A stretch of DNA of 64,000 nucleotides from Nitrospirota bacterium (GTDB lineage: Bacteria > Nitrospirota > Thermodesulfovibrionia > Thermodesulfovibrionales > SM23-35): assembly GCA_040757475.1 (NCBI GenBank), contig JBFLWW010000004.1, positions 31,676 to 95,675 on the forward strand. Direction: 5' to 3'. This document shows, one piece after another, positions 1 through 64,000 of the stretch. A program made the translations under genes and the position numbers. The notes under the pieces were generated by a model. That model ran no database searches. It saw nothing but the letters and a program-made list of their open reading frames with translations, and was not told the origin of the DNA. How positions within the stretch are numbered: the first letter of the stretch is position 1; each line of letters starts with the position of its first letter.

Positions 1-1
1 C

Positions 2-247
2 CCTAAGGTTAAGGTAGTAGAGAAGAATAAAACCTCTTCATCAATCCGAATTCCTGCCTGCTGGCAGTACAGTGTGATTAAAAGCATGGAATTGGATAAA
101 GATCCTAGATGGGTTAAATGTTCTTATATGTGTAGAGAATATATAAATGCTATAGCTGGAGCAATTAACCCTAATGCTAGTTTTGAGTTCAATTTAACCT
201 TTGCTGATGGACATAAATACTGCGAAGGAGTGTTTAAGATTCAATAA
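2..247 (+). CDS. hypothetical protein, C-terminal part (runs off the 5' edge)
   Basis: The frame is open from the window edge to TAA at 245-247 (…CWQYSVIKSMELDKDPRWVKCSYMCREY…GHKYCEGVFKIQ). It is not in the ORF track because the start is missing. No family recognised. Confidence 0.4.
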   Translation, partial: PKVKVVEKNKTSSSIRIPACWQYSVIKSMELDKDPRWVKCSYMCREYINAIAGAINPNASFEFNLTFADGHKYCEGVFKIQ

Positions 248-258
248 GGTAGATCTCG

Positions 259-1167
259 ATGCCAGGTGCTTTTAAAAGAGAGATGGGAAATAAGCCTGAA
301 TTAAAAGCGAATGAAGAGGTTATACTAAGCAATCCGGGTTTTTACAAAGATAATCTACGCAGCGGCTGGAAGCCAGGGCATCTGTATCTGACTAACCTGA
401 GGCTTTTTCTCTGGCAGCCGACAAAGATTATATTCCAGACGTCCTTAGAAAATATAAAAGGAATCAGCATTCAACAGAGGGGTTTTATATTAAGGAGTAA
501 GGACGCCCTTTGTATTTCTTATAGAAATCAAGGCGGTGCATCTGCTTCAAAGGCCTGGATTATGGTAAAAGACCTAGATTTGTGGAAAAATAAGATATTT
601 GAAAGGAGTTTATTAGAAATAAATCAAGAAAAAATAGATAAAATTATTAAAGAGTTAGATCCTGAGAGCCAAAATATACTTCTTTTTGTCTGGCAAAATA
701 GACATGCCACCATTGACGAATTGGCTCAAGTTTATAATGCGCCAAATCATATGGATGTTCTTCACAGGATAAGAAATATTATTAATCCAACGGCTCAAGA
801 GCTGATAGGTTTTCCGGTTTTAGTATTCCAAAGATGTAAGATTGATGAATCCACAGGAAAGAATGTTATGTTTAGCTGGTGGATTATCGGAGGGGATAAA
901 TTAAAAAAAGATAAAGAGGAATTGTTATTGGATATCTTTGATGAAGGAGACCATCTAAACATCATTATGGAATTAAAGGGTGCTAAAGAAGAGGATATAT
1001 TATTAGGGGTAGATGAAGATAGACTTACCGTCTCTTGTAAAACTCCCGAATCTAACTACTATGAAGAGGTTTCTCTTCCAGCAAAAGTTGACAGCGAAGG
1101 AGTTGTTAGAAGATACCATAATAATATATTGGAGGTCAGGTTACAGAAGTCAGATGGCAGAGCCTAA
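259..1167 (+). CDS. PH/GRAM-like N-terminal domain fused to a C-terminal alpha-crystallin (Hsp20) domain
   Basis: 302-aa ORF. The N-terminus reads GHLYLTNLRLFLWQ…ISIQQRGF (bacterial PH-like pattern). The C-terminus reads DIFDEGDHLNIIMELKGAKEEDI…RYHNNILEVRLQK, which fits the sHSP ACD pattern. Confidence 0.6.
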   Translation: MPGAFKREMGNKPELKANEEVILSNPGFYKDNLRSGWKPGHLYLTNLRLFLWQPTKIIFQTSLENIKGISIQQRGFILRSKDALCISYRNQGGASASKAWIMVKDLDLWKNKIFERSLLEINQEKIDKIIKELDPESQNILLFVWQNRHATIDELAQVYNAPNHMDVLHRIRNIINPTAQELIGFPVLVFQRCKIDESTGKNVMFSWWIIGGDKLKKDKEELLLDIFDEGDHLNIIMELKGAKEEDILLGVDEDRLTVSCKTPESNYYEEVSLPAKVDSEGVVRRYHNNILEVRLQKSDGRA

Positions 1168-1420
1168 GCCAGAAATCAATTGCCCGATATTTCTAAAAAG
1201 GGAATGGACCATTAAAGAATTGACTCGTGATATCAACGAAGCAAAGGCAGTAACTGAGAAAGCTGAGAGAGCAGAGCACCTTAAAAATGAGGTAGAAATG
1301 CTTCTTTCCTGTGAAAAATACGACGAGAAAAATGAAGATTGTAGCAATTGCAAGATCATATCCACTTTGCGTAAACAGACAGCAGAACTTTTAATAAAAG
1401 CTAAAGGATTAGGAAAATAA
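1154..1420 (+). CDS. small hypothetical protein (88 aa, coiled-coil plus Cys pairs)
   Basis: The internal ATG at 1154 (MAEPKPEINCP…) overlaps the upstream stop by 14 nt. The longer track start at 1013 would run through the Hsp20 domain in another frame. Confidence 0.45.
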   Translation: MAEPKPEINCPIFLKREWTIKELTRDINEAKAVTEKAERAEHLKNEVEMLLSCEKYDEKNEDCSNCKIISTLRKQTAELLIKAKGLGK

Positions 1421-2127
1421 TGCGAAAATTAATCTATGTCCCGATTATACATATGAGTGCCGATCTTGGCACTATTGCTAGGCAGGTGGACAAAAGAGGT
1501 ATTGCAGGTTTCGGGGAGAAGTTTTGGAAGCAACATAAAGAAACTATCTCTGGTTTTTGGGATTCAATAGCCAGATATTTTGAGAAATTAGAGGTAGCTA
1601 ACTTTAAGGTGTATCAGGATGGAATGGTTGCAGATGGAGCTATAGGCCAGAAGATACTTGATGAGGGGCTGAAGAGCGGCAGCAAAAATTATGAAATTAT
1701 ATCTAAGCTCATCCAGAGAGGTGCTGTCTTAGTAAAAACCGAGGATTTCTCTTTAGTTAAGAAAGAGAGGGACTGGTTTCTTAAGATAACTAATGCCAAG
1801 ACTTTAAGTGAAAAATTGTTATCCTATTTAAAATACAGATTGATTAAAAATGGGTTACTCAGAAAAAGAGATAGATTTATAGCCAATAGGATAAATGAGA
1901 CATTAAATCAGGAAGAAACTGGAATCTTATTTATAGGTGCCTACCATAATATAATTCCAAAACTCGCCAAGGATATACAGGTAAAAGAGCTAAAAGACAC
2001 AGAAAAGATAAGGGAATATCAGAAAGCTCTTCTCCATGGTAAAAGCGGCACTAAGAGATTTGAGGAATTAGCTGCGTATGTCGTAGAGCATCCTCAACTC
2101 CCAGTCTGTGAGCCCTATCCTTCCTAA
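1420..2127 (+). CDS. hypothetical protein (235 aa)
   Basis: The ATG overlaps the upstream TAA (TAATG). It is the third gene of a tightly coupled trio. No family recognised with confidence. Confidence 0.6.
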   Translation: MRKLIYVPIIHMSADLGTIARQVDKRGIAGFGEKFWKQHKETISGFWDSIARYFEKLEVANFKVYQDGMVADGAIGQKILDEGLKSGSKNYEIISKLIQRGAVLVKTEDFSLVKKERDWFLKITNAKTLSEKLLSYLKYRLIKNGLLRKRDRFIANRINETLNQEETGILFIGAYHNIIPKLAKDIQVKELKDTEKIREYQKALLHGKSGTKRFEELAAYVVEHPQLPVCEPYPS

Positions 2128-2128
2128 A

Positions 2129-2150
2129 AGGAGGGGGTAGCCTCCCCCTA
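2129..2150 (+). terminator. G5/C5 hairpin immediately after the stop codon
   Basis: AGGAGGGGG-TAGC-CTCCCCCT lies directly after TAA 2125-2127. There is no clear T-tract, so this is a weak terminator call. Confidence 0.3.
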
Positions 2151-2221
2151 CCCCTGCGTAAATCTGCGTTAAATTATAGGCTAAGGCAATAACAAGGCCA
2201 TTTATGTTATTATTTTGAGCT

Positions 2222-2944
2222 ATGGAACAGAGGCTTCAGAAAATCCTTGCAGAGATGGGTATTACATCGAGGAGGAAGGCTGAGGAGCTTATTATTAAGG
2301 GAAGAGTAACTGTCAACGGTCAGATTGCAAACATTGGCATGAAGGTAGACCCGAATAGAGACCACATCAAGCTAAATGGGAAACTTCTTACAAGGCCTGA
2401 AAAAAAGGTCTATCTCGTCTTCAATAAGCCGAAAGGTGTTGTCACATCACTCTATGACCCTGATGGAAGGCTAACAATAAAAGATTTTCTTAAAGGGATA
2501 AAGTTCAGGGTCTTCCCTGTTGGAAGGCTTGATTACGATTCTGAGGGAATGCTCTTAATAACAAATGATGGTGATTTTGCACATGCAGTGCTTCATCCAT
2601 CAAAAAAAATATCAAAGACATATCTTGTCAAGGTGAAGGGAATTCTCAGGGAAGAAGAGATAGAGAAATTGAGGACAGGAGTGAAGCTTGGATATGGGAT
2701 GACAGCTCCTGCAAAGGTAAAGAGGATTAGAAAGGGAGATGTCAACTCGTGGCTTGAGATGACGATATATGAAGGGAAGAAAAGACAGATAAGGAGGATG
2801 CTCGAGAAGATAGGACACCCTGTGCTAAAGCTCAGAAGGATAAGAATAAATGGTCTTGAACTAGGCAACCTTGAGCCAGGGGCATACAGGTATCTTTCTG
2901 CTGATGAGATAATTAAGATCAGACGTGAAGTCGGGTGTTACTGA
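2222..2944 (+). CDS. rluB: pseudouridine synthase, RsuA/RluB family (S4 domain plus catalytic domain)
   Basis: N-terminal S4 pattern (RLQKILAEMGITSRRKAEELIIKGRVTVNG) and a catalytic GRLDYDSEGMLLITNDG motif. Confidence 0.9.
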   Translation: MEQRLQKILAEMGITSRRKAEELIIKGRVTVNGQIANIGMKVDPNRDHIKLNGKLLTRPEKKVYLVFNKPKGVVTSLYDPDGRLTIKDFLKGIKFRVFPVGRLDYDSEGMLLITNDGDFAHAVLHPSKKISKTYLVKVKGILREEEIEKLRTGVKLGYGMTAPAKVKRIRKGDVNSWLEMTIYEGKKRQIRRMLEKIGHPVLKLRRIRINGLELGNLEPGAYRYLSADEIIKIRREVGCY

Positions 2945-3022
2945 AATTCAAAATTTAAAATTAAAAATCCAAAATAAAGGATTCCACAATTTTTAATTTT
3001 GCATTTTACATTTTGCATCTAT
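2945..3022. repeat. heptanucleotide-repeat inverted element (AAATTCA AAATTTA AAATTAA … ATTTTGC ATTTTAC ATTTTGC)
   Basis: Period-7 A-rich units are followed by complementary T-rich units between rluB and aspS. The same words recur at 24.6, 26.7 and 30.9 kb. Confidence 0.7.
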
Positions 3023-3031
3023 GGAGGTTAC

Positions 3032-4813
3032 ATGATTCGGGATAAAGGATGCGGTGAGATAAGAGAATCTGATATAGGTTTAAACCTTACGCTGTGTGGA
3101 TGGGTCTTCAGGCGGAGGGACCACGGCGGACTTATATTTGTAGATTTACGTGACAGAAGCGGGATATTACAAGTAGTCTTCAGCCCTGATGTATCAGGCG
3201 ATGCACATAAGCTTGCGCATGACCTAAGGAGTGAATATGTAGTCTCTGTCTCAGGTGAAATCAGGAAGAGACCTGATGGCACTGAAAATCCAAATATCCC
3301 AACAGGTATGGTCGAGATGTATGTAAATAAACTTGAGGTCTTGAATGAGTCATCTCCCCTGCCCTTCAGTATAGAAGACGCTGCTGATGCATCCGAGGCA
3401 TTGAGACTCAAACACAGGTATCTTGATTTGAGAAGGCCTGAGATGCAAAAAAATCTGATTATAAGACATAAGGTCACAAAGGTTATTAGGGACTATTTTG
3501 ATGAAAAAGGATTTCTTGAGATAGAGACACCTGTGCTTACAAAATCTACTCCAGAAGGTGCAAGGGACTATCTTGTGCCGAGCCGTCTGAATCCAGGGTG
3601 CTTCTATGCACTACCTCAATCACCGCAACTCCTCAAACAGATATTGATGGTATCTGGCTTCGAGAAGTATTTCCAGATTGTGAAGTGTTTCAGAGATGAA
3701 GATCTACGTGCAGACAGACAGCCTGAATTCACACAGGTTGACTTAGAGATGTCCTTTGCTGATAGAGAAGATGTCATGGAGGTCATAGAGGGCATGATGA
3801 AAAGGCTCTTTAAAGAGGTCCTCATTGTAAAGCTCGAGACACCATTTGAAAGACTGAGTTTCTATGAGACGATGGAGAGGTTCGGTACTGACAAACCTGA
3901 TTTGCGGTTCAGTCTTGAACTCAAGGACATGGCTGACCTATCAGAAAAAGGTTCATTCAAGGTATTCCTCGATGCCATCCAGTCGGGTGGAAGGGTAAAG
4001 GCAATTAATGGCAAAGGCATGGCAGGTCTTTCGAGAAAGGAGATAGATTTGCTTACAGAAGAGGCAGGGTCTTTTGGCGCAAAAGGGCTTGCATGGATAA
4101 AGGTAAAGAATGGTTTTGAATCTCCGATAGCAAAGTTCTTCCCTGAGGAGATTCTGAGACAGATGGCTCAGAGACTTGATGCAGAGGAGGGAGATTTGAT
4201 GCTTTTTGTGGCTGATAAGGAGGAGGTTGTCCATAATGTGTTAAGCAGGATGAGACTTGAGCTTGGGAAAAGACTGAACATGATAGGGTCGGAATATAAG
4301 TTTGTCTGGATTACAGATTTCCCACTCCTCGAATGGAATGATGAAGAAGGCCGATTTGAGGCAATGCACCATCCCTTCACCTCCCCTATAGACGAAGATA
4401 TCGAGAAGCTTTTTTCTGTGAATATTACTAACAAAGAACTTCTCACTTCTATCAGGGCAAAGGCATATGACATTGTTCTCAACGGCTATGAGATAGGAGG
4501 TGGAAGCATCCGTATCTACAGGCGTGAATTACAGAAAAAGATGTTTGAGCTTCTGAGGATATCCGAGGAAGAAGCGAGGATGAAATTCGGGTTCTTGCTC
4601 GATGCACTTGAATATGGTGCACCTCCGCATGGAGGGATTGCACTCGGGCTTGACAGGCTTGTAATGATTATGGTTGGCGCAACATCTATTAGAGATGTAA
4701 TCGCATTTCCAAAGACCCAGAAGGCATTCTGCCTTATGAGCGATACTCCATCAACAGTCGAGCCAAGACAGCTGAAAGAGCTTTATATCAAGACAGATGT
4801 GCCAATAGAATAG
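3032..4813 (+). CDS. aspS: aspartate--tRNA ligase
   Basis: Full-length class IIb aaRS pattern (QSPQLLKQILM, FRDEDLRADRQPEFTQVD, GGGSIRIY, GIALGLDRL). ATG 3032 is preceded by GGAGG. The track start at 2999 translates the repeat element. Confidence 0.95.
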   Translation: MIRDKGCGEIRESDIGLNLTLCGWVFRRRDHGGLIFVDLRDRSGILQVVFSPDVSGDAHKLAHDLRSEYVVSVSGEIRKRPDGTENPNIPTGMVEMYVNKLEVLNESSPLPFSIEDAADASEALRLKHRYLDLRRPEMQKNLIIRHKVTKVIRDYFDEKGFLEIETPVLTKSTPEGARDYLVPSRLNPGCFYALPQSPQLLKQILMVSGFEKYFQIVKCFRDEDLRADRQPEFTQVDLEMSFADREDVMEVIEGMMKRLFKEVLIVKLETPFERLSFYETMERFGTDKPDLRFSLELKDMADLSEKGSFKVFLDAIQSGGRVKAINGKGMAGLSRKEIDLLTEEAGSFGAKGLAWIKVKNGFESPIAKFFPEEILRQMAQRLDAEEGDLMLFVADKEEVVHNVLSRMRLELGKRLNMIGSEYKFVWITDFPLLEWNDEEGRFEAMHHPFTSPIDEDIEKLFSVNITNKELLTSIRAKAYDIVLNGYEIGGGSIRIYRRELQKKMFELLRISEEEARMKFGFLLDALEYGAPPHGGIALGLDRLVMIMVGATSIRDVIAFPKTQKAFCLMSDTPSTVEPRQLKELYIKTDVPIE

Positions 4814-4814
4814 A

Positions 4815-5381
4815 TTATATATTGGCATGGATTTTTTTCATCTCTTCCTCTTCTATGCCGAGGCGATTCATTAATTCAAGCACACAAGCCTCAAAAAAGA
4901 TGAGGGTTGAGATCTCAAAAAGTGAGCCCAGCGGAGGTGGTGGAATACCAATAAGTTCTCTGGTAGTATAACCTGTTACCTCCCTGTGTATGGGTTCTGA
5001 TTTGATAAGAACAACAATGTCAGCAAGCCTCGCAAGATCAGAGTCCTTATCCCAGGTAATCGCTGCCACTTTCCCACCGAGCCCTTTCGATGCCTTTGCT
5101 GTCTCAATAACCCAGGTAGTCTTTCCAGAACCTGAAACAGCAATTAATATGTCTCCCTTCCTCATTGCAGGGGTAATGGTTTCACCGACTATAAAGACCT
5201 TCTTCCTCAGGTGAACGAGGCGCATACCAAATGCCCTTGCAACAAGGCCGGAACGACCTGCGCCGATTATATATATCCTGGGCGACTTGAGAATGAAATC
5301 AATGAACCTCTCAAAGTCCTTAGCTGGAATTTTATCCGTAACCTCTTTAATCTTCCCTAATATAAAAGTGTAGTAGGTCAT
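4815..5381 (-). CDS. hxlB: 6-phospho-3-hexuloisomerase (SIS domain)
   Basis: SIS pattern (IYIIGAGRSGLVARAFGMRLVHL…AVSGSGKT). It is coupled to hxlA by a 4-nt overlap. Confidence 0.85.
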   Translation of the reverse strand: MTYYTFILGKIKEVTDKIPAKDFERFIDFILKSPRIYIIGAGRSGLVARAFGMRLVHLRKKVFIVGETITPAMRKGDILIAVSGSGKTTWVIETAKASKGLGGKVAAITWDKDSDLARLADIVVLIKSEPIHREVTGYTTRELIGIPPPPLGSLFEISTLIFFEACVLELMNRLGIEEEEMKKIHANI

Positions 5382-6016
5382 GTGTGATAAGCCTCAATCG
5401 CCTCTTTAATTGCCTTTGCAGCATTCCCTGGGTCTTCTGCCTTTGTGATATATCCTCCCACTATGATAATCGAAGGTCCATAGGGCATTATAGCAGGGAT
5501 GTCCGAAGGTTTTATACCGCCTGCAATGCAATATGGAAGATGTATTTCCCTGACAAAGCCTTCGAGGCCTTCAAATGGCCTTTTTCCTTTAATCTGCTCG
5601 TCCAGGGCTGTATGGATACAGAAATAATCAGGAGATAGATATTCTAATTCTTTTGCTTTAAAAATCCAGTCCTCTGCACCTATAAGATCAACTACAACTT
5701 TCTTATTCCATCTTCTGGCCTCTTTGGTGACTTCTATAACAGTCTCCATTGATGCCTGTGCACACACGCTGACCATTTCAGCACCAGCCTCAAAGGCCAT
5801 TCGTGCCTCGAGGGCGCCAGCATCCATTATTTTCATATCAGCAAAGATTACTTTCCCCTGAAAATTCTTTTGCAGGGTTTCTACTACCCTGATGCCTTCG
5901 GACTTTATAAGGGGAGTACCAGCCTCAAGTATATCTACATAGTTAGATATCATCAAGGCGACTTTAAGTGTCCTGTCAATACTTAACAAATCAAGGGCAG
6001 CCTGTATAAGAACCAT
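5378..6016 (-). CDS. hxlA: 3-hexulose-6-phosphate synthase
   Basis: Collinear by eye with Bacillus HxlA (…QAALDL…DILEAGTPLIK…ADMKIMDAG…IAGGIK…IVGG). The start is chosen at MVLIQAALDL; the track start at 6046 is also possible. Confidence 0.85.
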   Translation of the reverse strand: MVLIQAALDLLSIDRTLKVALMISNYVDILEAGTPLIKSEGIRVVETLQKNFQGKVIFADMKIMDAGALEARMAFEAGAEMVSVCAQASMETVIEVTKEARRWNKKVVVDLIGAEDWIFKAKELEYLSPDYFCIHTALDEQIKGKRPFEGLEGFVREIHLPYCIAGGIKPSDIPAIMPYGPSIIIVGGYITKAEDPGNAAKAIKEAIEAYHT

Positions 6017-6054
6017 CTTAATAAAATCATAGTTATACTGAGGCAAGGTGTCAA

Positions 6055-6140
6055 GGGTAAACCCCGCACCACGGCTTTACTGAGCACTTTTTATAAGTGC
6101 TACCATTTACAGCCGGGGCTTTCTGTGGTGCGGGGTAAAG
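6055..6140. repeat. nested inverted repeat in the divergent hxlA/mnmA intergenic region
   Basis: Outer arms are CCCCGCACCAC (6062-6072) and GTGGTGCGGGG (6125-6135). The inner hairpin is AGCACTT/AAGTGCT (6083-6101). Confidence 0.6.
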
Positions 6141-6189
6141 GGCTTTGGGTTGAAAATTCATCGTTAAAGCTGATAGAGTTTTATTAAAT

Positions 6190-7293
6190 ATGTCAAAGGT
6201 TATTGTTGGAATGAGCGGGGGTGTGGACTCTTCTGTCACAGCATATCTCTTGAAAGAGCATGGATATGATGTAGAAGGTCTCAGCTTTATACTGTGGGAG
6301 GCAAGGGGTAGGACTGACTTTAAGACCTGTTGCTCGCTTCAGGCAGTTGAAGAGACTGCAAATACCGCAAAATATATTGGAGTGCCCCATAGTTCGATAG
6401 ATGTCAGAGATGATTTTATAGAAAAGGTGATAGAGCCATTTGTTGATGCGTACACAAAGGGTATTACTCCAAACCCATGTATACTATGTAACAGATTTAT
6501 CAAGTTTCCCTTTCTCCTGAAGGAGGCAGAAAAAAGAGGTGCTGAATATATCGCCACTGGACACTATGCGAAAGTAGAAAAAAAGTTACTAAAGAAGGGT
6601 GTTGACCCAAAGAAAGACCAGTCGTATGTTCTTTATGTCTTAAGACAGGAGGAGATTGAAAGGCTAATCCTACCTCTCGGTTATTATAGGAAGGATGAAG
6701 TCAGGAAGATTGCAAAGGAGCTTAACCTTCCGGCAGCAAAGAGGCCTGAGAGTCAGGAGATATGCTTTATTGAAGACAGAAATTATTTTAAATTCATTGA
6801 GATGCTTTCTCCTATTGCAGGAAAACCAGGTCCTATCATTGATATAACTGGAAGGGTAATAGGGACACATACAGGAATCTATGGCTATACCATCGGCCAG
6901 AGAAAAGGGCTGGGTATATCTTCACCAGAACCTCTTTATGTTGTAAAGATAGATGCCCTGAAAAATGCCATATATGTGGGTTCTCAGGAGGCTGCAAAGA
7001 AAAAGGAGTTTTTTGTTGAAGACCTGAACTGGATTAACACGCAAGGGGGACTCCGTCCCCCTTGCGAAATCCCCCTACAGCAGAAAGGGGCTCATGGGGG
7101 AAACACTGTTTCCCCCATGTACTTCAGGGCGACTGTAAAGGTGCGCTCTATGATGAAGGATGAGCTAGCAACTATATTTTTAGGCGAGACTGTTCGCGTG
7201 GTCTTTGATAAGCCGCAGTGGGCCCCTGCCCCTGGACAATCCGCAGTCTTCTATGATGGCGATATAGTAATAGGAGGCGGTGTTATAGTATAA
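6190..7293 (+). CDS. mnmA: tRNA 2-thiouridine(34) synthase MnmA
   Basis: PP-loop VIVGMSGGVDSSV, a CNRFIKF motif and the C-terminal PGQSAVFYDGDIVIGGG. It carries an in-frame palindromic insertion (see 7041-7119). Confidence 0.9.
   Translation: MSKVIVGMSGGVDSSVTAYLLKEHGYDVEGLSFILWEARGRTDFKTCCSLQAVEETANTAKYIGVPHSSIDVRDDFIEKVIEPFVDAYTKGITPNPCILCNRFIKFPFLLKEAEKRGAEYIATGHYAKVEKKLLKKGVDPKKDQSYVLYVLRQEEIERLILPLGYYRKDEVRKIAKELNLPAAKRPESQEICFIEDRNYFKFIEMLSPIAGKPGPIIDITGRVIGTHTGIYGYTIGQRKGLGISSPEPLYVVKIDALKNAIYVGSQEAAKKKEFFVEDLNWINTQGGLRPPCEIPLQQKGAHGGNTVSPMYFRATVKVRSMMKDELATIFLGETVRVVFDKPQWAPAPGQSAVFYDGDIVIGGGVIV
7041..7119. repeat. cluster of G5/C5 palindromes inside the mnmA coding sequence
   Basis: The first palindrome is GCAAGGGGGAC-tcc-GTCCCCCTTGC (7041-7065). 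The second is CATGGGGGAAACA-c-TGTTTCCCCCATG (7093-7119). CCCCT…AGGGG lies between them. Confidence 0.75.
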
Positions 7294-7329
7294 TGTAAAA
7301 ATAAATATACTGAAATGGGGAATGCTTAG

Positions 7330-8184
7330 ATGATGAGCAGGGAAGGTCTAAACTATAAAAATATTCTAAATGAGATAAAAACAATCTATAAAGAAAATTA
7401 CCAGGGAGACAATATAGAGATTATTGAAGTAGTGTTTAATGATGTCATGGACCTTTTCTCCGGTAAAAGGAAGGGGTTTCGAAAATGTGATACCAGATAC
7501 CATGACTTTTCGCATACCTTACAGATTATTCCTCCTTTTATAGGAATTATAGATGGGTGGAACAAAAGTGAAAACAACCTGAAGATTTCAAGAGAATTTT
7601 TTGATATTGGGATTATCGCAGTCTTACTCCACGACACAGGTTACATAAAGACCGAGGATGACATTGATGGCACAGGGGCTAAATATACTTTTATTCATAT
7701 ACAGAGAAGCACTGACTTTGCAGGTCATTACCTGTCAGAGATAGGGTTTGAAGAACATAAAATATCCAGTGTCAAGAATATTATCATGTGTACTGGAGTG
7801 AAGGTTGACTACAAAAAGATTCTCTTTAATTCAGAAGAGGAACGGATAGTTGGATACGCACTGGGAACTGCCGATCTTTTAGGCCAGATGTCTGCATTTG
7901 ATTATCCTGAGAAATTACCTATACTGTACCGTGAATTTGAAGAGGCATATCACTATGAGGGTATAGAAAGATTGCGTGAAAAAGGGATGACTGTATTTGG
8001 AAGTGTGGATGATTTAATCAGTAAGACCCCTTATTTTTACGAGGTTGTGGTAATGGGAAGGCTTAAAGATATGGGTTCTATATATAAATATCTCACCTAT
8101 CATTTTAAGGACTCAAGAAACCATTACATAGAGGCGATTGAAGAAAATATAAAAAGGATAAGACTCGCTTCTATGTCTCAGTAA
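7330..8184 (+). CDS. HD-domain protein (putative metal-dependent phosphohydrolase)
   Basis: 284-aa ORF with an H…HD signature (YHDFSHTLQ … AVLLHDTGY). Confidence 0.6.
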   Translation: MMSREGLNYKNILNEIKTIYKENYQGDNIEIIEVVFNDVMDLFSGKRKGFRKCDTRYHDFSHTLQIIPPFIGIIDGWNKSENNLKISREFFDIGIIAVLLHDTGYIKTEDDIDGTGAKYTFIHIQRSTDFAGHYLSEIGFEEHKISSVKNIIMCTGVKVDYKKILFNSEEERIVGYALGTADLLGQMSAFDYPEKLPILYREFEEAYHYEGIERLREKGMTVFGSVDDLISKTPYFYEVVVMGRLKDMGSIYKYLTYHFKDSRNHYIEAIEENIKRIRLASMSQ

Positions 8185-9080
8185 ACCAGTCTCAGCATGT
8201 TCGGCACCACCTCTATTTTTGCAGGAGTCATTCCGAAATAATCGCCGTCTATCTGTATATGGGCATTACCATTGATTTCAATACTCTCTGCCTTTAGATA
8301 TTCTACATCACTGAATCTCAGATGCCTTCCTGCTACTATACCGCAGACATACCTGAAGATGTCTGAAGGTTTTTTACCCTTAAAGAGGCAGATATAAAGA
8401 ATGGGGTCAGTGAGCCTTGCATCAGGTGTAACTTCGAAATTCCCACCATATTTTGCTGCCTTGCCTATTATTGCAGAATATCCAGAATAAGTCTTTCCAT
8501 CAATATCAAAGGTTAACTCACATGGATTAAATCTAGAGAGGGTTTTTATTCCACTATAGATATACGCACCTTTACCAGAAACTTTTTTGAGGGGTTCATT
8601 TATCCTAAAAACTGCCTCGCCATCAAACCCGATGCCTGCCATTAGACAGAAGTGACGAGTAACGAGTAACGGGTGATGAGTAATACATATCTTTCCTAGA
8701 GAAACAATTTTTGGAGTACTGCTGATAGCAATTCCCATTGCACCTTCCACATCTTCAGGTATACCCAGCTCTTTTGCAAGCACATTTGTGGTCCCGAGTG
8801 GCAGGATAGCCATTGGTATTTTTGACCCCGCAATACCGTTAATCACCTCGTTAAATGTGCCATCACCACCTGCTGCAATCACCAAAAGTTTGGAATAATC
8901 ATTGTCTTTGAACTCCGAACTAATTTGACTTGCAAAATTTTCTGCATCCCCCCTCTGCCCTGTGAAAAAGACTTCTACTGCATAACCCTTTAATTTCAGG
9001 AAACGAGATGCCTGTGCTATCTTCCTGTCTGATGCCCTTTTTGCTGCTGGATTATAGATAAGGACGATTGAGGATTTCAT
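8178..9080 (-). CDS. diacylglycerol/lipid kinase family protein (YegS/BmrU-like)
   Basis: DAGK catalytic pattern (VLIYNPAAKRA…VIAAGGDGTFNEVINGI…PLGTTNVLA). It contains a heptamer tract at 8652-8686. Confidence 0.85.
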   Translation of the reverse strand: MKSSIVLIYNPAAKRASDRKIAQASRFLKLKGYAVEVFFTGQRGDAENFASQISSEFKDNDYSKLLVIAAGGDGTFNEVINGIAGSKIPMAILPLGTTNVLAKELGIPEDVEGAMGIAISSTPKIVSLGKICITHHPLLVTRHFCLMAGIGFDGEAVFRINEPLKKVSGKGAYIYSGIKTLSRFNPCELTFDIDGKTYSGYSAIIGKAAKYGGNFEVTPDARLTDPILYICLFKGKKPSDIFRYVCGIVAGRHLRFSDVEYLKAESIEINGNAHIQIDGDYFGMTPAKIEVVPNMLRLVY

Positions 9081-9939
9081 TGAGTGAGATTATACCCTTA
9101 CATGAAGCGACTTTTCCAATTATTACAGGCATTCTTTCAAGGTAATCTATGATGTCTTTAACATTTATCCCTTCCTTTACAAAAAATGCCCTTCCTCCAC
9201 TTTTGCTCCCCTTATGCTTGATACCCGGTATCCTCAAATACCCAAATTTTTTAGATGCTACATAGCCAGTTGTATAATCTGGATCATCGGACACACATAA
9301 TTCAGCTATCACATGCTCACATGATGCAACCTTTGATGCAAGGATTAGGGCCTCCTTAACAGTCTCTGTATTAATCCCGAGTCTTGAGAGCCTCGATGAA
9401 AGAATCCTTAATACTGTCTTATTAATTCCGAGCCGGGATGCTCTAACCCCCCTCTCTCTGTCTGGTTCAAGACGGTTGCCTTTTTCTGATGTGATAATGG
9501 CTGCACCCCTCATCCTGTCTTTTCTTATCAATTCAAACGCTACATCAATAGCCCTCTCTGATACCTTTAATGACCGAAGTATTTTTATGACTGCATCTTT
9601 TGCCTCATCTGTAGAGCTGCATTTAATAGTAGTTACCGGCAACGATGGTACTATTTTAGGTTTCTCCATTATATCCTCGATTGTAATCACAATCCTATCA
9701 GGCCTTCCCTTTGGATGGTCTAATGCCCTGAGGGTATATTTTTTAATAACCTTTTGAATCTCGGATGTCTCATAAATCCCCTCTGCACCAGAGATGTGAA
9801 TTTCATCAGTTGGTAAAAGTAACGAGTGACGAGTAACAAGTGACAAGTTTTTATTTTGTTTCTTGCTCGTAACTCGTAACTTGTTACTCGCTACTGACTT
9901 CGATGCCCTCATTCGTATACTCCAGAAAGCGTGAGGCAT
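9052..9939 (-). CDS. bioW: 6-carboxyhexanoate--CoA ligase (pimeloyl-CoA synthase) BioW
   Basis: Collinear by eye with B. subtilis BioW (FWSIRMRAS…HISGAE…GVRASR…KEALILASKV…AELCVSDDPDYTTGYVA). ATG 9939 lies 1 nt after the bioB stop. It carries the heptamer hairpin insertion. Confidence 0.8.
   Translation of the reverse strand: MPHAFWSIRMRASKSVASNKLRVTSKKQNKNLSLVTRHSLLLPTDEIHISGAEGIYETSEIQKVIKKYTLRALDHPKGRPDRIVITIEDIMEKPKIVPSLPVTTIKCSSTDEAKDAVIKILRSLKVSERAIDVAFELIRKDRMRGAAIITSEKGNRLEPDRERGVRASRLGINKTVLRILSSRLSRLGINTETVKEALILASKVASCEHVIAELCVSDDPDYTTGYVASKKFGYLRIPGIKHKGSKSGGRAFFVKEGINVKDIIDYLERMPVIIGKVASCKGIISLNEILNRPYL
9819..9894. repeat. heptamer-repeat hairpin element inserted in-frame in bioW
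   Basis: The left arm is GTAACGA GTGACGA GTAACAA GTGACAA. After a loop comes the imperfect complement CTTGCTCGTAACTCGTAACTTGTTACTCGCTAC. It encodes an extra ~26 aa between MRAS and HISGAE. Confidence 0.8.
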
Positions 9940-9940
9940 T

Positions 9941-10900
9941 CTACGAAGCGAGTCCATATGCCTTGATAAGCCTAAGGTCATCCTCAGGACTTCTTCCAGG
10001 GGTAGTTAGATAATTACCTGTCAGCAGGCTGTCTGCCCCGGCGAGAAAGACCATCGAGTTGAATTCACCGAGTATCTGTATTCTACCTCCACAAACCCGT
10101 ATCTCCTTCTGAGGCAGAAGGAATCTATAAAGGCTTATAATCTTTAATGCCTCAAATGGATGAAGGGGGTCTCTATATTCTAATGCTGTCCCCTTAATAG
10201 GTATCAGAAAGTTTATCGGGACTGAATCTACATCGAGTTCTTTTAGCAAAAACGCCATGTCAATTCTATCATGCCATGTTTCTCCCATTCCAAAGATGCC
10301 TCCAGAACACAGGGAAAGCCCGATGGATTTCACTGCCTTTATTGTCTTAAGTTTATCAGCGTAGCTATGAGTGCTACATATCTCCGGGAAGAATCTTTCA
10401 GAGGTCTCAAGGTTATGGTGATAACGTTCAAGGCCAGATGATTTAAGTATTGCGAGTTCTTCCTCTCTCAAGAGGCCGAGGGTAGCGCATGGCAGAAGAC
10501 CGATTCCCCTGATCTCTGAAATCATTCCTGCTATTTCGAGTAAATCTCTGTCTGAAACCCTTCTTCCACTCGTGACAATGCAGAACCTCTTTGTGCCTGA
10601 TTGTTTTGCCTCGGTTGCCCGTTCAATAACTATTTCTTTATTGATAAGAGGATAAACCTCTATTTCAGCCTTGCTCCTATGTGACTGGGCGCAGAAGGAG
10701 CAGTCCTCAGGACAGGCACCTGATTTCGCATTCACTATAGAGCAGAGGTCTACGTTGTTACCCCTGAAATGGTTTCTTATCCTGCTTGCAGATGCAAAGA
10801 GGTCAAAGAGGTCAGACCCTGAGATCTCAGCAATATAAAGGGCATCTTTTTTTGGTATACTATTACCATTTAATACAGCTTCTTCGAGTTTTTTAAGCAC
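9941..10900 (-). CDS. bioB: biotin synthase
   Basis: Radical-SAM motif CPEDCSFCAQS and overall BioB pattern, 319 aa. Confidence 0.95.
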   Translation of the reverse strand: MLKKLEEAVLNGNSIPKKDALYIAEISGSDLFDLFASASRIRNHFRGNNVDLCSIVNAKSGACPEDCSFCAQSHRSKAEIEVYPLINKEIVIERATEAKQSGTKRFCIVTSGRRVSDRDLLEIAGMISEIRGIGLLPCATLGLLREEELAILKSSGLERYHHNLETSERFFPEICSTHSYADKLKTIKAVKSIGLSLCSGGIFGMGETWHDRIDMAFLLKELDVDSVPINFLIPIKGTALEYRDPLHPFEALKIISLYRFLLPQKEIRVCGGRIQILGEFNSMVFLAGADSLLTGNYLTTPGRSPEDDLRLIKAYGLAS

Positions 10901-10964
10901 AGGGTATTTTTACAGAAGACAGGAGCATTGTCAACCCAATAGTAAAAGCATGTTTACGAGTATT

Positions 10965-11246
10965 TTAGTAGTAATTTATACTAAACCCTTTCAGGTCTCC
11001 CTGAAACGTTTCCCATTTTACATCTATATTTGTAACACTCGCGCCAGGGGGGCCGCTGTAACATTCTTTTATAGCCTGTTCAATAAGCTCTTTTTTGCCT
11101 TCAAATACTGCCTCGACCCTGCCGTCATAGAGATTTCTTACCCAGCCTTTCAGGCCGAGGTTGTATGCAATGTCTCTGGTAAATGCCCTATAAAAGACCC
11201 CCTGCACCCTACCTGAAATTAATAAATGAGCCCTTGCTTCATCCAT
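10965..11246 (-). CDS. acyP: acylphosphatase
   Basis: 93 aa with ISGRVQGVFYRAFTR…GWVRNLYDGRVE, the classic acylphosphatase signatures. Confidence 0.85.
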   Translation of the reverse strand: MDEARAHLLISGRVQGVFYRAFTRDIAYNLGLKGWVRNLYDGRVEAVFEGKKELIEQAIKECYSGPPGASVTNIDVKWETFQGDLKGFSINYY

Positions 11247-11271
11247 AATTTAAAAATTATAACATATATCG

Positions 11272-12012
11272 CTATTCTCCAAGATATGCCTTTCTTACCT
11301 GTTCATTGTTCAGTAGCTCTTCACCTTTGCCCTCAAGTGCTATCCTGCCATTTTCAAGCACATAACCCCTGTTTGAGAGTTTGAGTGCTGCACGGGCATT
11401 CTGTTCGACAAGGAGGACTGTAACCCCTTCTTCATTAATCTCTTTTATCGTCTTGAATATCTTACTCACGATGATAGGGGCAAGGCCGAGGGAAGGTTCA
11501 TCAAGAAGCAGGAGTTTCGGATTAGACATGAGGGCCCTGCCTATTGCGAGCATCTGCTGTTCTCCTCCGCTCAGTGTTCCACCTAATTGCTTATGCCTTT
11601 CTTTTAGGACAGGGAATAATTCAAAAACTTTCTCTAATTGGGTTCTTAGTTGTTGGTTTTTAGTTTTTTGACTCCTGAGTACTGACTCCTGGCTACCGAC
11701 TACCGTATATCCTCCCATCTCAAGATTCTCTCTGACAGTAAGCTTAGGGAATATCCTTCTTCCTTCAGGCACCTGGCTGATACCCATCTCAACAATCCTG
11801 TGTGGAGAAATTCCCCTGATACTTTTTCCTTCAAACAGGATATCGCCTGAGAGAGGTTTCAGGATGCCTGATATCGTCATGAGAGTTGTTGACTTGCCTG
11901 CCCCATTGCTTCCAATGAGACAGACAATCTCCCCATGTTTCACTTCGATATTTATACCCTTTAATGCCTCAATCGGCCCATAGAATGTATGAACATCAAC
12001 AAGCTTTAGCAT
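11272..12012 (-). CDS. livF: branched-chain amino acid ABC transporter ATP-binding protein LivF
   Basis: Walker A GSNGAGKSTT, signature LSGGEQQML and Walker B LLLLDEPS. ATG 12012 lies behind GAGGTGG. There is an extra heptamer-encoded segment at 11645-11706. Confidence 0.9.
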   Translation of the reverse strand: MLKLVDVHTFYGPIEALKGINIEVKHGEIVCLIGSNGAGKSTTLMTISGILKPLSGDILFEGKSIRGISPHRIVEMGISQVPEGRRIFPKLTVRENLEMGGYTVVGSQESVLRSQKTKNQQLRTQLEKVFELFPVLKERHKQLGGTLSGGEQQMLAIGRALMSNPKLLLLDEPSLGLAPIIVSKIFKTIKEINEEGVTVLLVEQNARAALKLSNRGYVLENGRIALEGKGEELLNNEQVRKAYLGE

Positions 12013-12162
12013 AAATACCACCTCATGTAAAGTTTCCTCTTACTTCTTGTGTCGGGTCGAGGATGTCGAAGACGATATCGTCGAGGGCTTTGCGGCCAGG
12101 AAGAGGGTTGAGTTTTTGCTTACAGATAGGTTGGGAGAGTTTGGAGCCAAGATCATGTGTTG

Positions 12163-12588
12163 TCATTTTATTTTTGCAAGGAAATCTCCAGCGGTTATTA
12201 CATTGACAATACTTTTAATTTTGTCAGTAAAGAAATGTGCATCACCGGTTAAAAAATAGTCAGGCTTTACATAAAGAACTGCTGCAAGGACTGGAATGTC
12301 CTTTTTATGAGTTATCATGGATTCAGCATCTTTTAATTTGTGATTATACTTTGCCCGTGGGATAATCGAAATATCAGTCAAGGCTTTTTCTATTTCAGCA
12401 ACAGCAATTTCAAAGGTTCTCTCTTTTAGATATTTCAGCTTTTTTCTTACTACCTTCCGTAATTCATCAACAATATCCTCACTTGTCACAATGTCCAGCT
12501 CGACTAAATCCAGAATCTTTGATTCATTCCCATTAAAGAAAATTCCTGAGAGTAGGATGTTCGTATCAACAAAGACCTTGTATCTCAT
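12163..12588 (-). CDS. PIN-domain toxin (VapC-like)
   Basis: N-terminal VFVDTNILL plus later acidic residues typical of PIN. It overlaps the upstream antitoxin gene by 4 nt. Confidence 0.75.
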   Translation of the reverse strand: MRYKVFVDTNILLSGIFFNGNESKILDLVELDIVTSEDIVDELRKVVRKKLKYLKERTFEIAVAEIEKALTDISIIPRAKYNHKLKDAESMITHKKDIPVLAAVLYVKPDYFLTGDAHFFTDKIKSIVNVITAGDFLAKIK

Positions 12589-12800
12589 TTGCGCATCTTC
12601 TCAAGCTCTTTCAACATCTCTGCCTCTGAGATACCTTCTTTTTTCATAAGCCATCTCAGAAATGCTCTGCTTTTGCGGGCATAAGCCTTTTTGAGCGCTG
12701 ATACAACAGCCTCCGATGCGTCAGAGAATACGCCCAGCTTAATCTCCTCATTAATGTTCCGGTAGATATCCTCTGGAATCTGAGCCACTATTTTAGGCAT
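12585..12800 (-). CDS. ribbon-helix-helix (CopG-like) antitoxin
   Basis: 71 aa. IVAQIPEDIYRNINEEIKLGVFSDASEAVVSALKK fits the RHH pattern. GGAGG lies before the ATG. Confidence 0.55.
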   Translation of the reverse strand: MPKIVAQIPEDIYRNINEEIKLGVFSDASEAVVSALKKAYARKSRAFLRWLMKKEGISEAEMLKELEKMRK

Positions 12801-12944
12801 TTTACACCTCCTTAATATCTAACTTAGCTAATAATAACAGAAACTTTACAGCTTTGCACAATTCACACACACCTTACTTTCTTAAGGTTAAAATAAAAGC
12901 CCAGGTCTCCGCTCTCATCGAGGTATAGATAAAGCATTTATTTC

Positions 12945-13637
12945 TTATGCCCTGCTTAAATGCCTCTCATAAATATCCCTCAAAAACTCATAGCCTCTTA
13001 AGCCATAGATAATGCATATCCTGTTTGCGCTGTCACTCGCTCCGGCATCATAAAGAAATTCCACGATTGACCGTATATCCTTCTGGTCGAAATCTGGGGT
13101 TATCTTCTCAAGCATCTTCAAATAAATGTCCCCGATATATTTAGCTGTTTCTTTGCTATCACCTTTATCTTTGAGACTATCTAAATTCTCTATAAAGAAG
13201 GGTGAATTAAAATCTTCGTGTACATAAGGTACTGATAACATGAGCCATTCATGAGAATCAGCATCAATCTGTGGCAATAATGCGGTCAGTTTTGAAGCAG
13301 ACGATAAAATCTGCTTGTCTTCTTTGGTCAAAGATGCCTCATCTTTGCCTTTATATTTTTCATAGAGATATCTCCAGAACTCGATTATCCTCCCTTTCAT
13401 CTTTTCATTCTCTTCTGAGCTTATTCTCAAATAAGACCTCTGCATCCAGAAAAAGCTAATAATTTCTTTAATGTGTTCGTATTTAAACTTATTAATTATT
13501 CGATTGAATAGACTTTCTGGTTTCTCGATTGACTCATGTCCTCTCAAGTAGGCTAAGGAGATATGTTGTATAAGATGTTCGTTATCACGTTTTTCTCTAA
13601 AATCATAATCAATTCCATACTGATAGTGAGGTCTCAT
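12945..13637 (-). CDS. hypothetical all-alpha protein (230 aa)
   Basis: Long ORF with no recognisable motifs. Its 5' end abuts the livF-fragment junction (~13680), so it may be N-terminally truncated. Confidence 0.45.
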   Translation of the reverse strand: MRPHYQYGIDYDFREKRDNEHLIQHISLAYLRGHESIEKPESLFNRIINKFKYEHIKEIISFFWMQRSYLRISSEENEKMKGRIIEFWRYLYEKYKGKDEASLTKEDKQILSSASKLTALLPQIDADSHEWLMLSVPYVHEDFNSPFFIENLDSLKDKGDSKETAKYIGDIYLKMLEKITPDFDQKDIRSIVEFLYDAGASDSANRICIIYGLRGYEFLRDIYERHLSRA

Positions 13638-13678
13638 TAAATTTGGTAGATAATGTGCCTGTCCCTATTTTGCTGTTT

Positions 13679-13812
13679 CTGAGAGTTGTTGACTTGCCTG
13701 CCCCATTGCTTCCAATAAGACAAACAATCTCCCCTTGCTTTATATCGATATTAATGCCCTTCAGGGCTTCGATAGGACCGTAAAATGTATGAACGTCTGT
13801 AAGTTTTAGCAT
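13679..13812 (-). pseudogene. livF: 5' fragment of a second livF allele (first ~44 codons)
   Basis: MLKLTDVHTFYGPIEALKGINIDIKQGEIVCLIGSNGAGKSTTL, then homology stops abruptly. It is ~84% nt identical to 11879-12012, and the similarity continues ~75 nt upstream of the ATG. Confidence 0.85.
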
Positions 13813-13924
13813 AAATACCACACTGTGTAAAATTTTATCTTACTTCTTATCTATTTTTATTTTCTTCTTGTATCAGCCAAGGACATCGAAAAAACACCTA
13901 CTACAAATCATTACCTTTCAAAAT

Positions 13925-14314
13925 TTAGAACAAAATTTTCCCTTCACCTCCAATAGGCAGCGGTCGAACACGTATGCGAGTCTGTTCAAGGACAACTATG
14001 CTTCCTTGTTTCAAAGACTCTTCAATTGTCGGTAGATTTTTTAAAAGTAATCTAAGTTGATTCTCAGGACGTCTCTCTGAACCTCGTCGAAATAGGATAA
14101 TAGAGGGCTTTATTTCTGTTCTCATAGCAAGGATGGTGCCGAAGTCAGTATCAGTAGATATGATAATCCGCTCTTCTGTAGTGGCCTTATCAAAAATTTC
14201 TTCATCTTCAGCTGTCTGCATTTTATAATCACGAACATGTACAGCATCATGCCCAGCTTCTCGTAATCCTTTTGCTACAAAGGGAGATAAAGCGTTGTCT
14301 ATTAAAAACCTCAT
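13925..14314 (-). CDS. DUF5615-type (PIN-like/Mut7-C-like) toxin
   Basis: [27 protein letters not shown]…ISTDTDFG. It is the usual partner of DUF433 and overlaps it by 4 nt. Confidence 0.7.
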
Positions 14315-14541
14315 GTGGTTACCAAAGGCAATTCTCTTTCACGGATAGCTTCAGCTGCATATTGAAGGGCCTCTCGTATATCTTCTTTCTCCAGGTCAGG
14401 AAAAGCTTTCAAAATCTCTTCTTCGCTCATACCGTCAGCAACCATGCCAACTACAGTTGCAACAGGTATACGTAATCCACGAATACAAGGCACCCCACCC
14501 ATTTGTTTGGGATTAACTGTAATTCTTGTAAATTTCATCAT
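14311..14541 (-). CDS. DUF433-type antitoxin
   Basis: 76 aa. [49 protein letters not shown] is the canonical DUF433 pattern. Confidence 0.75.
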
Positions 14542-14733
14542 CCACCTCCTTTAATATTTTATTACATTCAGGTGCATTCTTCCTACAATCACAACCCCTG
14601 CAAATCATTGCTTTAGTCTACTCCTCCAATAAGCTTTTCCACTTCTTTCTTGGCTTTTTCTAAAAGTTCCTTTGCCTCTTTGCGTGCCTCACCAAATTCT
14701 CCTTTAAAGGCTTTGGATAAGATTGAGTGAGTT

Positions 14734-16485
14734 CTATAATATACAATTACATTTTATTTTCTTATAATCCATCTTAAGGCTACTCCACATTTTCATTGTC
14801 TCTTTACAAAGAGCAACGTTGGAATAATTATATTTTGACTTTAAATGTTCTATTACCGTGGAATACATTGTAAGTCGGGTCTGGAAATCAATCCTTCTGC
14901 CCCAATTAGAGGATTCTCTTAAATACTTAACCCAACTTTTATCTGAACATCCATTTATAGTACTCTGAAGCCCCCTTAAAGACCCTAAAGTAATCCTTTC
15001 TGGGGCAAGATTCTTAAAAATCAAATCTACTAATTGTAAATAAGATTCCTTCCATCCATCTATTGGAACCATCGGGTCTATCCTAATCCGAACCCCATAT
15101 CCTGTTTGATAGAGTTTCTTAGCTACTTCAACTCTCTTCAAAACAGGCGGTGCCTTCTTCTCCCACATTTTGGCAACAGGTATTGCATTGAGACTGAAGC
15201 TTATAATTGCTTGATTATGAGGCTCGATCTCTAAAAGGTTTTTTACATTCGAGGACTTGGTTAAGAATAAGACCTTGTGAATCTTCTGAGTTTCAAAAAT
15301 GGGGATAATAAATTTAGAAAATGGATGTCCTGAATTTTCATGCATTAATGAATCAGCGATTTCGCCTGTATTTAGTATTTCTGGCATCTCTACCTCCTCT
15401 AAAAATCTTCTGGTATGCAGTTCTATTTTCTCATAAGACTTGACCACTGGTTTTGGACCATTTGGGTGAAACCTGAAAGTCCCTTTTAAATAGCACCAAC
15501 TACAATCAAAAGGACATCCATAAGCCCATTTGAGTTCTAGGAAGTGGGGACAGACTACATCAGTTGAATTTGAATTTTCAGGAAAAGGCGTCTTATCAAA
15601 TCTTGTAATTATAGAGCCATCATTGACTCGCTCAACTAATTTTTCAATTCTTCTATTTAAGAGTTTGTAATCTTTGTATATTACTTTCGGTTTGGTAGAA
15701 AGATATACTGCCGAACTCTCGCGCACAAAACCGCCAGGGTTATTATTCAGCGAGAGCTTTATTTGACCTGTAGGAGAAATTTTGCTGATCTCTTTCCAGA
15801 ATTTATGACCCAGCAGGTGTTTACTCGCAAATAGTAGATAGTATAATGGCAGGTTTTTTTGACTGCTCCTTATTAATATCTCATCTCCAGATTTAATTTC
15901 GCTGTAACCAAGTTTGCTAAGGTTACCCTTATAATAATCTATTAGGTTCTTTTCTATGTGGGTAGATGTGAGCTGGCCTATATTTTTGATATCTTTTGGA
16001 AAAAGTTGTCGCCAGTCTTTGTCTCCAATATAATCATCTAAAATACTATGTGACTGTTTTATATATCTTGATAGATTTCTTTTAATATCCATCCCCTCTG
16101 GGAATGTAATAACCAGATCAATCCTTCGGTCTTCGGTCAATTTTTGGAGTGTCTCAAATTTAATATGTAATCCTGTAGGGTCAACAACTGCAAGGCTTAA
16201 CGCCCTCTCTGGTATTTCACTGGCAATATCATCAATTTTTTCATTACAGTCTCCTTGAATTATACTGACTTTATCTTTGATGGGTGATCTCTCAACCCTC
16301 TTTTTTAAAGCATTCACAGCCTCGGAGTCTAACTCAATCATAAAATATCGTTTAAAAGGATATTTAACAGAAAGAGAAATCAATGCTGAGCCATTAATTT
16401 CTTCGGCGGTTTTTCTTACTCTACATTTTCCAGAACCTGCAAATAAATCAATGTAATATAATTCTCCTCTCCATTTATTCTTCAT
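14734..16485 (-). CDS. fusion protein: TcmP-like (three-Cys-motif partner, SAM-MTase-like) N-half plus SplB/DNA-photolyase-like radical-SAM C-half
   Basis: The N-half has YIDLFAGSGKC and VVDPTG. The C-half has WAYGCPFDCSWCYL (CX3CX2C) and RIRIDPMVP. The start ATG overlaps the stop of the small upstream ORF (ATGA). Confidence 0.65.
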   Translation of the reverse strand: MKNKWRGELYYIDLFAGSGKCRVRKTAEEINGSALISLSVKYPFKRYFMIELDSEAVNALKKRVERSPIKDKVSIIQGDCNEKIDDIASEIPERALSLAVVDPTGLHIKFETLQKLTEDRRIDLVITFPEGMDIKRNLSRYIKQSHSILDDYIGDKDWRQLFPKDIKNIGQLTSTHIEKNLIDYYKGNLSKLGYSEIKSGDEILIRSSQKNLPLYYLLFASKHLLGHKFWKEISKISPTGQIKLSLNNNPGGFVRESSAVYLSTKPKVIYKDYKLLNRRIEKLVERVNDGSIITRFDKTPFPENSNSTDVVCPHFLELKWAYGCPFDCSWCYLKGTFRFHPNGPKPVVKSYEKIELHTRRFLEEVEMPEILNTGEIADSLMHENSGHPFSKFIIPIFETQKIHKVLFLTKSSNVKNLLEIEPHNQAIISFSLNAIPVAKMWEKKAPPVLKRVEVAKKLYQTGYGVRIRIDPMVPIDGWKESYLQLVDLIFKNLAPERITLGSLRGLQSTINGCSDKSWVKYLRESSNWGRRIDFQTRLTMYSTVIEHLKSKYNYSNVALCKETMKMWSSLKMDYKKIKCNCIL

Positions 16486-16640
16486 TGCTGCAGTGAAAAT
16501 CTCAAAATACCGCCTAAATAGAAATACTTATCCTTTGCCCAAAGTCCTACGCATCTGACCGGTAAACCATCAGAACCTTTTTGGACATTACATATGCTTT
16601 CAGGGGCATTTTTCTTATAATCACAGTCTCTACAAATCAT
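16482..16640 (-). CDS. small CxxC ORF (52 aa), possibly the frameshifted N-terminus of the downstream fusion gene
   Basis: MICRDCDYKKNAPESICNV…GLWAKDKYFYLGG…. Its ATG overlaps the R-M stop (ATGA) and its TGA overlaps the next ATG. It is below the ORF-track length cutoff. Confidence 0.4.
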   Translation of the reverse strand: MICRDCDYKKNAPESICNVQKGSDGLPVRCVGLWAKDKYFYLGGILRFSLQQ

Positions 16641-18382
16641 TGCTTTTTATAGATATCATCGATCTTTTCTTGCAATTCGACGGTTAACCTAATAGCCTTT
16701 GCAACTTTTATATAATGATTTATCTCATCAAGTGATAATTTTCGACCTTTTCTATCCTTCAAATATTTCTCCATTACCTGATAAGAACCAATACGGTATT
16801 CCCAGACTTCTTTAGAAACTCCCTCAAAATATTGCTTCTTGTTTAGAAAAACCCTCTGGTTAGCTTCATCATAAACGACCTTTTCAACTTTATTTGAGCC
16901 ACCTTCTGGAAAACCGATTTCGGTCCTATCAAGCGACGGATGCTTCAGCAAATGAAGGTCAACAAGTTCTTTCCCAAGATTGCTTAGTTTCTTAAATGAC
17001 TCACGATTTGAAGGCAAAGGGATTCTCGGAAAATCTATCTTGAGAAATTCCTCATATCGTTTCCGGTAAGTCGGAGAATAAAGGATTGCATAAATATAAT
17101 AGAAAATTTGTTCAGGTGTTGGAGACTTCTTAAGGGCTTTTGTTAACTGCTCAATTAATGTGGGAGAAATATTAGGCTTTTTAATATGATATTCTGCCAT
17201 TGGCTCAAAGAGAAGCATAAAGGTTTTGAGTGATTTTTTAGGATTGTCTCTTTTGGTCTCATAAATATAAAGTGGAAAGAAATAATTCTGGTCACCAATT
17301 ATATGTATATCTCCAATATTATTACATACAAAAGCAGGAATTCCAAATGTTTCTGGCATTCTTCTCGTTGTTACTAATCCGATATTTTCCTCAAAAAAGT
17401 TTTTCATTAAATCCCATCTGTCACATCCCCTGTCAATCAAATCTGGCAGATAGCAAATATATCTATTATCAAAAGGGCGATAGGCATATAGTCTGATAAA
17501 GTCTTTCCAGTCAGCCTTCTTTGCCTTTTCTTTTGCGGTGTTTAATTTCCAGTCACGCGTATCTTTTAAATCCAGTGCCTGCCTTATCAGTTCATAAGGC
17601 AAGTTGCTGGTAAAAGTTCTCATCCTCTGTTTGATTTCTTCTCTTGTAAATCCAACAACAAAATGGTCACGGTGAGTTTTCACACCACTCGACCATTCTT
17701 TAAATATCTCAGTCACCTTCCAAAACTTTTCATACTCAGCCTGCAAGGCAAAATCTTTTGGAATAAAGAAATAGTAAGGTGAAACAGGTTCAAGCTCTTG
17801 CCACCGTGTTGTTATCACATCGTTTTCAAAAAGGTATGCATATTTTTCCTTTCTCAGTCCCCAGAGGTCGGCATAATAGACTTTTTTCTTTTTCTGAGAT
17901 TTTTCTAATTTTACATATAAAGCAACAGAAACTCCCTGCTGGATGTCAAAAACATTCTCATCTCTGCCACCTTCAGGGGTCCTTTCTCCGATTCTCGATG
18001 AGCCGTGGAGGTTAAGAATATAAATCTCATCAAAGGCATCTAAAAGCTTTCTCCTCATGCCGCGATGGATTACTCCGGAAAGATAAGAGTTATTGGTAAT
18101 AAAACCTAACACCCCCTTGCCTGCCTGGTTTATCTTCCAGTGGGCAAAGCGGATGAACTTTATATAATCGTCAGAAAGGGGCTGGATATTCCGCTCATCC
18201 CTCACATCCTCTTTATAATCCTCCATCAGTTTTTCGATAAATTCTGACTTATTCTCTGAGCTGACAGAATAGGGAGGATTCCCGAAGATAACAAGGATAG
18301 GGACTTTTTCCTTTATCCTCTTTGCCTCCTGTCCTTCTTTTGCAAGGTCAATAAGAAAACTTACCTGCTTGGGCTCTTTCAT
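16637..18382 (-). CDS. type IIG/ISP-like R-M enzyme, C-terminal part (NPPY catalytic motif plus type-ISP-like specificity domain)
   Basis: VIFGNPPYSVSS (motif IV). C-terminal W-EYRIGSYQVMEKYLKDRKGRKLSLDE tail. It is in the same frame as 18407-19729, separated by one TAA plus 8 sense codons. Confidence 0.8.
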   Translation of the reverse strand: MKEPKQVSFLIDLAKEGQEAKRIKEKVPILVIFGNPPYSVSSENKSEFIEKLMEDYKEDVRDERNIQPLSDDYIKFIRFAHWKINQAGKGVLGFITNNSYLSGVIHRGMRRKLLDAFDEIYILNLHGSSRIGERTPEGGRDENVFDIQQGVSVALYVKLEKSQKKKKVYYADLWGLRKEKYAYLFENDVITTRWQELEPVSPYYFFIPKDFALQAEYEKFWKVTEIFKEWSSGVKTHRDHFVVGFTREEIKQRMRTFTSNLPYELIRQALDLKDTRDWKLNTAKEKAKKADWKDFIRLYAYRPFDNRYICYLPDLIDRGCDRWDLMKNFFEENIGLVTTRRMPETFGIPAFVCNNIGDIHIIGDQNYFFPLYIYETKRDNPKKSLKTFMLLFEPMAEYHIKKPNISPTLIEQLTKALKKSPTPEQIFYYIYAILYSPTYRKRYEEFLKIDFPRIPLPSNRESFKKLSNLGKELVDLHLLKHPSLDRTEIGFPEGGSNKVEKVVYDEANQRVFLNKKQYFEGVSKEVWEYRIGSYQVMEKYLKDRKGRKLSLDEINHYIKVAKAIRLTVELQEKIDDIYKKQ

Positions 18383-18406
18383 CTCTAAGGTATTGGTGAG
18401 ATAGAA

Positions 18407-19729
18407 TTAAAACCTCTCACCCTCTTTGAAGCGATAACCCATCTCTTCGAGAACCATGGAGACCTTGAAATGTCCTACAGTATAAGGAGCAACAAGAATC
18501 TCAAAGGCATGAAAATGGGGCAGAATATGCTCTTCCATGTAAGATTTAATAAGCCCTTCCTTCTTTTTCTCTTCCAGTTCTTTCTGAACCTGTTTGATTG
18601 CCTGAACTACAAATGTGAGAGTTCCAGCAGCAGGGTCAAGGAGAGTTATATCATCTGTGGCAAGTCCTTCGACTTTCCCGAACCTTTCTTTCAACAATTT
18701 ATGAATTGATCTCACAATGTATGAAACAACAGGCAGTGGTGTATAGTAGACCCCTAATCTTTCTCTCTCCTTTGGGTTATAAGTTGCGAGAAAGGTCTCG
18801 TAAAAATGAATTACAGGGTCTTCATCCCATCGAGTGGTCTTGAATTCTTTAAGTATTGAAGAAATCTCCGCTTTTTCAAGAACCTGACTTATATCATCAA
18901 CAATCCATGTTAGTGACTCAGGGAAATGAGGACCTGTCATAGAATGGAATATCTCTTTGAGCAAGGGTAAACTTTCAGGTATGAATTTCCATGCAATCTC
19001 TCTTTTAAACCCGTTTCGAACCTTCATCCTTGCAGCAAAAAGCCCGTAAGTTATTGTCTGTGCATAAAGGTCAGCAAACCTATCTTTTGTCAAAGTTTCT
19101 ATAAGTTCTTCCTGAAAAGCTTTATAAAACCTTGTTACTTCTTCATTTTCTCTTGAAAGCTCATCCTGTAAGATGTGTTCAAGGAATCGAGTTCTCTTTG
19201 CAAGTTGTACGGAAAGGTCAGATGATTTCTGGATCTCAGGAGTTGAGAATAAGAAGAATTTTTGTAAAAGATTAAGAAATGAATCCAATTTTTCAGGGGC
19301 AGGAGGATGTTTCAAACTCTTTAAAGTGAACTGGCGTCCTGCTTCAACCTTATCTATAAGGTTTCCATATCTATATAACCTGAATTCCAGGAAATTCGTT
19401 AAGATAAGGTTTGGTAAAGAATCCCTGTATCTCTTGAGCTGATCTGAATCTTCAATCTCACTGAGGTTTGTATCTGGTGTCTTTGCTTCAATATAGCCTA
19501 TTATTTCACCGTTCTTACCGATACGAAAATCGGGGATGCCTACTTCTGTCTTTCTTGGGAGAACAAGCACACTTGCAAAAGCTTCTAATCTAAAAATATG
19601 TGAAAACTCTTCAAAAAATCTCTTAAGGGTTTGTAGTTCTTCAACTGCTCCACCTGATGCTGGAAGAATTTTAAGCTCTCTTCCGAGAAGGTCTAATAAA
19701 GGTGTAATTGAAGCTAAAGGATTAGGCAT
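18407..19729 (-). CDS. type IIG/ISP-like R-M enzyme, N-terminal part (PD-ExK-like motif plus AdoMet-binding half of the N6-adenine MTase)
   Basis: IPDFRIGKNGEIIGYIEAK (D…EAK), FADLYAQTITYGLFAAR, GVYYTP and LLDPAAGTLTF (motif I). It ends at an in-frame TAA (18407-18409). Confidence 0.8.
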   Translation of the reverse strand: MPNPLASITPLLDLLGRELKILPASGGAVEELQTLKRFFEEFSHIFRLEAFASVLVLPRKTEVGIPDFRIGKNGEIIGYIEAKTPDTNLSEIEDSDQLKRYRDSLPNLILTNFLEFRLYRYGNLIDKVEAGRQFTLKSLKHPPAPEKLDSFLNLLQKFFLFSTPEIQKSSDLSVQLAKRTRFLEHILQDELSRENEEVTRFYKAFQEELIETLTKDRFADLYAQTITYGLFAARMKVRNGFKREIAWKFIPESLPLLKEIFHSMTGPHFPESLTWIVDDISQVLEKAEISSILKEFKTTRWDEDPVIHFYETFLATYNPKERERLGVYYTPLPVVSYIVRSIHKLLKERFGKVEGLATDDITLLDPAAGTLTFVVQAIKQVQKELEEKKKEGLIKSYMEEHILPHFHAFEILVAPYTVGHFKVSMVLEEMGYRFKEGERF

Positions 19730-19759
19730 CGCTTAAAAGTATATCAAATACTCTAACAT

Positions 19760-20280
19760 TATTTTCCATTGTGCCCTTATATGAAATCAAATAGATAATC
19801 ACTTGGATTCTCTTTTGGCCATCCTGAGATATATTCTAAAATTGCATCTGCAATCCCTTTAAAATCATTTAATTTGTAGGACGACGAGACTATCAGTACA
19901 CCTTTCCTGTTCGTCCAATCTCATGCACGCTAATGGCATTTATGCCTTTCTCTCTAAGAATAACTGCTATTTGTGGGCTCAGGTCTTCATCCAGAAGGAG
20001 TTTCATCCCTTCTTCCTAACAAATGGAAGTTCAGAATGAGCGTTCTCTTTACTCCATGCCCTGTTTTTCTCTATCAAACTTTCTGTCTCATCGGGGTATG
20101 TCTTTGCATAGCCGATTGCTGCCATAATCTGTCTGTCGGTGAGCCAGTGAAACGCATCTTTTAATGCCCTGATATCTCTGATGTTAGACTTGAGAAAGTC
20201 TCTTTTTTCATATGTAAAAGACTTTTCACATCAGCTAAGGTCTCTTTGTCTATACGGATACTTTTTACAATGCTCCCCAT
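19760..20280 (-). pseudogene. decayed DUF433/DUF5615 toxin-antitoxin pair
   Basis: From ATG 20280 (GGAGGATAAA upstream) there is a 39-codon ORF. A shifted frame then reads …HWLTDRQIMAAIGYAKTYPDETESLIEKN (DUF433-like). MKLLLDEDLSPQIAVILREKGINAISVHEI follows (DUF5615-like, stop after 37 aa, 19893-20006). Confidence 0.55.
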
Positions 20281-20306
20281 TTTATCCTCCATAAATTGAT
20301 GTATAC

Positions 20307-20329
20307 ATAATATTACATTGTAATATTAT
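20307..20329. promoter_or_regulatory. perfect 11-1-11 palindrome upstream of the decayed TA operon (candidate operator)
   Basis: ATAATATTACA-T-TGTAATATTAT lies 27-49 nt upstream of ATG 20280, directly after the livG stop. Confidence 0.4.
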
Positions 20330-20347
20330 TGCCAAGATGTCTTAGCA

Positions 20348-21121
20348 CTAATGCTCTTTTCCAAGATATGCCTCTATAACCATCTGATCCCTTCTTATAT
20401 TAGCAGGGAGTCCTTCTGCAATCTTTACACCGTGGTCGAGCACAGCAATCCAGTCAGATATTCCCATAACCACCTGCATATCATGCTCTATCAGCAAGAC
20501 CGTCTTGCCGAGCTCTTTTAAATTTTTTATGAGACTCATAATCTCTGATGTCTCCTGGGGGTTCATCCCTGCTGTAGGTTCATCGAGCAATATCAACGAC
20601 GGCTCTGTTGCTAATGCCCTTGCAATCTCCAGCCTTCTCTGCGCACCGTATGGAAGGTTTGCGGAGATTGTATCAGCATAGTCTGATAGACCCACAAGCT
20701 CGAGATATTCGATGGATTTTTCTTTTATAATCTTCTCCTCATCACGAAACTTTTTCCATCGGGTGATCGAACCGATAAGACCTGAATGTGTTCTGTGATG
20801 TTGTGCAACCATCACATTCTCTATAACAGACATCTCTTTAAAAAGTCTAATATTCTGGAATGTCCTTGATATACCGAGCCTGACAATGCTATGTGGTGGA
20901 AGTCCGGTAAGGTTAGTATTAGAGAAATAGATTCTCCCTTTTGTGGGTTTTGTAAGTCCAGTGAGGCAGTTAAAGATTGTTGTCTTACCTGCACCATTTG
21001 GCCCTATGATGCTCATTATGATACCCTCTTTTACCCTGAAGCTCACCTCTTCAACAGCCTTTATTCCGCCGAAGTGTTTTGATAAATCCCTAACTTCTAA
21101 GAGATACACCTTTACCTCCAA
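20348..21121 (-). CDS. livG: branched-chain amino acid ABC transporter ATP-binding protein LivG
   Basis: Walker A GPNGAGKTT, signature LPYGAQRRLEIA, Walker B LILLDEPTAG and the LivG-specific extra segment. Confidence 0.9.
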   Translation of the reverse strand: MEVKVYLLEVRDLSKHFGGIKAVEEVSFRVKEGIIMSIIGPNGAGKTTIFNCLTGLTKPTKGRIYFSNTNLTGLPPHSIVRLGISRTFQNIRLFKEMSVIENVMVAQHHRTHSGLIGSITRWKKFRDEEKIIKEKSIEYLELVGLSDYADTISANLPYGAQRRLEIARALATEPSLILLDEPTAGMNPQETSEIMSLIKNLKELGKTVLLIEHDMQVVMGISDWIAVLDHGVKIAEGLPANIRRDQMVIEAYLGKEH

Positions 21122-22184
21122 GTAATCCCTGCGGTCTGAATATCATCAGGAGTACGAGTCCACTTCCGAGTGCAAGCATCCTATAAAGTTGAACCTCGCG
21201 CAGAATCTCAGGGAGTAAGACTAAAATGATAGCACCCAAAATAACACCAGGAATGCTTCCGAGCCCACCGAGGATGACCATGATCAGTATCAGGACAGAC
21301 TCCATAAATGTAAAACTTTCTGGAGATACAAATTGCATCTTGCCTGCGAATATGACGCCTGCAAATCCAGCCCAAAAGGCACCAAAGGCAAATGCATAGA
21401 GTTTGTACATGGTTGTGTTTATGCCCATGGTAGATGAGGCAATCTCATCTTCTCTTATAGCAACCCATGCCCTTCCTATCCTTGAAGAATAGACCCTCCT
21501 TGTTATGAAAACAGTCAAGATAACAAATAATAAAACAAAATAGTAGTAGAATGAGAGTTTACTTAGAGATATTGACATAATTACCGGAGGAGCAATCCCT
21601 GATATCCCATTTGGTCCCCTTGTCATACTATCCCAGTTATTCAGGATGAGTCGCACTATTTCACCAAAACCCAGTGTAACAATTGCGAGGTAATCACCCC
21701 TCAGTCGCAATGCAGGTATTGCAAGGAGGAATCCAGCAACTGTTGTAAGTCCTATAGAAAAAGGTAAGGCTGACCAGAAATCAAGTCCGAATTTTGTATT
21801 CAGAAGGGCATAGGTATAAGCACCTATCGCATAGAATGCCACAAACCCTAAGTTCAGAAGGCCTGCGAAACCGACCACCACATTCAGCCCGAGTGCAAGG
21901 ATGATATAAATACCTGCGAGTATAGCCACATCAATAAAGTAGTCTGTGGTAATAAACGGGAAGATAAAGAGGGATAATAGTAACAAGTAACGGGTGACGA
22001 GTAACAAGTAACGGGTCAGAGGTATAGCAGGAAACTTGGCCTTTTTGAGGTGCTTTAAAAGGGAATTTGTAAAAGGGATAATGATTGAAAGTGCAATGAA
22101 AAGTATTGCTGCTGCCTTAATCCCTTTAAATGGAAGAAAGAGTATGGAGAACCACAGAGCGATTAATATGAATCTTACCCTCAT
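21090..22184 (-). CDS. livM: branched-chain amino acid ABC transporter permease LivM
   Basis: Polytopic membrane protein with the LivM pattern (GFAGLLNLGFVAFYAIGAY…). The N-terminal region contains heptamer-encoded PLTRYLLLVTRYLLLL. Confidence 0.9.
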   Translation of the reverse strand: MRVRFILIALWFSILFLPFKGIKAAAILFIALSIIIPFTNSLLKHLKKAKFPAIPLTRYLLLVTRYLLLLSLFIFPFITTDYFIDVAILAGIYIILALGLNVVVGFAGLLNLGFVAFYAIGAYTYALLNTKFGLDFWSALPFSIGLTTVAGFLLAIPALRLRGDYLAIVTLGFGEIVRLILNNWDSMTRGPNGISGIAPPVIMSISLSKLSFYYYFVLLFVILTVFITRRVYSSRIGRAWVAIREDEIASSTMGINTTMYKLYAFAFGAFWAGFAGVIFAGKMQFVSPESFTFMESVLILIMVILGGLGSIPGVILGAIILVLLPEILREVQLYRMLALGSGLVLLMIFRPQGLLGGKGVSLRS

Positions 22185-23098
22185 ACCGCCCTGCCGAAGA
22201 GCCCCCCTGGTTTGAGAAGAAGGATTATTATCAGGATAATAAACGCATAGGCATCCTTGTATTCACTCGATATGTAACTTGCACCGAGGCTTTCGACAAG
22301 TCCGAGGAGAATACCTCCAAACATTGCACCTGGTATGCTGCCTATTCCACCGAGGACCGCAGCAGTAAAAGCCTTTATGCCTGCAATATACCCGATAAAA
22401 TAGTTGACAAGGCCATAGTACATGGCAACCATAAGACCTGCTACAGCAGCAAGGCCCGAACCGATGATGAATGTCATTGAGATAACAGTATCTATGTTGA
22501 TGCCCACAAGAGAGGCCATTGTCTTGTCCTGTGCAACCGCCCTCATTGCCTTACCCATTCTCGTCTTTATCACAAATAGATGCAGGGATATCATCAATAT
22601 TGTAGATGTGAGTATAATAAAGAGTTGCAGGTAGGTCATCCTCACTGACATGAACTCGAATCCGGCGATTCCAAATAGATGTGGAAAGACCTTGTCTGTA
22701 GCACCCTGTGTGAGCATTATATAGTTCTGCAGGAATATGGAAACACCAATAGCGCTTATGAGTGGGCTCAACCGAGGAGCTTTTCTCAGAGGCTTGTAGG
22801 CTATCTTTTCTATTGTAAACCCGTAAGAGGAACAAAAGATTATGGATAGAAGAAAAGTAAGCATCAGGCTGAGTGGAAGGCTGTAGGAGGTTAGTCCAAT
22901 GGCTGTAAAAAATCCGAGAAATACGATGCCAAGGTATGCACCGAGCATATAAATCTCACCATGGGCAAAATTGATAAGTTCGAGGATGCCGTAGACCATA
23001 GTATACCCAAGTGCGATGAGTGCATACACACCACCTAATGTCAGGCCATTTATTAATTGCTGTAAAAACACAGAGAATTTTAACAGAAAAAATACCAA
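22181..23098 (-). CDS. livH: branched-chain amino acid ABC transporter permease LivH
   Basis: LQQLINGLTLGGVYALIALGYTMVYG is the typical LivH N-terminus. It overlaps livM by 4 nt. Confidence 0.9.
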   Translation of the reverse strand: MVFFLLKFSVFLQQLINGLTLGGVYALIALGYTMVYGILELINFAHGEIYMLGAYLGIVFLGFFTAIGLTSYSLPLSLMLTFLLSIIFCSSYGFTIEKIAYKPLRKAPRLSPLISAIGVSIFLQNYIMLTQGATDKVFPHLFGIAGFEFMSVRMTYLQLFIILTSTILMISLHLFVIKTRMGKAMRAVAQDKTMASLVGINIDTVISMTFIIGSGLAAVAGLMVAMYYGLVNYFIGYIAGIKAFTAAVLGGIGSIPGAMFGGILLGLVESLGASYISSEYKDAYAFIILIIILLLKPGGLFGRAV

Positions 23099-23158
23099 AG
23101 AGCAACTCTACACAGAACATTGACTTACAGATACATATTGTATATAAAATATCCATAA

Positions 23159-24586
23159 ATGCTCAGAAATTATTTCCTTAACCTCTCACTGAATAGAAAA
23201 CTAATCGGGATGATGCTCTTCCTCAGCCTCATCCTCGTCTCGATACTGCTCTTTTTTTATGGCCAGACAGAAAAGGCCCTGCTTGCAGAACTCGAAAAAC
23301 AGACAGCAGACCTTTCAAAAGCGATTCAGGTTGGTGTTGAAGAGGTCACAGGCAGTGGCCCTACCGATGAGATGCGGCTTTACAATTATCTCCAGAAATT
23401 GAATGCTAAAGGTGTAAAAGAGATTTCTATTATCAGTAATACAGATGAGATTATTGCGAGCACAAACCCGATGAAGGTTGGAGAACCTGTCAGCCCGAAG
23501 AAAAAGCAGCGCATCATAAAGGCAGAACTTGGAGAGCCTGTTTCCAAAGAGGGAAAGGTCTATAATGTTATCCTCCCAGTAGTTGCCGGTAATGCGCATT
23601 ACGGGTATATTCATCTGAAAATAAATATAGATGACTTTTCAAAAGTCCTCAGGATGAGTGCTATAAAAAGGGTGGCTGCAGCCTTTTTTGTATTCGGCCT
23701 TGGCGTAATTATCACAATGTTTCTTTCATGGATGTACACAAAGCCGATACATAATATAGTTAATGCTGCACAGAGGGTGGCAGCAGGTGACCTCAATCAG
23801 GACCTTACAACAGACAGGAAGGATGAGATAGGAGAGCTGACACAGAGTTTTAGCTTTATGGTTCAGAAACTCAGGGAGGAACGTGCACTCGAGGAAAAAC
23901 TACGAGAGGCCGAACACCTGTCAGGGATAGGGCAGCTTTCAAAAAGTATAGCACATGAATTGAGGAATCCCCTTAATTTTATAAGCCTGAGTATAGACCA
24001 TTTAAGGGAAAGATATGCACCATCAGAAAGGGATAAAAAAGAGCAGTTTGAATCACTCATGGCAAGTATAAAACAGGAGATACAGCGACTCAATAACCTT
24101 GTTAGAGATTTCCTTGACTATGGAAAGCCGTTAAAACTGGATATCCAGGAGACTGATGTCAGTAAGATTATCGATGACCTTATAGAATTAGTACGAGTAA
24201 AGGCGCAAAAGGATGGTATCAAGATACATCGTCAATTTGGAGAGCTTCCCAAACTCTATTTAGACCCTGAATTAATCAAGACATGTATATTTAATGTTAT
24301 CCTCAACGCATTTCAGGCAATGCCTGCTGGAGGAGACCTTACTGTAAGCACAGAGGCATCTGACAACAGGTTTTCTATTATCATTGAGGATACAGGTATC
24401 GGTGTTTCTAAGGAGAATCTGCCAAAGGTCTTTGAGCCATTTTTCTCAACGAGGAATACAGGACTTGGCCTCGGTCTCGCTATGACAAAAAGGGTTGTCG
24501 AGGAACACAGCGGCAGGGTATATTTCCAAAGTGAGGAAGGTAAAGGGAGCACTGTAATAATATCATTACCTGTAAAAAAAATTTAA
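23159..24586 (+). CDS. sensor histidine kinase (TM, HAMP, HisKA, HATPase_c)
   Basis: HAMP-like segment, H-box SIAHELRNPL, N-box NVILNAFQA, G-boxes EDTGIGV and GLGLGLA. Confidence 0.85.
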   Translation: MLRNYFLNLSLNRKLIGMMLFLSLILVSILLFFYGQTEKALLAELEKQTADLSKAIQVGVEEVTGSGPTDEMRLYNYLQKLNAKGVKEISIISNTDEIIASTNPMKVGEPVSPKKKQRIIKAELGEPVSKEGKVYNVILPVVAGNAHYGYIHLKINIDDFSKVLRMSAIKRVAAAFFVFGLGVIITMFLSWMYTKPIHNIVNAAQRVAAGDLNQDLTTDRKDEIGELTQSFSFMVQKLREERALEEKLREAEHLSGIGQLSKSIAHELRNPLNFISLSIDHLRERYAPSERDKKEQFESLMASIKQEIQRLNNLVRDFLDYGKPLKLDIQETDVSKIIDDLIELVRVKAQKDGIKIHRQFGELPKLYLDPELIKTCIFNVILNAFQAMPAGGDLTVSTEASDNRFSIIIEDTGIGVSKENLPKVFEPFFSTRNTGLGLGLAMTKRVVEEHSGRVYFQSEEGKGSTVIISLPVKKI

Positions 24587-24678
24587 AATTTAAAATTAAA
24601 AATGCAAAATTAAGGAATTTTTGAATTTTGATTTGAAATTTTGAGTTTTTCATTTTGCATTTTGAATTTTTTAAATAG
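24580..24678. repeat. heptanucleotide-repeat inverted element (AAAATTT AAAATTT AAAATTA AAAATGC … ATTTTGC ATTTTGA)
   Basis: Period-7 units sit between the kinase stop and the regulator start. The A-rich half is followed by a complementary T-rich half. Confidence 0.7.
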
Positions 24679-24689
24679 GGAGGAACAAA

Positions 24690-26066
24690 TTGGCTGTTGT
24701 GCTCGTGGTTGATGATGAACCACTCCAGCGTGATATTCTCAAGACAATACTCGATGATGAGGGATATGAAACCTATACTGCCTCATCAGGTGAGGAAGGG
24801 CTGAGGATTGTAAAAGAGTTTAACCCTGATGTCGTTCTGACTGACCTCAAGATGGAAGGCATGAATGGTATAGAATTTATTGAATCCATGCCTAAGGAGC
24901 CTTTTGAGCCATCCATGGTCATTATGACCGCATATGGGACTATCTCATCGGCTGTGGAGGCAATTAAAAAGGGTGCATTTGACTATCTCACAAAGCCTCT
25001 TAATAAGGATGCGCTTCTGATAACAGTTAAAAAGGCAGTTGAAAGGGCAAATCTGCTGAAAGAAAATTTACAGCTTCAGAAGGCCCTGTTTGACAGATTC
25101 AAGATAGAAGGTATTATCGGTCATTCAAGAAAAATGGTGGAAGCAGTCGAGATTATGAAAAAAGTCTCTTCAAGCCCAGCAACAGTACTTATACTTGGAG
25201 AAAGTGGAACAGGTAAAGAGCTTGTGGCAAGAGCCATACACTATAACAGCCTGAGGCGTACAAAGCCATTCACAGCAATAAACTGTGCTGCAATTCCAGA
25301 GAACCTTCTTGAAAGTGAACTCTTTGGCTATGAAATAGGGGCATTTACCGGTGCCCTTTCGAGGAGAATAGGGCTTATCGAGGCTACAAACGGCGGTACA
25401 CTTTTCCTGGACGAAGTCGGAGACCTCCCCCAGATGACCCAGTCCAAGATATTGCGTGTACTACAGGACAAAGAGATAAGGAGGCTTGGCGGAAGGGATA
25501 CAATAAAGGTTGATGTAAGGATTATTACTGCAACAAACAGGGACATTGAGAAGGAATTGAGTAAGGGGGCGTTCAGAGAGGACCTTTATTACAGGCTGAA
25601 AGTCGTGACAATAGAGCTTCCACCCCTCCGAGAAAGGAAGGAAGACATACCTGAACTCATACTTTTCTTCCTTAAGAAGTACAATCAGGAGTTCAGTAAG
25701 AGGATAAAGAGGATTGATGAAGATGCAATGAAGGCGCTCATAGAATACCACTGGCCAGGGAATATAAGGCAACTTGAGTCTGTTATAGAGCGCGCAGTGC
25801 TTATGTGCGAGACTTCTTCTATAAACCTTAAAGACATAAGGGGCGAACTCAGGGTTTCAGGGGGGACAGGGTTCCTTGATTTCGATCTTCCAGATGATGG
25901 GATAATTTTTGAGGAGATGGAGAAAGAGCTCATGAAAAAGGCAATGACAAAAGCTGGTGGTGTGGCTGCAAAAGCGGCAAGGCTTCTCGGGATGAGCTAT
26001 AAGACCTTCTGGTACAGGTGGGAGAAGTTTAATCTCCATTCTCCAAAAAAGGATACCCTTTCCTAA
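24690..26066 (+). CDS. sigma-54-dependent response regulator (NtrC/AtoC family)
   Basis: The receiver domain has VLVVDDE…DLKMEGMNG. The AAA+ domain has GESGTGKE and ESELFGYEIGAFTGA (GAFTGA). There is a C-terminal Fis-type HTH. TTG start behind AGGGAGG. Confidence 0.9.
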   Translation: MAVVLVVDDEPLQRDILKTILDDEGYETYTASSGEEGLRIVKEFNPDVVLTDLKMEGMNGIEFIESMPKEPFEPSMVIMTAYGTISSAVEAIKKGAFDYLTKPLNKDALLITVKKAVERANLLKENLQLQKALFDRFKIEGIIGHSRKMVEAVEIMKKVSSSPATVLILGESGTGKELVARAIHYNSLRRTKPFTAINCAAIPENLLESELFGYEIGAFTGALSRRIGLIEATNGGTLFLDEVGDLPQMTQSKILRVLQDKEIRRLGGRDTIKVDVRIITATNRDIEKELSKGAFREDLYYRLKVVTIELPPLRERKEDIPELILFFLKKYNQEFSKRIKRIDEDAMKALIEYHWPGNIRQLESVIERAVLMCETSSINLKDIRGELRVSGGTGFLDFDLPDDGIIFEEMEKELMKKAMTKAGGVAAKAARLLGMSYKTFWYRWEKFNLHSPKKDTLS

Positions 26067-26074
26067 AAAGGGAT

Positions 26075-26110
26075 AAATGCAGGGGTGTATTGCAATGCAC
26101 CCCTGCATTT
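26075..26110 (+). terminator. 13-bp perfect stem hairpin after the regulator gene
   Basis: AAATGCAGGGGTG-N10-CACCCCTGCATTT lies 9 nt after the stop. The trailing T-tract is weak. Confidence 0.5.
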
Positions 26111-26126
26111 ATAGGCAATTTAGCTC

Positions 26127-26141
26127 TGGCATACTTATTGT
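26127..26141 (+). promoter_or_regulatory. weak sigma-54 promoter candidate
   Basis: TGGCAT-N5-TTGT, compared with the consensus TGGCAC-N5-TTGC. It lies ~45 nt upstream of ATG 26187 and just downstream of a sigma-54 activator gene. The -12 GC is imperfect. Confidence 0.3.
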
Positions 26142-26186
26142 ATAATATTATTCTTGGTTTATTTCTGAAGAAAGGAGATGATTTTA

Positions 26187-26603
26187 ATGAAGAAGGCGAT
26201 AGCGATTATCGTAGCAGTACTCTTTGTATTTGCCCTTACCTCTATATCCTTTGCAGCAGAGGAGAAAAAGGCAGCCCCTGTACCAGCAGAGAAGAAGGCT
26301 GAGCCTGCAAAACCAGCCGAAAAGAAGCCAGCAGTAAAGATAAGACAGGTTACAGGCGAGGTCAAGGCAGTAGATGCAGTGGCCAAGACCATTACTGTAG
26401 CCAAGAAGGTGAAGGATAAGGTCGAGGAGACTGTTGTCACAGTTGATGATAAGACCAAGATTACCTTAGGTAAGGAGAAAAAGACACTCGTAGATGTGAA
26501 GGTCGGTGATAAGGTGACTGTCAAGTATCAAGTGGTTGACGGCAAGAATGTAGCAAAGAGTGTGGCTATCAAGCCACCTGCAGAACCAGCTGAGAAGAAA
26601 TAA
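26187..26603 (+). CDS. secreted Lys/Pro/Ala-rich protein of unknown function
   Basis: Signal peptide MKKAIAIIVAVLFVFALTSISFA, (P)AEKK repeats at both ends and a beta-rich core. AGGAG lies before ATG 26187. Confidence 0.6.
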   Translation: MKKAIAIIVAVLFVFALTSISFAAEEKKAAPVPAEKKAEPAKPAEKKPAVKIRQVTGEVKAVDAVAKTITVAKKVKDKVEETVVTVDDKTKITLGKEKKTLVDVKVGDKVTVKYQVVDGKNVAKSVAIKPPAEPAEKK

Positions 26604-26615
26604 TTTTAGTGCATT

Positions 26616-26644
26616 GCGAAGGGTGACACATAGTCACCCTTCGC
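26616..26644 (+). terminator. 12-bp perfect stem hairpin
   Basis: GCGAAGGGTGAC-ACATA-GTCACCCTTCGC lies 13 nt after the stop. Confidence 0.5.
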
Positions 26645-26758
26645 AAACCCTCTTAAATCTCCTTATGACATAAAAATTAAAAAATCAAAAATTTTAAATT
26701 TTGCATTTTTAATTTCCTAATCATTTATAATAACCAGCAAAAAAATCAGGAGGTAGTC

Positions 26759-27934
26759 TTGAAAACAAAGGTCTCTATTAAACTCGCTTCACGTGTAAAA
26801 CATCTTCCACCTTATCTATTCGTATCTATAGATGAGATGAAACAGAAGGCAATCTCGAAAGGTGTGGACCTCATAGACTTTAGCATAGGTGACCCTGATA
26901 TTCCTACCCCATCACATATTGTTGAAGCTATGAAGAAGGCTGTCGAAAAACCTGTTCATCATCGCTATCCTTCCTGTGAGGGCATGCTTTCTTACAGGGA
27001 GGCTGTTGCTAAGTGGTATAAGACGAGGTTCAGGGTCAGTCTTGACCCGAAGACAGAGGTGCTTTCTCTAATAGGTTCAAAGGAGGGTATAGGCCATATT
27101 CCATTGGCATTTATTGATCCGGGCGACATAGCGCTCGTACCATCTCCAGGTTATCCTGTTTATCCTATAGGCACATTGTTTGCTGGCGGTGAAAGCTATA
27201 TAATGCCTCTGAGAGAAGAGAATCACTTCCTGCCTGATTTCAAGTCAATACCCAGTAAGGTATTTATAAAGGCAAAACTGATGTTCATAAATTATCCCAA
27301 TAACCCTACTTCTGCTGTAGCACCGAGAAAATTCTATAGGGAGGTTATAGACCTCGCGCTAAAATACAACATCATAGTATGCCACGATACTTCATATTCC
27401 GAGATATATTACGATAATGAAAAGCCGTTGAGTTTCATGGAGATTGCTGGTGCAAAGGATACAGGCATTGAGTTCCATTCGCTCTCAAAGACATATAACA
27501 TGACAGGATGGAGGATAGGGTTTGTTGTGGGTAACAGGGAGGTCATAGCAGGTCTCGGCAAGATAAAGACGAATCTGGACTCAGGAGTCTTCCAGGCCAT
27601 ACAAGAAGCAGCCATAACTGCACTTGCTACAGATAACAGGATTCTCTCAGATATAAGGAAAATATACCAAGAGAGAAGAGATACACTTTATAGTGGGTTG
27701 AAAAAACTTGGCATGCATCTGATTAAGCCCCGTGCGACTTTCTACATCTGGACAAAAGTGCCACCCGGTTTTAATTCAACGAGTTTTGCGACCCATCTCC
27801 TGAATAAGGTAGGAGTGCTGGTAACACCTGGCAATGGTTTTGGTGCGCCAGGCGAAGGATATGTCAGGTTTGCGTTAACTGTGCCTGTGGAGAGGATTAA
27901 AGAGGCAGTGGAGAGGATTGGGAGGTGCCTATAG
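26759..27934 (+). CDS. class I PLP aminotransferase, LL-diaminopimelate aminotransferase-like
   Basis: LPPYLFVSIDEMK…DLIDFSIGDPDIPTP, the NNPT motif and SLSKTYNMTGWRIGF (PLP lysine). TTG start behind AGGAGG. Confidence 0.8.
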   Translation: MKTKVSIKLASRVKHLPPYLFVSIDEMKQKAISKGVDLIDFSIGDPDIPTPSHIVEAMKKAVEKPVHHRYPSCEGMLSYREAVAKWYKTRFRVSLDPKTEVLSLIGSKEGIGHIPLAFIDPGDIALVPSPGYPVYPIGTLFAGGESYIMPLREENHFLPDFKSIPSKVFIKAKLMFINYPNNPTSAVAPRKFYREVIDLALKYNIIVCHDTSYSEIYYDNEKPLSFMEIAGAKDTGIEFHSLSKTYNMTGWRIGFVVGNREVIAGLGKIKTNLDSGVFQAIQEAAITALATDNRILSDIRKIYQERRDTLYSGLKKLGMHLIKPRATFYIWTKVPPGFNSTSFATHLLNKVGVLVTPGNGFGAPGEGYVRFALTVPVERIKEAVERIGRCL

Positions 27935-28425
27935 CATATATCAGTATCGGCTCCAATCTCGGTAACAGGCAGGATAACTGTCTTCGTGCAATCAAACTCC
28001 TGCAAAAAAGGGGTATAACTGTCACAAAGCGTTCTTCCATGTATGAGACAGCGCCATGGGGTATGGAAAACCAGTCCAGGTTTATCAATATGGCAATAGA
28101 GGTCAAAGTAGAAGCTGAGAAGTTGGGAAAGGGAGAAGAAGGGGCAAAGGAACTGCTAAAGATACTTAAAGAGATAGAGAAGGAACTCGGAAGAGAGAAA
28201 ACATCAAAGTGGGGACCCCGTGTTATTGACCTTGATATCCTCTTTTACGATAATCTGGTAATTAAAGGGCCTGACCTAAGGGTTCCACATCCATTCATGC
28301 ATGAGCGCGGGTTTGTTTTAAAACCCCTGTGTGAGATAGCACCTGATAAAATACATCCTGTATTAAAGAAAACGATTAAAAAGCTTCTTTTTTTACAAAG
28401 TCACCAAAACCCTTCAAGACCTTGA
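27925..28425 (+). CDS. folK: 2-amino-4-hydroxy-6-hydroxymethyldihydropteridine diphosphokinase
   Basis: AYISIGSNLGN…ETAPWG…FINMAIEV…GPRVIDLDILFY…PHPFMHERGFVLKPL. There is an extra charged segment at 28100-28150. Confidence 0.85.
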   Translation: MPIAYISIGSNLGNRQDNCLRAIKLLQKRGITVTKRSSMYETAPWGMENQSRFINMAIEVKVEAEKLGKGEEGAKELLKILKEIEKELGREKTSKWGPRVIDLDILFYDNLVIKGPDLRVPHPFMHERGFVLKPLCEIAPDKIHPVLKKTIKKLLFLQSHQNPSRP

Positions 28426-29008
28426 GGCCAAGTTCCTGACTCTTTTCAGGGTGAAACTGTGTTGCAAAGATATTCTCCTTCCAGACCATAGAGGTGAAGG
28501 TTATACCGTACTCAGTTGTAGTTGCAACTACATCATTATCATCAGGCAGGACATAGAAGGAGTGGACAAAATAGAAAAACGCCTCATCCTGTATGCCACC
28601 AAAGATTGGAGGCCTTCTCAGGATCTTTACTGTATTCCAACCCATGTGTGGAATCTTTAAACGCCGCTCTGTATCTTTAAATCTAAATTTTACAACCTTT
28701 CCACTGAGGATATTTAATCCTTTACATACACCGAACTCCTCTGATTCAGTGAATAATACCTGAAGTCCCAGGCAGATGCCGAGATAGGGTTTGCCTTTCT
28801 GTATCGCCCTCACAATCGGCTCTGTGAGGGACATATCAGTGAGGTTTTCCATACAGTCCCTGAATGCACCAACACCAGGAAGGACAATTCCATCTGCGTC
28901 ATCAATATCCCTATGGTTGGAGGTCACCTTCACATCCACACCAACCTTCTGGAAGCCTTTCTCAACGCTTCTCAGATTTCCCATCCCATAGTCAACAATC
29001 GCTATCAT
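28376..29008 (-). CDS. hisH: imidazole glycerol phosphate synthase, glutamine amidotransferase subunit
   Basis: MIAIVDYGMGNLRSV…LPGVGAF…GICLGLQ…QFHPEKS. Confidence 0.9.
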   Translation of the reverse strand: MIAIVDYGMGNLRSVEKGFQKVGVDVKVTSNHRDIDDADGIVLPGVGAFRDCMENLTDMSLTEPIVRAIQKGKPYLGICLGLQVLFTESEEFGVCKGLNILSGKVVKFRFKDTERRLKIPHMGWNTVKILRRPPIFGGIQDEAFFYFVHSFYVLPDDNDVVATTTEYGITFTSMVWKENIFATQFHPEKSQELGLKVLKGFGDFVKKEAF

Positions 29009-29011
29009 GAT

Positions 29012-29760
29012 TTAAAGCCGTATAATATGCACCGAGCATGAGATACAGGGGTCATAAGCTCGAATTAGGGTTTCGAGGTCATGCCTGATATCCTTTTTCT
29101 CTTTGATTAATTCTTCTGCAAGGATTTTTAAATTTCTTTCCATATCAGACAGGTTTAAAGATGGTTGCCTTGCACCGCACCCACCCCTTGTTACAGGCCC
29201 CATACATGGAAGTCTCCTGTAATGCAAGAGACATTCGTTCTCTCTCATCTTGCATTCCATACATACAGAATAATTCGGCACCTCAGGCAGAACACCTTTC
29301 AACAGATAGCCAAGGCAGTGTAAAAAATAGTTCTTATCAATCGGACAACCTGGTATTGAGAAATCTATCGCAATAAATTCCCTCACCGCTCTGGGAAATC
29401 GCAGGGCTATATCTTCACCTGTCTCTTTATAAACATCCCTGAGCCACTCACACCTTTCCTCCGGCCCCTCGCTACAATCCCTCCTGTGGATGCGCATGTA
29501 CCAATCGGTATTAGATATTTAACCCTTTTCCTTAAGTCTTTCAGAAACTCTATCTCTTCATCCCTGGTCACTGCACCCTCTACAAAAGCGATGTCCGGGG
29601 TCTCACCTGTTGAGGGCATAGCAACATTCATGTCAACAACCTTTATCCACTTAAGCACTGTCAGTAAATCCTCCTCTATATTTGCTATTTCGAGGATATC
29701 TCCAGAGCAGGAAGTAAGGGAGTATAGACCTATTTGGGATTTATCCATTGCGAGAGACAT
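29012..29760 (-). pseudogene. decayed [NiFe]-hydrogenase small (delta-type) subunit, frameshifted and fused to the last ~45 codons of a large subunit
   Basis: There are two overlapping frames. The first reads …IGTCASTGGIVA. The second reads …IPGCPIDKNYF…VCMECKMRENECLL…PCMGPVTRGGCGARQPS. The tail is …LETLIRAYDPCISCSVHIIRL, the large-subunit DPCxxCxxH terminus. Confidence 0.7.
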
Positions 29761-29762
29761 CT

Positions 29763-30092
29763 TCAAAATATCTCCGGAAGATTTATTGCATCCCAGTAGG
29801 TGAAAATAGGGCCCTCTATGCATGTATACTTATGCCCTACAACACAGTGACCGCACTTCCCCAGACCACATTCCATCCTTCTTTCAAGAGACATGTATAT
29901 CCTACCCTTTGAGTATCCAAGGTCGAGGAGTTTCTTCAGGACAAACTTATAGAATATCGGCGGGCCGCATACAGCTACAGATGTGTTTTTAAGCGGCATG
30001 TCTATCATATCAAGTAAATCTGTAACCCTGCCCACATGGTGTCCCTTCCATAAAGTGCCTTCCTCTACTCTATCTACAGATCGGACAGACCA
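29763..30092 (-). pseudogene. C-terminal fragment of a hydrogenase gamma-type (FAD/NAD plus 2Fe-2S) subunit
   Basis: Only ~100 codons are open (…VAVCGPPIFY…ECGLGKCGHCVVG…). The upstream part of the frame is closed by TGA at 30093-30095. Confidence 0.65.
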
Positions 30093-30807
30093 TCACACAA
30101 CTGCCGCAGAAGAGACACTTCTTGCTGTACTCCTCCCATATCTCACTCTTATACTCGAGTGTAAGGAGTTCTGCGAGGTTGGTTATATCAACAATCCTGA
30201 TAAACTTTGAATCTCTAATCTTTATCCTTTCTTTATATTCAGCGATATCCATCTCTGTGCATTCCTTAAATAGTTCGGGCTTTAACCTGACCATATCATC
30301 ACCGAGGGCGGTCCTCACAGTAACCATATAAACATTATCAAGAGTGTAAAGGAAGATGTTATATACGCTTTCGATAAAATCAGTATGCATTGATTTGCAA
30401 AGGCAGTATCTATCAGGAAGGCAACTAAACCCGATGATGCCTATTTTCTCCCGCCTCTGCCAGTAGAAACTGTCTCTTCCCTTATATGAGAATGCCCTGT
30501 CAAGGATATCAATGCCGTGGAGGTCGCATGGATGCAGGCCGAAAAGTATGTAGTCAGCATTATCTATAGAGCAAGAATTGATATTAAAGTCATTACCTAT
30601 GTTAAACAGACTTTCTTTTGGAAGGAAAAAGAACTTTTTGGGCGGGAGGATTGTCCTCAAAAACTCGAGAGCTACTTTGTCAAAACTGGAATAATGAGAA
30701 AATGTGTATGTTTTCTCCCTTTTCTTTTCGGGAACAACAAGCCTGAATTCCCTGCTCAGGGCATTGAGGAATTTAGACAGCTTCTTCTCTAAGGTCAAAA
30801 ATATCAT
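30070..30807 (-). pseudogene. truncated hydrogenase beta-type (AsrA/HydB-like Fe-S) subunit
   Basis: PPKKFFFLPKE…ILFGLHPCDLHGIDILD…CLCKS. It ends inside the first ferredoxin motif (CLFCGSCVMVCPICR-stop). Confidence 0.65.
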
Positions 30808-30953
30808 AACTAATTATCTTATCGGTAAAAAAGGGTTATTACCTTAATGACTATGTCTAATTTTAAGGCTTTACATATAATAATTCAATTCCAAAATCGC
30901 AAAAATGCAAAAATAAAATAGCCTGTATCTAAATTTAATAGTATAATTTCGAT

Positions 30954-31796
30954 ATGTATAAGAAGATACTCGCCGCAATAAATGAATACCTGAACTCAGA
31001 GATTGCTGCAAAATATGCCCTGAACCTTGCAAGGATATGTGGTAGCAAACTCTATCTGTGTTTTATCGCAGAAAAGGGGTTATCAGGAGAAGGTTTTAAC
31101 AGGGCTGAAGATACTATAAAGCGGCTGTTTATTCAGGCAGACACGCTTGGTGTTGAGGCTGAGATTATTACAGAGAGTGGAGACCCTGTCAGAAAAATAG
31201 GAGAGATTGTAAGGCATGAGGATATAGATATTGTCTTTGCTGCAACGAGGAGGGAGGATATTGAACGAAGATTCTATGCCAGCACAGTAGCAAGGAGTCT
31301 CTCTCTCAGTCTTCCATGTTCTGTGGCACTTGTGAGGATTGTGCATATCGGGAAGATACATCCCAAAAAGATACTTGTGCCTCTAAAGGCCCGGGTCAAT
31401 CATGTAAAGGAAAGGGCATATTTTACAGCAAAGATTGCCGAGGCATTTAGCTCTGAGGTCTTTATATTTCATACACCTAAACCAATCTCAAAATTCTTTC
31501 ATGGTGAGATACACTTCTCACCCCTTGAATGGGAAAAACATCTGCCTTTAGATATCTCTCATTTCATGGAACATATGAAGAGGTATAAGGTAATGCATGG
31601 TAGAAGGATTTTACCGGGGAAAGCTGGAAAGTCAATCACGGTCGAGGCATTCGCAAAGAGACATGACCTGATAATAATGGGGGCGAGCCAGAGAAGTCTT
31701 CTTAGCTCTATTTTAAAAGGTAATCCTGTCGAAGAGGTCTTAAGGGAAACGCCATGCGACCTGATAATCTTCAGACCCAGACATGAAGATACATAG
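30954..31796 (+). CDS. tandem universal stress protein (UspA family)
   Basis: Two Usp-like halves (…KILAAINE…, …KILVPLKA…GASQRSLLSSILKGNPVEEVLRETPCDLIIF). Confidence 0.8.
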   Translation: MYKKILAAINEYLNSEIAAKYALNLARICGSKLYLCFIAEKGLSGEGFNRAEDTIKRLFIQADTLGVEAEIITESGDPVRKIGEIVRHEDIDIVFAATRREDIERRFYASTVARSLSLSLPCSVALVRIVHIGKIHPKKILVPLKARVNHVKERAYFTAKIAEAFSSEVFIFHTPKPISKFFHGEIHFSPLEWEKHLPLDISHFMEHMKRYKVMHGRRILPGKAGKSITVEAFAKRHDLIIMGASQRSLLSSILKGNPVEEVLRETPCDLIIFRPRHEDT

Positions 31797-34467
31797 CCTT
31801 CCTCCTGAAGATGTACTAAAACAACTCATTGTATCAGAACAGGGACTCACAGAGAAAGAGGCTGAAAAGCGTCTTGCTGAATTCGGTCCGAATGAGATAA
31901 AAGAGGTTAAGAAAAAACCTCTTATTATTAGATTAATAGAGCAGTTCACTCACTTCCTTGCCGTACTCCTCTGGATAGCTGCATTCTTTTCCTTCCTATC
32001 AGAGTACCTCCATCCTGGAGAGGGGATGCTTACACTGGGTCTTGCTATCGTCATTGTTATTTTTATTAATGCTATTTTTACATTCATCCAGGAATACAGA
32101 GCTGAAAAGGCCCTTGAAGCCCTGAAAAGACTGCTTCCTTTTTATGTAAAGGCACTACGTGACGGTAAGGAAAAGGAGATACATGCACGGGATATTGTGC
32201 CTGGTGATATCATCTTTCTCTCAGAAGGGGATAAGGTTCCTGTAGACGCAAGGCTTATAGAGACATCAGGACTGATGGTGAATAATGCACCGCTAACAGG
32301 AGAGTCAGAGCCTATGCCGAGGGTTTCGGATAAGTTTGATGGAGAGCTAATAGAGAGCCCTAATGTGGTATTTGCAGGCACATCTGTTGTGAGCGGCTCA
32401 GGTAAGGCTGTTGTCTTTGCAACAGGGATGCAGACAGAATTCGGCCGCATTGCGCATCTTACAGGTGCAGTAGAGTCAGGGCTCAGTCCCCTCCAGATAG
32501 AGATAATAAAGGTAACAAGGATTATTGCTGTTATTGCAACAGTTATGGGTGTCTTCTTCTTTGCATTAGGTTATTTCATGGGGAGAACCTTCTGGGAAAA
32601 TTTTATATTTGCTATCGGAATTATTGTTGCTAATGTCCCTGAGGGACTCCTACCGACGGTTACACTCTCACTGGCTATGGGAAGTCAGAGGATGGCAAAG
32701 AGAAAGGCACTCATAAAGACCCTTACATCTGTTGAGGCCCTCGGCTCTGTAACAGTGATATGCACGGACAAGACAGGGACGCTAACACAGAACAGGATGA
32801 CTGTGAGAAAGATATGGTTCGATAACAAAATTATAGGACTTGATGATGCAGATGCAAGGCATGCAGGTGAACTTATGAAGATTGCCTATCTATGTAACAA
32901 TGCGAAATTTATTGACGGGCAATACAGAGGAGATCCAACTGAAGTTGCACTGTTTAAGGCTGCAAAAGAGACCATTGGTGATTTAAAATTAGAGCGAATA
33001 TCAGAAATACCTTTTGATTCGGAGAGAAAGAGGATGACAACAGTGAATATGGTTGGTGAGAAACGCATTGTATTTACAAAAGGCGCGCTAGAGGGACTCC
33101 TTCCTTTATGCAGCCACATGCTGATAAAGGGTGAAAAGATACCAATGGATGATGTCCTCAGAGAAAAGGTAGTAGATGCATACCATTCGTTGATGGATGT
33201 GGGGTTAAGGGTTTTAGCATTTACATACAAGGAACTTGAAAATCGTAATGAGTCAGGCGTAATGAGTAATGAGTTAAAAGACAAAAACTCATCACTCATC
33301 CCTGATGAGATCGAAAATAACATGGTTCTCGTTGGCCTCATCGGACTTGAAGACCCTCCACGACCTGAAGTCCCTGAAGCCATAAAAAAATGTCATGAGG
33401 CAGGAATAAAGGTAATCATGATCACAGGTGATGGAAGTCGCACAGCCGAAGCAATTGCGAGTGAGATAGGACTTATTAAAGGGAGACCTGTTATTGTCGA
33501 GGGCCATAAGTTTACGAAGATGGATGACAGGGAACTAAGAGAAGTCCTTAAGGAGAAAGAGGTTATATTTGCCCGCATGACACCAAAGCACAAGATGAGG
33601 GTCGTCTCTATACTGAAGGAGGAAGGCAAAAGGGTTGCTGTAACAGGTGATGGTGTAAATGATGCGCCTGCATTGAAAAAGGCAGATATTGGAATAGCAA
33701 TGGGTATTGCAGGGACAGATGTGGCAAAAGAGTCAGCAGATATGATACTTCTTGATGACAACTTTGCTACTATTGTGAATGCTATTGAAGAGGGCAGAGC
33801 TGTTTATGAAAATATCAGGAAGTTCATAAGTTACATCTTCTCATCAAATATCCCTGAGATTATCCCATATATTGCCTATGTCATCTTTAGAATTCCCCTT
33901 CCACTCACTATAATACAGATATTCGCTATTGACCTTGGTACTGACATGCTTCCTGCACTTGCACTCGGTGCTGAAAAACCAACACCAGAGCTTATGTCAC
34001 AACCTCCAAGAAGTCCAAAGGAAAGACTGCTCAATTTAAAACTTTTACGTAGGGCATATCTTTTTCTCGGACCAACCGAGGCAGCAGCAGGACTATTTGG
34101 ATTCTTCTATGTATTAAAAACAGGCGGATGGCAGTGGGGTGAGATGCTTCCTGTAAGTAATATTCTATACATGCAGGCAACAACCGCCTGCCTCACTGCA
34201 GTAGTAGTTACACAGGTCGCCAATGTCTTTGCATGCCGCTCATACAGGGAATCCGTATTCAACATAGGACTATTTTCAAACAAGCTGATATTTGCAGGTA
34301 TCGCAGTAGAGCTCATCCTCCAGCTTTTCATTGTCTACCATCCTGTTGGCAATAAAATATTCTCTACGTATCCTATACCCGTGACTGTCTGGCTTGTCCT
34401 AATCCCATTCGCCTTTATACTCTTCTTCTCCGAGGAATTTAGGAAGCTCATCGTGAGAAGGTTTTAA
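31783..34467 (+). CDS. cation-transporting P-type ATPase (type II, Ca2+/Mg2+-like)
   Basis: TGES, ICTDKTGTLTQN, MITGD and VAVTGDGVNDAPALKKADIG. It overlaps the usp gene by 14 nt. There is a heptamer hairpin insertion at 33244-33310. Confidence 0.9.
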   Translation: MKIHSLPPEDVLKQLIVSEQGLTEKEAEKRLAEFGPNEIKEVKKKPLIIRLIEQFTHFLAVLLWIAAFFSFLSEYLHPGEGMLTLGLAIVIVIFINAIFTFIQEYRAEKALEALKRLLPFYVKALRDGKEKEIHARDIVPGDIIFLSEGDKVPVDARLIETSGLMVNNAPLTGESEPMPRVSDKFDGELIESPNVVFAGTSVVSGSGKAVVFATGMQTEFGRIAHLTGAVESGLSPLQIEIIKVTRIIAVIATVMGVFFFALGYFMGRTFWENFIFAIGIIVANVPEGLLPTVTLSLAMGSQRMAKRKALIKTLTSVEALGSVTVICTDKTGTLTQNRMTVRKIWFDNKIIGLDDADARHAGELMKIAYLCNNAKFIDGQYRGDPTEVALFKAAKETIGDLKLERISEIPFDSERKRMTTVNMVGEKRIVFTKGALEGLLPLCSHMLIKGEKIPMDDVLREKVVDAYHSLMDVGLRVLAFTYKELENRNESGVMSNELKDKNSSLIPDEIENNMVLVGLIGLEDPPRPEVPEAIKKCHEAGIKVIMITGDGSRTAEAIASEIGLIKGRPVIVEGHKFTKMDDRELREVLKEKEVIFARMTPKHKMRVVSILKEEGKRVAVTGDGVNDAPALKKADIGIAMGIAGTDVAKESADMILLDDNFATIVNAIEEGRAVYENIRKFISYIFSSNIPEIIPYIAYVIFRIPLPLTIIQIFAIDLGTDMLPALALGAEKPTPELMSQPPRSPKERLLNLKLLRRAYLFLGPTEAAAGLFGFFYVLKTGGWQWGEMLPVSNILYMQATTACLTAVVVTQVANVFACRSYRESVFNIGLFSNKLIFAGIAVELILQLFIVYHPVGNKIFSTYPIPVTVWLVLIPFAFILFFSEEFRKLIVRRF

Positions 34468-34479
34468 GGCAAAATCGCA

Positions 34480-34555
34480 TGGTGGACGGTAGGGGATTCG
34501 AACCCCCGACTTCCACGTTGCGAACGTGGTGCTCTCCCACCTGAGCTAACCGCCC
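34480..34555 (-). tRNA. tRNA-Ala (CGC)
   Basis: Cloverleaf by hand: GGGCGGT acceptor with G3:U70, anticodon loop TTCGCAA, GGTTCGAATCC T-arm, encoded CCA. Confidence 0.9.
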
Positions 34556-34738
34556 ATTTAAAACACTGATCAGTTAACAGTGGACAGTGAATAGTAAAAT
34601 ATGAAAGATAATACAGTCAACTCTAAATGCTGAATATAAGGGCATGTTGACACAAATTCTTATAAACTCTTATAATTTATAGCCTCTAAGCAAATTTCGC
34701 TCTGTAAAATTTGCAGTGATTAGTTATCAGTCGTTAGT

Positions 34739-34815
<77 letters not shown>

Positions 34816-34947
34816 TGCAAATTTCGCAGAGCGAAATTTGCAGTGAATAGTTATTAGTGATTCGTGTTTAGTTTAAATTGAAAAATTTATTCTATTTTTG
34901 ATTTATACTATTAACTAATCACTATTCACTGATAACTGTCTTTAATC

Positions 34948-35024
34948 GGTGAGTGTAGCTCAATGGTTAGAGCACTGGACTGTGGCTCCAGGTGTTGGGG
35001 GTTCAAGTCCCCTCACTCACCCCA
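34948..35024 (+). tRNA. tRNA-His (GTG)
   Basis: Extra 5' G(-1), anticodon loop CTGTGGC, GGTTCAAGTCC, encoded CCA. Confidence 0.9.
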
Positions 35025-35026
35025 AT

Positions 35027-35100
35027 GCGCCTGTAGCTCAGTGGATTAGAGCATCGGCCTCCGGAGCCGAGGGTCGGAGGTTCAAATCCTCTCAGGCGCG
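35027..35100 (+). tRNA. tRNA-Arg (CCG)
   Basis: GCGCCTG acceptor, anticodon loop CTCCGGA, GGTTCAAATCC. CCA is not encoded. It lies 2 nt after tRNA-His. Confidence 0.9.
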
Positions 35101-35200
35101 CTAAGCGAATTTTGCAGAGCAAAATTCGCAGTTGTCAGTGATTAGTCTTCAGTTGTCAGTAAACTGAACACTTAAAACTGGCAACTAAAAAACTGGAAGT

Positions 35201-35276
<76 letters not shown>

Positions 35277-35319
35277 TCTGAGGCCTCCAAAAAGTCAAAG
35301 ACTTTTTTGGAGTAGCTAT

Positions 35320-35394
35320 GCCGGTGTAGCTCAGAGGCAGAGCAGCTGATTCGTAATCAGCTGGTCGGGGGTTCGACTCTCCCCACCGGCTCCA
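35320..35394 (+). tRNA. tRNA-Thr (CGT)
   Basis: GCCGGTG acceptor, anticodon loop TTCGTAA, GGTTCGACTC T-arm, encoded CCA. Confidence 0.9.
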
Positions 35395-35477
35395 GATTTT
35401 ACTAATAACTAAAAACTATTTATTAATAACTGCCGTAACTAGCATAAAAAATTTTTTCTCAGGCTTTCACTTTTGGC

Positions 35478-35506
35478 TTGACAAAAGGATTTCTTCTTGA
35501 TACTGT
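35478..35506 (+). promoter_or_regulatory. sigma-70-type promoter candidate for hup
   Basis: TTGACA-N17-TACTGT, ~55 nt upstream of ATG 35560. Confidence 0.45.
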
Positions 35507-35559
35507 TATCTTAGCTTTTTATTATCTCTTGAATAAAATAAATGAAAGGGGGGAGATCA

Positions 35560-35832
35560 ATGACAAAGACAGAGCTTATCGACAAGGTAGCTTCAGGTGC
35601 AGGGCTCAGCAAGGTAGATGCATCCAAGGCGCTGGATGCTACCCTGAATTCTATCAAGGGAGCATTAAAGAAAGGACAAAAGGTCACACTCGTCGGTTTC
35701 GGGACCTTCTCAGTTGTTAAAAGAAAGTCCAGAAAAGGCCGTAATCCAAGGACTGGCGAGGTTATCACAATCCCTGCTGCTAAGACACCGAAATTCACTT
35801 CTGGCAAGGCGCTCAAAGACGCAGTAAGGTAG
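35560..35832 (+). CDS. hup: DNA-binding protein HU
   Basis: MTKTELIDKVA…GFGTFSVVKRKSRKGRNPRTGEVITIPAAKTPKFTSGKALKDAV. ATG 35560 lies behind GGGGGGAG. Confidence 0.95.
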   Translation: MTKTELIDKVASGAGLSKVDASKALDATLNSIKGALKKGQKVTLVGFGTFSVVKRKSRKGRNPRTGEVITIPAAKTPKFTSGKALKDAVR

Positions 35833-35897
35833 CTTTTATTTAAATTAGGAGGCGACAATTTACCACCAGAGGTTGGTAAATTGCACAGTGCATATAA

Positions 35898-35937
35898 AAA
35901 GGGATATCTGGTGTGTCGGATATCCCTTTCTTTTTTT
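35898..35937. terminator. bidirectional rho-independent terminator (hup / ferredoxin)
   Basis: AAAGGGATATC-N10-GATATCCCTTT is followed by a T-run on the plus strand and by TTTTTATAT on the minus strand. It lies between convergent genes. Confidence 0.7.
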
Positions 35938-35951
35938 GACATGGGTAGTTT

Positions 35952-36137
35952 TTACATCTCTTTGAGTGTTATTGCCTCATTTGGACATTCAGCAATACAG
36001 CTCTCACAACCCTCACATGCATCTCCATTAACAACGACGCATTTGCCATTCTCTACCTTAAATACCTCCACAGGACATATATCCGCGCATTTCCCCTCTC
36101 CAGTACATTTCTCATTGTCAATTGTTACAATCCACAC
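35952..36137 (-). CDS. 2x[4Fe-4S] ferredoxin (61 aa)
   Basis: CTGEGKCADICP and CEGCESCIAECP motifs. It is the last gene of the dsr strand block. Confidence 0.85.
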   Translation of the reverse strand: MWIVTIDNEKCTGEGKCADICPVEVFKVENGKCVVVNGDACEGCESCIAECPNEAITLKEM

Positions 36138-36179
36138 TTAAAATCTCACCTCCTCCTTAATTCAATTTAACCCATAGGT

Positions 36180-37379
36180 TTATTTAAAAAGTTTAACCTG
36201 CCTTTCACCATATTTATCATAAACTACTTCTTCTTTGACTGAGACAGCTACCTTGTAAAGGATGGTGAGCACCAGAAACCCGACTCCCCAGACCCCAAGT
36301 GTGATTAATGCCTCAGGTACGGTAGGCCAATACTCTGTTATTCTCTCAAAGGGATTGGGAACGAACCCGCCGACAACCAGACCAAATCCCTTGTCAATCC
36401 ATAAGGAAAAAAATGTTGCCACTGCTGCAACAGCAAGGGTACCCTCGTTCCTGCGCGTTGCAGGGTTGATTAAGAGTGCAAGGGCCACAACTGCGAGGAT
36501 GTTTGAGATCCACATCATAGGTACGAGTTTTCCATAACCTTCCATACCAGTATAAAGGTAATCGAAAGGATGCATATGCCCTGGTATGGTACTGTAAAAA
36601 GCGGTAAAGAATTCAAATCCAAGGAAAAGAACGTTTATGATCATCGCATAAGTGACAGTCTTTCCAAGCGTCTGGATAGCCTCTTTTCCTGGGTCGAAGT
36701 TTGTAAACCTTCTTACGATCAGGCATAGAATGATGATAAGTGAAGGTCCGGATGAGAATGCCGAAGCAAGAAATCGGGCTGCCATAATGGCTGTTAGCCA
36801 GAGGTGCCTTCCTGGAAGACCGGCGTAAAGAAAGGCTGTAACTATATGGATACTGGGAGCCCAAGCAATGGCTATGTATATAAAGGGTTTTATCCAGGCT
36901 GGTGGTGGCATTCCTTTACGCTCTGCTCCCAGGACAGTCCAGCCGCATAATATATTGAGAATAAGGTAACCACTCAGGACGACCATATCAAAAAACATGA
37001 CAGAGTTAGGGGTTGGGTGTAATAATACATTCAGGACCCGAAGTGGTTGACCCATGTCAACAAAGATGAACAACATACACATTATTACAGAAGGGATAGC
37101 CAAAAATTCTGCTATGACGGCAATCCTGCCATATTTTTTATAGTTATGAAGGTAATAAGGTAAGACTACCATAACAGCCGCGGCTGCCACTCCAACAAGA
37201 AAGGTAAATTGGCCAATATAAAAACCCCATGAAACATCCCTGCTCATGCCTGTTATTCCCAGACCTATACGAAATTGGTATAGGTAAGAAATAAATCCTG
37301 CACTTATGATGGCGAGTAAAAAGATTATTAATCCCCAGTATTTTCGACTTCCCTTTAACGCAGTTTCAAGCATATTCAA
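36180..37379 (-). CDS. dsrP: DsrP (NrfD/PsrC-like integral membrane subunit)
   Basis: ~10 TM helices, NrfD-like, positioned after dsrO in a dsrMKJOP array. Confidence 0.85.
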   Translation of the reverse strand: MNMLETALKGSRKYWGLIIFLLAIISAGFISYLYQFRIGLGITGMSRDVSWGFYIGQFTFLVGVAAAAVMVVLPYYLHNYKKYGRIAVIAEFLAIPSVIMCMLFIFVDMGQPLRVLNVLLHPTPNSVMFFDMVVLSGYLILNILCGWTVLGAERKGMPPPAWIKPFIYIAIAWAPSIHIVTAFLYAGLPGRHLWLTAIMAARFLASAFSSGPSLIIILCLIVRRFTNFDPGKEAIQTLGKTVTYAMIINVLFLGFEFFTAFYSTIPGHMHPFDYLYTGMEGYGKLVPMMWISNILAVVALALLINPATRRNEGTLAVAAVATFFSLWIDKGFGLVVGGFVPNPFERITEYWPTVPEALITLGVWGVGFLVLTILYKVAVSVKEEVVYDKYGERQVKLFK

Positions 37380-37390
37380 TACCTCCTATA

Positions 37391-38173
37391 TTATGTAATT
37401 ATGTAGTAAACCTTGGGCTGTGTTCCGAGCTCGGGTTTACGTCGGATGGTGTAGCTTGAATGAAGAACTTTCCTTACATCCGATTCGGGGTCTTCCAGAT
37501 CACCAAAGATCAAGCCACCATTAGATTCCTCAACACAGGCAGGCTTGAGCCCTTTAGCAAGCCTTTCGTAACAGAAAGTGCATTTCTCCACAACACCTTT
37601 CATCCTCGTCGGGAATTCCTTATTCTCCTCCTTAATAAAAGGCCGTGGGTTTATCCAGTTGAAGCTTCTTGCCCCGAAGGGACATGCGGCCATACAGAAT
37701 CTGCAGCCAATACAGCGATGCATGTCCATCATAACGATCCCGTCCGATCTCTTATATGTAGCTTTTGTGGGACAGACCCTTACACAAGCGGGGTTATCAC
37801 AATGATTGCAGAGTACGAGGAAAGGTTGGTGTTTTATATTCTCTCCCATGTATTCATGTTCCTGACCCGGAAATGCGTGCTCAAAAGTCTCTTCCCAGAT
37901 CCATTTTATCTCACGTTTTGGATTTCCAATATCAGGAACGTTATGGATACGATGGCAAGCATTAATAACCCTTTTGTAATCATACTCTGTTTTGAACTTA
38001 GTCATATTTACAACCATAGCCCATTTTTTCCCTATCAGAGCTTTCGGATCTGGCAAAACCTGCGAGGCATCCAGCCAGTTTCTCTTAAGCACATTAGTAG
38101 CAGACATGCCTCCAATGGCCAAAATGGTGGAGATTCCAGCTATCTTTAAAAACTCTCTTCTATTGATACTCAT
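37391..38173 (-). CDS. dsrO: DsrO (periplasmic Fe-S subunit, Tat signal)
   Basis: MSINRREFLKIAG twin-arginine signal and several CxxCxxCxxxCP motifs. ATG 38173 overlaps the dsrJ stop (ATGA). Confidence 0.85.
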   Translation of the reverse strand: MSINRREFLKIAGISTILAIGGMSATNVLKRNWLDASQVLPDPKALIGKKWAMVVNMTKFKTEYDYKRVINACHRIHNVPDIGNPKREIKWIWEETFEHAFPGQEHEYMGENIKHQPFLVLCNHCDNPACVRVCPTKATYKRSDGIVMMDMHRCIGCRFCMAACPFGARSFNWINPRPFIKEENKEFPTRMKGVVEKCTFCYERLAKGLKPACVEESNGGLIFGDLEDPESDVRKVLHSSYTIRRKPELGTQPKVYYIIT

Positions 38174-38574
38174 GTCTCTTTCTCCTTTGGCTCGATATGG
38201 CAATCCCAGCAGTAAGGTTTTACTGCTGCATAATTATGACATTCGTCACAGAACTTTTTCTTGTTAGAATGACACTTCATGCATGTATTTTGAAGACTCA
38301 TATCATAATTCTTTCCACCAGCACCTATATAAATCCTATTGCCCTCGCGGACAACCGAATCCCTCCAGTCGTTCAATAATTTCATATGCTCGGTCTTCAT
38401 AAATTCCTTTGACTCTACGCATTTTCTTTCATTTTCTGGTAACTTTTGGATTTCAGGGGTATCAATTTTGGGGTCTGGTTTGGCAACTACTTTCCCCCCG
38501 CTAAGTAAGAAAGGAGCTGTTACCAGAGCGGCAAAGATAATAATTCCGATGATGATCTTCCAGCCGTTATACAT
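38170..38574 (-). CDS. dsrJ: DsrJ (triheme cytochrome c)
   Basis: Signal/TM anchor plus three CxxCH motifs (CMKCH, CDECH, CWDCH). ATG 38574 lies behind GGAGGG, 4 nt after the dsrK stop. Confidence 0.85.
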   Translation of the reverse strand: MYNGWKIIIGIIIFAALVTAPFLLSGGKVVAKPDPKIDTPEIQKLPENERKCVESKEFMKTEHMKLLNDWRDSVVREGNRIYIGAGGKNYDMSLQNTCMKCHSNKKKFCDECHNYAAVKPYCWDCHIEPKEKET

Positions 38575-38578
38575 TCTC

Positions 38579-40204
38579 TTAACCCTCCATTCCTGGGAGT
38601 GGTTCACCACGCAGATTGGTTGTCCTCTTCTTCTCTCCCTTGCACACCAATGCATTTGCAACCATCTCGTGAACGCCGGTGACACTCACACCGGGAACCC
38701 AGTAATCCATAAGGGGTGGAAGGACAGCCCTGTCAATCGCACAAATACAGGCCAGCATGTTCACTCCAAATTTTTCTTTGACATATTTTACAGCATTAGC
38801 TCTCGGGAAGCCTCCCCTCATCCTTAATTCCATATCTTCTGATGCATTTATGCCAGAGCCGCTGCCGCAGCAGAAGTTTTGCTCTCTTATGGTATTTGGC
38901 GGCATATCGTAGAAGTAGTTACACACATTCTTGATGATATACCGCGGTTCCTCAAAGATTCCCATACCTCTTGAGATATTACAGGAGTCATGGAAGGTAA
39001 CCCTCAGGTTATCATTTCTACTCGGGTCGAGTTTTAGTTTGCCGTGCTTGATGAGGTCAGCAGTAAATTCGCAGATGTGAACCATCTTCGTAGATTTTGC
39101 ATTCTCGAATTTAGTGCCTGTAATAGGGGAGACCGGTTCCTCGAGGAAATCAGGGGGGCCATTCCATGTATTCATATATTGGTGCATGACCCTCCACATA
39201 TGGCCACATTCCCCTCCAAGTATCCATTTCACCTTCAATCTCTTGGCTTCAGCATATATCTTGGAGTTGAGCCTTTTCGCCATCTCATTTGAGGTGAAAA
39301 AGCCGAAGTTTCCACCATCAGAGGCATATGTACTCCAGGTGTAGTCGAGTCCGAGCTCATGGAAGAGCAACAGAGTGCCCATGGTAAGGTATGTGCCCCG
39401 TTCATCAAAGAAATCACCAGAAGGTACGACATAGAGTATCTCGGCGCCCTTTCTGTTGAAGGTTGGCGTTACCCTGATACCCGTTACAGCCTCTAAATCT
39501 TTTATATACATATCGAAATATTCTCTGAATGTATGGGGCAGGATGCCGAGGTGATTCCCTGTCCTGTAACATTTCGCCACAGATGCAGAGACCCAGTGGA
39601 TATTTAAACCCAACAGATTAAGGAGTTCTCTGCCCATTATCGTAATCTCAGCCGTATCAATTCCATAAGGGCAGAATAGCGAGCAGCGGCGACACTCGGT
39701 GCACTGATAAAAATAATACCACAGCTCTTTCAGCACATCATAAGTGAGCTCTCTTGCCCCGGCAAGCCTCCCCATGACCTTTCCTGATGTTGTAAAGTAC
39801 TTTCTATATAAAGATCTAAGAAGTTCTGCCCTGAGAACAGGCATATTTTTCGGGTCTCCTCCTCCAATAAAGAAGTGGCATTTGTCAGCGCATGCACCGC
39901 ATCTCACACAGATATCCATAAAGAGCTTAAAAGAACGGTACTTGCTGAGCCGCTCTTTAATACCTTCTAAGACTATCTCTTTCCAGTTTTCGGGCAGTTT
40001 CCAGTCCTCATCTTTTACTGACCATGACCTCGGGTTCGGGAACCCAACAGTTTTAAGGTCTTCCGGCTTATTACCATAGCAATACATGTTAGGCTTGAAT
40101 TCAACAGGGGTTTCCATCCAAGCCTTTTGAGGAGGCTTATAATCTACCCTCGATAGCTCATCTGGATAAGGTACCCCTTTCGGAACTACTGGTTTCTGTG
40201 CCAT
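38579..40204 (-). CDS. dsrK: DsrK (HdrD-like catalytic subunit, CCG domains)
   Basis: CVRCGACADKC and CTECRRCSLFCP ferredoxin motifs, and CCG-type motifs (…NFCCGSGSG…). Confidence 0.9.
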   Translation of the reverse strand: MAQKPVVPKGVPYPDELSRVDYKPPQKAWMETPVEFKPNMYCYGNKPEDLKTVGFPNPRSWSVKDEDWKLPENWKEIVLEGIKERLSKYRSFKLFMDICVRCGACADKCHFFIGGGDPKNMPVLRAELLRSLYRKYFTTSGKVMGRLAGARELTYDVLKELWYYFYQCTECRRCSLFCPYGIDTAEITIMGRELLNLLGLNIHWVSASVAKCYRTGNHLGILPHTFREYFDMYIKDLEAVTGIRVTPTFNRKGAEILYVVPSGDFFDERGTYLTMGTLLLFHELGLDYTWSTYASDGGNFGFFTSNEMAKRLNSKIYAEAKRLKVKWILGGECGHMWRVMHQYMNTWNGPPDFLEEPVSPITGTKFENAKSTKMVHICEFTADLIKHGKLKLDPSRNDNLRVTFHDSCNISRGMGIFEEPRYIIKNVCNYFYDMPPNTIREQNFCCGSGSGINASEDMELRMRGGFPRANAVKYVKEKFGVNMLACICAIDRAVLPPLMDYWVPGVSVTGVHEMVANALVCKGEKKRTTNLRGEPLPGMEG

Positions 40205-40208
40205 ATAT

Positions 40209-41222
40209 TCACTCCTTTTCTACTGGCATTCTAGCCTCTTTCATCTTTTCCCTGAATTCATCCTCATATGCCTCGTATGTATGAACCTTGACAGGATAAT
40301 TCCAGGGATTGATGTGTCTTTTCATGCGGTTGTTATTCGCCAGGTTTCTTGTAGGACTGAGGAAGACCCCTGCCATGTGTGTTAGCTTGCTGAAGGGAAA
40401 ATAGACAAGTAAAGTGCTGACGAGAAAGAGATGTATATAAAAAAGAACTCCAATCCCCTCAGGGACCTTTGGATTAAAACTGACCAACCCCATGGTCAGC
40501 TCCTTCACGCCTACAACATTAACTTTGATAAAATATCTCATGAGGACGCCTGTAATTCCAATACCCAGTATCAAAAGGAGAGGAAAGTAATCAGCAGGAA
40601 GGGAAATGTAGCGTACCTGCGGAATAACAACCCTTCTGAGGAAGAGATAGGTCACAGCCAGCAAAAAGACTATATTTGTTATATAAAGTAAGGGCGCACC
40701 CAATAGAGATACCTGGAAAAAGGAATCCATTGACTCAAGTTGCTTCACGAAGGTAGGCACAGGCTCTGTAAACAATCTTAAATGTCTGATGAGAATGGTA
40801 AGAAAAGTCCAGTGGAATGCCAATGCTGCTGCCCAGAGCCACTTAGACGAACCATAAACAAGCTTAGTTCCTTCACTCAATTCCATCTTTGTGCTCCTGA
40901 AAAGAGAACGGAAAAGTAGCACTTCAAAGGCCATCCTCACAAAAACGCCTAAGGCACTCGAGGGGTTATCGATTTTATTTTGTTTGATCCATGGGAGAGA
41001 TTTTTCTTGACCGGCGGTTGTTGGTATGCGGAATGGGACAGGCGAACGTCCCCACTTCACGACGCGATAAACGATTCCAACGATGAACGTCGCAAAGGCT
41101 GCATAGGGTATAATAACTCCAAACAGAAAATTCAGATTCGCGCCCGCTACTCCCACAAAAACGAGCAAAATAAGTGCTATGACTGCAAAAAAGGAAACCC
41201 AGAGAGAAAGTCCGAAGTTCAT
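40209..41222 (-). CDS. dsrM: DsrM (NarI-like dihaem b membrane subunit)
   Basis: Polytopic protein with conserved His in the TM helices. It lies immediately upstream of dsrK. Confidence 0.85.
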   Translation of the reverse strand: MNFGLSLWVSFFAVIALILLVFVGVAGANLNFLFGVIIPYAAFATFIVGIVYRVVKWGRSPVPFRIPTTAGQEKSLPWIKQNKIDNPSSALGVFVRMAFEVLLFRSLFRSTKMELSEGTKLVYGSSKWLWAAALAFHWTFLTILIRHLRLFTEPVPTFVKQLESMDSFFQVSLLGAPLLYITNIVFLLAVTYLFLRRVVIPQVRYISLPADYFPLLLILGIGITGVLMRYFIKVNVVGVKELTMGLVSFNPKVPEGIGVLFYIHLFLVSTLLVYFPFSKLTHMAGVFLSPTRNLANNNRMKRHINPWNYPVKVHTYEAYEDEFREKMKEARMPVEKE

Positions 41223-41228
41223 TTGCTT

Positions 41229-41792
41229 TCACCTCGTTTCATATAGATTATCAATATTGCCGTCTTCGAGGTCCATCTCCTGCTCCTTGAGCTCATATAG
41301 CAGATTTGCCCTTTTCAGTAGACCAAATGTCCTGTTTCTCACCTCATTTGCCTTGAGCTCATAAATCTTCTCCCGACACTTCATATATATGTCAAAGGAG
41401 AGAAGGGCAAGATCGTCTATTCTGGACTCAAGTGTTAACAACTCTTCAGAGAGCCCGTCCTCCCGGACCTCTTTCGCTAGCTCCTTTCTGATTACTTTCT
41501 TTAGAAGGAAGACGAAGCCAATAGCCTGGGAAGGCGAAAAATCCTGAACCGCCCTGATTCTGATAATATTGTCGAGAAGTGGGGAAACCTTTTCAGAATC
41601 CATCCCATTGAGAAGTTCATCGAAGAGACCCTTTATCCCCTGGGAGACCGTATAACCAACTGGATTAGTGAATTGGTTCTTTTGATTTTTCAAAAAGTTT
41701 GAAGTGTCAGCAGAATAAGTCTCCGTTATTACGTCGAACCATCTTTTCAAAATGACAGATCTCTTTTCTGATAAGAGATTCTTCAACTCCAT
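41229..41792 (-). CDS. dsrT: DsrT-like protein (RsbRD N-terminal domain family)
   Basis: 187-aa helical protein (…ILKRWFDVITETY…AVQDFSPSQAIGFVFLLKKVIR…) directly upstream of dsrM, the position reported for dsrT. Assigned by context and pattern only. Confidence 0.55.
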   Translation of the reverse strand: MELKNLLSEKRSVILKRWFDVITETYSADTSNFLKNQKNQFTNPVGYTVSQGIKGLFDELLNGMDSEKVSPLLDNIIRIRAVQDFSPSQAIGFVFLLKKVIRKELAKEVREDGLSEELLTLESRIDDLALLSFDIYMKCREKIYELKANEVRNRTFGLLKRANLLYELKEQEMDLEDGNIDNLYETR

Positions 41793-41889
41793 ATCAGTAT
41801 AAACTGCCCCTTACAGTTTTAAAACTATCGCATTCCCAAACACGGTAATTTTATTTTACAAAATTATATTTGGTCAACTTAATTTTTAT

Positions 41890-41947
41890 AAATTACAAAA
41901 TAAAGAGCAAAAAGTGAGAAGTAAAAAACTTCCAACTTCCTGCTCTT
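41890..41947 (-). terminator. heptamer-built hairpin terminator after dsrC
   Basis: On the minus strand: AAGAGCAGGAAGTTGGAAGT-TTTTT-ACTTCTCACTTTTTGCTCTT, then TATTTTGTAATTT. Confidence 0.6.
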
Positions 41948-41956
41948 CTTGTTTGT

Positions 41957-42292
41957 TTATACACAGCCTGTTGGTTTTGGGAGCCCTGCATACCTACATG
42001 CCTGCTTTGCAGGTCCACCTGGGAAAAGCTCATATAGATATTTGGTGTTCGCCTTTTCAGGCCCAAAAAATTTGCCCATTTCCTTCACGAGCATCTTGAT
42101 AGGAGGAGCAATGTTGAACTTTATATAATACTCCCTCAACCACCTGATTATCTCCCAGTGTTTCTCATCAAGGGTAATCTCATCTTGTGCTGCAAGTTCT
42201 GGAGCCATTCCTTCCTCCCACGCCTCCCAGTCCTGGAGATAACCTTCTTCATCAATCTCGTATTCTTTTCCCTTATAACTCCACTTTGGCAT
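41957..42292 (-). CDS. dsrC: DsrC (sulfite reductase-associated sulfur carrier)
   Basis: 111 aa ending …CRYAGLPKPTGCV, with both conserved C-terminal cysteines. Confidence 0.95.
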   Translation of the reverse strand: MPKWSYKGKEYEIDEEGYLQDWEAWEEGMAPELAAQDEITLDEKHWEIIRWLREYYIKFNIAPPIKMLVKEMGKFFGPEKANTKYLYELFPGGPAKQACRYAGLPKPTGCV

Positions 42293-42440
42293 CTTTCTAC
42301 CTCCTTTCTCTGTTTGAATCTAACTTATTGATAGAAGAAATCTCCTATCAATCTTAACATAAATATTTTATCATAAAATCTTTCAATATAATTATTAAAT
42401 ATTGTATTTTGAATTTTCTATAATCAAGATTAGTAAATTA

Positions 42441-42522
42441 GACTGTAAAGACTAATACATATCTACATCTATGGTCAAATAAAAAAAATTTATCAGTAAA
42501 TGATGTTTATTTATTTACTCTT
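42441..42522 (-). promoter_or_regulatory. dsrC promoter block shared with dsrA
   Basis: Minus strand: …ATTTACTGATAAATTTTTTTTATTTGACC-N15-TATTAG. It is ~86% identical over ~58 nt to 47658-47708, with identical -35/-10 geometry. Confidence 0.6.
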
Positions 42523-42848
42523 TTAAGTAAGATAAAACATATATTTTCTGGGGTACGTCCTCTCTTGTCAGTTAAGGTATGTGTCCTCTGGTCATAATGC
42601 AAAAATACCTCTTTATAATCCTCTCCTGGTATTAAATCCCATGGGTTATCGTATTTACCCTCACAGGCAAAATTAAGTGCATCAACATAAGCCTCTCCAA
42701 GATTATGCCCGCTACGGTCAAAGACATACACAGCGCCACATTCACATCTTCCACCTGAAAACTCGTTACCGAGTTTGGTTCTTATTTCATGAGGTCTATC
42801 GAATAGACAGCCGCAAAATGGACATCTCGGTTCTCTATCTCTTCTCAT
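42507..42848 (-). CDS. Cys-rich (zinc-ribbon-like) protein of unknown function, coupled to dsrN
   Basis: 113 aa with RCPFCGC…RCECG. Its ATG overlaps the dsrN stop (ATGA). Confidence 0.6.
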   Translation of the reverse strand: MRRDREPRCPFCGCLFDRPHEIRTKLGNEFSGGRCECGAVYVFDRSGHNLGEAYVDALNFACEGKYDNPWDLIPGEDYKEVFLHYDQRTHTLTDKRGRTPENICFILLKRVNK

Positions 42849-44296
42849 ATCTCGTCACTCCTAACTCGCGCCTGTTTTCTGTAAGATACCGCCATGTTAA
42901 TAAGACCGTCTACCCACTCTCTTGCACCAAGCGCATGCAGGTGGGTGTAGGTGGCAAGGACATTTTTATAGCAGAGACCATCCATCTTATCAACTATCCC
43001 CTCTCCCCTCTTCATCTTGAAGGCAAAATAGATATCCTTCGACAAGCCTTCAGGCCGAGGGCTCAGGATGTCTGTGGCTACATCAGGGTTAAGGATACGG
43101 GAATAATGAAATTCATGCCCCCTGAGAACAGTGCCCACGGGATAATAAGGATTATGCCTGTGTACCTCTAATATTGTATAACCATGGGCCTGGGGTTTCT
43201 TCTCCAGACAGAATTTAATTGGAAAGACTCCTGTCATTGGATATGTTTTGTTATCGAGCACAAGAGCCTCTCCAAGATACATTAAGCCTCCGCATTCTGC
43301 ATATATAGGCAATCCATCTTCTACAGCTTTTCGTACTGATTTTCTAAATGCCTTATTTTTTGCAAGTGCAATTGCATGTGTCTCAGGGAAACCTCCACCA
43401 ATGTATAATGCGTCAATCTCAGGAAGTTTCATCTCTTTTAATGCGCTGACCGCCATCAATCTTACTCCTCTTTTTTCAAGTTCTTCAAAGTTTTCAGGAT
43501 AATAAAACTGAAAAGCTGAATCATGGATGATTCCAATCCTGAGTGACGAGTTTTTACAACTTTGAACTTTGAACTTTGAACTTTGAACTTCTAAGGGTTT
43601 TGCTTCCGTTGCAATACTCCATATTCCATTAAGGTTAATATATTTTCTTGCGACTTCTGCTGTAAAAGATAGCACCTTTTCAACTTCAGGGTGTTCCTGA
43701 AAGGGTGTAAGCCCCATATGTCTTTCTGATAAAAAATCATGTTTAAGCTTTGGGATTGAGCCAAGAACAGGGATGTTGCAGTATTTTTCTATTGTTTTTC
43801 TTATAACATTTTCATGCCTCGCACCAGCAATCTGATTTAAAACTACACCCCTTATATCAACCTTTTTATCAAACTTCTGCATTCCAAGTACTAAGGCGCC
43901 TGCTGTCCTTGTTACCTTTGTACAATCAAGTATAAGTAGCACTGGAGACTTAAGCATCTTAGAAAGCTCTGCTGTGCTGTATGTCCCTTCTGAATCCATT
44001 CCATCAAAAAGCCCTCTGTTGCCTTCTATGACAGCACAATCTGCTTTGCCAAAATGTTCTTTAAAAGAGGGGAGTATCCTTCCTTTACTAATTAAAAAAG
44101 GGTCGAGATTATAGCAGGGCTGCATCGCTGCAGAGGATAGCCATCCTGCATCAATATAATCAGGCCCTTTCTTATATGGCACAATTTTAAGGCCCTTCTC
44201 TTTCCACGCAACTATCAATCCAAGTGAAAGAATTGTTTTCCCTGAACCACCTCTCAGACCTGCAATTACAAGCCGTGGATAACGAGTTTTTTGCAT
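42845..44296 (-). CDS. dsrN: DsrN (cobyrinic acid a,c-diamide synthase homologue, siroheme amidase)
   Basis: CbiA pattern (RLVIAGLRGGSGKT…, a C-terminal GATase-like domain with ECGGLMYL). ATG 44296 lies behind GGAGAA. There is a tandem AACTTTG insertion in the linker. Confidence 0.85.
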   Translation of the reverse strand: MQKTRYPRLVIAGLRGGSGKTILSLGLIVAWKEKGLKIVPYKKGPDYIDAGWLSSAAMQPCYNLDPFLISKGRILPSFKEHFGKADCAVIEGNRGLFDGMDSEGTYSTAELSKMLKSPVLLILDCTKVTRTAGALVLGMQKFDKKVDIRGVVLNQIAGARHENVIRKTIEKYCNIPVLGSIPKLKHDFLSERHMGLTPFQEHPEVEKVLSFTAEVARKYINLNGIWSIATEAKPLEVQSSKFKVQSCKNSSLRIGIIHDSAFQFYYPENFEELEKRGVRLMAVSALKEMKLPEIDALYIGGGFPETHAIALAKNKAFRKSVRKAVEDGLPIYAECGGLMYLGEALVLDNKTYPMTGVFPIKFCLEKKPQAHGYTILEVHRHNPYYPVGTVLRGHEFHYSRILNPDVATDILSPRPEGLSKDIYFAFKMKRGEGIVDKMDGLCYKNVLATYTHLHALGAREWVDGLINMAVSYRKQARVRSDEI

Positions 44297-44344
44297 TTTA
44301 AAATTTTCTCCGATCTGATTTTTCCCCAACTCCAGCGACAAATA

Positions 44345-44353
44345 ATTATAGCA
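44345..44353 (-). promoter_or_regulatory. extended -10 promoter candidate for dsrN
   Basis: Minus strand TGCTATAAT, ~45 nt upstream of ATG 44296. Confidence 0.45.
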
Positions 44354-44735
44354 CCATTTCTAACTGATTAATGCAAGGATTTTCTTGGTTATTTATCGAG
44401 AGGGCTCTTGACATAAAGGATATTCTTTGTTGCAACATGGGTGTAGATTATTGCCTGTTCCCATAAAAGGCATCAAGCGGGCTCTTTGGAAGTGTTTACC
44501 AATTTTTCCATGCTATACGAACCTCGTTTTATTCCATAATATCATAAAACAGGAGCTACTCTAAATTATTCTGCTTGTTTTAATTGGGTTTTTTCTTTAC
44601 TATTGGCCTAAAATATTGTAAGTTTGCCTCTCTGTCTTTCAAGCTACTTGGAATTTACTCAATCATTGAAGCTATTCCACTGCTGCGGGAATTATCACAA
44701 GTTTTTGCTTGGTGGGGTTCAAAAAATGCATTTTC

Positions 44736-44786
44736 TGGATAATAAAAAACCAGAAGGGCAATTTTTCATACTATGCCTCTCTGGTT
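44736..44786 (-). terminator. rho-independent terminator after dsrD
   Basis: Minus strand AACCAGAGAGGCA-N13-TGCCCTTCTGGTT followed by TTTTTATTAT, ~55 nt after the dsrD stop. Confidence 0.7.
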
Positions 44787-44840
44787 GCATTATATTGTAG
44801 TAGGATTTAGATCAGCGTAAAGTCTATTGTTTTTAAATTT

Positions 44841-45089
44841 TTACTTTATGAGCCCTTTTTCTCTGAGATACGCCTCATCTGGGATCTCTACTGAGCTGGC
44901 ACCTCCGGCATAAGAATACATCAGCCTCCCCACATCTATCATCTCTCTCATGGTCTTCTTTACTGTATCTTTATCAACACCAGTCTGCTCCGATACCCCG
45001 TTTATCACATCCCTTTCTTTCAACTTTTTTTTGCCCTTTGCAGCCAGGACAAATGCATAAATCTTATCTTTCAGTTCTTCTATCTCCAT
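44841..45089 (-). CDS. dsrD: DsrD (small winged-helix protein of reductive dsr loci)
   Basis: 82 aa with a KGKKKLK basic patch and a …GRLMYSYAGGASS segment in the position of the DsrD YWSSGSTT motif. It lies directly downstream of dsrB. Confidence 0.7.
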   Translation of the reverse strand: MEIEELKDKIYAFVLAAKGKKKLKERDVINGVSEQTGVDKDTVKKTMREMIDVGRLMYSYAGGASSVEIPDEAYLREKGLIK

Positions 45090-45193
45090 AGTCTCTCACC
45101 TTCTTTTATTTTAAAATTTTAGTTCATTTTAACAGATAGCAATTAGTATTTGTCAACTAACTGCTATCTGCTTAACTACTAACTACTTTAATT

Positions 45194-46300
45194 CTACCAC
45201 TTAAATGTTGATTGATTCCTTAAGGTTTCCCTCATGAATGTAAAGTCATCAATAGCCTGGTACGTAAACTCAATACCGCTCAGTTTAAAGAACCTTTCCC
45301 AGCCGATTCTATCTATCCACTCACCTAACCTCTCATGTTTTCTTGCATTCTTGGCATATAACTCAATAATATGCTTCACTGCAGCAACAACCTTCGGCCA
45401 TCTCGGTGGTTCGTTCGATATATAAGGGATAACAAGCCTCGAGAATTTTGTAGGGGTCCTCAGGCAGTTTACCTTTCCACCTATAACTATTGCGAGGCCA
45501 TCTCTATAAGGGTCTTTGATATCTATAGCAGGGCAGACAGTAAAACAGTTGCCACAATACATGCATCTCTCGTCTTTAATCTTTACGCTCTTTTTAGCAG
45601 GATCAGGACTTATAGCCTTTGTCGGGCAGGATGCAATAACAGTAGGTATCTCACATATCTTCCCCAGCCTATCATGGTCAACAGGAGGTACCTTCGTATG
45701 TATCGCAACTACTGCAATGTCTGAACAGTGGACAGCACCGCACATATTAGGACAGCATGCGAGGGCGAGTCTTAGTTTAGCAGGAAGCTCTTTTGTTGTG
45801 ATATAATCAGCGACCTCATCCATGACAGCCTTAACTATACCAGAGGCATCTGTTGCAGCACCATGGCAGTGAACCCATCCCTGCGTATGAACCATATTGC
45901 TGATCCTCGGCCCCATACCACCAATCATGTAGCCCTTTTCTTTAAGCTCTTTCTGAAGAGGCTCAAGATTCTTTTCGTCTGATACGAGAAACTCTATATT
46001 ATTCCTCGAAGTCCAGCGGACATAACCTCCACAGTATTTATCTACTATATCACATACCTCACGGACTGTATCTGTAGCAATCAGTCTACAGGTTTGTACC
46101 CTTACACTCCATATCTTATCACCGCTTTCTGCAGTATGAACCATTACTCCAGGGCTTAATATCTCATGTTCTTTCCACTTACCATAATTCTTCTTGATTA
46201 CAGGATGTAAGAAGTTACTATAATGAGGTGGCCCTATGTCTGTCTCTCTGAGCCTCTTAGCTTCCTCTGCTGTTAATTTCCTATCACCATAGAATCCCAT
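45194..46300 (-). CDS. dsrB: dissimilatory sulfite reductase beta subunit
   Basis: 368 aa with siroheme/Fe-S cysteine clusters (CHGAATD…, [14 protein letters not shown]) and a ferredoxin insert ([12 protein letters not shown]). Confidence 0.95.
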
Positions 46301-46324
46301 TTTATATCCTCCTTATCTAAAAAT

Positions 46325-47572
46325 TTAAAAAATGAACTTTCCGGTCTTCTTTTCTTCTTCCTCTCTCTTCTTAAACCTCTCAATATCCCCTTCAGTGAAG
46401 AAGAAGAATGGATCTCTCCTCGGCTCCTTTATCATCTGTGGAATGGGTTCTACTCCGATAGCCTCAAGGAATGACCTCATACCCTTAAACTCTATAACCT
46501 CTCCAATTCTTTCCCTCGGATGCGAATTCTCATCCCACCAGTCCCACATCTTCCTTGCAAGCTCCTTGAATTCAGTAAATGGTGGCTCCATCTTCATGAA
46601 TGGGATAATGACATGCGAAATAATAGTCCCTATAACAATCGGTGCCTTATTTCCGATACATATGGTTGCACCCCTCTCGCCACTCGGCTTGAGTGCATGA
46701 TGCATCTTTGATATACAGTGCATACATCTGTTGCATTCATCATTATTTATCTTTAATTCTTTACCATCATAACTGATGCACTCTGTCGGGCACATTTTCA
46801 CGATCTCTCTCGAGATGTCCATTCCCTTCTTTTCATGCCATTTAACAGCATCCTGGTCAATGAGTATCGGGCCTTTCCATGTCCCAATTACAGAACAGTC
46901 AGAGCGCGCGATGGAGGCACAGCAGTCACAGGCACAACCTGCAAACTTAAATTTAAATTTATAGTTGAATGCAGGTCTGTGGAGTTCATCCTGAAATTCC
47001 TGTGTAATCTGATGGCATGCCTCCATGGTATCATAATTTGCCCACTCGCAACGTGCTTGCCCAACACAACAGCTCGGAGTCCTCATGGCAGAGCCTGAAC
47101 CACCCAAATCAAATCTCAAATGAGCAGGTTTTTCCTTGGATGTAAGCTCAGCAAAGATGAGCTCAAGGTTCTCGGTCGTTGTACCGAGAAAGACCAAATC
47201 ACCTGTTGAGCCATGCATATTCATTATACCGCTTCCATACTTATCACAGATATCCGCGAGCTCCCTTAATACCTCTGTTGTATAGAACCAGCCACTCGGC
47301 TGATTAACCCTGACGGTATGGAAGAATTCTACATTGGGAAACATATGTGGTAGGTCAGAGTATCTCCCGATAACCCCGCCACCATAGCCGAGGACACCAA
47401 CAATACCACCATGTTTCCAGTAACCTCGCTTGGTTTTGAAAGAGTATTCGAGCTGACCCAGCTCATCATTGGCCATCTCATTTTTTGCAGCGGCCTTCTT
47501 GATCTCCTTAACGAAACTCGGAAACGGTCCCTTTTCCAGCTCGTCAAGCAATGGCGTTTCGTACTTTTTCAT
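46325..47572 (-). CDS. dsrA: dissimilatory sulfite reductase alpha subunit
   Basis: ATG 47572 behind GGAGG ([20 protein letters not shown]…). Cys clusters [13 protein letters not shown] and FAGCACDCC. Ferredoxin insert CNRCMHC. Confidence 0.95.
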
Positions 47573-47635
47573 AAAAACCTCCTTTTCTATTAATTTTGAG
47601 AAGCCTTTGTTACTAAGAAAAAAAGTAAGCACTTC

Positions 47636-47708
47636 AGCCTAATACAACATTTATCTAATAGTCAAATAAAAAAAATTAATCTGTAAATCATAATTATTTA
47701 TTCACTTG
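47636..47708 (-). promoter_or_regulatory. dsrA promoter block shared with dsrC
   Basis: Minus strand: …ATTTACAGATTAATTTTTTTTATTTGACT-N15-TATTAG. The -35 is at 47660-47665 and the -10 at 47639-47644, giving a ~60-nt leader. Confidence 0.6.
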
Positions 47709-47761
47709 ATATCTGAATTTTATTTTTGCACTGCTCTTTCCTGTATATAAAGAATTTTTTA

Positions 47762-47792
47762 TTTACATTAACCCCTGTATAGGTGCTATACT
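47762..47792 (+). promoter_or_regulatory. promoter candidate for bamA
   Basis: TTTACA-N19-TATACT, with TGC directly preceding the -10 (extended -10 form TGcTATACT), ~55 nt upstream of ATG 47849. Confidence 0.35.
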
Positions 47793-47848
47793 TATCGAGC
47801 TTTTCGAGTCTCGTGGGTTTTCTTATTAACTTCTAGTCGGGAGGCAAA

Positions 47849-50092
47849 ATGTGTAGGATAGTATTGCTATCGCTCTTTTTTAATCTGGTTTTAACATCAG
47901 GTATCCTATATGCCCAGGAGCTACCTATTGTCAACTCAATAGAGATCAGGGGGCTCAAAAGGATTGAGGAAAGTGCAGTAAAATCCAGGATTATCCAGAA
48001 ATTAGGTGAACCAATATCTCAGGATAAAACGAATGAAGACATTAAAAACATCTTCAAGATGGGGTATTTTGATGATGTCAGGGCTGAGATCGAACCATTA
48101 GAGGGCGGTATAAAGCTGATATATATTGTAAAAGAAAAACCCACCATTGTGAGAATCGAATTTCAGGGCAACAAGGAGTTTGACGATTCACATTTGAAGG
48201 AAAAGCTCACAATAACCGTTGGCGCCATTGCTGATGCTGTCCTGATCCAGGACAATGCAAACAGGCTCAGGGCATTTTATGAAGAAGAGGGGTACTGGTT
48301 ATCGAGCATAGTCCCTGTTATTAAAAGGATACGCGATGATGAGGTCAGCCTGACCTACCAGATAGAGGAAGGTCCAAAGGTAAGGATAAAGAAAATCAAT
48401 ATAGAGGGCAATAAAGCTATCTCCACACGCAGGATAAAAAAGGCTATGGATACCAGTGAATGGACGATTTTTTCCTTTATTACTTCCTCAGGCTACTATA
48501 AAAAGGATCAGATGAACACAGATATAGAAAAGGTAAAGGACCTCTATTTCAATAACGGATATATCAAGGCTGTGGTCGGAGAGCCTAAGATTCAGCTTAC
48601 AGAAGATAAAAAAGGAATGATTATAACAATACAGGTTTCAGAAGGTAATCAATACAGAATCTCCTCCTTAGAGTTTACAGGCAACAAGGCCTTTATTGAT
48701 GAAACTATAAGGGAGAGGATCAGTCTAACTCCTAACACTATATTCAGCAAAAACCTCTTGAGAAAAGACATCCTTTCAATATCTGAACTATACTCAGAAA
48801 ATGGGTATACGCTCATATCTGTATCGCCTGATCTAATACCTGATGATGCTACAAAACTTGTAAAAATATCCTTGAAGATAGACGAGGGTCACAAATACAG
48901 AATAGGTAAGATAGAGATTTCAGGAAACATTAAAACCAGAGACAAGGTTATAAGAAGGGAGGTAAGGCTCGACGAGGGTGATGTATTTAATAGCACTATG
49001 ATAAAAAGAAGCTATGAAAGGATCAATAACCTTAACTTTTTTGAAACAGTAGAAATAGTTACTGAGCCGCGTCCTGAGGAGAAATTAGTAGACCTCAACA
49101 TTAAGGTAAAAGAAAGGCCAACAGGCTTTTTAAGTATAGGCGGAGGATATAGTTCTGTTGATAAATTTATTGGAACTATTGACCTGACACAGGGGAATCT
49201 CTTTGGTAAAGGACAGTATATAAAGTTAAAGGGGGAGTTCGGTGGAAGAAGTACATTCTACGAACTCTCCTTCAGAGAGCCATGGTTTATGGATAAGCCA
49301 ATCTCGTTCTCTACAAGTATTTATAAGACGAGCAGACAATACATAGAATACGAGAAAAAGGCAACAGGATTTGGTGTTTCCTTTGGTAAAAGTTTCACAG
49401 AATACTGGAGGGGCGATATCGCATACAACTTTGAGAATGCAACGATATTCAATATATCTGAACAGGCCTCAACCAAGATAAAGGAGCAGGAAGGCACAAG
49501 GATAACCAGCAGTATCACCCCTTCTTTAGTAAGAGACTCGAGAGACAACTACCTCGACCCATCAAGGGGCTCGAGGAATTCCTTTTACCTCACATATGCA
49601 GGACTTGGAGGAACTAACTACTTTGTAAAGAGTGGCGTTGACTCTGCCTGGTATTTCCCGCTTGATAGCACAACCTTCATGTTAAGGGGCAGGTTTGGTT
49701 ATGGTACTGGTATCTGGGGTAAGGAACTACCATTATATGAGAGGTTTTATGTAGGCGGGATCTATACTGTAAGAGGATTGGGGTTTGGTGAGGCAGGACC
49801 AAAGGATAAACAAACAGGAGATGAGATAGGAGGCACAGAAGAACTGATTTTTAATACAGAATACATATTCCCGATTTTTAGCGAATTAAAACTCAAGGGT
49901 GTGGTCTTCTTTGATGCAGGTAATGCTTATGAATCCTTTAAAAAATTCGGCAGCCTCAGATATACTACTGGGACTGGCATAAGATGGATTTCGCCAATGG
50001 GGCCCATAAGGATTGAGTGGGGTTACAACCTGGATAGAAAATTAGGAGAGAGTGCCAGCAGGCTTGAATTCACCTTTGGAACATTTTTTTAA
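47849..50092 (+). CDS. bamA: outer membrane protein assembly factor BamA
   Basis: Signal peptide, five POTRA-like repeats and a C-terminal beta-barrel ending …RLEFTFGTFF. Confidence 0.9.
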   Translation: MCRIVLLSLFFNLVLTSGILYAQELPIVNSIEIRGLKRIEESAVKSRIIQKLGEPISQDKTNEDIKNIFKMGYFDDVRAEIEPLEGGIKLIYIVKEKPTIVRIEFQGNKEFDDSHLKEKLTITVGAIADAVLIQDNANRLRAFYEEEGYWLSSIVPVIKRIRDDEVSLTYQIEEGPKVRIKKINIEGNKAISTRRIKKAMDTSEWTIFSFITSSGYYKKDQMNTDIEKVKDLYFNNGYIKAVVGEPKIQLTEDKKGMIITIQVSEGNQYRISSLEFTGNKAFIDETIRERISLTPNTIFSKNLLRKDILSISELYSENGYTLISVSPDLIPDDATKLVKISLKIDEGHKYRIGKIEISGNIKTRDKVIRREVRLDEGDVFNSTMIKRSYERINNLNFFETVEIVTEPRPEEKLVDLNIKVKERPTGFLSIGGGYSSVDKFIGTIDLTQGNLFGKGQYIKLKGEFGGRSTFYELSFREPWFMDKPISFSTSIYKTSRQYIEYEKKATGFGVSFGKSFTEYWRGDIAYNFENATIFNISEQASTKIKEQEGTRITSSITPSLVRDSRDNYLDPSRGSRNSFYLTYAGLGGTNYFVKSGVDSAWYFPLDSTTFMLRGRFGYGTGIWGKELPLYERFYVGGIYTVRGLGFGEAGPKDKQTGDEIGGTEELIFNTEYIFPIFSELKLKGVVFFDAGNAYESFKKFGSLRYTTGTGIRWISPMGPIRIEWGYNLDRKLGESASRLEFTFGTFF

Positions 50093-50104
50093 TCAGGAGG
50101 AGAA

Positions 50105-50650
50105 ATGAAAAATAGACTTATAGTTTTTGTTTTTTCACTTTTCACTTTTTACTTTTCACTTTTCACTTTTTTATTCGCAGCCGATACAATAATGAAGATA
50201 GGGTATATGGACCTTCAGAAGGTCTTGAATGAATCCGAGGCTGGAAAGAAGGCTAAATTTGACCTCGAGTCTTTAATAAAATCTAAACAATCTTTTATAG
50301 ACGAAAAGGGCAGGGCTATAGAAAAGATAAGGGGTGATCTGGAAAAACAGGCATCTGTACTTTCTGCAGAGGCAAGAAAAAACAAAGAAGAGGAACTCGA
50401 AAAATTGCTCAGGGAATACCAGCGGCTTGTCCAAGATTCACAGGCCGAGGTCAAGAAGAAAGAGGGAGAGCTGACAGGTGCAATAATAAAAGAGATGCGA
50501 GAAATAGTAGAGAAGATAGGCGAGGAAGAAGGATACACCTTTATATTTGAGAAGGCTGAAGGTATAATCCTTTACTCAAATAAAGACCTCGACATTACAG
50601 ATACGGTCATAAAGAAATATAACGAATCAAAGGCCAGACCAAAAAAGTAG
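50105..50650 (+). CDS. skp: periplasmic chaperone Skp (OmpH family)
   Basis: Signal peptide plus a long charged coiled-coil, located between bamA and lpxD. The signal-peptide core is encoded by (TTTCACT)n. Confidence 0.85.
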   Translation: MKNRLIVFVFSLFTFYFSLFTFLFAADTIMKIGYMDLQKVLNESEAGKKAKFDLESLIKSKQSFIDEKGRAIEKIRGDLEKQASVLSAEARKNKEEELEKLLREYQRLVQDSQAEVKKKEGELTGAIIKEMREIVEKIGEEEGYTFIFEKAEGIILYSNKDLDITDTVIKKYNESKARPKK

Positions 50651-50716
50651 TGAACCCCGTACGACGAATAAAGGCATGGACATTATAGATAGAGTCATGA
50701 AAAGAGGTGGTGCAGG

Positions 50717-51739
50717 GTGAAGCTTAAAGAACTTGCATCCCTGCTTAATGGTGAAGTGATCGGGGATCCTGATATCGAAATTACAGGGGTATCAGGTATA
50801 AACGAGGCTCAAGAGGGAGATATCACATTTATCTCAGCAAAGAGATATATAAAAGACCTCCGAGGATGCAGGGCATCGTGTGTGATTGTAAAAGAGCAGA
50901 TAGTTGATATAAATATAACACAACTTAAAGTATCAAACCCTTATCTTGCCTTTGCTAAACTGCTCGAATATTTTTATGTCAAACCACAAAAACCAATTGG
51001 AATAAGCAAAGGGGCTATTGTATCTGACACAGCAGAGATAGGTAAGGATGTCTCAATCTTTCCGTTCTCTTATATCTCAGATGGCGTTTTCATCGGCGAC
51101 AGGACTATTATTTACCCATATGTCTTCGTAGGCGAAAATACCACTGTAAGAGAAAGATGCATTATCTATCCCAATGTGGTTCTGAGGGAGAATGTAAAGA
51201 TCGGTAACAAGGTTATAATACATTCTGGCTCAGTAATAGGTTCTGACGGCTTCGGTTATGTTTTTGAGGAAGGCAGACACTATAAGATTCCTCAGGTAGG
51301 AGGTGTTATTATCGAGGATGATGTAGAGATAGGTTCCAATGTCTCTGTTGATAGGGCAACAACAGGAAACACAATTATATGTCGTGGCACAAAAATAGAT
51401 AACCTTGTTCAGATAGCACATAATGTCAGAATCGGTGAGAATTCTATTATTGTTGCTCAGGTCGGAATTGGAGGTAGCACAGAGATAGGGGACTTTGTTA
51501 CCTTAGCTGGCCAGGTTGGAATTACTGACCACGTAAAAATAGACTCCGAAACTATGATAGGTGCTCAGTCAGGTGTTATAGGGCATGTTACAAAAGGAGC
51601 CTATTCTGGTACACCTGCAATACCCCACAGAGACTGGTTAAAGGCCCAAGCTATATTCGCAAAACTGCCAGAACTTAATAAAAAAATAAAAGAACTTGAA
51701 GAAAGGATAAGGGAACTTGAAAGGAGGAATCCTGAATGA
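50717..51739 (+). CDS. lpxD: UDP-3-O-acylglucosamine N-acyltransferase
   Basis: LpxD N-domain plus hexapeptide repeats and a C-terminal helix. GTG start. Confidence 0.9.
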
Positions 51740-52167
51740 TGGATATAAAGGAGATACAGAAACTTTTACCGCACAGATATCCGTTTCTATTGGTAGACAG
51801 AATTATCCAGATAGAACCAGGTATAAAGGCTGTCGGGATAAAAAATGTGACAGTTAATGAAGGGTTTTTTCAGGGACACTTCCCAGGGCATCCTATAATG
51901 CCAGGCGTATTAATAATAGAGGCATTGGCACAGGTAGCTGGTATACTCGCCCTTTCTTCGGGAGCAAATAAAGGCAATGTTTATTTTATGAGTATAGAGA
52001 AGGCAAAATTCAGAAAGCCTGTTATTCCAGGAGACCAGCTCAGATTAGAAATCAGTATCCTGCAGCACAGGGGGAATGTTTGGAAGTTCTCTGGTAATGC
52101 AAATGTTGAAGGAAAAGTAGTTGCAGAGACTGAATTTACTGCCATGGTTACAGACAGAGAGATATGA
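51736..52167 (+). CDS. fabZ: 3-hydroxyacyl-ACP dehydratase FabZ
   Basis: [13 protein letters not shown]…[23 protein letters not shown]. Confidence 0.95.
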
Positions 52168-52171
52168 AAAA

Positions 52172-52951
52172 GTGAGAAGTGAAATTCATCCAACAGCAAT
52201 CATAAACTCTAAAGCAGAAATAGAGGAGGGAGTAATTATCGGCCCCTTCTGCATTATCGGTGAGGGTGTCCGCATAAGAAAAGGCACGAAACTTATTTCA
52301 AATGTAATCATAGAAGGCAATACAGAGATAGGCGAAAACTGCACAATATATCCATTCACGAGTATCGGACTCCCACCACAGGACCTGAAATACAAAGGAG
52401 GAAAGACAGGTGTAAAAATAGGAAAGGAGAATATTATACGGGAATATGTAACAATCCATAGGGCATCTGTCGGTGGAGATGGTTTAACCACAATCGGGGA
52501 TAAAAATTTTCTTATGGCCTATGTCCATATAGCACATGACTGCAAGATAGGAAGTCAAATAATCATGGCAAATCTTGCAACACTTGGAGGCCATGTAGTT
52601 GTGGAAGACTATGCTGTTATAGGTGGACTTGTTGCAGTACACCAGTTCACAAGGATCGGGGCCTATGCAATGGTTGGTGGGTTCAGTGGGGTGGGACAGG
52701 ATATACCACCTTATACAATAGCCTCAGGGGCAAGGGCAAGACTCTTCGGCCTTAACACTATTGGGCTCAAGCGGCACGGCTTCTCTGACTCAACAATAAA
52801 TGAACTCAAAAAGGCATACAAGATACTTTTCAGAGAGAAAAGAACAGTTAAAGATGCGATAAAAAAGATACAGGAAGACCTTCCATACACAGATGAGATA
52901 AGGCATCTTATCGAGTTCATACAGAAAAACAAAAGAGGCATCTGTAGATAA
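52172..52951 (+). CDS. lpxA: acyl-ACP--UDP-N-acetylglucosamine O-acyltransferase
   Basis: …IHPTAIINSKAEI followed by hexapeptide repeats and the LpxA C-terminal domain. GTG 52172 is preferred to ATG 52121, which overlaps the fabZ end, so the start is uncertain. Confidence 0.85.
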   Translation: MRSEIHPTAIINSKAEIEEGVIIGPFCIIGEGVRIRKGTKLISNVIIEGNTEIGENCTIYPFTSIGLPPQDLKYKGGKTGVKIGKENIIREYVTIHRASVGGDGLTTIGDKNFLMAYVHIAHDCKIGSQIIMANLATLGGHVVVEDYAVIGGLVAVHQFTRIGAYAMVGGFSGVGQDIPPYTIASGARARLFGLNTIGLKRHGFSDSTINELKKAYKILFREKRTVKDAIKKIQEDLPYTDEIRHLIEFIQKNKRGICR

Positions 52952-53048
52952 TGAAAGAGATGCCCGATACAAGATTCCTGATACAGGATAGAGAATACAT
53001 GCATCTGGTATCGTGCATCTGGCATCTGGTACCGTCCATCCTTTGTAA
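52952..53048. repeat. heptamer-repeat inverted element between lpxA and lpxI
   Basis: CCCGATA CAAGATT CCTGATA CAGGATA … CTGGTAT CGTGCAT CTGGCAT CTGGTAC. The two halves are partly complementary. Confidence 0.65.
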
Positions 53049-53051
53049 GTG

Positions 53052-53867
53052 ATGAAGACTCTCGGATTAATAGCAGGCACAGGCGAATTACCAAAGGTTA
53101 TTGCTAGTGAGGCACGGGCGCAGGGATACACAATCGTTGCTATCGCACTCGATTCCTTAGCTGACAGATCACTCACTTCATATGTGGATGAAATAAAATG
53201 GGTAAGTGTTGGAAGACTCGGGGAGATGATAGATTCTCTAAAAGAATACGACATAAAAGAAGCGGTTATGGCCGGAAAAGTGCCGAAGTCACTGCTTTAT
53301 AAAAGCAAAATCATACCTGACCTGAAGGCTGTAAAACTCCTGTTTTCTTTGAAGGATAGAAGCGATGATTCAATCCTGATAGCTATTGCAAAGGAGATTG
53401 AAAAAGAAGGCATTAACCTTCTTGATATAACTCCTTTCATCTCAGGCATTCTCACACCTGAAGGGGTACTTACAGAAGACAGCCCTACCGAGGATGAGTG
53501 GAAAGATATCGAATTTGGCTGGAGGATTGCTAAGGAGATAGGTAGGCTCGACATAGGACAGGCTGTTGTGGTCAAAAATCAGGCTGTGATGGCTGTAGAA
53601 GCCATCGAGGGAACAGATGAGGCGATAAGGAGAGGAGGGGGGCTTGCAGGCGGAGGTGCTGTAGTCGTGAAGGTAAGCAAACCCAATCAGGATATGAGAT
53701 TTGATGTACCTGTCGTGGGATTAAATACATTAAAGACAATGGTCGAGGTGGATGCGAGGGTCCTTGCTGTTGAGGCAAAAAACAGCATTATCCTTAACAG
53801 AGAGAGGATTATTGAAGAGTCTAAAGGAGCATCTATTTCTGTTGTGGGTTATACTGGACGATATTAA
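53052..53867 (+). CDS. lpxI: UDP-2,3-diacylglucosamine hydrolase LpxI (DUF1009)
   Basis: MKTLGLIAGTGELPKVIA…DIGQAVVVKNQAVMAVEAIEGTDEAIRRGG, the LpxI family pattern. Confidence 0.8.
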   Translation: MKTLGLIAGTGELPKVIASEARAQGYTIVAIALDSLADRSLTSYVDEIKWVSVGRLGEMIDSLKEYDIKEAVMAGKVPKSLLYKSKIIPDLKAVKLLFSLKDRSDDSILIAIAKEIEKEGINLLDITPFISGILTPEGVLTEDSPTEDEWKDIEFGWRIAKEIGRLDIGQAVVVKNQAVMAVEAIEGTDEAIRRGGGLAGGGAVVVKVSKPNQDMRFDVPVVGLNTLKTMVEVDARVLAVEAKNSIILNRERIIEESKGASISVVGYTGRY

Positions 53868-53975
53868 TCTTGGGTATGATTTTCCATGAATTTTTTCTTG
53901 ACAACATCTATAATTTTACTGTATCTTTTCAAGCCTGAGAGGGCAGTAATTTTAATCTTGAAGGGGGGTAGAGAA

Positions 53976-54367
53976 TTGTATGCGTTAGGAACCCATCTTT
54001 TAGTGGAATTAAGGGACTGTAATCCCGAAATTCTGAAGAGCATTGAGAAGGTAAGAAATATCTTAGTCTCTGCAGCAAAGGAAGCCAAGGCAACAGTAAT
54101 TGATACTTCCTTTCACGAATTCAATCCATTCGGTATTAGTGGTATGATAGTTATAGCAGAATCCCACATCTCAATTCACACATGGCCTGAATATGGTTAT
54201 GCGGCTGCTGACATCTTTACATGTGGTGATATTATAAAACCAGAGGTAGCTGTTTCATATCTCATCAAGCAGTTCAGAAGCAAAAACCCATCCGTTGTTG
54301 AAATAAAAAGAGGAATACTCTCTCACAAAAATGAGAAACTACCACACAAGGTTTCTGCTGCTGAACT

Positions 54368-54383
<16 letters not shown>
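53976..54383 (+). CDS. speH: S-adenosylmethionine decarboxylase proenzyme (SpeH type)
   Basis: …LGTHLLVELRDC…AESHISIHTWPEYGYAAADIFTCG (ES self-cleavage site). TTG 53976 lies behind GGGGGG. The ATG at 53886 would add 30 atypical residues. Confidence 0.8.
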
Positions 54384-56740
<2,357 letters not shown>

Positions 56741-57979
56741 TCACCATTTATTTATAACAATTCCTGTTAAGAGTTTTGGATAAAAATATGTTGACTTTGG
56801 CGGCATCCTCACTGATGATAGGGCAGCCTTTTCAACATCTTCAACCTTTGTAGGATTTAGGAAAAAGGCTGCACCAAACTGTCCCTTTCTTACTTTATTG
56901 ATAGCCTCGTTTACATCCATCTCATATGATATATCGGTTGCATTGAGTATTTTTTTAAGTATCAAATCATGCAGTATAGTTACATCCAGTTCCCTGAGTC
57001 CGGGGTGTACATCAGAAAGGTTGCCTCCTCGATACCTGAGGATATGCCATCCTTCATTGAGATTATGGAAAAAACCAAAGACATGTCTTCCACCGGCTAT
57101 TCTTTTTGTTATATCAAAATCCACCCTAACAGGCTCAATCTCAAAATACCTGGTGAGTCTCTCGATTGCATTGTCCGAAATATCTTTAATAAGTATGTGG
57201 GTTGGAAGTATTGTCAAACCCCCATCAGAGATATTTGTGAGAAACATAAGCACATAATCAAAAGGCTCTTTGCCAGCAGAAAATGCTCTCCTTTCTCTCA
57301 CCTCCCTCTGAAACTCGAGAGCTGTCTCATATCTGTGGTGTCCGTCTGCAATGAAGACCGCCTTATCTTCAAGTTCTTTTCTTATAACCTCTATATCGTT
57401 TCTTTCACTAACCTCCCAGAGCCTGTGGATAGCGCCATCAGCGTCTCTTGCCTCAATATAGGGTTCTGTCATGCTGATTCTCGATAGGACAGTTGATGCC
57501 TTTTTTTCTGGACTGTTATAGAGTGAGAATATCGGACTTGTGTTTGCCTCACATACCCTCACAATGTTTAACCTGTCCTGTTTTGGTTTTGAGTAAGTAC
57601 ACTCGTGCGGATGGATGTTCCCAGCACCGAATTCCTCAAGTCTCACAAGCCCGATGAACCCGAGAAGCCGTTTATCTTCTCCATCTGTCCTGTAAGATAT
57701 CTCATACACGTATAATGATGGTTTTTCGCTCCTGATAAATATGCTGTCCTTTATCCATGCATCGAGGTATGCCCTTGCCCTTGTGTATCTGTTTTCTGAT
57801 TCACTATCTCCGGGGTAATCTTTTCCAAGATCTATCCTGACTATGTTATAAGGACTCTTTCTATAGAGCTCATCCTGATATTCAGGCGTTATAATATCAT
57901 ACGGAGGTGCCAACACATCCTCCACAGAGACCCTGGATACATTGTAAAGAATTCCTCTGAAAGGGACTATCTCAGCCAT
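56741..57979 (-). CDS. DUF1015 family protein
   Basis: MAEIVPFRGILYN…FIADGHHRYETAL…YFYPKL, the DUF1015 pattern. Confidence 0.8.
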   Translation of the reverse strand: MAEIVPFRGILYNVSRVSVEDVLAPPYDIITPEYQDELYRKSPYNIVRIDLGKDYPGDSESENRYTRARAYLDAWIKDSIFIRSEKPSLYVYEISYRTDGEDKRLLGFIGLVRLEEFGAGNIHPHECTYSKPKQDRLNIVRVCEANTSPIFSLYNSPEKKASTVLSRISMTEPYIEARDADGAIHRLWEVSERNDIEVIRKELEDKAVFIADGHHRYETALEFQREVRERRAFSAGKEPFDYVLMFLTNISDGGLTILPTHILIKDISDNAIERLTRYFEIEPVRVDFDITKRIAGGRHVFGFFHNLNEGWHILRYRGGNLSDVHPGLRELDVTILHDLILKKILNATDISYEMDVNEAINKVRKGQFGAAFFLNPTKVEDVEKAALSSVRMPPKSTYFYPKLLTGIVINKW

Positions 57980-58155
57980 TCTTAAAAAATTCTATAAAAA
58001 AGTTTAATATCTTAGCATGGCGGGAATGTTAAATTCAAACGATATTGATTAACCCAAAAAACTATATGTTGACATAACGAATCTGCAGTCATATGATATT
58101 TAATCAGAAGGCGTTTATTTAAAAAGAGAAAGGGGACACACCATGAAGGCATTTT

Positions 58156-58902
58156 TTGAGCAGAATTTTTAAGGGGTTTTCAATTCTTTTTATCAGTGCT
58201 GGATTGTTTTGGGGATGCGCTGCTTATGAGATGGTGCACAACAAGCCGGTTCTTTTTGTACTTAAGGAACTTCCAAAGGCTGAGAGGGCCCTTGAAGAGG
58301 CCCGACTCTCAGGGGCAGCGACCAAATGCCCTGAAGAGTTTCAGAAGGCCCAGGCCATGCTGGACGAAGCCTACAGGATTTACTGGAAGTGCAGAGATGA
58401 TGAGGCTGTAGAAAAGGCCAAGGCAGTTATAGACAAAGCAAAATCCCTTTGTCCTCCTCTTGCACCTGAACCAGTTCCTGCGGTTACCCCATCACCTCCT
58501 GCACTACCTCCATCACCAGAGCCAAGGCCGGAACCAGCAAAGGTTATAATTTTTAAAGATGTTTATTTTGATTTCGACAGGATACTTCTTACAAAAGAAA
58601 CTGAAGAAACCCTAAAAAAGGAATATACAGATATTGAAAGAAAACATAGAAGTAAAGGTGCAGATAGAGGGCCATGCCTGTGCCCATGGCAGAGAAAATA
58701 CAACCTGTTACTTGGCGAGCGGAGGGCTGCTGCTGTGAAAGAATACCTCATAAAAGAAGGTGGTATATCGCCTGACAGACTGATTACAATAAGTTATGGT
58801 GAAAGTCACTTGGCAATGCCAGAAATACCAACCCCTAAGAATAAGAACTCTAAAGAAGCAAAGGCCAATAGAAGGGTGCACTTTAAGATTATCCCTAAAT
58901 AA
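58156..58902 (+). CDS. OmpA-domain lipoprotein, reading frame disturbed at three homopolymers
   Basis: Lipobox LFWGC and a Pro-rich linker. OmpA core …VYFDFD… and …KYNLLLGERRAAAVKEYL… are in frame. The segment in between encodes VQIEGHACAHG only in the +1 frame (58614-58698). Confidence 0.7.
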   Translation: MSRIFKGFSILFISAGLFWGCAAYEMVHNKPVLFVLKELPKAERALEEARLSGAATKCPEEFQKAQAMLDEAYRIYWKCRDDEAVEKAKAVIDKAKSLCPPLAPEPVPAVTPSPPALPPSPEPRPEPAKVIIFKDVYFDFDRILLTKETEETLKKEYTDIERKHRSKGADRGPCLCPWQRKYNLLLGERRAAAVKEYLIKEGGISPDRLITISYGESHLAMPEIPTPKNKNSKEAKANRRVHFKIIPK

Positions 58903-58907
58903 GGTTA

Positions 58908-59459
58908 TTGTTGGAAGATATCTCGCTTCATATACTCGATATCGTAGAGAATTCCATTGCTGCTGGCGCGGACAAGATTGAGATAAAAATCCTTGAAGAC
59001 ATCAAAAAGGATATTTTTTTGATTGAGATAAAAGACAATGGTAAGGGGATAAGTCAGGAAGTCCTGAAAAAGGTAATGGACCCTTTCTATACTACAAGGA
59101 CAACGAGGAGAGTAGGTCTGGGGCTTTCTTTCCTGTACCAGTCCGCAAAAGAAGCAGAAGGAGACATGTCTATCACATCCGAAGAAGGCACTGGAACTGT
59201 TGTTTCTGCACATTTCAAACACAGCCATATAGACAGAAAACCACTCGGCAACATAGTAGATACACTAATTGTGTTGATTGCTGGCAATCCTGACATTAAT
59301 TTCCTTTACGAGCACAGACGGGATGATAAAACCTATTCTGTGAATACAGAAGATATCAAATCCGAGCTCGAAGGCATCCCCATAAACTCTGCTGGTGTAA
59401 TAAAACTCATTAAGGAGGATATCCAGAGCGGCCTGAGAAATATTGGTGCATTCTTTTAA
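58908..59459 (+). CDS. stand-alone GHKL (histidine-kinase-like) ATPase domain protein
   Basis: N-box LDIVENS, G1 KDNGKGI, G2 GLGLSF. There is no HisKA or sensor domain. TTG start. Confidence 0.65.
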   Translation: MLEDISLHILDIVENSIAAGADKIEIKILEDIKKDIFLIEIKDNGKGISQEVLKKVMDPFYTTRTTRRVGLGLSFLYQSAKEAEGDMSITSEEGTGTVVSAHFKHSHIDRKPLGNIVDTLIVLIAGNPDINFLYEHRRDDKTYSVNTEDIKSELEGIPINSAGVIKLIKEDIQSGLRNIGAFF

Positions 59460-59464
59460 CTTTT

Positions 59465-61213
59465 TTATCTAATATACGCCTCTGTTACATACCTCCTCAT
59501 CATCCTGTGGCTATTGAAGTAATAAGCATTTTTACCTATAGCATTCTGCATCATCCTTATCCAGATTTGTCTATTATTATAAAAGAGGGGGATAATTATA
59601 TATTCGAGTTTATTGTAAAGGTCATCGGCATCTCTGGCATCCATATCATCAACCAGTCTTGTTTCTGTAGGGCTTGGTCCTATAGACCAACCCGTGAACC
59701 CCTCTATATGACCTTCTATCCACCACCCATCAAGCACACTGAAATTTAATACTCCATTGTGTGCTGCCTTCATACCACTTGTGCCTGATGCCTCTCTCGG
59801 CCTCAAAGGGGTATTAAGCCATACATCAACTCCGGAGACAAGCTTGAGTGCAATATCCATATCATAATCTTTTAGATAAACCATCTTAATCTTATCCTTG
59901 AGCATCTCCTTGAAAGAGAATATCCTCTCTATCAGCCTTTTGCCAGGCTCGTCTTTAGGGTGTGCCTTTCCTGCATATATAATCTGGAGTTTTCCTGTGC
60001 CTATCCTTTCAAGCCTTTCTATATTGCTAAATAAGAGGTCTGCCCTTTTATATGCGGTCGCCCTTCTTGCAAATCCTATTGTAAGAATATCAGGGCTCAT
60101 CTCAACACCTGTAGTTTCTCTGACATAATCTAAAAGAATCCTTTTTGCCTCCATGTGTGCATTCCAGATCTCTTCATCAGGGATACGGCCAACCCTTACA
60201 AATAATTCAGGTTCATTGGCCCAGCCAGGAAGATATTTATCATACAGCCTTTTAAAACTGTCGCATGTCCATGTATATGAATGAACGCCGTTCGTGATGG
60301 CACTGATTTCGTATCCAGGGAACATGTGTTGCGAGACCTCACTGTGTTTTTTTGCAACTCCATTAACGAATTCACTCAGATTAAGTGCAAGCATGGTCAT
60401 ATTGAGGTAATCACTGCCTGCAAGCTCTTTTAAAACATTGAAGGGTATTGGTTCCCCCATAATCCTGCTGACAAGGTCATAAGAAAATTTATCATGGCCT
60501 GCCTCAACAGGCGTATGTGTTGTGAATACGCAGAGGTCTTTTACCCTGTCTACGTTCCAGACGAGTTTTTCATCCCAGACATCTTCTATAGGCCGTTTAT
60601 ATCTATTGAGAAGCTCAATAGTGAGCAGGCTCGCATGACCCTCATTCATGTGATATTTCTTTATCTCAAAGCCAAGCTCATGGAGCATCCTTATACCACC
60701 AATGCCGAGGACTATCTCCTGCTTCAGTCTGTATGCCTGGTCACCACCATAGAGATAAGAGGTAATCTCTCTGTCATCCGGTGTATTCCCTTCTACATCT
60801 GTATCGAGGAAGAAGACCGGTACAATACCACCTGTGAGACTTTTTACATTATATTGCCATGCCTGCACAGCGACATCTCTTCCCTCAATCTGGATGGTAA
60901 TCTTTGCAGGAAGTAATGTCATATACTTAGATGGGTCACAGCAGACAGGGTGTTCTATCTGTCTTCCCTTCTCATCCAGCTCCTGTCTGAAATATCCCTT
61001 TTTGCTGATAAGGGTGACGGCAACCATTGGAAGTTTAAGGTCAGCACTCGATCTAATAGTATCGCCAGCGAGTACACCAAGACCACCACTGTATGTAGGG
61101 ATATCGTTCTGGATGCCTATCTCCATAGAGAAGTATGCTATCCTGGGTTCTTTTGTGAGCTCAAGAAGTTGATTACATGCTAAATTCATGGTTATATATT
61201 CTAAGCTATTCAC
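59465..61213 (-). CDS. glgP: alpha-glucan phosphorylase (GT35)
   Basis: IAYFSMEIG…GGLGVLAGD…HMNEGH…TNGVH…EASGTSGMKA. The start could be Met9 (61189). Confidence 0.9.
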   Translation of the reverse strand: MNSLEYITMNLACNQLLELTKEPRIAYFSMEIGIQNDIPTYSGGLGVLAGDTIRSSADLKLPMVAVTLISKKGYFRQELDEKGRQIEHPVCCDPSKYMTLLPAKITIQIEGRDVAVQAWQYNVKSLTGGIVPVFFLDTDVEGNTPDDREITSYLYGGDQAYRLKQEIVLGIGGIRMLHELGFEIKKYHMNEGHASLLTIELLNRYKRPIEDVWDEKLVWNVDRVKDLCVFTTHTPVEAGHDKFSYDLVSRIMGEPIPFNVLKELAGSDYLNMTMLALNLSEFVNGVAKKHSEVSQHMFPGYEISAITNGVHSYTWTCDSFKRLYDKYLPGWANEPELFVRVGRIPDEEIWNAHMEAKRILLDYVRETTGVEMSPDILTIGFARRATAYKRADLLFSNIERLERIGTGKLQIIYAGKAHPKDEPGKRLIERIFSFKEMLKDKIKMVYLKDYDMDIALKLVSGVDVWLNTPLRPREASGTSGMKAAHNGVLNFSVLDGWWIEGHIEGFTGWSIGPSPTETRLVDDMDARDADDLYNKLEYIIIPLFYNNRQIWIRMMQNAIGKNAYYFNSHRMMRRYVTEAYIR

Positions 61214-61241
61214 ATCATGATAAACAACAGGCTAAATTACC

Positions 61242-61619
61242 TTATGTCCTGTGTTTTCTCAAATCTTTTTCTGAAAGCCCGAAATAGTGCCCTACTTCAT
61301 GCACCAGAGTTTTAGTAATCTGTTCAATCAGTTCTTTTTCTGATAAACAGAGGTTCTCGATATTTCTCTGAAAGAGTATAATCTTATCTGGTATTGGATA
61401 AGGTATATCAAAAAATCCTCCTTTCCTTGTGTAAGGAACTCCCCTAAAAAGACCGAGTAGTAAACCCCCTGAGCCTGTGAGATTGCGGTCTTCCTTTGAG
61501 GGATAGTCTTCAATAATGATTGTCATGTTGGTGAAATACTTTTTGAATTCTTCGGGTAGTTCTTCAACAGCCCTTTCAACAAGCCTTTCAAAGTCTATTC
61601 TGGCTACTCGGTAAGGCAT
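61242..61619 (-). CDS. zincin-like metallopeptidase family protein (DUF1025-like)
   Basis: 125 aa with a C-terminal HEVGHYFG (HExxH) motif. Confidence 0.7.
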   Translation of the reverse strand: MPYRVARIDFERLVERAVEELPEEFKKYFTNMTIIIEDYPSKEDRNLTGSGGLLLGLFRGVPYTRKGGFFDIPYPIPDKIILFQRNIENLCLSEKELIEQITKTLVHEVGHYFGLSEKDLRKHRT

Positions 61620-62351
61620 TTATTCTAATAATTCATTGAAATCAAAAATATGTAAAAAATCTTTTGACCCTGAACTTGATTCAGGGCCTGGTTTAATTTT
61701 TGAATTCGACCTTGTCTTATGAAGGATATACCTGATTCCATATTTTTGGGCTGTTTTTAAAACCTCCTCTGTATCATCAATGAAGAGTGTTTTTTCTTTA
61801 GCAAAACCAAGTCGCCTTTCTGCCTCTCTCCAGAACTCAATACTTTCCTTTGGATAACCGGCATCAAATGAAGAAAGTACAGAGTCAAAATACCTTCCTA
61901 TACGGGTTTTTTTGAGTTTTAGGTTAATAGCCTTATAATGGGCATTTGTGACGAGAAAGACCTTTTTCCTGTGTCTTTTAAGCATCTTTAGGAAATCCTC
62001 GACATGTGGATGAACCTCTATAAGATGTTTAATCTGTTCTTTCAGGGCAGGAATATCAAGGTCAAGTTCCTCTGACCAGAAGTCGAGGTCTGTCCAGTTT
62101 AAGGTGCCCTCATGAATCTTATATTTTCCCATGAGCTCCTCTTTTGCCTTCCCGAATGTAATATTATGTTTCTCAGCATACTTTTCGGGTACAAGGTGCT
62201 CCCAGAAGTAGTCATCGAAATATCTGTCAAGAAGTGTCCCGTCCATGTCGAGGAGAATGTATTTTATGTCTTTTATAGGTATTAGGGGATAAATAGACAC
62301 AGTCTTAGAGTTTTCCCTTGGTTGATGGCACACCTTCAACTCTCGAATCAA
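61620..62351 (-). CDS. HAD-superfamily hydrolase
   Basis: Motif [11 protein letters not shown] plus later HAD motifs (…LVTNA…, …FIDD…). The start is uncertain; GTG 62300, just after the hisB stop, is plausible. Confidence 0.75.
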
Positions 62352-62892
62352 TGGCTACGGCCTCTCTAATCGCCCTTCCAAGTCCCTTAAAGATTGCCTC
62401 AACTATGTGGTGAATGTTCCTGCCATAAAAAACATTAACATGAAGTGTAATACTGCTGTGACTCACAAATGCCTGAAGAAAATCCTCGATTAAATCAGCG
62501 TCAAAGTTTTTAATCCTCACTTTTTTAGGGAATTCTACTCTGTAAACAAGATATGGTCGTCCGCTAATATCGAGACTGACTGATGCAAGTGCCTCATCCA
62601 TTGGCACAGTTGCCTGGCCGTATCTCGATATCCCTTTCATATCTCCAAGTGCTTGTTTAACTGCTTTGCCGAGGACTATACCTATGTCCTCAACAGTGTG
62701 ATGATAGTCAATGTCTATATCGCCTTTTGCTTTTATCTTCATATCAAAAAGTCCGTGCCTGCACATCAAAGAGAGCATATGGTCAAGGAATGATATGGAA
62801 GTATTTATGGAATATTGCCCCTTGCCATCAAGATTAATAGTAAGCTTTATATCCGTCTCCTTTGTCTTCCTTTCCACCTTAGCTATTCTCAT
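62305..62892 (-). CDS. hisB: imidazoleglycerol-phosphate dehydratase
   Basis: [14 protein letters not shown]…DHMLSL…[12 protein letters not shown]…[14 protein letters not shown]. The start is at Met7 of the track ORF (62910 is also possible). Confidence 0.9.
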
Positions 62893-63063
62893 TTGTTGCC
62901 TCTTTATCACTCATTTTTGAACCTGAATCCTGCTTTGTTACTTAAGATAACACAAATTCCAAAAATACTACTAAATATATGGTTTTCTGGTATAATAAAT
63001 TTTCTTGATAGCTTTCCCAATAACCTACTTTTTAAATAATTCAGTAATCTGAGGAGGCAGGTT

Positions 63064-63627
63064 GTGGAAGAGAATATAGTCAAAATCATAGGGAGAAAGG
63101 CTGTATGGGAAGGGAGTTTTCTCAGGTGCATCCTTACCACATATATTGACTCATCAGGGGTAATAAGAGAGTGGGAATCATTTGAAAGGGTTAATTGTAA
63201 AGGGATAGTTGCGATAGTGCCTGTGACGGATAATAAAGAGGTGCTCCTGATAAGGCAGTTTAGGCCAGCGGTGAATGGATATGTCATCGAATTTCCAGCA
63301 GGTCTGAATGACAGAGGAGATACACTTGAGAAAGCTGCAAGGAGGGAATTACTCGAAGAGACTGGTTATTCTGCAAGGGAGATGACCTTTCTTGCAGAAG
63401 GGCCTCTGTCCTCAGGGGCTTCGGGAGAGATACTTACGGTGTTTCTTGCAAGGGGACTTGAGTTTAAAGGCATCGGTAGGAGAGATGAGACAGAAAATAT
63501 CGAGGTTCTGAAGATTCCGATAACTGAGCTGTATAATAAATTGTCTAACCTTCAGTCAGAAGGAAATTATGTTGACTTAAAGATATATGGCCTTATGGAG
63601 CTTGCAAGGAAATATTTAACTCTTTGA
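63064..63627 (+). CDS. NUDIX hydrolase (ADP-ribose pyrophosphatase-like)
   Basis: Nudix box PAGLNDRGDTLEKAARRELLEETG. GTG start. Confidence 0.8.
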   Translation: MEENIVKIIGRKAVWEGSFLRCILTTYIDSSGVIREWESFERVNCKGIVAIVPVTDNKEVLLIRQFRPAVNGYVIEFPAGLNDRGDTLEKAARRELLEETGYSAREMTFLAEGPLSSGASGEILTVFLARGLEFKGIGRRDETENIEVLKIPITELYNKLSNLQSEGNYVDLKIYGLMELARKYLTL

Positions 63628-64000
63628 TTTTATCCTCAGAAATTTTCTCTTCCCTGCCTTGAATAGATAATTTCCCCTTGCCAGTTTTCCATCAGGGTTT
63701 TTATATTTATTGCCATCAATCGTAACACCTCCATGCTTGATAAGCCTTATTGCCTCACCTGTGCTTAGTGTTAGCCCTGAAAGTTTCATAATCTTTGGCA
63801 CCCACATCTCATCTTCTTCCCATTCGAGCTCAACTACAGGGACTTCATCAGGCAGGCCCTTTTCCTTAAAGATATGATTAAATTCTTCCTTTGCCCTGAT
63901 GGCCTCATCTTTACCCCAGTATCGCTCAACAATCTCTATAGCAAGATTTTCCTTAGCGTATTTTGGATGGATCTTGCCTTTTTCTATACCCTCTTTAAGT
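63616..64000 (-). CDS. tyrS: tyrosine--tRNA ligase, C-terminal part (continues beyond the 3' edge)
   Basis: The frame is open to the window end. It has a C-terminal S4-like domain (…LSTGEAIRLIKHGGVTIDGNKY…) preceded by …IEIVERYWGKDEAIRAKEEF. Confidence 0.75.
   Translation of the reverse strand, partial: LKEGIEKGKIHPKYAKENLAIEIVERYWGKDEAIRAKEEFNHIFKEKGLPDEVPVVELEWEEDEMWVPKIMKLSGLTLSTGEAIRLIKHGGVTIDGNKYKNPDGKLARGNYLFKAGKRKFLRIKSKS

Follow-up and report, generated by a model that had tools for sequence, protein, structure and literature searches.

An island of toxin-antitoxin and defense genes interrupts the livH-livM-livG-livF operon of a Nitrospirota metagenome-assembled genome (MAG), and within it lies a diverged second copy of the first 44 codons of livF. 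We conclude that this copy, livF′, is probably the 5′ part of a livF allele of another lineage, now orphaned and non-functional; it would have hitch-hiked with island DNA into an island built by recombination and been cut off there at an illegitimate junction. Positions refer to the window, the whole stretch of 64,000 nt that was analyzed. All sequences compared with it are metagenome assemblies; close relatives were found by protein search and contig look-ups, and the sister strain by homology search and cluster listing.

The resident gene is identified as livF by its ABC_tran domain with a BCA_ABC_TP_C tail and by its place as the last gene of livH-livM-livG-livF, all on the same strand. It runs from an ATG at 12012 to a stop at 11272–11274, and its product (P0001) is annotated in the NCBI record of the MAG as a Nitrospirota ABC ATP-binding protein, as are those of its relatives, in which acylphosphatase and bioB also follow livF as they do here. 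The features that define the insertion are:

11272–12012, minus strand: functional livF, 246 aa (Pfam ABC_tran, 1.6e-33, and BCA_ABC_TP_C), with an alternative GTG start at 12021
12013–20338, minus strand: the whole island, 8.3 kb, inserted into the first ~10–18 nt of livF
20339–20348, minus strand: 10 nt left over from the native livF start (GTGCTAAGAC), in overlap with the livG stop; L082 has cattaATGCTTAGAC there
20348–21121, minus strand: livG (ABC_tran and BCA_ABC_TP_C in the 98%-identical L170)

A 92%-identical relative, L082, has an empty site at which the livG stop overlaps the livF ATG. It aligns to 21606→20339 and 11994→9902 of the window and to nothing between, with homology breaking at 20339 and 11994. 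Beyond a short leading stretch the functional gene is native: from about nt 19 on it is 92% identical to L082, the same as the flanks, and only its ribosome-binding site (RBS) and first ~10–18 nt are borne by the island. Other relatives carry short spacers at livG|livF (L083, L085, and L167) or other cargo directly upstream of livF (L166, L168, and L169); L170 also has other cargo, and L169 has the left end of the island in common at 87% identity. With conserved flanks, an empty site, and cargo that differs among relatives and in the sister strain, the livG|livF position is, as judged from these contigs, a hotspot in this Nitrospirota clade.

A repeat search of the window returned one direct-repeat family, 11880–12048 against 13680–13848 (169 nt, 82% identity, spacing 1,800). 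As livF is a minus-strand gene, the repeat is coding over 12012→11880 and 13812→13680:

11880–12048, minus strand: repeat copy 1, livF nt 1–133 plus 36 nt upstream with the RBS GAGGTGG
13680–13848, minus strand: repeat copy 2, truncated livF′ (codons 1–44) plus 36 nt upstream; absent from sister strain L170
12049–12074, minus strand: weak continuation of the repeat upstream (47-aa ORF, 3′ end); its counterpart in a gapped alignment is 13849–13893

The preliminary description had recognized a repeated livF 5′ end of 44 codons, and the computed alignment bears this out. Its count of 23 differences also stands for the coding part, the correct denominator being 132 coding nt and not 143, but its claim that some 75 nt of upstream sequence are repeated does not hold: the cleanly repeated upstream part is 36 nt long (29/36 identical) and includes GGTGGTATTTATG, past which the gapped alignment finds only a weak similarity of ~20 nt, beyond a 20-nt indel. 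The 23 differences fall 3/1/19 over codon positions 1/2/3, comprise 16 transitions and 7 transversions, and lead to four residue changes, V5T, E23D, V24I, and H26Q, confirmed to be conservative. Nei-Gojobori estimates are dN 0.056 and dS 1.06 (dN/dS 0.053), and both the excess of third-position changes (p = 1.7e-6) and the deficit of non-synonymous ones (p = 4e-8) are significant. Substitutions are thus uneven over codon positions, and the earlier view that the copies diverged as functional genes, not as a decaying local duplicate, is upheld; the substitution pattern supports reading them as alleles that diverged while functional.

The fragment itself is no complete ATPase. Its homology is limited to codons 1–44, after which the frame runs into unrelated sequence and continues as a 70-aa ORF (13821→13609). 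With no more than 44 codons left, its best NCBIfam match, LivF, scores 45.9 bits, far below the cutoff of 441, and the stub by itself has no function. Two copies that share orientation and register at a distance of 1.8 kb might suggest that the livF 5′ end was duplicated locally in this genome and that the extra copy then decayed. Against this, a dN/dS of 0.05 with 83% of changes at third positions is found in a 44-codon stub that cannot be under selection, and over nt 19–96 the copies diverge by 23% (18/78), more than from the 92%-identical relative. In trees of both copies with relatives, as proposed earlier, they were sisters in 0 of 1,000 bootstrap replicates (counts of the exact split). 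Local duplication is already refuted by the tests that the preliminary description proposed, and we give it a negligible probability.

In the trees, copy 1 lies closest to the sister strain and to L082, the relative with the empty site, and copy 2 closest to other lineages. Among the 78 sites of nt 19–96, copy 1 differs from L170 at 5, from L082 at 8, and from L166 at 9, as against 18 from copy 2, which itself differs from L167 at 12 and from L083 at 14; bootstrap support for pairing copy 2 with L167 is 40–48%. That even the nearest relatives of the stub differ at 12–14 of 78 sites counts against reading it as an orphaned foreign allele. The donor lineage was not found: a protein search with the 44-aa stub gave short ABC fragments only, its N-terminus has no exact match among 118 relatives, and D23 and I24 occur in none of the 118. 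Genome and metagenome scans with the livF protein gave relatives of at most 71% identity among the matches listed, which share generic ABC motifs. We also considered and rejected an origin of the stub from a paralogue: the window holds no second livF-like N-terminus, and the stub carries the island-type 36 nt upstream and groups inside the orthologue clade.

Divergence between the copies is unevenly distributed. The last 37 nt of the repeat, in the Walker A region, are 100% identical and encode IGSNGAGKSTTL, with 0/37 differences as compared to 18/78 in nt 19–96 (Fisher p = 6e-4):

11880–11916, minus strand: 37-nt block in copy 1, Walker A region, identical to 13680–13716
13680–13716, minus strand: the 37-nt block in copy 2, where it forms the truncated end, identical to 11880–11916

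The preliminary description makes no mention of this identity. Other lineages differ from the block at 2–13 of its 37 positions, and the empty-site and spacer-bearing relatives at 5–8. Because the block is identical, recombination between the repeats, excising the bracketed segment, is possible in principle, as judged from the sequence.

Immediately beyond the block, at 13679/13680, livF′ meets the remains of another gene:

12945–13649, minus strand: 3′ remnant of a Dsr1-like defense gene (ORF 13637→12945, 230 aa; PADLOC Dsr1 PDLC04166)

The ORF matches positions 1014–1223 of the 1,227-position PADLOC profile (E = 1.3e-43), so that the last 17% of the gene is left, and it is no full-length Dsr1, a defense-associated sirtuin of ~1,200 residues with an N-terminal part. 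Its homologues continue N-terminally for 165 residues or more and stay collinear with the profile; tblastn homology to the Dsr1-like gene begins at 13649, and the window contains nothing homologous to the upstream part of the longer homologues. Since the inner end of the fragment abuts this 3′ remnant, both genes are truncated at one junction. Import by homologous recombination within livF, as first suggested, needs amending here, the inner end of the fragment not being a clean homologous joint.

Such a junction might also be an artifact, two co-occurring strains having been joined at their common 37-nt block by the metagenome assembler. Two island haplotypes do occur in adjacent runs of one study (SRR29635772, window type; SRR29635773, sister type), and a Logan contig breaks within the block. 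This contig, L081, is however an independent assembly and is 100% identical to the window across the block, the Dsr1-like remnant, the PIN gene, and the livF start; the livF′/Dsr1-like junction has no sequence overlap able to mislead an assembler, and the block is resolved by reads far longer than 37 nt. The side of the junction from block to Dsr1-like remnant is found in both the MAG and L081, and the link from the first 96 nt of the stub to the block in the MAG alone. A chimera is very improbable.

The remainder of the livF-proximal island is a series of small genes, listed here together with the pair that lies immediately upstream of livF′ in the direction of the operon:

12023–12166, minus strand: 47-aa ORF, its 3′ end within the upstream repeat; interrupted by an IS in the sister strain
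12163–12588, minus strand: PIN-domain toxin (Pfam PIN_2, 1e-9, and PIN_3; NCBIfam TIGR00305)
12585–12800, minus strand: 71-aa ORF in antitoxin position that overlaps the PIN start; its sister-strain counterpart is 99% identical
13925–14541, minus strand: DUF433/DUF5615 toxin-antitoxin pair (Pfam 9e-26 and 6e-27)

An RHH label given earlier to the 71-aa ORF finds no profile support; it has no match in Pfam, NCBIfam, or PADLOC, even at E = 1. All island genes are co-oriented with the operon, and the island has a GC content of 0.35–0.41 against 0.41–0.44 in the flanks. Pfam, NCBIfam, and PADLOC identified no tyrosine or serine recombinase and no transposase among all ORFs of 12.0–20.3 kb, and the flanks are livG and livF; no tRNA, Rfam element, or other RNA att site lies near the island, and a scan for promoters and terminators gave counts at chance level. 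Orphaned, truncated pieces mark the junctions between blocks: the 133-nt livF′, the 10-nt native start remnant, the C-terminal Dsr1-like remnant, 5′ remnants of a 52-aa ORF at 14609 and 13912, and an N-terminal DUF5615 remnant (20006→19893). Three livF starts are nested at one locus: what is left of the native one at the livG stop, that of the foreign stub, and the one in use, with its island RBS.

Comparison with the sister strain (L170–L173), which is 98% identical and 98–99% identical in the flanks, bears on the import of the stub. The sister strain has the island but neither livF′ nor the 230-aa ORF, and its 71-aa ORF, PIN gene, 47-aa ORF, and livF are 99% identical to those of the window. 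Two segments set the haplotypes apart:

12873–13901, minus strand: segment with livF′ and the Dsr1-like remnant; the sister strain L170 has DUF4258/DUF2283 instead
12873–17591, minus strand: divergent tract of 4.7 kb between flanks of 97–99% identity; compared with the sister strain it is either unalignable or reaches ~90% identity

Through the type IIG gene, identity between the two haplotypes falls at ~17591 from 97.5% to 90% or to unalignable sequence, and it returns abruptly to 99% at 12872; the sister strain lacks 13901→12873 and retains 12872→12039. The earlier proposal that one copy was imported with island DNA gains support from the position of the fragment inside this divergent tract, with the amendment that the foreign piece is the truncated upstream fragment and the resident gene is native from ~nt 19. 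The repeats do bracket 12049–13679, as had been noted, but not a coherent sub-island, the sister strain keeping the 71-aa ORF, PIN gene, and 47-aa ORF without the fragment or the 230-aa ORF.

Integrative elements may bring a replacement gene end between attL and attR repeats, and their tandem accretion leaves cis-mobilizable elements (ICESt1/CIME type). An identical block at a repeat edge that restores a gene end is also the expected look of a site-specific att core, and the repeats could accordingly be attL and attR of such an element, or of a cis-mobilizable remnant of tandem accretion, that targets the livF Walker A block and keeps livF intact with a substitute 5′ end. The likenesses are several: diverged direct repeats derive from a gene end, the identical core (37/37) sits exactly at the inner edge of both, divergence rises away from it, the repeat gives back an RBS and gene start, blocks lie in tandem, islands occupy the livG|livF site in several lineages, and the nested livF starts resemble successive integrations. 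The island departs from this type, however, in having no integrase, other recombinase, or transposase in or beside it, in a bounded segment that begins with the truncated Dsr1-like gene and not with an element end, and in strain variation that does not follow the repeat boundaries, the sister strain lacking the stub while keeping most of the bounded segment. Moreover, the outer boundaries of the island relative to the empty site of L082 lie at livF nt ~10–18 and not at the block, which is itself not conserved in the empty-site or spacer-bearing relatives. We consider site-specific integration decidedly unlikely.

A mobile unit might also dispense with a recombinase. A circle composed of the Dsr1-like remnant, the 71-aa ORF, the PIN gene, the 47-aa ORF, and the 169-nt livF 5′ segment could have entered by one RecA-mediated, Campbell-type crossover with the livF 5′ end, and could leave likewise. 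Direct repeats flank this block in register, so that its deletion would leave livF intact, and 37 nt of perfect identity are sufficient for RecA-type exchange. The island also has a second direct repeat (48 nt, 83%; 14567–14614 and 16599–16646), and the block it brackets is absent from the sister strain, which has a hybrid-looking single site. The k=31 assembly L081 (a 1,823-nt Logan contig) shows the unit as a 1.8-kb loop with ends overlapping by 23 nt, but this is what any assembler yields at a 37-nt repeat; we rejected L081 as an excised circle, since a k=31 assembler must break in such a repeat. The order of the alleles fits poorly as well, as after a crossover in the block the foreign 5′ end would be the one that the chromosome had before, and the native-like one that of the element, and in the sister strain the right-hand part of the unit is contiguous with livF and has no repeat. 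Entry as a circle is, on this evidence, quite unlikely.

We instead favor an origin of the stub in which the island was built and remodeled, inside the livF start and without a recombinase, by recombination of incoming DNA. One end of such DNA would be anchored in conserved sequence, either livF itself, the type IIG gene, or shared cassettes, and the other joined illegitimately; with one end of each kind, old gene ends would be pushed aside and not removed. The second direct repeat of the island (48 nt), with a bracketed block that the sister strain lacks, shows this signature once more and speaks for the same account. The stub may have come with the divergent 4.7-kb tract that now lies on the livG side of it (window 13849–17591), or may once have been a chimeric working 5′ end after such an import. 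A one-sided illegitimate joint with the Dsr1-like gene, facilitated by homology, would then have severed it from the remainder of livF. The identity of its last 37 nt would record either the crossover in this history or a subsequent short-patch gene conversion by the resident copy at a distance of 1.8 kb. No single event accounts for all of these features: the 37-nt block needs an extra step, whether an earlier crossover or a later conversion, and two or more events are required to explain how the window and the sister strain differ.

A more regular version of this history is conceivable, though we think it unlikely. The livF 5′ end and a short portable adapter of RBS and start codon may serve as a recombinase-free landing pad, where each incoming defense or toxin-antitoxin block brings its own adapter and livF start, recombines with the resident gene, and pushes the previous start upstream; the repeat-bracketed blocks (1.8 kb and 2.0 kb) could in addition loop out and be mobile as RecA-dependent units. 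If so, defense genes could pile up in a housekeeping operon without silencing its last gene, in what would be, for operon-embedded defense islands in Nitrospirota, a mirror image of Rhs/T6SS C-terminal displacement.

Defense islands between conserved core genes, without mobility genes, are common, and their route of exchange is mostly a matter of inference. The scar at livF is of a known kind, and its mechanism is not new; analogues of both island architecture and mechanism have been published (PMC5361080, PMC10250203). Sequential displacement arrays are known from the T6SS clusters of Vibrio cholerae, with their orphan effector 3′ ends and immunity genes, and from the C-terminal displacement of Rhs; once established, such arrays are passed on by ordinary homologous recombination (Kirchberger et al. 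2017, PMC5361080). As in those arrays, a module entering at livF would pair by homology with a conserved gene at one end and be joined illegitimately at the other, displaced gene pieces survive further along as orphans, the arrays of close strains differ, and there is no dedicated recombinase (PMC5361080). Unlike there, the anchor is downstream, and the orphan is a 5′ end with its RBS pushed upstream and not a 3′ toxin tip pushed downstream; the cargo consists of defense and toxin-antitoxin genes in place of effector-immunity pairs, and the host gene is a housekeeping transporter subunit in an operon. In Pseudomonas aeruginosa, the core defense hotspots cDHS1 and cDHS2 have conserved core-gene flanks, and transfer by recombination in these has been proposed (Johnson et al. 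2023, PMC10250203). They share with livG|livF fixed core-gene flanks, cargo that varies even between close isolates, and frequently the lack of a mobility gene, but the hotspot described here sits inside an operon and, more closely, among the opening codons of a gene, where the island must supply an RBS and start codon, and it preserves a hitch-hiked piece of the flanking gene, direct evidence of flank-mediated exchange. Homology-facilitated illegitimate recombination, as outlined for transformable bacteria (de Vries & Wackernagel 2002 and Prudhomme et al. 2002, cited in PMC5361080; PMC3240628), likewise combines one homologous anchor with one illegitimate joint, trapping foreign DNA and truncating whatever lies at the joint; in contrast to those systems, we infer it here from sequence alone, in an uncultured Nitrospirota bacterium.

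What distinguishes the locus is that a piece of the donor's flanking gene was left in the island, with a substitution pattern that indicates divergence as a working gene in another lineage. The stub, the native start remnant, the doubly truncated junction, and patchy mosaicism in livF together constitute direct evidence, at the level of sequence, that such islands grow by flank-anchored recombination with illegitimate ends. An island can evidently sit in an operon, in the first codons of a gene, given a replacement ribosome-binding site and start codon, and the locus provides a clear worked example and a marker (livG|livF) for defense cargo in this Nitrospirota clade. The mosaicism is apparent against the sister-strain contig L171, in which 21 of the 26 differences from the window fall in three patches within the resident livF, a pattern that we read as recombination in livF.

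A repeat search of the region returned a single strong family of direct repeats, at 11880-12048 and 13680-13848 (169 nt, 82% identity, spacing 1800 nt). Read along the gene, each copy holds 36 nt from upstream of livF and then livF nt 1-133; copy 1 is the 5′ end of the working gene and copy 2 a stub, livF′. Between livG and livF lies ~8.3 kb of lower GC (0.35-0.41 vs 0.41-0.44 in the flanks), an island whose genes are all co-oriented with the liv operon. Along the operon, the order begins with a degenerate DUF433/DUF5615 pair, a type IIG gene, a 52-aa ORF, and a TcmP/spore-photoproduct-lyase-like gene, and continues with an intact DUF433/DUF5615 pair, the livF stub, a 230-aa ORF, a 71-aa ORF, a PIN toxin, a 47-aa ORF, and the working livF.

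Features of the liv operon and island (window coordinates)
23098 to 22181, minus strand: livH
22184 to 21090, minus strand: livM
21121 to 20348, minus strand: livG
20006 to 19893, minus strand: DUF5615 N-terminal remnant of the degenerate DUF433/DUF5615 pair
16637-19729, minus strand: type IIG restriction-modification gene (PADLOC), with one in-frame TAA
just before the 583-aa gene (4-nt overlap), minus strand: 52-aa Cys-rich ORF
14734-16640 (with the 52-aa ORF), minus strand: 583-aa TcmP/spore-photoproduct-lyase-like protein (Pfam, NCBIfam, PADLOC)
ATG at 12012, stop at 11272-11274, minus strand: working livF

The in-frame TAA (18407-18409) leaves type IIG ORFs of 440 and 581 aa, and the 583-aa protein, a match to the PADLOC candidate PDC-M41A, joins a TcmP (three-Cys-motif partner) domain to a spore-photoproduct-lyase-like radical-SAM domain. 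Pfam, NCBIfam, and PADLOC profiles detected no integrase or transposase among the island ORFs, and no tRNA or Rfam family lies near the island. The 71-aa ORF, labeled RHH in the preliminary description, which a model had drawn from the sequence alone, matched no such profile, leaving that label unsupported. The best sigma-70-like match in the entire island region (TTGGCA-17-TATTAT, 10/12, 20307-20335, minus strand) sits at the island's left end and points along the operon; promoter-like counts overall are at chance level.

Over their 44 common codons, the two livF copies differ at 23 positions, distributed 3/1/19 across codon positions 1/2/3, with four conservative residue changes (V5T, E23D, V24I, H26Q); the totals of 23 differences and four conservative changes agree with the first count. 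The purifying selection then read from this pattern is borne out by Nei-Gojobori estimates (dN = 0.056, dS = 1.06, dN/dS = 0.053), an excess of third-position changes (19 of 23; p = 1.7e-6), and a deficit of replacement changes (p = 4e-8). The stub's divergence must have arisen inside a complete, selected gene of another lineage. Upstream of the start, 29 of 36 nt are identical (copy 1 carries GAGGTGGTATTTATG here), and beyond these ~20 nt more align weakly if a 20-nt indel is allowed, so the earlier figure of about 75 nt was too generous. The Shine-Dalgarno sequence is weaker in the stub (AGTGTGG vs GAGGTGG), whose frame (13821 to 13609, minus strand) runs for 70 codons before a stop and terminates 29 nt into the 230-aa ORF.

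We compared both copies with the livF genes of relatives, including a sister strain (L170-L173) known from another MAG and from two Logan contigs.

Differences over livF nt 19-96
copy 1 vs sister strain (L170): 5/78
copy 1 vs L082, a relative with an empty site: 8/78
copy 1 vs L166, a further relative: 9/78
copy 1 vs copy 2: 18/78
copy 2 vs L167, a further relative: 12/78
copy 2 vs L083, a further relative: 14/78

In neighbor-joining trees copy 1 groups with the sister strain and copy 2 weakly with L167, and the two copies, as had been predicted, are not closest relatives (sisters in 0/1000 bootstraps). A local duplication of the livF 5′ end is thus scarcely credible, refuted by the 3/1/19 split and by these bootstraps, the very tests first proposed. 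Copy 1 moreover runs on into the remainder of livF at flank-level identity (92% vs L082). Together, these results identify the stub as the foreign piece; the proposed import of one copy therefore stands, with the qualification that the foreign allele is truncated and the working copy flank-like. The stub groups within the orthologue clade and has island-type upstream sequence, which, in the window and its relatives, argues against a distant-paralogue origin.

The Logan contig L082, 91-92% identical to the window, has the empty site: in it, the stop codon of livG overlaps the start of livF (cattaATGCTTAGAC), with the same genes following downstream. BLAST matches to the window span 21606 to 20339 and 11994 to 9902 with nothing between, indicating that the island as a whole was inserted within the first ~10-18 nt of livF. 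By this comparison, the native livF start persists on the livG stop as a 10-nt remnant (GTGCTAAGAC, 20348 to 20339), and the working livF's ribosome-binding site and first codons are island-borne.

The sister strain, with flanks 98-99% identical to the window, carries another version of the island; adjacent runs of one study yielded both haplotypes. Between ~17591, which falls within the type IIG gene, and 12873, the two versions either cannot be aligned or are only ~90% identical. The sister strain lacks the 52-aa ORF and TcmP/SPL-like gene, and a DUF4258/DUF2283 pair replaces the stub and 230-aa ORF (13901 to 12873). The two strains match at 99% identity in the 71-aa ORF, PIN gene, 47-aa ORF, 36-nt upstream sequence, and livF. 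The stub is therefore strain specific, within a divergent tract, and the varying unit is not the repeat-bracketed segment that had been regarded as a sub-island, since three of its ORFs persist where stub and 230-aa ORF are missing. In the sister strain, the type IIG gene is interrupted in another way, into pieces of 162, 642, and 165 aa, and 17145-17591, taken as the target-recognition part, is unalignable between these 98%-identical strains. The sister's 47-aa ORF contains a DDE_Tnp_1 insertion sequence (L170 8887-9690; L173 10478-11281), 43 nt before the livF start, splitting livF from the PIN cassette and retaining the 36-nt upstream sequence.

At the inner end of the stub, two unrelated genes are cut at one joint. 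The 230-aa ORF aligns to positions 1014-1223 of the PADLOC Dsr1 profile (1227 positions; E = 1.3e-43), and its homologues continue N-terminally for another 165 residues or more, in line with the profile; that upstream part has no counterpart in the window. Dsr1-like homology starts at 13649 and the stub ends at 13680, so both genes stop here, and the doubly cut joint marks an illegitimate joint or deletion, not the end of an element. Misassembly of this region is very unlikely: the stub's 5′ link to the final block of the repeat is seen in the MAG alone, but an independent assembly (L081) is identical across the joint between block and Dsr1 remnant. That 1.8-kb Logan contig has overlapping ends, and we rejected it as a circle in favor of an assembler break in the repeat.

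The block, which makes up the repeat's final 37 nt, encodes the Walker A region and is identical at 37/37 positions between copies (vs livF nt 19-96, Fisher p = 6e-4), a feature that the preliminary description did not mention. Other lineages differ at 2-13 of these positions, so it is not simply invariant, and identity at the truncated end means that the stub is chimeric or was converted by the resident copy. If a site-specific element had its att core in this block, that would account for the identical edge and for a repeat that restores the gene; such an element is nonetheless improbable, given the absence of a recombinase among the island ORFs, a boundary holding a truncated gene, outer island boundaries at livF nt 10-18, and a sister-strain pattern that does not fit. 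A RecA-dependent circle integrated through a single crossover is doubtful too, since under it the native and foreign 5′ ends would be swapped unless extra events are added.

We favor a history in which the island was built through successive imports, each with a homology anchor in a conserved gene and an illegitimate joint at its closing end, so that earlier gene ends would be displaced and retained as orphans. In one version, a foreign tract had its anchor in the type IIG gene, ended inside the donor's livF, and may have been joined into a resident Dsr1-like gene, the resident livF copy later converting the block. Alternatively, a foreign island may have replaced the resident one by a crossover in the block, creating a chimeric working livF, followed by sibling-strain DNA anchored in livF and downstream, with an illegitimate joint at nt 133. 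Under both histories, the stub is a functionless scar.

In more distant relatives (L083, L085, L167) livG-livF spacers are short (31-177 nt). Directly upstream of livF, L166 encodes a TnsA-like protein (2041-2409) and L168 a DUF4926 protein (160-396); in L169, DUF5615, a 1089-aa methyltransferase, and SocA_Panacea (6671-7228, directly upstream) precede it. This differing cargo marks the livG/livF junction as a recurrent island site in the clade. The island's left end is common to L169 and the window at 87% identity: the degenerate DUF433/DUF5615 remnant (19632-20167) matches L169 6-656, the island otherwise being different and livF 86% identical, which suggests a conserved island end module. 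L166 and L169 share another ~30-nt sequence before the livF ATG (AAGAATTATCTTGGCACAT..), implying at least two "adapter" types.

The closest architectures are orphan arrays from sequential displacement, in V. cholerae T6SS clusters (PMC5361080) and Rhs loci; core-gene-flanked defense hotspots without mobility genes (PMC10250203) are also similar. What sets our locus apart is how it is oriented and where it sits: its anchor gene lies downstream, so the orphaned pieces are 5′ ends with ribosome-binding sites, and the site falls within an operon, in a gene's first codons. The locus adds one more case to a known kind, and no new mechanism is indicated. Its interest is an unusually legible record, with three nested livF starts and a doubly truncated joint, and with the sister strain and the empty site available for comparison.

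Along with the identical block, differences between the window and sister contig L171 over 2.1 kb indicate that recombination often acts on livF: 21 of 26 lie inside livF (11272-12012 vs L171 6696-7436), in three short patches (nt 69-108, 162-258, and 666-700), which suggests repeated short-patch recombination; the downstream sequence is otherwise ~99.7% identical. The island also holds a second diverged direct-repeat pair (14567-14614 and 16599-16646; 48 nt, 83%, spacing 2032), composed of the type IIG gene's last bases and ~40 nt from the start of the 52-aa ORF. Between its copies lies exactly the block that the sister strain lacks, the 52-aa ORF plus the TcmP/SPL-like gene; one hybrid-looking site remains there in the sister (L170 6482-6560). 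A third, shorter copy (13894-13917) lies at the strain breakpoint beside the livF stub.

Follow-up and report, generated by a model that had tools for sequence, protein, structure and literature searches.

In an uncultured Nitrospirota bacterium, 8.3 kb of accessory DNA in the orientation of the operon splits livHMGF between livG and livF. The reading we favour, with a probability of roughly 70%, is that of a lineage-specific, integrase-free accessory island, which occupies a livG/livF hotspot, was remodelled by recombination and left livF functional. Related bacteria have at the same spot either nothing or other cargo, the structure of the island has changed between sister genomes, and diverged 5' ends of genes have been imported into it.

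The livG-livF junction in the window and in relatives

In the window (the whole 64-kb stretch of DNA analysed here) livH-livM-livG (23098-20348) are separated from livF (12012-11272). The earlier note on this DNA had held that these genes are normally contiguous, and the comparison agrees: the livG-livF gap is shorter than 250 nt in about 73 of the 77 homologous loci having both genes, and 0-177 nt in the nearer relatives (31 nt in L166/L167, 177 nt in L168). In the closest island-free relative, L164 (LivF 91% identical), livG and livF abut as TAATG. The acyP-bioB synteny downstream of livF is common to the window, L164 and L169, and livHMG are 64-78% identical to their counterparts in Nitrospirota relatives, with the gene order kept. 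A ten-nucleotide sequence overlapping the livG stop codon, GTGCTAAGAC, matches at a fixed position 8/10 nucleotides of ATGCTTAGAC, which follows the livG stop in L164 as TAATG. The chance of such a fixed-position match is about 1e-3, and an unconstrained local alignment is without significance; as a possible remnant of the original livF start the sequence is suggestive only. The dN/dS value of livF (0.05-0.14 against six relatives) indicates that the gene has been kept by purifying selection, and it is predicted to be still functional.

L169, an independent assembly (Logan SRR32167787), has flanks 98.8% identical to the window and a rearranged variant of the island, with at least five structural differences and frameshifts of its own. 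It joins the restriction-modification (R-M) gene, DUF433/DUF5615, RHH-like/PIN and the relic next to livF to livF-acyP-bioB at 97-99% identity, and has an IS 45 nt upstream of livF. Upstream of livF, L170 and L165 (LivF 86-88% identical) have other cargo, likewise co-oriented and at least 8.7 kb long, and in L106 a MITE-like insert of 320 nt lies at the junction. In no relative examined are both island junctions on one contig; the left junction is known from the window alone, because the L169 and L170 contigs begin inside the island.

The composition of the island is clearly atypical and foreign. Its GC content is 0.373 vs. 0.417 in the flanks, and its tetranucleotide distance is 0.23-0.26 vs. 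0.152 +/- 0.021 (maximum 0.211) in the remaining window. The GC3 values of the island genes are 0.28-0.38 vs. 0.40-0.46 for liv, bioB and acyP, with the exception of the 71-aa RHH-like ORF (0.50). Since L164, L166/L167 and L168 are island-free and the composition is atypical, the insert is neither universal among relatives nor indistinguishable from its surroundings. As the earlier note had remarked, mobility functions are missing: domain searches found no integrase or transposase domain in any island ORF, and there is no tRNA target at the island (the tRNA closest to it lies at 34.5 kb). The island had no Rfam match.

Contents of the island

The features are given in the direction of transcription, from livH to livF. 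All genes listed in the earlier note lie at the positions given there and on the minus strand, as does the operon, which bears out the co-orientation described earlier.

22181-23098, minus: livH, upstream operon part (ORF call)
21090-22184, minus: livM, upstream operon part (ORF call)
20348-21121, minus: livG, upstream operon part (ORF call)
20339-20348, minus: possible remnant of the original livF start
20307-20335, minus: promoter-like site TTGGCA-17-TATTAT, a consensus match overlapping the 23-nt palindrome ATAATATTACAATGTAATATTAT
19790-20292, minus: decayed left-end toxin-antitoxin module (frameshifted antitoxin and DUF5615 remnant)
20003-20292, minus: putative antitoxin of this module, about 96 aa, frameshifted
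~19790-20006, minus: DUF5615 remnant (Pfam 1.6e-6) with a 119-nt internal deletion
16637-19729, minus: type IIG R-M gene, one 1030-codon frame split by an in-frame stop
14734-16640, minus: TcmP (three-Cys-motif partner) fused to SPL-like radical SAM (TIGR04474, Pfam SPL)
14615-14733, minus: 3' end of an ORF without family name, followed by the second tcmP 5' copy
14567-14614, minus: second tcmP 5' copy (-6 to +42), 83% identical to 16599-16646
14311-14541, minus: DUF433 (Pfam 9e-26)
13925-14314, minus: DUF5615 (Pfam 6.2e-27)
13901-13918, minus: third, truncated tcmP 5' copy (repeat search)
13680-13848, minus: livF' (leader from -27 and codons 1-44 from ATG), 82% identical to 11880-12048
13638-13679, minus: 42-nt filler between livF' and the Dsr1-like remnant
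12945-13637, minus: Dsr1-like C-terminal remnant, 230-aa ORF (PADLOC Dsr1)
12878-12937, minus: DUF3800 5' stub MLYLYLDESGDLGF... (PF12686 family)
12585-12800, minus: RHH-like ORF, 71 aa, upstream partner of PIN
12163-12588, minus: PIN toxin (PIN_2 1e-9; TIGR00305 1.8e-8)
12023-12166, minus: C-terminal tail relic of an Eco57I-family type IIG R-M/methyltransferase, just upstream of livF
12013-12048, minus: livF leader with the RBS GAGGTGG
11272-12012, minus: livF, intact (NCBIfam LivF model 1.5e-84)

Most of the cargo looks pseudogenised, and only the RHH-like/PIN and DUF433/DUF5615 pairs appear intact, a decay which the earlier note had overlooked. Its component list was right in the PIN gene, the livF 5' duplicate, DUF433/DUF5615, the radical-SAM fusion and the split R-M gene, and missed the DUF3800 stub, the Eco57I-type tail and the two extra tcmP 5' copies. 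The nonsense codon and the frameshift in the window could be consensus errors of a metagenome-assembled genome (MAG).

The left-end module is 87% identical at the nucleotide level to the intact left-end module of the L170 island. It had been described as a decayed second DUF433/DUF5615 pair, of which the DUF5615 half stands; DUF433 as its partner was rejected, not being recognisable even after frameshift repair, and the repaired antitoxin has no Pfam match. The promoter-like site at 20307-20335 may be a candidate operator/promoter of this first module; it is a consensus match only, regional site counts being at chance level.

The two halves of the R-M gene are co-linear on PADLOC REase_MTase_IIG PDLC03610 (1.8e-91 and 1.5e-143) and contain the Pfam domains Type_ISP_C, Eco57I and N6_Mtase. 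The single in-frame TAA at 18407-18409 is CAA in L169, and the gene is predicted to be inactivated by this one nonsense codon (CAA->TAA). At its start, 34 codons (19628-19729) match the N-terminus of a 380-aa protein of L170, and this N-terminus is apparently grafted from another gene. The identity profile along the gene shows that the specificity region (~17100-17650) was swapped between the window and L169.

The TcmP part of the fusion matches TIGR04474 at 7.6e-42, or 8.1e-47 (model positions 2-258) after repair of a frameshift at ~16501-16520, which the repair confirmed; the radical SAM part matches Pfam SPL at 9.5e-18, and the N-domain matches the PADLOC candidate PDC-M41A at 6.8e-26. For the second tcmP 5' copy 0 matches are expected by chance. 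The third copy reaches ~+35 in L169 and is therefore not a chance match. In the window two copies of the 48-nt tcmP 5' repeat flank 2 kb; L169 is without the 2032 nt between them and has one chimeric copy. DUF433 and DUF5615, whose stop and start overlap, form a toxin-antitoxin-like pair, which is intact in the window; its counterpart in L169 is 90% identical and has a frameshift in DUF5615.

The livF' copy spans codons 1-47 if counted from an upstream GTG. It differs from livF at 23 of 142 nucleotides, 19 of these at third codon positions, and the codon changes are 15 synonymous and 4 non-synonymous. Its terminal 37 nt (13680-13716) are exactly those of livF 11880-11916, where relatives differ by 2-8 nt. 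Because of the synonymous-biased differences and the identical end block, livF' bears the marks of recombination from a related lineage.

The 230-aa ORF, listed earlier as an orphan, exists as described but is not an orphan: it matches PADLOC Dsr1 (defence-associated sirtuin 1, PDLC04166) at 1.3e-43 over model positions 1014-1223, the last 210 of 1227. A working Dsr1 was rejected, since the ORF lacks the SIR2 effector domain and ~80% of the protein length, and we regard it as a C-terminal remnant. Its homologues reach ~170 aa further N-terminally; the close ones in the database are for the most part fragments too, or else a broken gene of 3.9 kb. One such broken gene, in L163, is ~3.9 kb long, begins with SIR2_2 and has the C-terminal piece as its last fragment. 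The DUF3800 stub has the same sequence as the beginning of the DUF3800 gene that lies behind the Dsr1-like gene in L162. The RHH-like/PIN pair (12163-12800) is 99% identical in L169; of the earlier label RHH/PIN the PIN half was upheld, and RHH remains putative, the 71-aa partner having no Pfam or family match. A whole-library phmmer search with the Eco57I-type relic gave 21 matches at E<=1e-3, each near the C-terminus of the subject; the long ones carry Eco57I, MmeI_Mtase and N6_Mtase domains. The relic is 90% identical at the amino acid level in L169.

Competing explanations

Some integrative elements (ICE/IME) insert at the 5' ends of protein-coding genes and bring a surrogate 5' end. The island could thus descend from one or more decayed elements that targeted the livF 5' end, with an att core in the P-loop block, livF' as attL, the restored livF 5' end as attR, and an integrase that was later lost. 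The displaced, diverged 5' fragment on the upstream side, the 37-nt identity at the foreign boundary and the intact, reconstituted downstream gene resemble such elements, and the heavy decay makes loss of an integrase plausible. We nevertheless think this unlikely: neither an integrase nor a recombinase domain occurs in the islands of the window, L169 and L170 (in L169 there is just an IS), the livF repeat encloses only the right-hand 1.6 kb and not the whole island, and the putative attL adjoins the 42-nt filler and the truncated Dsr1-like gene instead of an element end. The breakpoints of the remaining displaced 5' fragments fall at genes and positions unrelated to one another, and such heterogeneity argues against one site-specific core. 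An ancient integrase-mediated event may still have founded the island. The attL/attR of a 5'-end-targeting element would also be expected to look like the 169-nt livF repeat, whose identical core abuts foreign DNA.

It is less probable still that the island is an integron-like cassette platform, in which the 48-nt repeat (AAAGCAATGATTTGYAG...) would delimit the tcmP-radical SAM and DUF433/DUF5615 modules and serve as recombination site for a recombinase encoded elsewhere. Three direct repeat copies do bound two gene modules in one orientation, and exactly one module, lying between two copies, distinguishes L169, but what is repeated is the beginning of the tcmP coding sequence (start and 14 codons) without a structured attC-like site, it has no copies elsewhere in the 64-kb window, no intI-like gene is present, and ordinary homologous deletion between direct repeats would yield the chimeric copy of L169. 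We give very little weight to a chimeric contig joining liv genes to unrelated accessory DNA: the window derives from a MAG (matching proteins are labelled 'MAG: Nitrospirota bacterium') and its left junction was seen nowhere else, but the independent L169 assembly links island modules to livF-acyP-bioB, and L170 carries the homologue of the left-end module and livF on one contig. An ancient, fixed operon architecture with effectively core insert genes is the least credible. Parts or all of the island are older than the window/L169 split, and the left module is common to L170; this reading is contradicted by the empty junctions of relatives, by content differing even between sister genomes, by the atypical composition and by the preponderance of pseudogenes.

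Probable recombination at an intra-operon hotspot

We return to the integrase-free island remodelled by recombination. From its scars, i.e. the livF' pattern, the chimeric tcmP repeat of L169, the swapped R-M specificity region and the grafted R-M N-terminus, we infer a recombination mechanism. The first three agree with the earlier proposal that the island was built by recombination and not by a classical element, as does the identity to L170, which is 87% at the left end and only ~80% in livF. In the island, toxin-antitoxin and anti-phage modules would be stacked in one orientation, most of them now dead, and the two intact toxin-antitoxin pairs may stabilise the segment. Homologous recombination would be anchored on shared segments, including the livF 5' end, where the crossover is placed in the 37-nt identical P-loop block; illegitimate joins and deletions between short direct repeats would also have built and remodelled the island, and a resident site-specific recombinase would not be required. 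Our guess is that livF most likely depends on read-through transcription started at island promoters, for example that of RHH-like/PIN; this would account for the co-orientation of the cargo with the operon. Promoter and terminator scans of the region were uninformative, with site counts at chance level, and the IS 45 nt upstream of livF in L169 complicates a simple read-through model.

A comparable mechanism, homology-facilitated illegitimate recombination with one homologous anchor and one illegitimate join, was proposed for the sequential displacement in T6SS effector-immunity arrays and of Rhs C-termini (PMC5361080). Both systems have stacked same-orientation orphan fragments, no integrase and a duplicated conserved segment adjoining newly arrived cargo. 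In T6SS/Rhs recombination is anchored in the conserved 5' part, which lies upstream, and what is displaced (3' ends, immunity genes) piles up downstream, whereas here the 5' end of a gene lying downstream (livF, tcmP) would serve as anchor, displaced 5' fragments pile up upstream, and the cargo consists of defence and toxin-antitoxin genes, not of toxin-immunity pairs.

Core defence hotspots with conserved flanking genes are known from P. aeruginosa (cDHS1/2, PMC10250203), and E. coli hotspot #37 and others belong to the same class (PMC10121019); transfer by homologous recombination on the conserved flanks was proposed for them, and at hotspot #37 no MGE was detectable in 68% of the non-satellite, non-IME cases (PMC10121019). 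The present island shares with them a variable, defence-rich cargo of GC below that of the host, flanking genes that are adjacent in strains without cargo, and the frequent absence of an identifiable mobility gene. It differs in that it is small (8.3 kb), mostly pseudogenised and strictly co-oriented with the operon, that the host belongs to an uncultured Nitrospirota lineage, and that the flanks are not separate transcription units but two neighbouring genes within a single ABC-transporter operon, the stop of one abutting the start of the next when the site is empty. The livG/livF junction is thus best read as a recurrent insertion hotspot in a sulfate-reducer-type Nitrospirota clade, of an already known kind, and what is unusual is its position inside an operon.

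The divided liv operon and its cargo

As the earlier note had described, livG and livF are parted by 8.3 kb of other genes (12022-20347), and all recognisable genes and gene fragments of this island share one strand with the liv genes. An acylphosphatase gene (acyP) and bioB lie downstream of livF. The main features are the following (basis of the call in brackets):

22181-23098, - strand: livH (ORF call)
21090-22184, - strand: livM (ORF call)
20348-21121, - strand: livG (ORF call)
about 19790-20006, - strand: DUF5615 remnant (domain search)
16637-19729, - strand: split type IIG restriction-modification (R-M) gene (domain search)
14734-16640, - strand: TcmP (TIGR04474) fused to an SPL-like radical SAM domain (domain search)
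16599-16646, 14567-14614 and 13901-13918, - strand: copies of the tcmP 5' end (repeat search)
14311-14541 and 13925-14314, - strand: intact DUF433/DUF5615 pair (domain search)
12878-12937, - strand: DUF3800 stub, the first ~20 codons, after the Dsr1-like remnant
12163-12588, - strand: PIN toxin (domain search)
12023-12166, - strand: C-terminal tail of an Eco57I-family type IIG enzyme, 47 codons (homology search)
11272-12012, - strand: livF (NCBIfam LivF, 1.5e-84)

The island has a GC content of 0.373 versus 0.417 for the remainder of the window, its tetranucleotide distance of 0.23-0.26 is 3.6-5 SD above the values found elsewhere (0.152 +/- 0.021, maximum 0.211), and the GC3 of its genes is 0.28-0.38 versus 0.40-0.46 for the flanking genes, the exception being a 71-aa RHH-like ORF (0.50). 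The earlier note held that a composition indistinguishable from the flanks would count against an accessory island; the composition proved to be atypical. The scans with Pfam, NCBIfam and PADLOC detected no integrase, recombinase or transposase domain in the island ORFs, and there was no tRNA or tmRNA target at the island, the nearest tRNA being 14 kb away (34480), in agreement with what had been read from the sequence alone. Rfam gave no matches.

Domain searches recovered most of the components listed in the earlier note, but several of the labels were wrong or incomplete. The cargo is mostly wreckage, and only two toxin-antitoxin-like pairs look intact. Judged from their arrangement, the PIN pair and the DUF433/DUF5615 pair would both qualify as type II toxin-antitoxin modules: in each, two short neighbouring genes run in the same direction, the stop codon of the first overlaps or abuts the start of the second, and the toxin domain is in the second. 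The 71-aa upstream partner of the PIN protein had no family match, and RHH is a tentative label for it. At the left end the supposed decayed second DUF433/DUF5615 pair does contain a DUF5615 remnant, but its decayed antitoxin partner had no Pfam match even after frameshift repair, which speaks against DUF433.

No livK/livJ-type binding-protein gene was found beside livH (23159-26066 and upstream of livH); a divergent histidine kinase gene and a sigma-54 response regulator gene are there instead, as in one of the island-free relatives (L168). LivF and its relatives are either 246 aa or 236 aa long. The window LivF belongs to the longer group, and in the NCBIfam alignment its residues 4-248 are placed on model positions 5-236, which implies ~12 extra residues. 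Elsewhere the window contains dissimilatory sulfite reductase-type genes (41229-47632), including a DsrC-like gene (41957-42292) whose product ends in PKPTGCV, a DsrB-like gene (45194-46300) and a DsrMK-like gene. Six tRNAs lie clustered at 34480-35394. The sulfite reductase-type genes and the tRNA cluster fit a Thermodesulfovibrionia-type Nitrospirota host.

The livG-livF junction in relatives

In the genomic set there were 80 loci with a LivF homologue, 77 of them with both livG and livF, and in about 73 of the 77 the gap between the two genes was shorter than 250 nt. An exact look-up of the window LivF gave no entry. Scanning genome and metagenome collections with LivF yielded only relatives of at most 71% identity; the close relatives came from a larger protein database and from a search with the 47-aa relic ORF at 12023-12166. 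In the closest island-free relative (L164, LivF 91%) the livG stop and the livF start abut (TAATG), and the same acyP-bioB pair lies downstream. The gap is 31 nt in L166/L167 (86%) and 177 nt in L168 (87%); upstream of livH, L168 shares with the window a divergent histidine kinase and sigma-54 regulator. The uninterrupted junction that the earlier note had proposed to look for thus exists in relatives (0-177 nt), and the insert is not the universal, fixed arrangement that would have spoken against its reading.

Other relatives carry different cargo at this site. The sister contig (L169, Logan SRR32167787) is an independent assembly; over livF-acyP-bioB it matches the window at 98.8% identity, and its island is a rearranged version. 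The RHH-like/PIN pair and the Eco57I relic are common to both (99% identity), and a DUF2283-containing segment is found where the window has livF' (a displaced copy of the livF 5' end), the Dsr1-like remnant and the DUF3800 stub. Upstream of livF, 45 nt before its start, the sister also carries an insertion sequence (IS; 5654-6650), bordered by terminal inverted repeats (GAGTTTGGTGAATAAT...) and a 12-bp target duplication (GACACAAGAAGT); its DDE_Tnp_1 transposase is encoded on the other strand. Two further relatives, L170 and L165 (LivF 86-88%), have different cargo upstream of livF. That of L170 is at least 8.7 kb long, all co-oriented, and comprises DUF5615, two unknown genes, an intact Eco57I-type type IIG enzyme, a SocA_Panacea protein and a B12-type radical SAM-like gene; at the DNA level its left-end module shares 87% identity with the decayed left end of the window, whereas livF itself is only ~80% identical between the two. 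No integrase was called in the islands of L169 or L170, and the IS transposase occurs in L169 only. In the more distant L106 the gap between livG and livF is exactly where a 320-nt insert (2290-2610) is found; it has terminal inverted repeats (GTGTCATTCCGGCTTGTCCGGAATCC ... GAATCCGGACAGGCCGGAATGACA) and looks like a MITE. It must be noted that none of the relatives spans both island junctions on one contig, and the left junction was seen in the window alone.

The site thus has the features of a hotspot flanked by core genes: the flanks are conserved and adjacent in the island-free relatives, the cargo differs between the versions (L169, L170, L165, L106), and it is rich in defence and toxin-antitoxin genes and atypical in composition.

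By its substitution pattern livF is still a selected gene, with dN/dS of 0.05-0.14 against six relatives, the value against the sister contig being 0.14 (14 synonymous and 7 non-synonymous differences). It has a good ribosome binding site (GAGGTGG before the ATG at 12012). In the scan of 11000-23400 promoter- and terminator-like sites were no commoner than in shuffled sequence, and none stood out upstream of livF. The strict co-orientation of the cargo in three island versions suggests that livF may be transcribed by read-through from island promoters, for example that of the RHH-like/PIN pair. The IS located 45 nt upstream of livF in the sister shows that the transcription picture can be more complicated.

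Truncated, duplicated and fused genes in the island

The 5' end of livF is present twice. A 169-nt repeat, extending from the livF leader (-27) to position +133 from the ATG (+142 from an upstream GTG), recurs as livF' at 13680-13848 with 82% identity. It bounds only the right-hand 1.6 kb, and no direct repeats bound the whole of 12022-20347. The copies differ at 23 of 142 coding nt, 19 of these being third codon positions, and the codon changes are 15 synonymous and 4 non-synonymous, and livF' and livF therefore diverged as parts of working genes in different lineages and not by decay in place. The terminal 37 nt of the repeat, coding for the P-loop, are identical in the two copies, the preceding 96 nt are 76% identical, and in other relatives 2-8 of the 37 positions differ from livF'. 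Such a block is what a homologous crossover in the longest stretch of identity would leave. No sampled relative was closer to livF' than the window's own livF, the nearest ones differing at 4 residues as does the intact copy, thus the donor lineage is unsampled. Next to livF' there are 42 nt of filler and then the truncated Dsr1-like gene in another frame, a boundary that has the appearance of an illegitimate joint. An upstream extension of the livF repeat, in the form of a second relic copy or an IS footprint at 13849-13900, was considered and proved not significant (402/1000 shuffles).

Directly after the livG stop there is a 10-nt trace of the livF start (20339-20348), seen in the window alone; its fixed-position chance is ~1e-3, and it is suggestive of a livF start remnant. 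Local alignment did not yield a significant longer livF trace there. At the other end, the sequence GGTGGTATTT (12013-12022) forms the same junction as in L165. In L170 a 361-aa B12-binding/radical SAM-like gene (7626-8711) ends at the livF start, and in L165 a truncated gene of this kind (403-673) is fused to livF. When the livF leader of the window was considered as a remnant of the L170 gene, only the 10 nt by the ATG matched (GGTGGTATTT), the rest being not significant.

The Cys-rich ORF at 16482-16640 and the 583-aa ORF constitute one gene with a frameshift near 16501-16520 (near codon 44). With the frame repaired, the alignment begins at position 2 of the TcmP model and gains in score, from 144 to 160 bits; TcmP and the SPL-like radical SAM domain not only co-occur but are fused in one frame. 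It is possible that the frameshift is a consensus error of the metagenome assembly. The TcmP N-domain corresponds to the PADLOC candidate PDC-M41A. At its N-terminus TcmP has a Cys-rich extension of 33 aa (MICRDCDYKKNAPESICNVQKGSDGLPVRC..., window 16541-16640), which the TIGR04474 model does not include. What recurs three times in the island is the beginning of the extension, ~14 codons, together with 6 nt of upstream sequence, and no further copies were found in the 64-kb window. The third copy is longer in the sister contig, which shows that it is real. The sister lacks the 2032-nt tcmP-radical SAM body; at the first position it has a single chimeric 48-nt segment, a mosaic of the first two copies of the window, with DUF433/DUF5615 directly after. 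A deletion between direct repeats would be expected to yield such a mosaic.

The 230-aa ORF, called an orphan in the earlier note, aligns to the last 210 of the 1227 positions of the PADLOC Dsr1 model (1.3e-43), only 1014-1223 being present. Its database homologues run ~170 residues further N-terminally, and its counterpart in L163 forms the final fragment of a broken gene of ~3.9 kb that has a SIR2_2 domain at its start. We conclude that the ORF is the 3' remnant of a Dsr1-like defence gene, and not an orphan; it does not have the composition of a complete Dsr1 (N-terminal SIR2 NADase and a large C-terminal region, ~1200 aa). The order Dsr1-like, then DUF3800 is found also in L162. C-terminal Dsr1-like pieces occur in other metagenomes fused to unrelated 5' pieces (L162 3912-5394 and the database proteins P0015, P0040 and P0042), the partner being the UppS N-terminus in P0015 and TIR_2 in P0040; Dsr1-like genes seem to be often truncated at junctions with housekeeping genes. 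The relic at 12023-12166 is not the 3' end of the DUF3800 gene, because DUF3800 C-termini differ and the relic matches Eco57I-type tails. Its derivation from the Eco57I-type gene of L170 was not significant (91/300 shuffles).

Type IIG enzymes carry nuclease, gamma-class N6-methyltransferase (NPPY) and specificity domains on one polypeptide. The R-M gene is co-linear with PADLOC PDLC03610 across 1030 codons, and its "split" is a single in-frame TAA (18407-18409), which is CAA in the sister. The nonsense codon could be a consensus error of the metagenome assembly; as read, the gene is probably inactive. Its codons 1-34 (19628-19729) are the N-terminus of an unrelated 380-aa gene, intact in L170 (559-1701), and its own start is kept in the sister (1-247), in a 227-nt segment missing from the window, thus the in-frame fusion of the window was made by deletion. 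The two R-M genes are 99-100% identical over the first ~1.7 kb, 50-60% over ~550 nt of the Type_ISP_C specificity region (window 17100-17650, L169 2273-2683), and again 90-97% at the 3' end, a pattern that marks a swap of the target-recognition (specificity) domain between the sisters. The sister's gene is broken by frameshifts of its own, which suggests independent inactivation in the two lineages.

Assembly of the island and its significance

The imported copies of gene ends, the differences between the sisters and the lack of an integrase support the proposal of the earlier note that the island was built by recombination. From the structural differences, which are directly seen, we infer that homologous exchange, illegitimate joins and deletions would have been three routes of assembly and remodelling. 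At most junctions a 5' fragment of the left-hand gene is joined to a whole gene or to a 3' fragment, a pattern produced by deletions within a co-oriented array. 5' fragments are kept at nearly every junction (the livF start trace, the 34 codons of the 380-aa gene, two tcmP copies, livF' and the DUF3800 stub), and together with the co-orientation of the cargo in three versions this could also reflect directional, integrase-free stacking, in which modules bring the 5' end of the downstream gene as an anchor and insert just upstream of it, displacing the old 5' end. We consider this idea speculative and rather unlikely. If true, it would be the mirror image of the "C-terminal displacement" of Rhs/T6SS loci, working within a housekeeping operon on cargo of defence and toxin-antitoxin genes, under the constraint that livF must still be transcribed by read-through.

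An unlikely rival is a decayed integrative element which once targeted the livF 5' end. Such an element would also account for the attL/attR-like look of the right-hand 1.6 kb; on the other hand, an integrase is present in none of the three island versions, the putative attL adjoins filler and a truncated gene and not the end of an element, and the other displaced fragments break at unrelated positions. The remaining explanations rank lower. An integron-like cassette platform is improbable: there is no IntI, and the sole repeat between modules, although present three times, is the coding 5' end of tcmP. We give even less weight to an assembly artefact, with parts of the island recurring in an independent assembly, and least of all to an ancient fixed arrangement, with island-free sites in relatives.

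The closest described mechanism to recombination of the kind proposed here is homology-facilitated illegitimate recombination, which was put forward for T6SS effector-immunity arrays and Rhs loci (PMC5361080). The island shows its marks, a homologous anchor duplicated beside imported DNA, and an imported copy diverged under purifying selection elsewhere. As a type of locus, the island most resembles the defence hotspots described in P. aeruginosa and E. coli, which are flanked by core genes and show no evident mobility genes (PMC10250203, PMC10121019). Integrase-free accessory and defence hotspots are thus an already known kind, and no new kind of system is revealed; what is unusual about the island is that it lies within an operon and that its recombination scars are so clear.

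The island is a well-resolved natural case of integrase-free building and erosion, with traces of imported gene-end copies, short-repeat deletions, an R-M specificity swap and independent pseudogenisation in sisters. For annotators it is also a warning: an "orphan" ORF in an island of this type can be what is left of a large defence gene, here a Dsr1-like one. A variable defence and toxin-antitoxin hotspot can occupy the interior of an operon, here splitting two ATPase genes that abut when the site is empty, without destroying the downstream gene.

Follow-up and report, generated by a model that had tools for sequence, protein, structure and literature searches.

What is the product of the reading frames that lie directly behind a restriction-modification (R-M) gene in the 64,000-nucleotide Nitrospirota stretch analyzed here (the window), and on which substrate would it act? 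An earlier note had read them as a TcmP-like methyltransferase (MTase) module joined to an SplB-like radical-SAM (rSAM) module, with a role in DNA modification, repair or anti-phage defense. As a hypothesis, such a role fits the context described below.

As called, the region contains two open reading frames (ORFs), one of 583 aa at 14734..16485 (-) and one of 52 codons at 16482..16640 (-), rather than the three pieces counted earlier. Addition of one base between positions 16512 and 16513 yields a single ORF of 635 aa, which aligns over its full length at 81% identity with P0001, an unbroken metagenomic homolog of 632 aa. Across the deletion point homologs read ...KYFYLGRY(F/L)(E/D)IFT..., and the repaired protein covers profile positions 2-258 of 263 of the NCBIfam model TIGR04474. 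Read from the sequence, the two ORFs are a single gene split by a 1-nt deletion, in agreement with the frameshift that the earlier note had suspected near 16,500-16,510. We also considered programmed frameshifting and rejected it: in about 50 intact homologs the frame continues uninterrupted across the deletion point, and no slippery sequence is present there. The repair changes the view of the two start/stop overlaps that had been described. The ATGA linking the R-M stop to the module start is confirmed. The ATG at 16482-16485 encodes a conserved internal methionine (Met53), so the second ATGA, taken as further translational coupling, is an artifact.

Table 1. Features of the operon and the surrounding island, in window coordinates.
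Feature	Position	Strand	Basis or remark
Cys4 N-terminus :: TcmP :: SPL-like radical-SAM gene	14734..16640	-	635 codons after repair; pseudogene as sequenced
Cys4 zinc-ribbon-like element (C3, C6, C17, C30)	16551..16640	-	four Cys near-invariant in a 50-sequence alignment
1-nt deletion, codon Gly43	between 16512 and 16513	-	context ttagg^cggtat
TcmP domain, predicted class I methyltransferase fold	15787..16541	-	TIGR04474; PDC-M41A; Foldseek to RlmJ
DLFAGSG, glycine-rich SAM loop	16429-16449	-	sequence motif in TcmP domain
VDPTG	16171-16185	-	sequence motif in TcmP domain
SPL-like radical-SAM domain	14737..15687	-	Pfam SPL PF20903; PDB 4FHC by profile and fold
CPHF	15541-15552	-	extra conserved Cys
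CX3CX2C (CPFDCSWC)	15493-15516	-	predicted [4Fe-4S] cluster motif
LCKET	14797-14811	-	extra conserved Cys
CNC	14743-14751	-	extra conserved Cys, C-terminus
ATGA, R-M stop overlapping module start	16637-16640	-	sequence
Type IIG R-M gene	16637..19729	-	PD-ExK nuclease, gamma N6-adenine MTase, Type_ISP_C target-recognition domain
NPPY of gamma N6-adenine MTase	18269-18280	-	motif
In-frame TAA	18407-18409	-	divides R-M gene into 440-aa and 581-aa ORFs in the same frame
Low-GC island between livG and livF	12049..20347	.	contains, besides the operon, two toxin-antitoxin-like pairs and what remains of a Dsr1 C-terminus

The upstream R-M gene matches the PADLOC model REase_MTase_IIG (1.8e-91 and 1.5e-143) and Pfam Type_ISP_C (4e-93), and its MTase has motif I as well as NPPY. 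A single tblastn alignment spans the in-frame TAA, which the earlier note had missed, identifying one continuous gene; recoding at the TAA was rejected, as no recoding context surrounds 18407-18409. Enzymes of type ISP such as LlaGI and LlaBIII carry an SF2 helicase-like ATPase motor between nuclease and MTase. No helicase domain is found among the Pfam and PADLOC matches of the window enzyme, which totals ~1030 aa. It is therefore best described as type IIG with an ISP-type C-terminal domain and not as type ISP, so that of the previous label "type IIG/ISP-like" only the first part and the Type_ISP_C domain are retained. Its sequence places it in type IIG, and as sequenced it is probably non-functional.

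With a frameshift in the module and a nonsense codon in the R-M gene, the operon is most likely inactive in this genome. The proposal that the module is "locked" to the R-M gene thus applies to the ATGA chaining, but both genes are disrupted here. The operon lies in an island with a GC content of 35-40%, compared to 41-44% in the flanks. The 5' end of livF is duplicated (169 bp, 82% identity, 11880-12048 versus 13680-13848), and the Dsr1 fragment of the island was recognized by a PADLOC match. Overall, the window copy looks, from its sequence, like a decaying defense operon within a small island inserted at livF.

The N-terminal half is a genuine member of the TcmP family. It scores 144.1 bits against TIGR04474 as sequenced (E 7.6e-42) and 157.4 bits after repair, well above the curated NCBI cut-off of 53 bits for the whole protein, which bears out the earlier assignment. 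The preceding Cys4 element, for which the model predicts two short β-strands, may bind a metal. In the AF2 model the TcmP half has a pLDDT of ~85-95, and with the N half of the P0001 model Foldseek returned RlmJ first (E 5e-6, TM ~0.5 on target), followed by further class I MTases including tRNA and RNA-cap methyltransferases. The domain is accordingly predicted to adopt an MTase fold and may bind SAM. Profile searches with the TcmP alignment against the PDB gave nothing beyond a marginal RsmD-like match (2fhp, E 0.52), and in a comparison by hhalign E. coli RlmJ did not reach significance (probability 2%), so the relationship to RlmJ is one of fold and motifs only. These shared motifs are the N-terminal H/W...K(H)..L helix (HxxxKH), YxDxxAGxG, GSPLIA and IDP. 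Together with the fold they raise the question of whether the module might act on RNA or protein, for instance as a modifier of rRNA or tRNA like RlmJ or RlmN, its adjacency to R-M genes reflecting shared mobility only.

The C-terminal half matches Pfam SPL PF20903 with an E-value of 9.5e-18 (64.6 bits, gathering threshold 27), whereas the generic radical-SAM model PF04055 stays below its threshold (17.3 versus 29.5 bits). The SPL structure 4FHC aligns with it over ~170-250 residues, both by profile (E 3e-16) and by Foldseek (E 9e-9). The AF2 model is of moderate quality overall (pLDDT 74.7) and low around the cluster loop. Among 116 cluster representatives the cysteines of the CX3CX2C motif are kept in 111-115, and four additional conserved cysteines are spread over CPHF, LCKET and CNC; taken together, all seven are kept in 100-115. 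Nevertheless, the domain differs from true SPL. The SPL equivalog models TIGR04070 and TIGR03886 give 73.8 and 41.4 bits, below their cut-offs of 400 and 437.55. In SPL the hydrogen-donor cysteine is Cys140 in G. thermodenitrificans and Cys141 in B. subtilis. This catalytic residue is absent from the C half, where the aligned residue is the alanine of GEIADSLM, and at the equivalent position the 116 representatives have mainly A (35) or S (31), then C (13) and G (10). By these matches the C half is an SPL-like radical-SAM domain distinct from true SPL; the earlier description as SplB-like stands with regard to PF20903 and the CX3CX2C motif, and not in the sense of a functional SPL.

The module family is rare and patchy across phyla, present in 185 of 185,579 species, with relatives in many uncultured anaerobes. 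In viruses we obtained only 7 weak or rare matches to the rSAM domain among 2.9 million viral contigs, and GenBank phages yielded 6 distant matches. Among 80 species-level loci the two parts are fused in 26 and split in 29, with TcmP directly upstream in 25 of the latter and directly downstream in 4. Fusion is thus not unusual, in contrast to the earlier expectation that the two modules are normally separate adjacent genes, and the partnership of TcmP and rSAM is obligate across architectures. Mean column identity across phyla is 64% for the rSAM domain and 31% for TcmP, as would be expected if the catalytic core stays constant while the partner that directs it to its target varies.

The rSAM domain also occurs in alternative fusions, in which it is 53-63% identical. 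In P0126, the 802-aa protein of locus L078, it is joined to a complete R-M specificity (S) subunit; in six cluster representatives it is joined to ParB_N and HTH_ParB, and a ParB::rSAM gene is followed by two TcmP genes. Other partners are a sigma70_r4-type HTH and a GMT-wHTH. The fusions to S subunit, ParB and HTH argue for a DNA substrate.

We surveyed the homologs for neighboring R-M genes. Of 48 species-level loci whose upstream sequence extends for 3 kb or more, 19 carry a same-strand R-M gene among the first four genes upstream, directly adjacent in 13, while none of 51 loci has one downstream of the module. The linkage to R-M genes is thereby shown to be conserved, a point on which the earlier note had made its hypothesis depend. 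The linked genes belong to several unrelated families (type IIG, IIG with S, type III, CfrBI), and in four cases (the window, L002, L022 and L092) the gap to the module is at most 4 nt or the genes overlap. The R-M protein of the window itself had no BLAST match among the neighbor genes of the homologs, which indicates that the module associates with R-M genes as a class and not with one R-M family. All linked IIG enzymes keep the NPP[YFW] motif, implying that the module adds to methylation and does not replace it. Over half of the loci lack an R-M neighbor and lie in housekeeping surroundings, so an R-M partner is not required by the module.

The absence of an R-M neighbor at many loci would suit an RNA- or protein-directed enzyme, as would the RlmJ-like fold. 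However, the rSAM fusion partners ParB, S subunit and HTH/wHTH all bind double-stranded DNA, SPL as the nearest structural relative acts on DNA, the RlmJ profile comparison is insignificant, and the directional bias of 19/48 versus 0/51 is hard to obtain from co-mobility alone. We regard this explanation as improbable.

Other neighbors bear on DNA repair. RadC is found near the module in 8 of the 48 loci with upstream sequence and at roughly ten loci in all, and some loci have recA/recX, recG, recO, a DprA-like gene, Pyr_excise or Ogt. Together with SPL as the closest solved structure and anaerobic hosts, in which radical-SAM repair is feasible, these neighbors could point to an enzyme that directly reverses a cross-link or an alkyl or methylene adduct and is carried by R-M systems as Vsr is with Dcm. 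Such a function appears rather unlikely to us. The hydrogen-donor cysteine is not conserved and the SPL equivalog scores fall far under their cut-offs; rarity and patchiness are unlike a housekeeping repair gene; recA, recG and mtnA are best taken as insertion-site flanks within single clades; and repair has no obvious need for a fast-diverging methyltransferase-like partner or an R-M specificity subunit. For the mtnA/PNP (MTAP-like) neighbors we also considered a coupling to 5'-deoxyadenosine salvage, which we rejected as the main reading. This association is almost wholly confined to Dehalococcoidia/Chloroflexota, and the site holds differing variants of the cassette, some including a IIG gene and some not, which fits an insertion hotspot.

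TcmP is known from other pairs. The canonical partner is not an SplB-like enzyme, as the earlier note implied, but a DUF5131 'phage Gp37/Gp68' protein. We found such pairs at L097, L098 and L099; their contexts include a plasmid with DUF262 genes alongside and a Gordonia prophage, where the pair lies next to the immunity repressor. Judged by its sequences, DUF5131 has the cysteine motif C-x7-C-x2-C. In RadicalSAM.org DUF5131 (Megacluster-5-2) and SPL (5-3) are neighboring subgroups (PMC9477430). The pairs correspond to PADLOC candidate systems: class I TcmP is PDC-M41A (6.8e-26 for the TcmP half of the window), class II TcmP with a wHTH is PDC-M30A (7e-50), and the DUF5131 proteins match PDC-M41B or PDC-M30B at 1e-55 to 1e-111. 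This B component is absent from the window locus, where the partner is the fused SPL-like rSAM domain, and the latter has no match to a PADLOC model. A literature search found no functional study of TcmP, the DUF5131 pair, PDC-M41/M30 or the SPL-like rSAM family; PMC12445080 and PMC12429752 contain incidental annotations only.

These matches suggest a further possibility, namely that the module is an anti-phage system in its own right, of the same type as PDC-M41/PDC-M30. TcmP would sense or mark, and the rSAM domain would be an effector that damages invader or self nucleic acid by radical chemistry, as a restriction-like or abortive second line. Clustering and co-expression with R-M genes would then arise as defense systems travel together. 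The plasmid and prophage settings of the DUF5131 pairs agree with this, as do the toxin-antitoxin pairs and Dsr1 remnant beside the window copy, the varied cassettes at one mtnA/PNP site in the style of a defense hotspot, and the many loci, indeed most, that have the pair alone. Also, a conserved catalytic core with a variable partner resembles a sensor-effector design. On the other hand, the PDC systems are candidates, the SPL-like rSAM domain has no PADLOC model, and the strict order of R-M gene then module, the overlapping stop and start, and the S-subunit::rSAM fusion suggest physical integration with R-M. We therefore consider an autonomous system possible, though on balance doubtful.

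The reading we prefer, with a probability of about 40%, is that the module is a DNA-modifying accessory of R-M that writes a second 'self' mark. SPL acts on flipped-out nucleotides in duplex DNA. In this proposal, the variable part, be it TcmP, zinc ribbon or wHTH, would position the enzyme on DNA and supply conventional SAM chemistry, while the rSAM domain would hold a [4Fe-4S] cluster through CX3CX2C and possibly a second metal site through the four further cysteines. Cleavage of SAM would generate a 5'-deoxyadenosyl radical that takes an H atom from a flipped-out nucleotide. DNA would thereby be covalently modified and acquire a further 'self' mark beside the N6-adenine methylation of the co-transcribed R-M enzyme. 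We infer from the combined evidence the DNA substrate, the radical chemistry on a nucleotide, modification over cleavage or repair, and the cooperation with R-M. Several observations count against a DNA writer: motif IV of TcmP is DP(T/F)G and not the (D/N/S)PP(Y/F/W) of nucleic-acid amino-methyltransferases, the closest TcmP fold, RlmJ, is an RNA enzyme, and an anti-restriction modification enzyme might be expected to be commoner in phages than 7 in 2.9 million viral contigs. Moreover, the candidate-defense relatives of TcmP in PADLOC (PDC-M41A, PDC-M30A) fit the role of an effector as well as that of a writer.

More generally, and more tentatively, the rSAM/TcmP pair may represent a novel class of radical enzymes that act on DNA as part of R-M complexes, literally so in the one lineage with the S-subunit fusion. 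Such an enzyme could install a hypermodification by radical chemistry within or close to the R-M recognition site, perhaps based on sulfur or carbon and making use of the second Cys4 metal site, or it could provide a radical 'restriction'. If true, this would in either case be the first radical-SAM enzyme shown to have a direct part in self/non-self discrimination on DNA. The locus reveals a second type of TcmP partner, SPL-like radical-SAM and often fused, and a pair wired to the 3' end of R-M operons, which are of several unrelated types and occur in many anaerobe phyla. The fusions to S subunit, ParB and HTH give a substrate prediction, sequence-targeted duplex DNA; if it holds, radical chemistry joins the DNA modification and restriction repertoire and two orphan families gain a function. 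For this particular genome the meaning is more modest, that of a decaying defense operon in a small livF island.

With SplB (PDB 4FHC; TIGR04070; PF20903) the module shares the radical-SAM partial TIM-barrel core and the CX3CX2C motif. Unlike SplB, the rSAM domain has four extra near-invariant cysteines (CPHF, LCKE and the C-terminal CxC) and an added conserved N-terminal segment (NDGSIITRFDKTP), always occurs with a TcmP partner, and is found in hosts that do not form spores. RlmJ (DUF519, the 23S rRNA m6A2030 methyltransferase) is the best structural match for the TcmP half, yet it has DPPY as motif IV where TcmP has DP(T/F)G, and the zinc-ribbon or wHTH additions and the rSAM partner are found on the TcmP side. 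The TcmP + DUF5131 pair likewise combines TcmP with a partner of the radical-SAM superfamily in mobile or defense contexts, whereas in the window family the partner is SPL-like with CX3CX2C, often fused, and placed behind R-M genes. Accessories within R-M operons include Vsr with Dcm and PrrC within EcoprrI, and the DNA-modification systems Dnd and Dpd are accompanied by ParB-like proteins. They serve as analogies: in the former, an enzyme foreign to R-M shares a transcript or a polypeptide with R-M components, and the latter have ParB-type DNA-loading modules on DNA-modifying enzymes. None of the four is homologous to the module, however, and none pairs an SPL-type radical-SAM enzyme with an RlmJ-like partner.

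The 583-aa and 52-aa ORFs listed in the table belong to one gene carrying a frameshift, as the earlier note had suspected. Residues 4-233 of the larger ORF match TIGR04474 (TcmP; NCBIfam, E 7.6e-42, 144 bits, cut-off 53 bits), beginning at profile position 27 only, and the N half is assigned to PADLOC candidate family PDC-M41A (6.8e-26). Residues 320-495 match Pfam SPL (spore photoproduct lyase, PF20903, E 9.5e-18). The proposed TcmP-like and SplB-like radical-SAM (rSAM) halves are thus borne out, and the motifs quoted for them lie where they had been placed. A homologue search covering 5.8 billion proteins yielded 1,401 relatives, the closest of which (76-80% identity, about 632 aa) start MICSGCDYKKNAPEGIC...VRCVGLWAKDKYFYLGRYLDIFT; this start joins the small ORF to the frame already open upstream of the large one. 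When a single base is added between 16512 and 16513 of the window (tta gg^ cgg tat), the reading frame encodes 635 aa; this protein shares 81% identity with the intact 632-aa metagenomic homologue P0001, without overhang at either end, and its TcmP match starts at profile position 2 (157 bits). Because this repair makes both ORFs one gene, the ATGA "coupling" read at 16482-16485 is an artefact, its ATG being the codon of a conserved internal methionine, Met53. In its public annotation, this Nitrospirota MAG has only a 330-aa "radical SAM protein" here (P0053), 100% identical to the C-terminal part of the module.

The second overlap, between the TGA of the restriction-modification (R-M) gene and the module ATG (ATGA, 16637-16640), is present as described. 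The R-M gene itself is divided into two ORFs of the same frame by one TAA at 18407-18409 (-), reading ...KEGERF*FYLTNTLEM... around it. A 400-aa query across this stop aligned in a single piece to intact plasmid genes, among them that of a Haloferax volcanii enzyme (45.7% identity). Judged by its domains, the gene is type IIG rather than type ISP: it carries a PD-ExK nuclease motif, MTase motif I, NPPY and a Type_ISP_C domain, and Pfam and PADLOC matches revealed no helicase. Of the label "type IIG/ISP-like" the first half therefore stands, the ISP likeness being limited to the shared C-terminal domain. As found in the window, the module is a pseudogene and, assembly errors at both defects aside, module and R-M partner are most likely inactive in this genome.

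Both genes lie in a low-GC island between livG and livF (12049-20347, GC 35-40% compared with 41-44% in the flanks). Part of it is bracketed by a 169-bp direct duplication of the livF 5' end and the region upstream of livF (11880-12048 and the diverged copy 13680-13848, 82% identity), which suggests stepwise insertion via recombination at livF. The 230-aa ORF matches the PADLOC Dsr1 model (1227 positions) over no more than its final ~210 residues; by this match, it is what remains of a gene for a defence-associated sirtuin. Since three of its defence genes are disrupted, the island looks like a decaying defence islet. Elsewhere in the window, a 121-bp repeat in the self-comparison is explained by the two tRNA-Arg genes of a six-tRNA cluster.

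Features of the module, its island and the rest of the window
Feature	Window position	Strand	Remark
583-aa ORF	14734..16485	-	module; ORF listing
52-aa ORF	16482..16640	-	module; ORF listing
581-aa ORF	16637..18382	-	R-M gene part, upstream of module; ORF listing
440-aa ORF	18407..19729	-	R-M gene part, upstream of module; ORF listing
DUF433 + DUF5615/PIN_10 pair	13925-14541	-	toxin-antitoxin-like
230-aa ORF	12945-13637	-	putative Dsr1 C-terminus remnant (PADLOC Dsr1, E 1.3e-43)
141-aa + 71-aa pair	12163-12800	-	stop/start overlapping, toxin-antitoxin-like
tRNA cluster (Ala, Arg, His, Arg, Lys, Thr)	34480-35394		

A scan of one genome per species (185,579 species) found 185 relatives, every one in a MAG, from Nitrospirota, Dehalococcoidia, Zixibacteria, Desulfobacterota, WOR-3, Omnitrophota, Ignavibacteria, Planctomycetota, Clostridia and two archaea. 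Among 80 retained loci, 26 encode a TcmP::rSAM fusion of 600-730 aa, 25 a separate TcmP gene directly 5' of a ~320-350-aa rSAM gene and four a TcmP gene directly downstream of it; the TcmP ORF was not called in 24 (contig ends, frameshifts or deletions) and the rSAM ORF in one. The partnership is thereby shown to be obligate. Mean column identity is 64% in the rSAM domain versus 31% in TcmP, which falls into classes with or without a Cys4 N-terminus or a GMT-wHTH domain. One stand-alone rSAM protein (L022:7920-8957) begins with ~25 residues of a class II TcmP start (MKTENEFFKAKRPWSKIKD...) and has apparently arisen by deletion from a 703-aa fusion; its gene start shares 4 nt with the stop of the S-subunit gene before it. 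The 735-aa family member P0143 apparently contains an intein or LAGLIDADG insertion. Two predicted viral contigs from IMG/VR (L104, L105) carry two tandem rSAM paralogues and a convergent TcmP gene; viral collections are otherwise nearly devoid of the rSAM family (7 of 2.9 million contigs). Overall, the system is uncharacterised and real, fairly widespread yet rare.

When the rSAM half was run with HMMER in full against 1.84 billion representatives, 1,515 matches resulted, 154 of them at E <=1e-30. Multi-domain members carry rSAM domains of 53-63% identity. P0126 (802 aa, L078:6558-8966) is a complete two-TRD R-M specificity subunit (two Methylase_S repeats, MAD5-like) fused in frame to rSAM, in the gene order RadC, IIG R/M subunit, 312-aa unknown, S::rSAM, TcmP. 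Six representatives (P0131, P0132, P0135, P0136, P0140, P0141) join ParB_N + HTH_ParB to rSAM; at both ParB::rSAM loci inspected (L102:837-5810, L103:3320-5446) a conserved 81-aa ORF abuts the fusion start, and in L102 the fusion gene is followed by two TcmP-family genes. The rSAM domain is also joined to a sigma70_r4-type HTH and to GMT-wHTH. All these partners are duplex-DNA binders, and the fusions count as evidence for DNA as the probable substrate.

The link to R-M genes expected by the earlier note is conserved, and it is directional. Of 48 species-level loci for which 3 kb or more of upstream sequence is available, 19 have a same-strand R-M gene within four genes on that side, directly adjoining in 13; downstream, the count is 0 of 51. 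In the window's subfamily, a IIG gene is immediately 5' in four of eight independent contexts, the window included. The linked genes are heterogeneous: MmeI-like IIG, IIG with separate S subunit, type III Mod+Res, a 1388-aa Eco57I/TaqI_C enzyme and a CfrBI-type REase adjoining a 460-aa gene; NPP[YFW] is kept in all linked IIG enzymes. We infer that the module enzyme acts on DNA and put the probability that it is a DNA-modifying accessory (writer) of R-M at about 40%. The rSAM domain would abstract hydrogen from a nucleotide, and the product may be a modification complementing R-M methylation, a clear, testable prediction for this TcmP/SPL-like rSAM system.

RadC or its fragments lie further upstream in about ten loci. 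Upstream of R-M/TcmP/rSAM cassettes from unrelated phyla (L002, L004, L018, L021, L022, L032, L046, L057, L068, L078, L094, L096) it is full-length (JAB+HhH) or reduced to 93-138-aa fragments, and is either part of the system or the mark of a preferred insertion site. Other cassettes are flanked by housekeeping genes (mtnA/PNP in Chloroflexota, recA/recX/alaS, recG, mnmA, pyrD), a pattern typical of small mobile islets. In Dehalococcoidia/Chloroflexota, mtnA (IF-2B family) flanks the cassette on one side and an MTAP-like PNP_UDP_1 gene on the other (L014, L016, L017, L037, L044, L048, L049, L051, L067, L070); several variants, with or without a IIG gene, occupy this site, which may be a hotspot for insertions or else reflect a tie to 5'-deoxyadenosine/MTA salvage.

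Against the PDB, the rSAM profile matched only SPL structures (4FHC and others, E 3e-16). Lesion repair is nevertheless an unlikely role for this domain, in which the hydrogen-donor Cys140 of SPL is aligned with Ala of GEIADSLM and the position is variable among 116 representatives (50%-identity clusters). In these, seven Cys hardly vary, three in CX3CX2C and the others in CPHF, LCKE and a C-terminal CxC, pointing to a second metal site, an auxiliary cluster or zinc. P0001 was modelled with AlphaFold2 from an alignment of 50 sequences (pLDDT 74.7; ~85-95 in the N half); the C half of the model matches SPL (E 9e-9), and its N half the rRNA m6A methyltransferase RlmJ (E 5e-6). The kinship with RlmJ has no significance from sequence alone. 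TcmP and RlmJ have HxxxKH, YxDxxAGxG, GSPLIA and IDP motifs in common, but TcmP has DP(T/F)G where RlmJ has DPPY. That the module acts on RNA or another substrate, as this likeness might imply, seems very unlikely beside the fusions to DNA-binding domains.

Literature searches found no functional work on TcmP, DUF5131 pairs or the SPL-like rSAM family. In plasmids and a Gordonia prophage, the neighbour of TcmP is a "phage Gp37/Gp68" DUF5131 protein matching PADLOC PDC-M41B/PDC-M30B (1e-55 to 1e-111), and class II TcmP of the collected loci matches PDC-M30A (7e-50). That the module is a defence effector acting on its own, like PDC-M30/M41, is thus conceivable, if somewhat unlikely. DUF5131 and SPL are neighbouring subgroups of Megacluster 5 of RadicalSAM.org (PMC9477430). 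As TcmP-DUF5131 pairs match the PDC models and the SPL-like rSAM matches none in PADLOC, the module family is a partner-swapped variant of this uncharacterised candidate system.

Follow-up and report, generated by a model that had tools for sequence, protein, structure and literature searches.

A promoter-proximal module conserved upstream of dsrA and dsrC in Nitrospirota, a candidate control element for dissimilatory sulfite reduction

The dsrA and dsrC genes of a Nitrospirota genome are each preceded by a copy of the same sequence module, and comparison with related genomes indicates that selection has maintained this block as a common promoter-proximal element. We regard it as a genuine control element for dissimilatory sulfite reduction that has apparently not been described before; no description of this motif was found in literature searches. 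Nitrospirota that take part in the sulfur cycle occur widely in groundwater, sediments and wetlands, and hardly any of them have been cultured; for this reason nothing is known, to our knowledge, about the control of their core energy genes.

The dsr cluster and its two blocks

The window, that is, the whole stretch of 64,000 nt that was analysed, encodes proteins that are exact matches to proteins annotated as 'MAG: Nitrospirota bacterium'. Its dsr genes are located on the minus strand in the order dsrA-dsrB-dsrD-like-dsrN-orf113 and then dsrC-dsrT-dsrM-dsrK, with dsrA and dsrC as the first genes. The gene dsrA (46325-47572) was identified by TIGR02064 (522 bits) and by PF01077/PF03460, and its product is an exact match to MEW6674839.1 (MAG: Nitrospirota bacterium). 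It is followed by dsrB (45194-46300), a gene for an 82-aa protein in the DsrD position (dsrD-like, 44841-45089, no family match), a dsrN-like amidase gene (42845-44341) and orf113, a Cys-rich ORF of 113 aa (42507-42848, no family match). The second series consists of dsrC (41957-42292; PF04358, 147 bits; TIGR03342), dsrT-like (41229-41792), dsrM (40209-41222) and dsrK (38579-40204). The gene bamA (47849-50092) is divergent from dsrA. No sat, apr or qmo genes were detected in the 64-kb window or in its short contig extensions.

No DNA-binding regulator gene is conserved beside the cluster, the neighbours that are kept being bamA, skp-like, lpxD, lpxI, SMC and TPR genes. The ORF orf113 is confined to Nitrospirota loci, so its co-occurrence with the motif follows from lineage. 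It was considered as a candidate factor and rejected, with no match in Pfam, NCBIfam or PDB and a single-sequence AlphaFold model that was unusable (pLDDT 50).

The block upstream of dsrA (47636-47708, minus strand) and that upstream of dsrC (42449-42521, minus strand) align without gaps from 47708 to 47636 and from 42521 to 42449, as the earlier note had reported, at a constant offset of 5187 nt. Over these coordinates, which are those of the earlier note, 53 of the 73 positions are identical, and 40 of 48 from the distal end through TTGAC. The identity of about 86% claimed for the upstream segment was recovered by a repeat search, in which 42471-42519 and 47658-47706 formed a 49-nt pair at 86%. 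The T8 tract (A8 on the plus strand) is likewise common to both blocks, each of which contains T8-ATTTGAC, and TGTATTAG is identical in the two. On the other hand, the two promoters had been called unlinked, whereas one dsr cluster contains both of them, on the same strand and separated by 5.2 kb.

Aligned locally without gaps, the two intergenic regions scored 24 at best, compared with 10.1 +/- 1.3 (maximum 16) in 1000 shuffles, none of which reached 24. Two occurrences of the 21-nt core GATWARTTTTTTTWATTTGAC, and no more, were found in the window at <=3 mismatches, with 0.06 expected, and an nhmmer profile of the block found no third copy in the 64 kb. Full-length nhmmer matches were obtained at 47703-47636 (44.9 bits) before dsrA and at 42517-42449 (45.7 bits) before dsrC. 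The consensus of the module, including the further copies described below, is AATAAryAAw - nATsATT - N4 - GATwAr - T8 - ATTTGACy - N14 - TRTwT - TAnnnT - N4-5 - aGC.

Conservation in related genomes

A DsrA protein search of species-representative genomes was carried out and gave 43 loci, of which 14 were of Nitrospirota type (DsrA 66-94% identical); one of these with masked upstream DNA and two truncated ones were left out. Conservation in related genomes, which the earlier note had proposed as a check, was found throughout: the module is present before dsrA in all 11 usable Nitrospirota loci, at a distance of 73-215 nt from the gene, and the three of them that also contain dsrC have it before that gene too. 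The 29 dsrA loci of other phyla are all without it.

In the 16 protein-anchored copies the T-tract and GAT.A are near-invariant, as are the boxes, the -35 and the -10, while the spacer and the flanks have diverged. The Nitrospirota in which the module is kept before dsrA and dsrC have DsrA proteins of only 51-92% identity. Conserved boxes together with a free spacer indicate functional constraint and not recent common descent, and it is on this pattern that the description of the block as a selectively maintained element rests.

Metagenomic distribution

A metagenome collection was scanned with GATWARTTTTTTTWATTTGAC, which gave at least 120 stretches. The 16 unbiased copies were then made into an nhmmer profile, which was run on 1.44 Mb of loci, with 145 matches among those listed. 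Only the 16 protein-anchored copies are unbiased at the 21-nt core positions; conservation of the core in the metagenome set is partly by construction, because the core was the search pattern. Several features are kept there though the scan did not impose them, namely the downstream gene, AATAAryAA, ATsATT, TRTwT, TAnnnT at a fixed distance and a-g-C. Across this set the DsrA proteins are 51-100% identical to that of the window.

The full-length matches listed, all of at least 23.8 bits and all but two of at least 36 bits, comprise 59 before dsrA, 50 before dsrC, 6 on contigs ending before the gene and a single one elsewhere (locus L154). After removal of duplicates, 99 copies remained among the matches listed (50 dsrA, 41 dsrC, 7 on truncated contigs and the one of L154). 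The other 29 matches listed scored 10-22 bits and cover part of the profile, nearly all of them the scanned core only, without flanking boxes or -10; they are 23 non-dsr matches, 5 truncated ones and one in L075 that echoes the dsrC motif on the opposite strand. These partial matches are chance occurrences in unrelated AT-rich DNA, except for opposite-strand echoes of palindromic dsrC sites in L075 and L095. In L154, a single contig, the module stands before a gene for a YeeE/YedE-type sulfur transporter (PF04143), followed by TusA (PF01206).

Judged from these matches, the module is specific to dsrA and dsrC, with L154 as the one exception. The earlier note had considered that the block might occur at many non-promoter sites; what was found is two copies in 64 kb and, among full-length matches elsewhere in 1.44 Mb, none outside dsrA and dsrC except L154. 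Its expectation that the sat, aprBA and qmo promoters would carry the motif was not borne out, as none of them was present among the approximately 110 true motif matches listed, which is an indirect result since the sat/apr/qmo loci of Nitrospirota lie outside the set. Sat motifs were present only in two non-Nitrospirota loci, and a protein search with one of these as query yielded Planctomycetota-type Sat alone. Copies before both dsrA and dsrC were found on the same contig in 11 contigs; in the 9 single-locus cases the separation was 4.9-6.0 kb (8 contigs) or 11.9 kb (1 contig).

Structure of the module

All features described here are on the minus strand. The -35 hexamer is TTGACT before dsrA (47660-47665), preceded by an invariant AT, and TTGACC before dsrC (42473-42478). 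In the unbiased set ATTTGA is invariant and the C is present in 14 of 16 copies; most metagenome copies listed have TTGACC or TTGACG, and TTGACC is found in 38 of the 41 non-redundant dsrC copies among the matches listed. The T8 tract is located at 47668-47675 before dsrA, at about -46 to -39 from the predicted start, the position of the proximal UP-element subsite, and at 42481-42488 before dsrC. T8 or T7A occurs in nearly all copies among the matches listed.

The box abutting the T-tract on its 5' side (consensus GATwAr) is GATTAA before dsrA (47676-47681) and GATAAA before dsrC (42489-42494), where the dsrC class mostly has GATAAG. Among the 16 protein-anchored copies its G is present in 14, and the following A, T and the second A in all 16 each. 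Further upstream, the box with consensus ATsATT is ATGATT before dsrA (47686-47691) and ATCATT before dsrC (42499-42504). In the unbiased set the information content of its columns (-31 to -26) is between 0.7 and 2.0 bits, with five of the six at 1.1 bits or more, and ATGATT or GTGATT is present in 39 of the 50 non-redundant dsrA copies among the matches listed. The distal box (consensus AATAAryAAw) is AATAAATAAT before dsrA (47693-47702) and AATAAATAAA before dsrC (42506-42515), where it overlaps the last codons and the stop codon (42507-42509) of orf113. It is kept in most dsrA and many dsrC copies and is probably accessory, since it has been lost in some GC-rich lineages.

Downstream of the -35 the 14 nt after TTGAC hold approximately 0.1-0.8 bits each, mostly below 0.5, and conservation resumes at T.TATTA...T (16 copies). 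Before dsrA, a -16-region-like TGTAT (consensus TRTwT, 47642-47646) abuts on its 5' side the proposed -10, TAGGCT (consensus TAnnnT, 47636-47641), which is separated from TTGACT by an 18-nt spacer. Before dsrC the corresponding segment (42449-42459) consists of TGTAT (42459-42455) and a proposed -10, TAGTCT (42454-42449), again with an 18-nt spacer. The transcription starts are predicted from an a-g-C conserved 5-7 nt downstream of the -10. For dsrA the start would be a G or C 6-7 nt past the -10 (47629-47631, about 47630), with a leader of about 57 nt to the ATG at 47572; for dsrC it would lie at 42443-42444, as suggested by the tTTAtAGCC conserved past the -10 in the dsrC class, with a leader of about 151 nt. 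Counted from these predicted starts, T8 is located at about -46 to -39, GATwAr at about -52 to -47, ATsATT at about -62 to -57 and AATAAryAA at about -73 to -64, and the spacing between them is fixed.

The dsrC leader additionally contains a stem-loop, TTGATAGGAG-ATTT-CTTCTATCAA (42318-42341, minus strand), which belongs to the dsrC transcription unit and not to the shared block. Most of the 41 dsrC leaders listed have a hairpin in a similar place, with stem sequences that differ and a mean folding z of -1.9 (per-sequence folding). No Rfam match was obtained for this dsrC leader stem-loop.

Promoter assignment

The two blocks are very probably promoters. In both, the -35 is near TTGACA, and the -10 has A at position 2 and T at position 6, as in promoters of the sigma-70 type. 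Each block can thus be described as a sigma-70-type promoter with a near-consensus -35 (TTGACy), a non-conserved 18-nt spacer, TRTwT, a weak TAnnnT -10 and a predicted start. By the E. coli consensus the -10 is weak, with only three of six positions matching TATAAT; for this reason a simple promoter scanner misses both sites, and neither was called. Such a -10 is in keeping with a promoter dependent on upstream activation.

The earlier note had placed the -10 at TATTAG, 15 nt from TTGACy. The distance is correct as measured; as a -10, however, this position is probably 3 nt off. Among the matches listed, TAnnnT starting 19 nt after TTGAC is present in 98% of the 99 non-redundant copies, compared with 89% for TwTTA at the position given in the earlier note, and the -10 is probably better read as TAGGCT/TAGTCT with an 18-nt spacer, a reading that also accounts for the T at the sixth position. 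The window has two tRNA promoters, TTGACA-N18-TATAAT and TTGACT-N18-TACTAT, so that an 18-nt spacing is normal in this organism. Neither of them has T8 or GATwAr, so the upstream module is no generic trait of strong promoters here.

Proposed mechanism

The blocks are very probably the promoters of two transcription units, dsrABD-N-orf113 and dsrC-dsrTMK..., and differ from an ordinary promoter in the rigidly spaced AT, T8, GATwAr, ATsATT and AATAAryAA upstream of the -35. This module is proposed to activate transcription. The T-tract may provide an UP-element-like contact, or a bend, for the alpha C-terminal domain of RNA polymerase, and GATwAr with the boxes further upstream may bind a sequence-specific and lineage-restricted activator, which would contact the polymerase just upstream of the -35. 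The predicted outcome is that DsrAB and DsrC, and in at least one relative also a YeeE/TusA sulfur-import operon, are expressed strongly and in a co-ordinated manner. This composite, a T-tract serving the alpha C-terminal domain or bending combined with a dedicated activator site, is the reading that we favour, and we hold it as somewhat probable.

The module is conserved, is specific to dsrA and dsrC, has a fixed spacing and shows a promoter-like anatomy. Activation, rather than repression, is suggested by the location of all extra conservation upstream of the -35, by the T-tract at the proximal UP subsite, by the weak -10 and by the conserved G and the boxes to about -73, which are restricted to sulfur genes. 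A dedicated factor is made plausible by the conserved G (14 of 16 copies) in an otherwise A/T element, which suggests base-specific recognition and not mere A/T richness. The same module is moreover present before functionally linked operons in one genome, those of dsrA and dsrC in 11 contigs and that of YeeE-TusA in L154 only.

Several findings speak against this reading. The module shows no clear dyad symmetry and no complementary covariation, so a classical dimeric regulator is not indicated; a weak dyad, T.AT-N6-AT.A with its centre at offset -23.5, has no complementarity above column composition. The cluster is without a neighbouring regulator gene, the -10 is weak and the source organisms are all uncultured MAGs. 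Since these are core energy genes, a strong promoter independent of any factor would account for the conservation equally well. The earlier note had proposed a common regulator binding site and/or an UP element. A shared and maintained element is supported, and of its two forms the regulator site and the UP element are inseparable by computation.

Alternative explanations

The main rival, which is rather unlikely, is that the promoters are strong by themselves, with no dedicated regulator and the upstream module acting as a UP-type element read by the alpha subunits alone, aided by bending of the T-tract. The module would then be conserved because DsrAB and DsrC are needed in very large amounts, and a high expression of DsrC has been described for sulfate reducers (PMC6470260). 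The T8 directly upstream of the -35, at the proximal UP subsite and with invariant spacing, agrees with this explanation, as does the lack of a clear dyad symmetry and of a neighbouring regulator gene. On the other hand, the conserved G and the boxes to about -73 exceed the usual span of an UP element, the tRNA promoters of the same genome are without the module, and its sole non-dsr occurrence among the matches listed is a sulfur-transport operon and not ribosomal or housekeeping genes. By inspection the module also does not match the E. coli UP consensus, with its A-tracts on the non-template strand.

It is improbable that a repressor or a global redox or metal regulator (Rex-, Fur- or HcpR-like) has its operator in the module, flanking the -35 by chance. 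Such control has precedents in Desulfovibrio, where dsrABD and dsrMKJOP have predicted Rex sites (PMC4045070) and sat/apsAB have HcpR sites (PMC545781), and ATTTGACC is one half-site of the HcpR variant ATTTGACCNNGGTCAAAT (PMC545781). The second half-site is missing, however, and the spacer is unconserved. For Rex, no match to TTGTGAAnnnnTTCACAA at <=3 mismatches was found in 42300-42600 or 47570-47850, and 8 weak matches elsewhere in the window compare with 5.7 expected. The GATAA/TTATC half-sites resemble Fur-family boxes, yet palindromic covariation is lacking and the conserved boxes do not cover the core promoter but stand upstream of the -35. The extra conservation, all of it upstream of the -35, corresponds to the geometry of an activator or UP element, and the spacer, the usual site of a repressor, is free to vary.

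Readings of the module as an IHF site, a DnaA box or a Fur box were also considered and discarded, since by inspection they are at odds with the conserved columns. A palindromic dimeric operator was set aside as well; it has no support from covariation, and a perfect CTTATC-N4-GATAAG is found only in a dsrC subclass.

Even less probable than a repressor or global regulator is a promoter of an alternative sigma factor with an extended -35 recognition that includes T8-ATTTGAC. The 15-nt T8ATTTGAC is kept far more strictly than a usual -35 and the -10 is non-canonical (TAnnnT only), which would suit such a factor. The geometry TTGAC-N18-TAnnnT is nevertheless the same as that of the housekeeping-type tRNA promoters in the window, and by inspection no match was found to the consensuses of sigma-28, -32 and -54, ECF and sporulation sigmas.

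Two further explanations have a negligible probability. Two similar AT-rich segments 5 kb apart could in principle be copies of a repeat or mobile element, or the product of recent duplication or gene conversion, and have no regulatory meaning; against this, there are only 2 copies in 64 kb, full-length matches elsewhere in the 1.44 Mb are confined to dsrA/dsrC promoters and L154, position and orientation relative to dsrA and dsrC are kept across distant genomes, and the identity between dsrA and dsrC copies is barely higher within a genome than between genomes (0.652 vs 0.631; variable columns 0.493 vs 0.487), which points to shared constraint and not to recent duplication. A transcribed RNA element, whether it be a structured leader or, with T8 as the U-tract, the terminator of the preceding gene, might be suspected from the extended palindrome A7-CTTATC-N4-GATAAG-T8 of a dsrC subclass (L074, L075, L095 and L136) and from the dsrC block immediately following orf113, but RNAalifold gave no consensus structure on either strand for the 99 copies, the two copies of the window do not stand out from shuffles in their folding (z = +0.39 and -1.03), there was no Rfam match and no call in a terminator scan, and the dsrA copy follows no co-oriented gene, bamA being divergent.

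Implications

Beyond the preferred composite of T-tract and activator site, it is possible, and we propose it tentatively, that the module is the operator of a putative master activator restricted to a lineage of Nitrospirota (Thermodesulfovibrionia-type), which would govern dsrABD(N), dsrC-dsrTMKJOP and YeeE/TusA and not sat/apr/qmo. If this is true, a 'Dsr regulon' would exist that is organised unlike the Rex/HcpR control of Desulfovibrio, and the 21-nt core would provide a cis-regulatory barcode by which dsr genes of Nitrospirota could be recognised in metagenomes, as well as a bait for isolation of the factor.

The module could be put to use in several ways. A DNA of 21-40 nt may serve as bait for the putative regulator, the motif can be scanned through complete MAG chromosomes for definition of the regulon, and the block is a candidate strong native promoter for future genetics. 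A co-ordinated synthesis of DsrAB and DsrC is predicted, in contrast to the non-coordinate expression reported in Desulfovibrio. General concepts of gene regulation are left unchanged by the module.

Comparison with known systems

In UP-element promoters such as E. coli rrnB P1, an A/T-rich region at -40 to -60 is contacted by the alpha C-terminal domain (Ross/Gourse-type work), and the UP consensus is nnAAAWWTWTTTTnnnAAAnnn. As in rrnB P1-type promoters, the module has a rigidly placed A/T-rich tract adjoining a near-consensus -35, before genes needing very high expression. Unlike the E. coli UP consensus, it has T8 in place of an A-tract, a conserved G at about -52 and boxes extending to about -73; and unlike the UP-element promoters of rRNA, tRNA and ribosomal genes, it is restricted to dsrA and dsrC and one yeeE-tusA operon.

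Promoters dependent on class I/II activators of the CRP/FNR or response-regulator type offer a second comparison. The module resembles them in the weak -10 and in conserved sequence of fixed phase that abuts the -35 or lies just upstream of it. It differs from them in having no clear dyad or helical-phase direct repeat, and its cognate protein was not found among the cluster neighbours.

Rex is predicted to act on dsrABD and dsrMKJOP in Desulfovibrio (PMC4045070), while sat/apsAB, and not dsrAB, are targets of HcpR, for which a variant palindrome has been described in delta-proteobacteria (PMC545781). The Nitrospirota module is like the Rex and HcpR sites in being a cis-element common to several dissimilatory sulfur operons and found by comparative genomics. 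Those sites, however, are palindromes (TTGTGAAnnnnTTCACAA for Rex; TTGTGAnnnnnnTCACAA or ATTTGACCnnGGTCAAAT for HcpR) of known dimeric regulators, mostly repressors, whereas the module appears asymmetric, is placed upstream of the -35 and belongs to a different phylum. The coverage also differs, HcpR including sat/apsAB without dsrAB and the Nitrospirota module, as far as seen, the reverse. DsrD, formerly suspected to be a regulator, binds DNA only non-specifically (PMC8794893).

Regulation of the dsr genes of Allochromatium vinosum was studied by Grimm et al. 2010, as cited in PMC8794893, and dsvC of D. vulgaris was described as 'not coordinately regulated' with dsvAB by Karkhoff-Schweizer et al. 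1993, according to the citation in PMC6470260. As in those sulfur bacteria, dsrC has a promoter separate from that of dsrAB in the Nitrospirota cluster. The presence of the same module on both Nitrospirota promoters argues, unlike the situation in D. vulgaris, for a co-ordinated control of DsrAB and DsrC.

Variants and Further Target of the Promoter Module

A full-length copy of the promoter module (the block of about 70 bp found upstream of dsrA and dsrC; 31.9 bits) was located on the metagenome contig Ga0187779_10000359 (L154:3367-5303), about 180 nt 5' of a gene for a YeeE/YedE-type sulfur transporter (PF04143), which is followed by TusA (PF01206). This YeeE/TusA operon is the sole non-dsr target of the module among the matches listed.

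The dsrA and dsrC promoters of one genome (L002:9875-9943 and L002:14792-14857) have a spacer of 17 nt, not 18 nt, between TTGAyn and the proposed -10 hexamer TAnnnT, the same change being present in both copies. A subclass of dsrC promoters (loci L074, L075, L095 and L136) carries CTTATC in place of ATsATT and an A-run upstream, and therefore shows the extended palindrome A7-CTTATC-N4-GATAAG-T8; in L075 and L095 these palindromic promoters were matched by nhmmer even on the opposite strand. Four further loci (L120, L131, L157 and L162) belong to a clade of divergent DsrA proteins (51-53% identity) that carry the N-terminal extension MG.PGQEHLWDKEVKGHRTYND; in this clade the module is placed about 200 nt 5' of the dsrA start. 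The long dsrA leaders of these four loci have a common CCAGAGGAAGGGGGTG element.

Genes Adjacent to the Module

Divergently from dsrA, bamA and an ORF of 181 aa are encoded in the window (47849-50650, plus strand). bamA occupies this position in at least 21 loci and is followed by the 181-aa ORF, tentatively considered skp-like, in at least 18; lpxD/lpxI-like genes are found further along in relatives. Outer-membrane biogenesis genes and the dsr cluster are thus in conserved synteny.

Between dsrN and dsrC lies orf113 (42507-42848, minus strand), annotated by NCBI as a hypothetical protein, which encodes a Cys-rich protein of 113 aa (CPFC...CEC); the distal box of the dsrC promoter reaches into its final codons. 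The BLAST cluster of orf113 includes at least 37 motif-bearing loci, and tblastn detected it in none of 29 non-Nitrospirota dsr loci. Searches of Pfam, NCBIfam and PDB gave no match, and the single-sequence AlphaFold model reached a pLDDT of only 50. The protein of 82 aa at the DsrD position (44841-45089, minus strand) had no match in Pfam or NCBIfam; by tblastn, it is present after dsrB in relatives and shows 31-45% identity in other phyla. It is probably a divergent DsrD.

Leader of dsrC

The 5' leader of dsrC contains a stem-loop (42318-42341, minus strand; TTGATAGGAG-ATTT-CTTCTATCAA) about 25 nt 5' of the start codon, without a match in Rfam. A similarly placed hairpin occurs in the majority of 41 Nitrospirota dsrC leaders, with stems that vary in sequence (e.g., TTGTTGGGA/TCCCTTCAA, TTGCAGGGA/TCTCTGCAA and CAGGGGGG/CCCAGG). 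The mean folding z was -1.9, with values below -2 in 51%. The hairpin may have a role in mRNA stabilisation or regulation.

Other Features of the Window

Adjacent ORFs (16637-19729, minus strand), with Type ISP C-terminal specificity/Eco57I-like and N6-methylase domains, look like one restriction-modification enzyme broken across two reading frames. Six clustered tRNA genes (34480-35394) have two outward-facing promoters, TTGACA-N18-TATAAT and TTGACT-N18-TACTAT, each a textbook sigma-70 site with a spacer of 18 nt.
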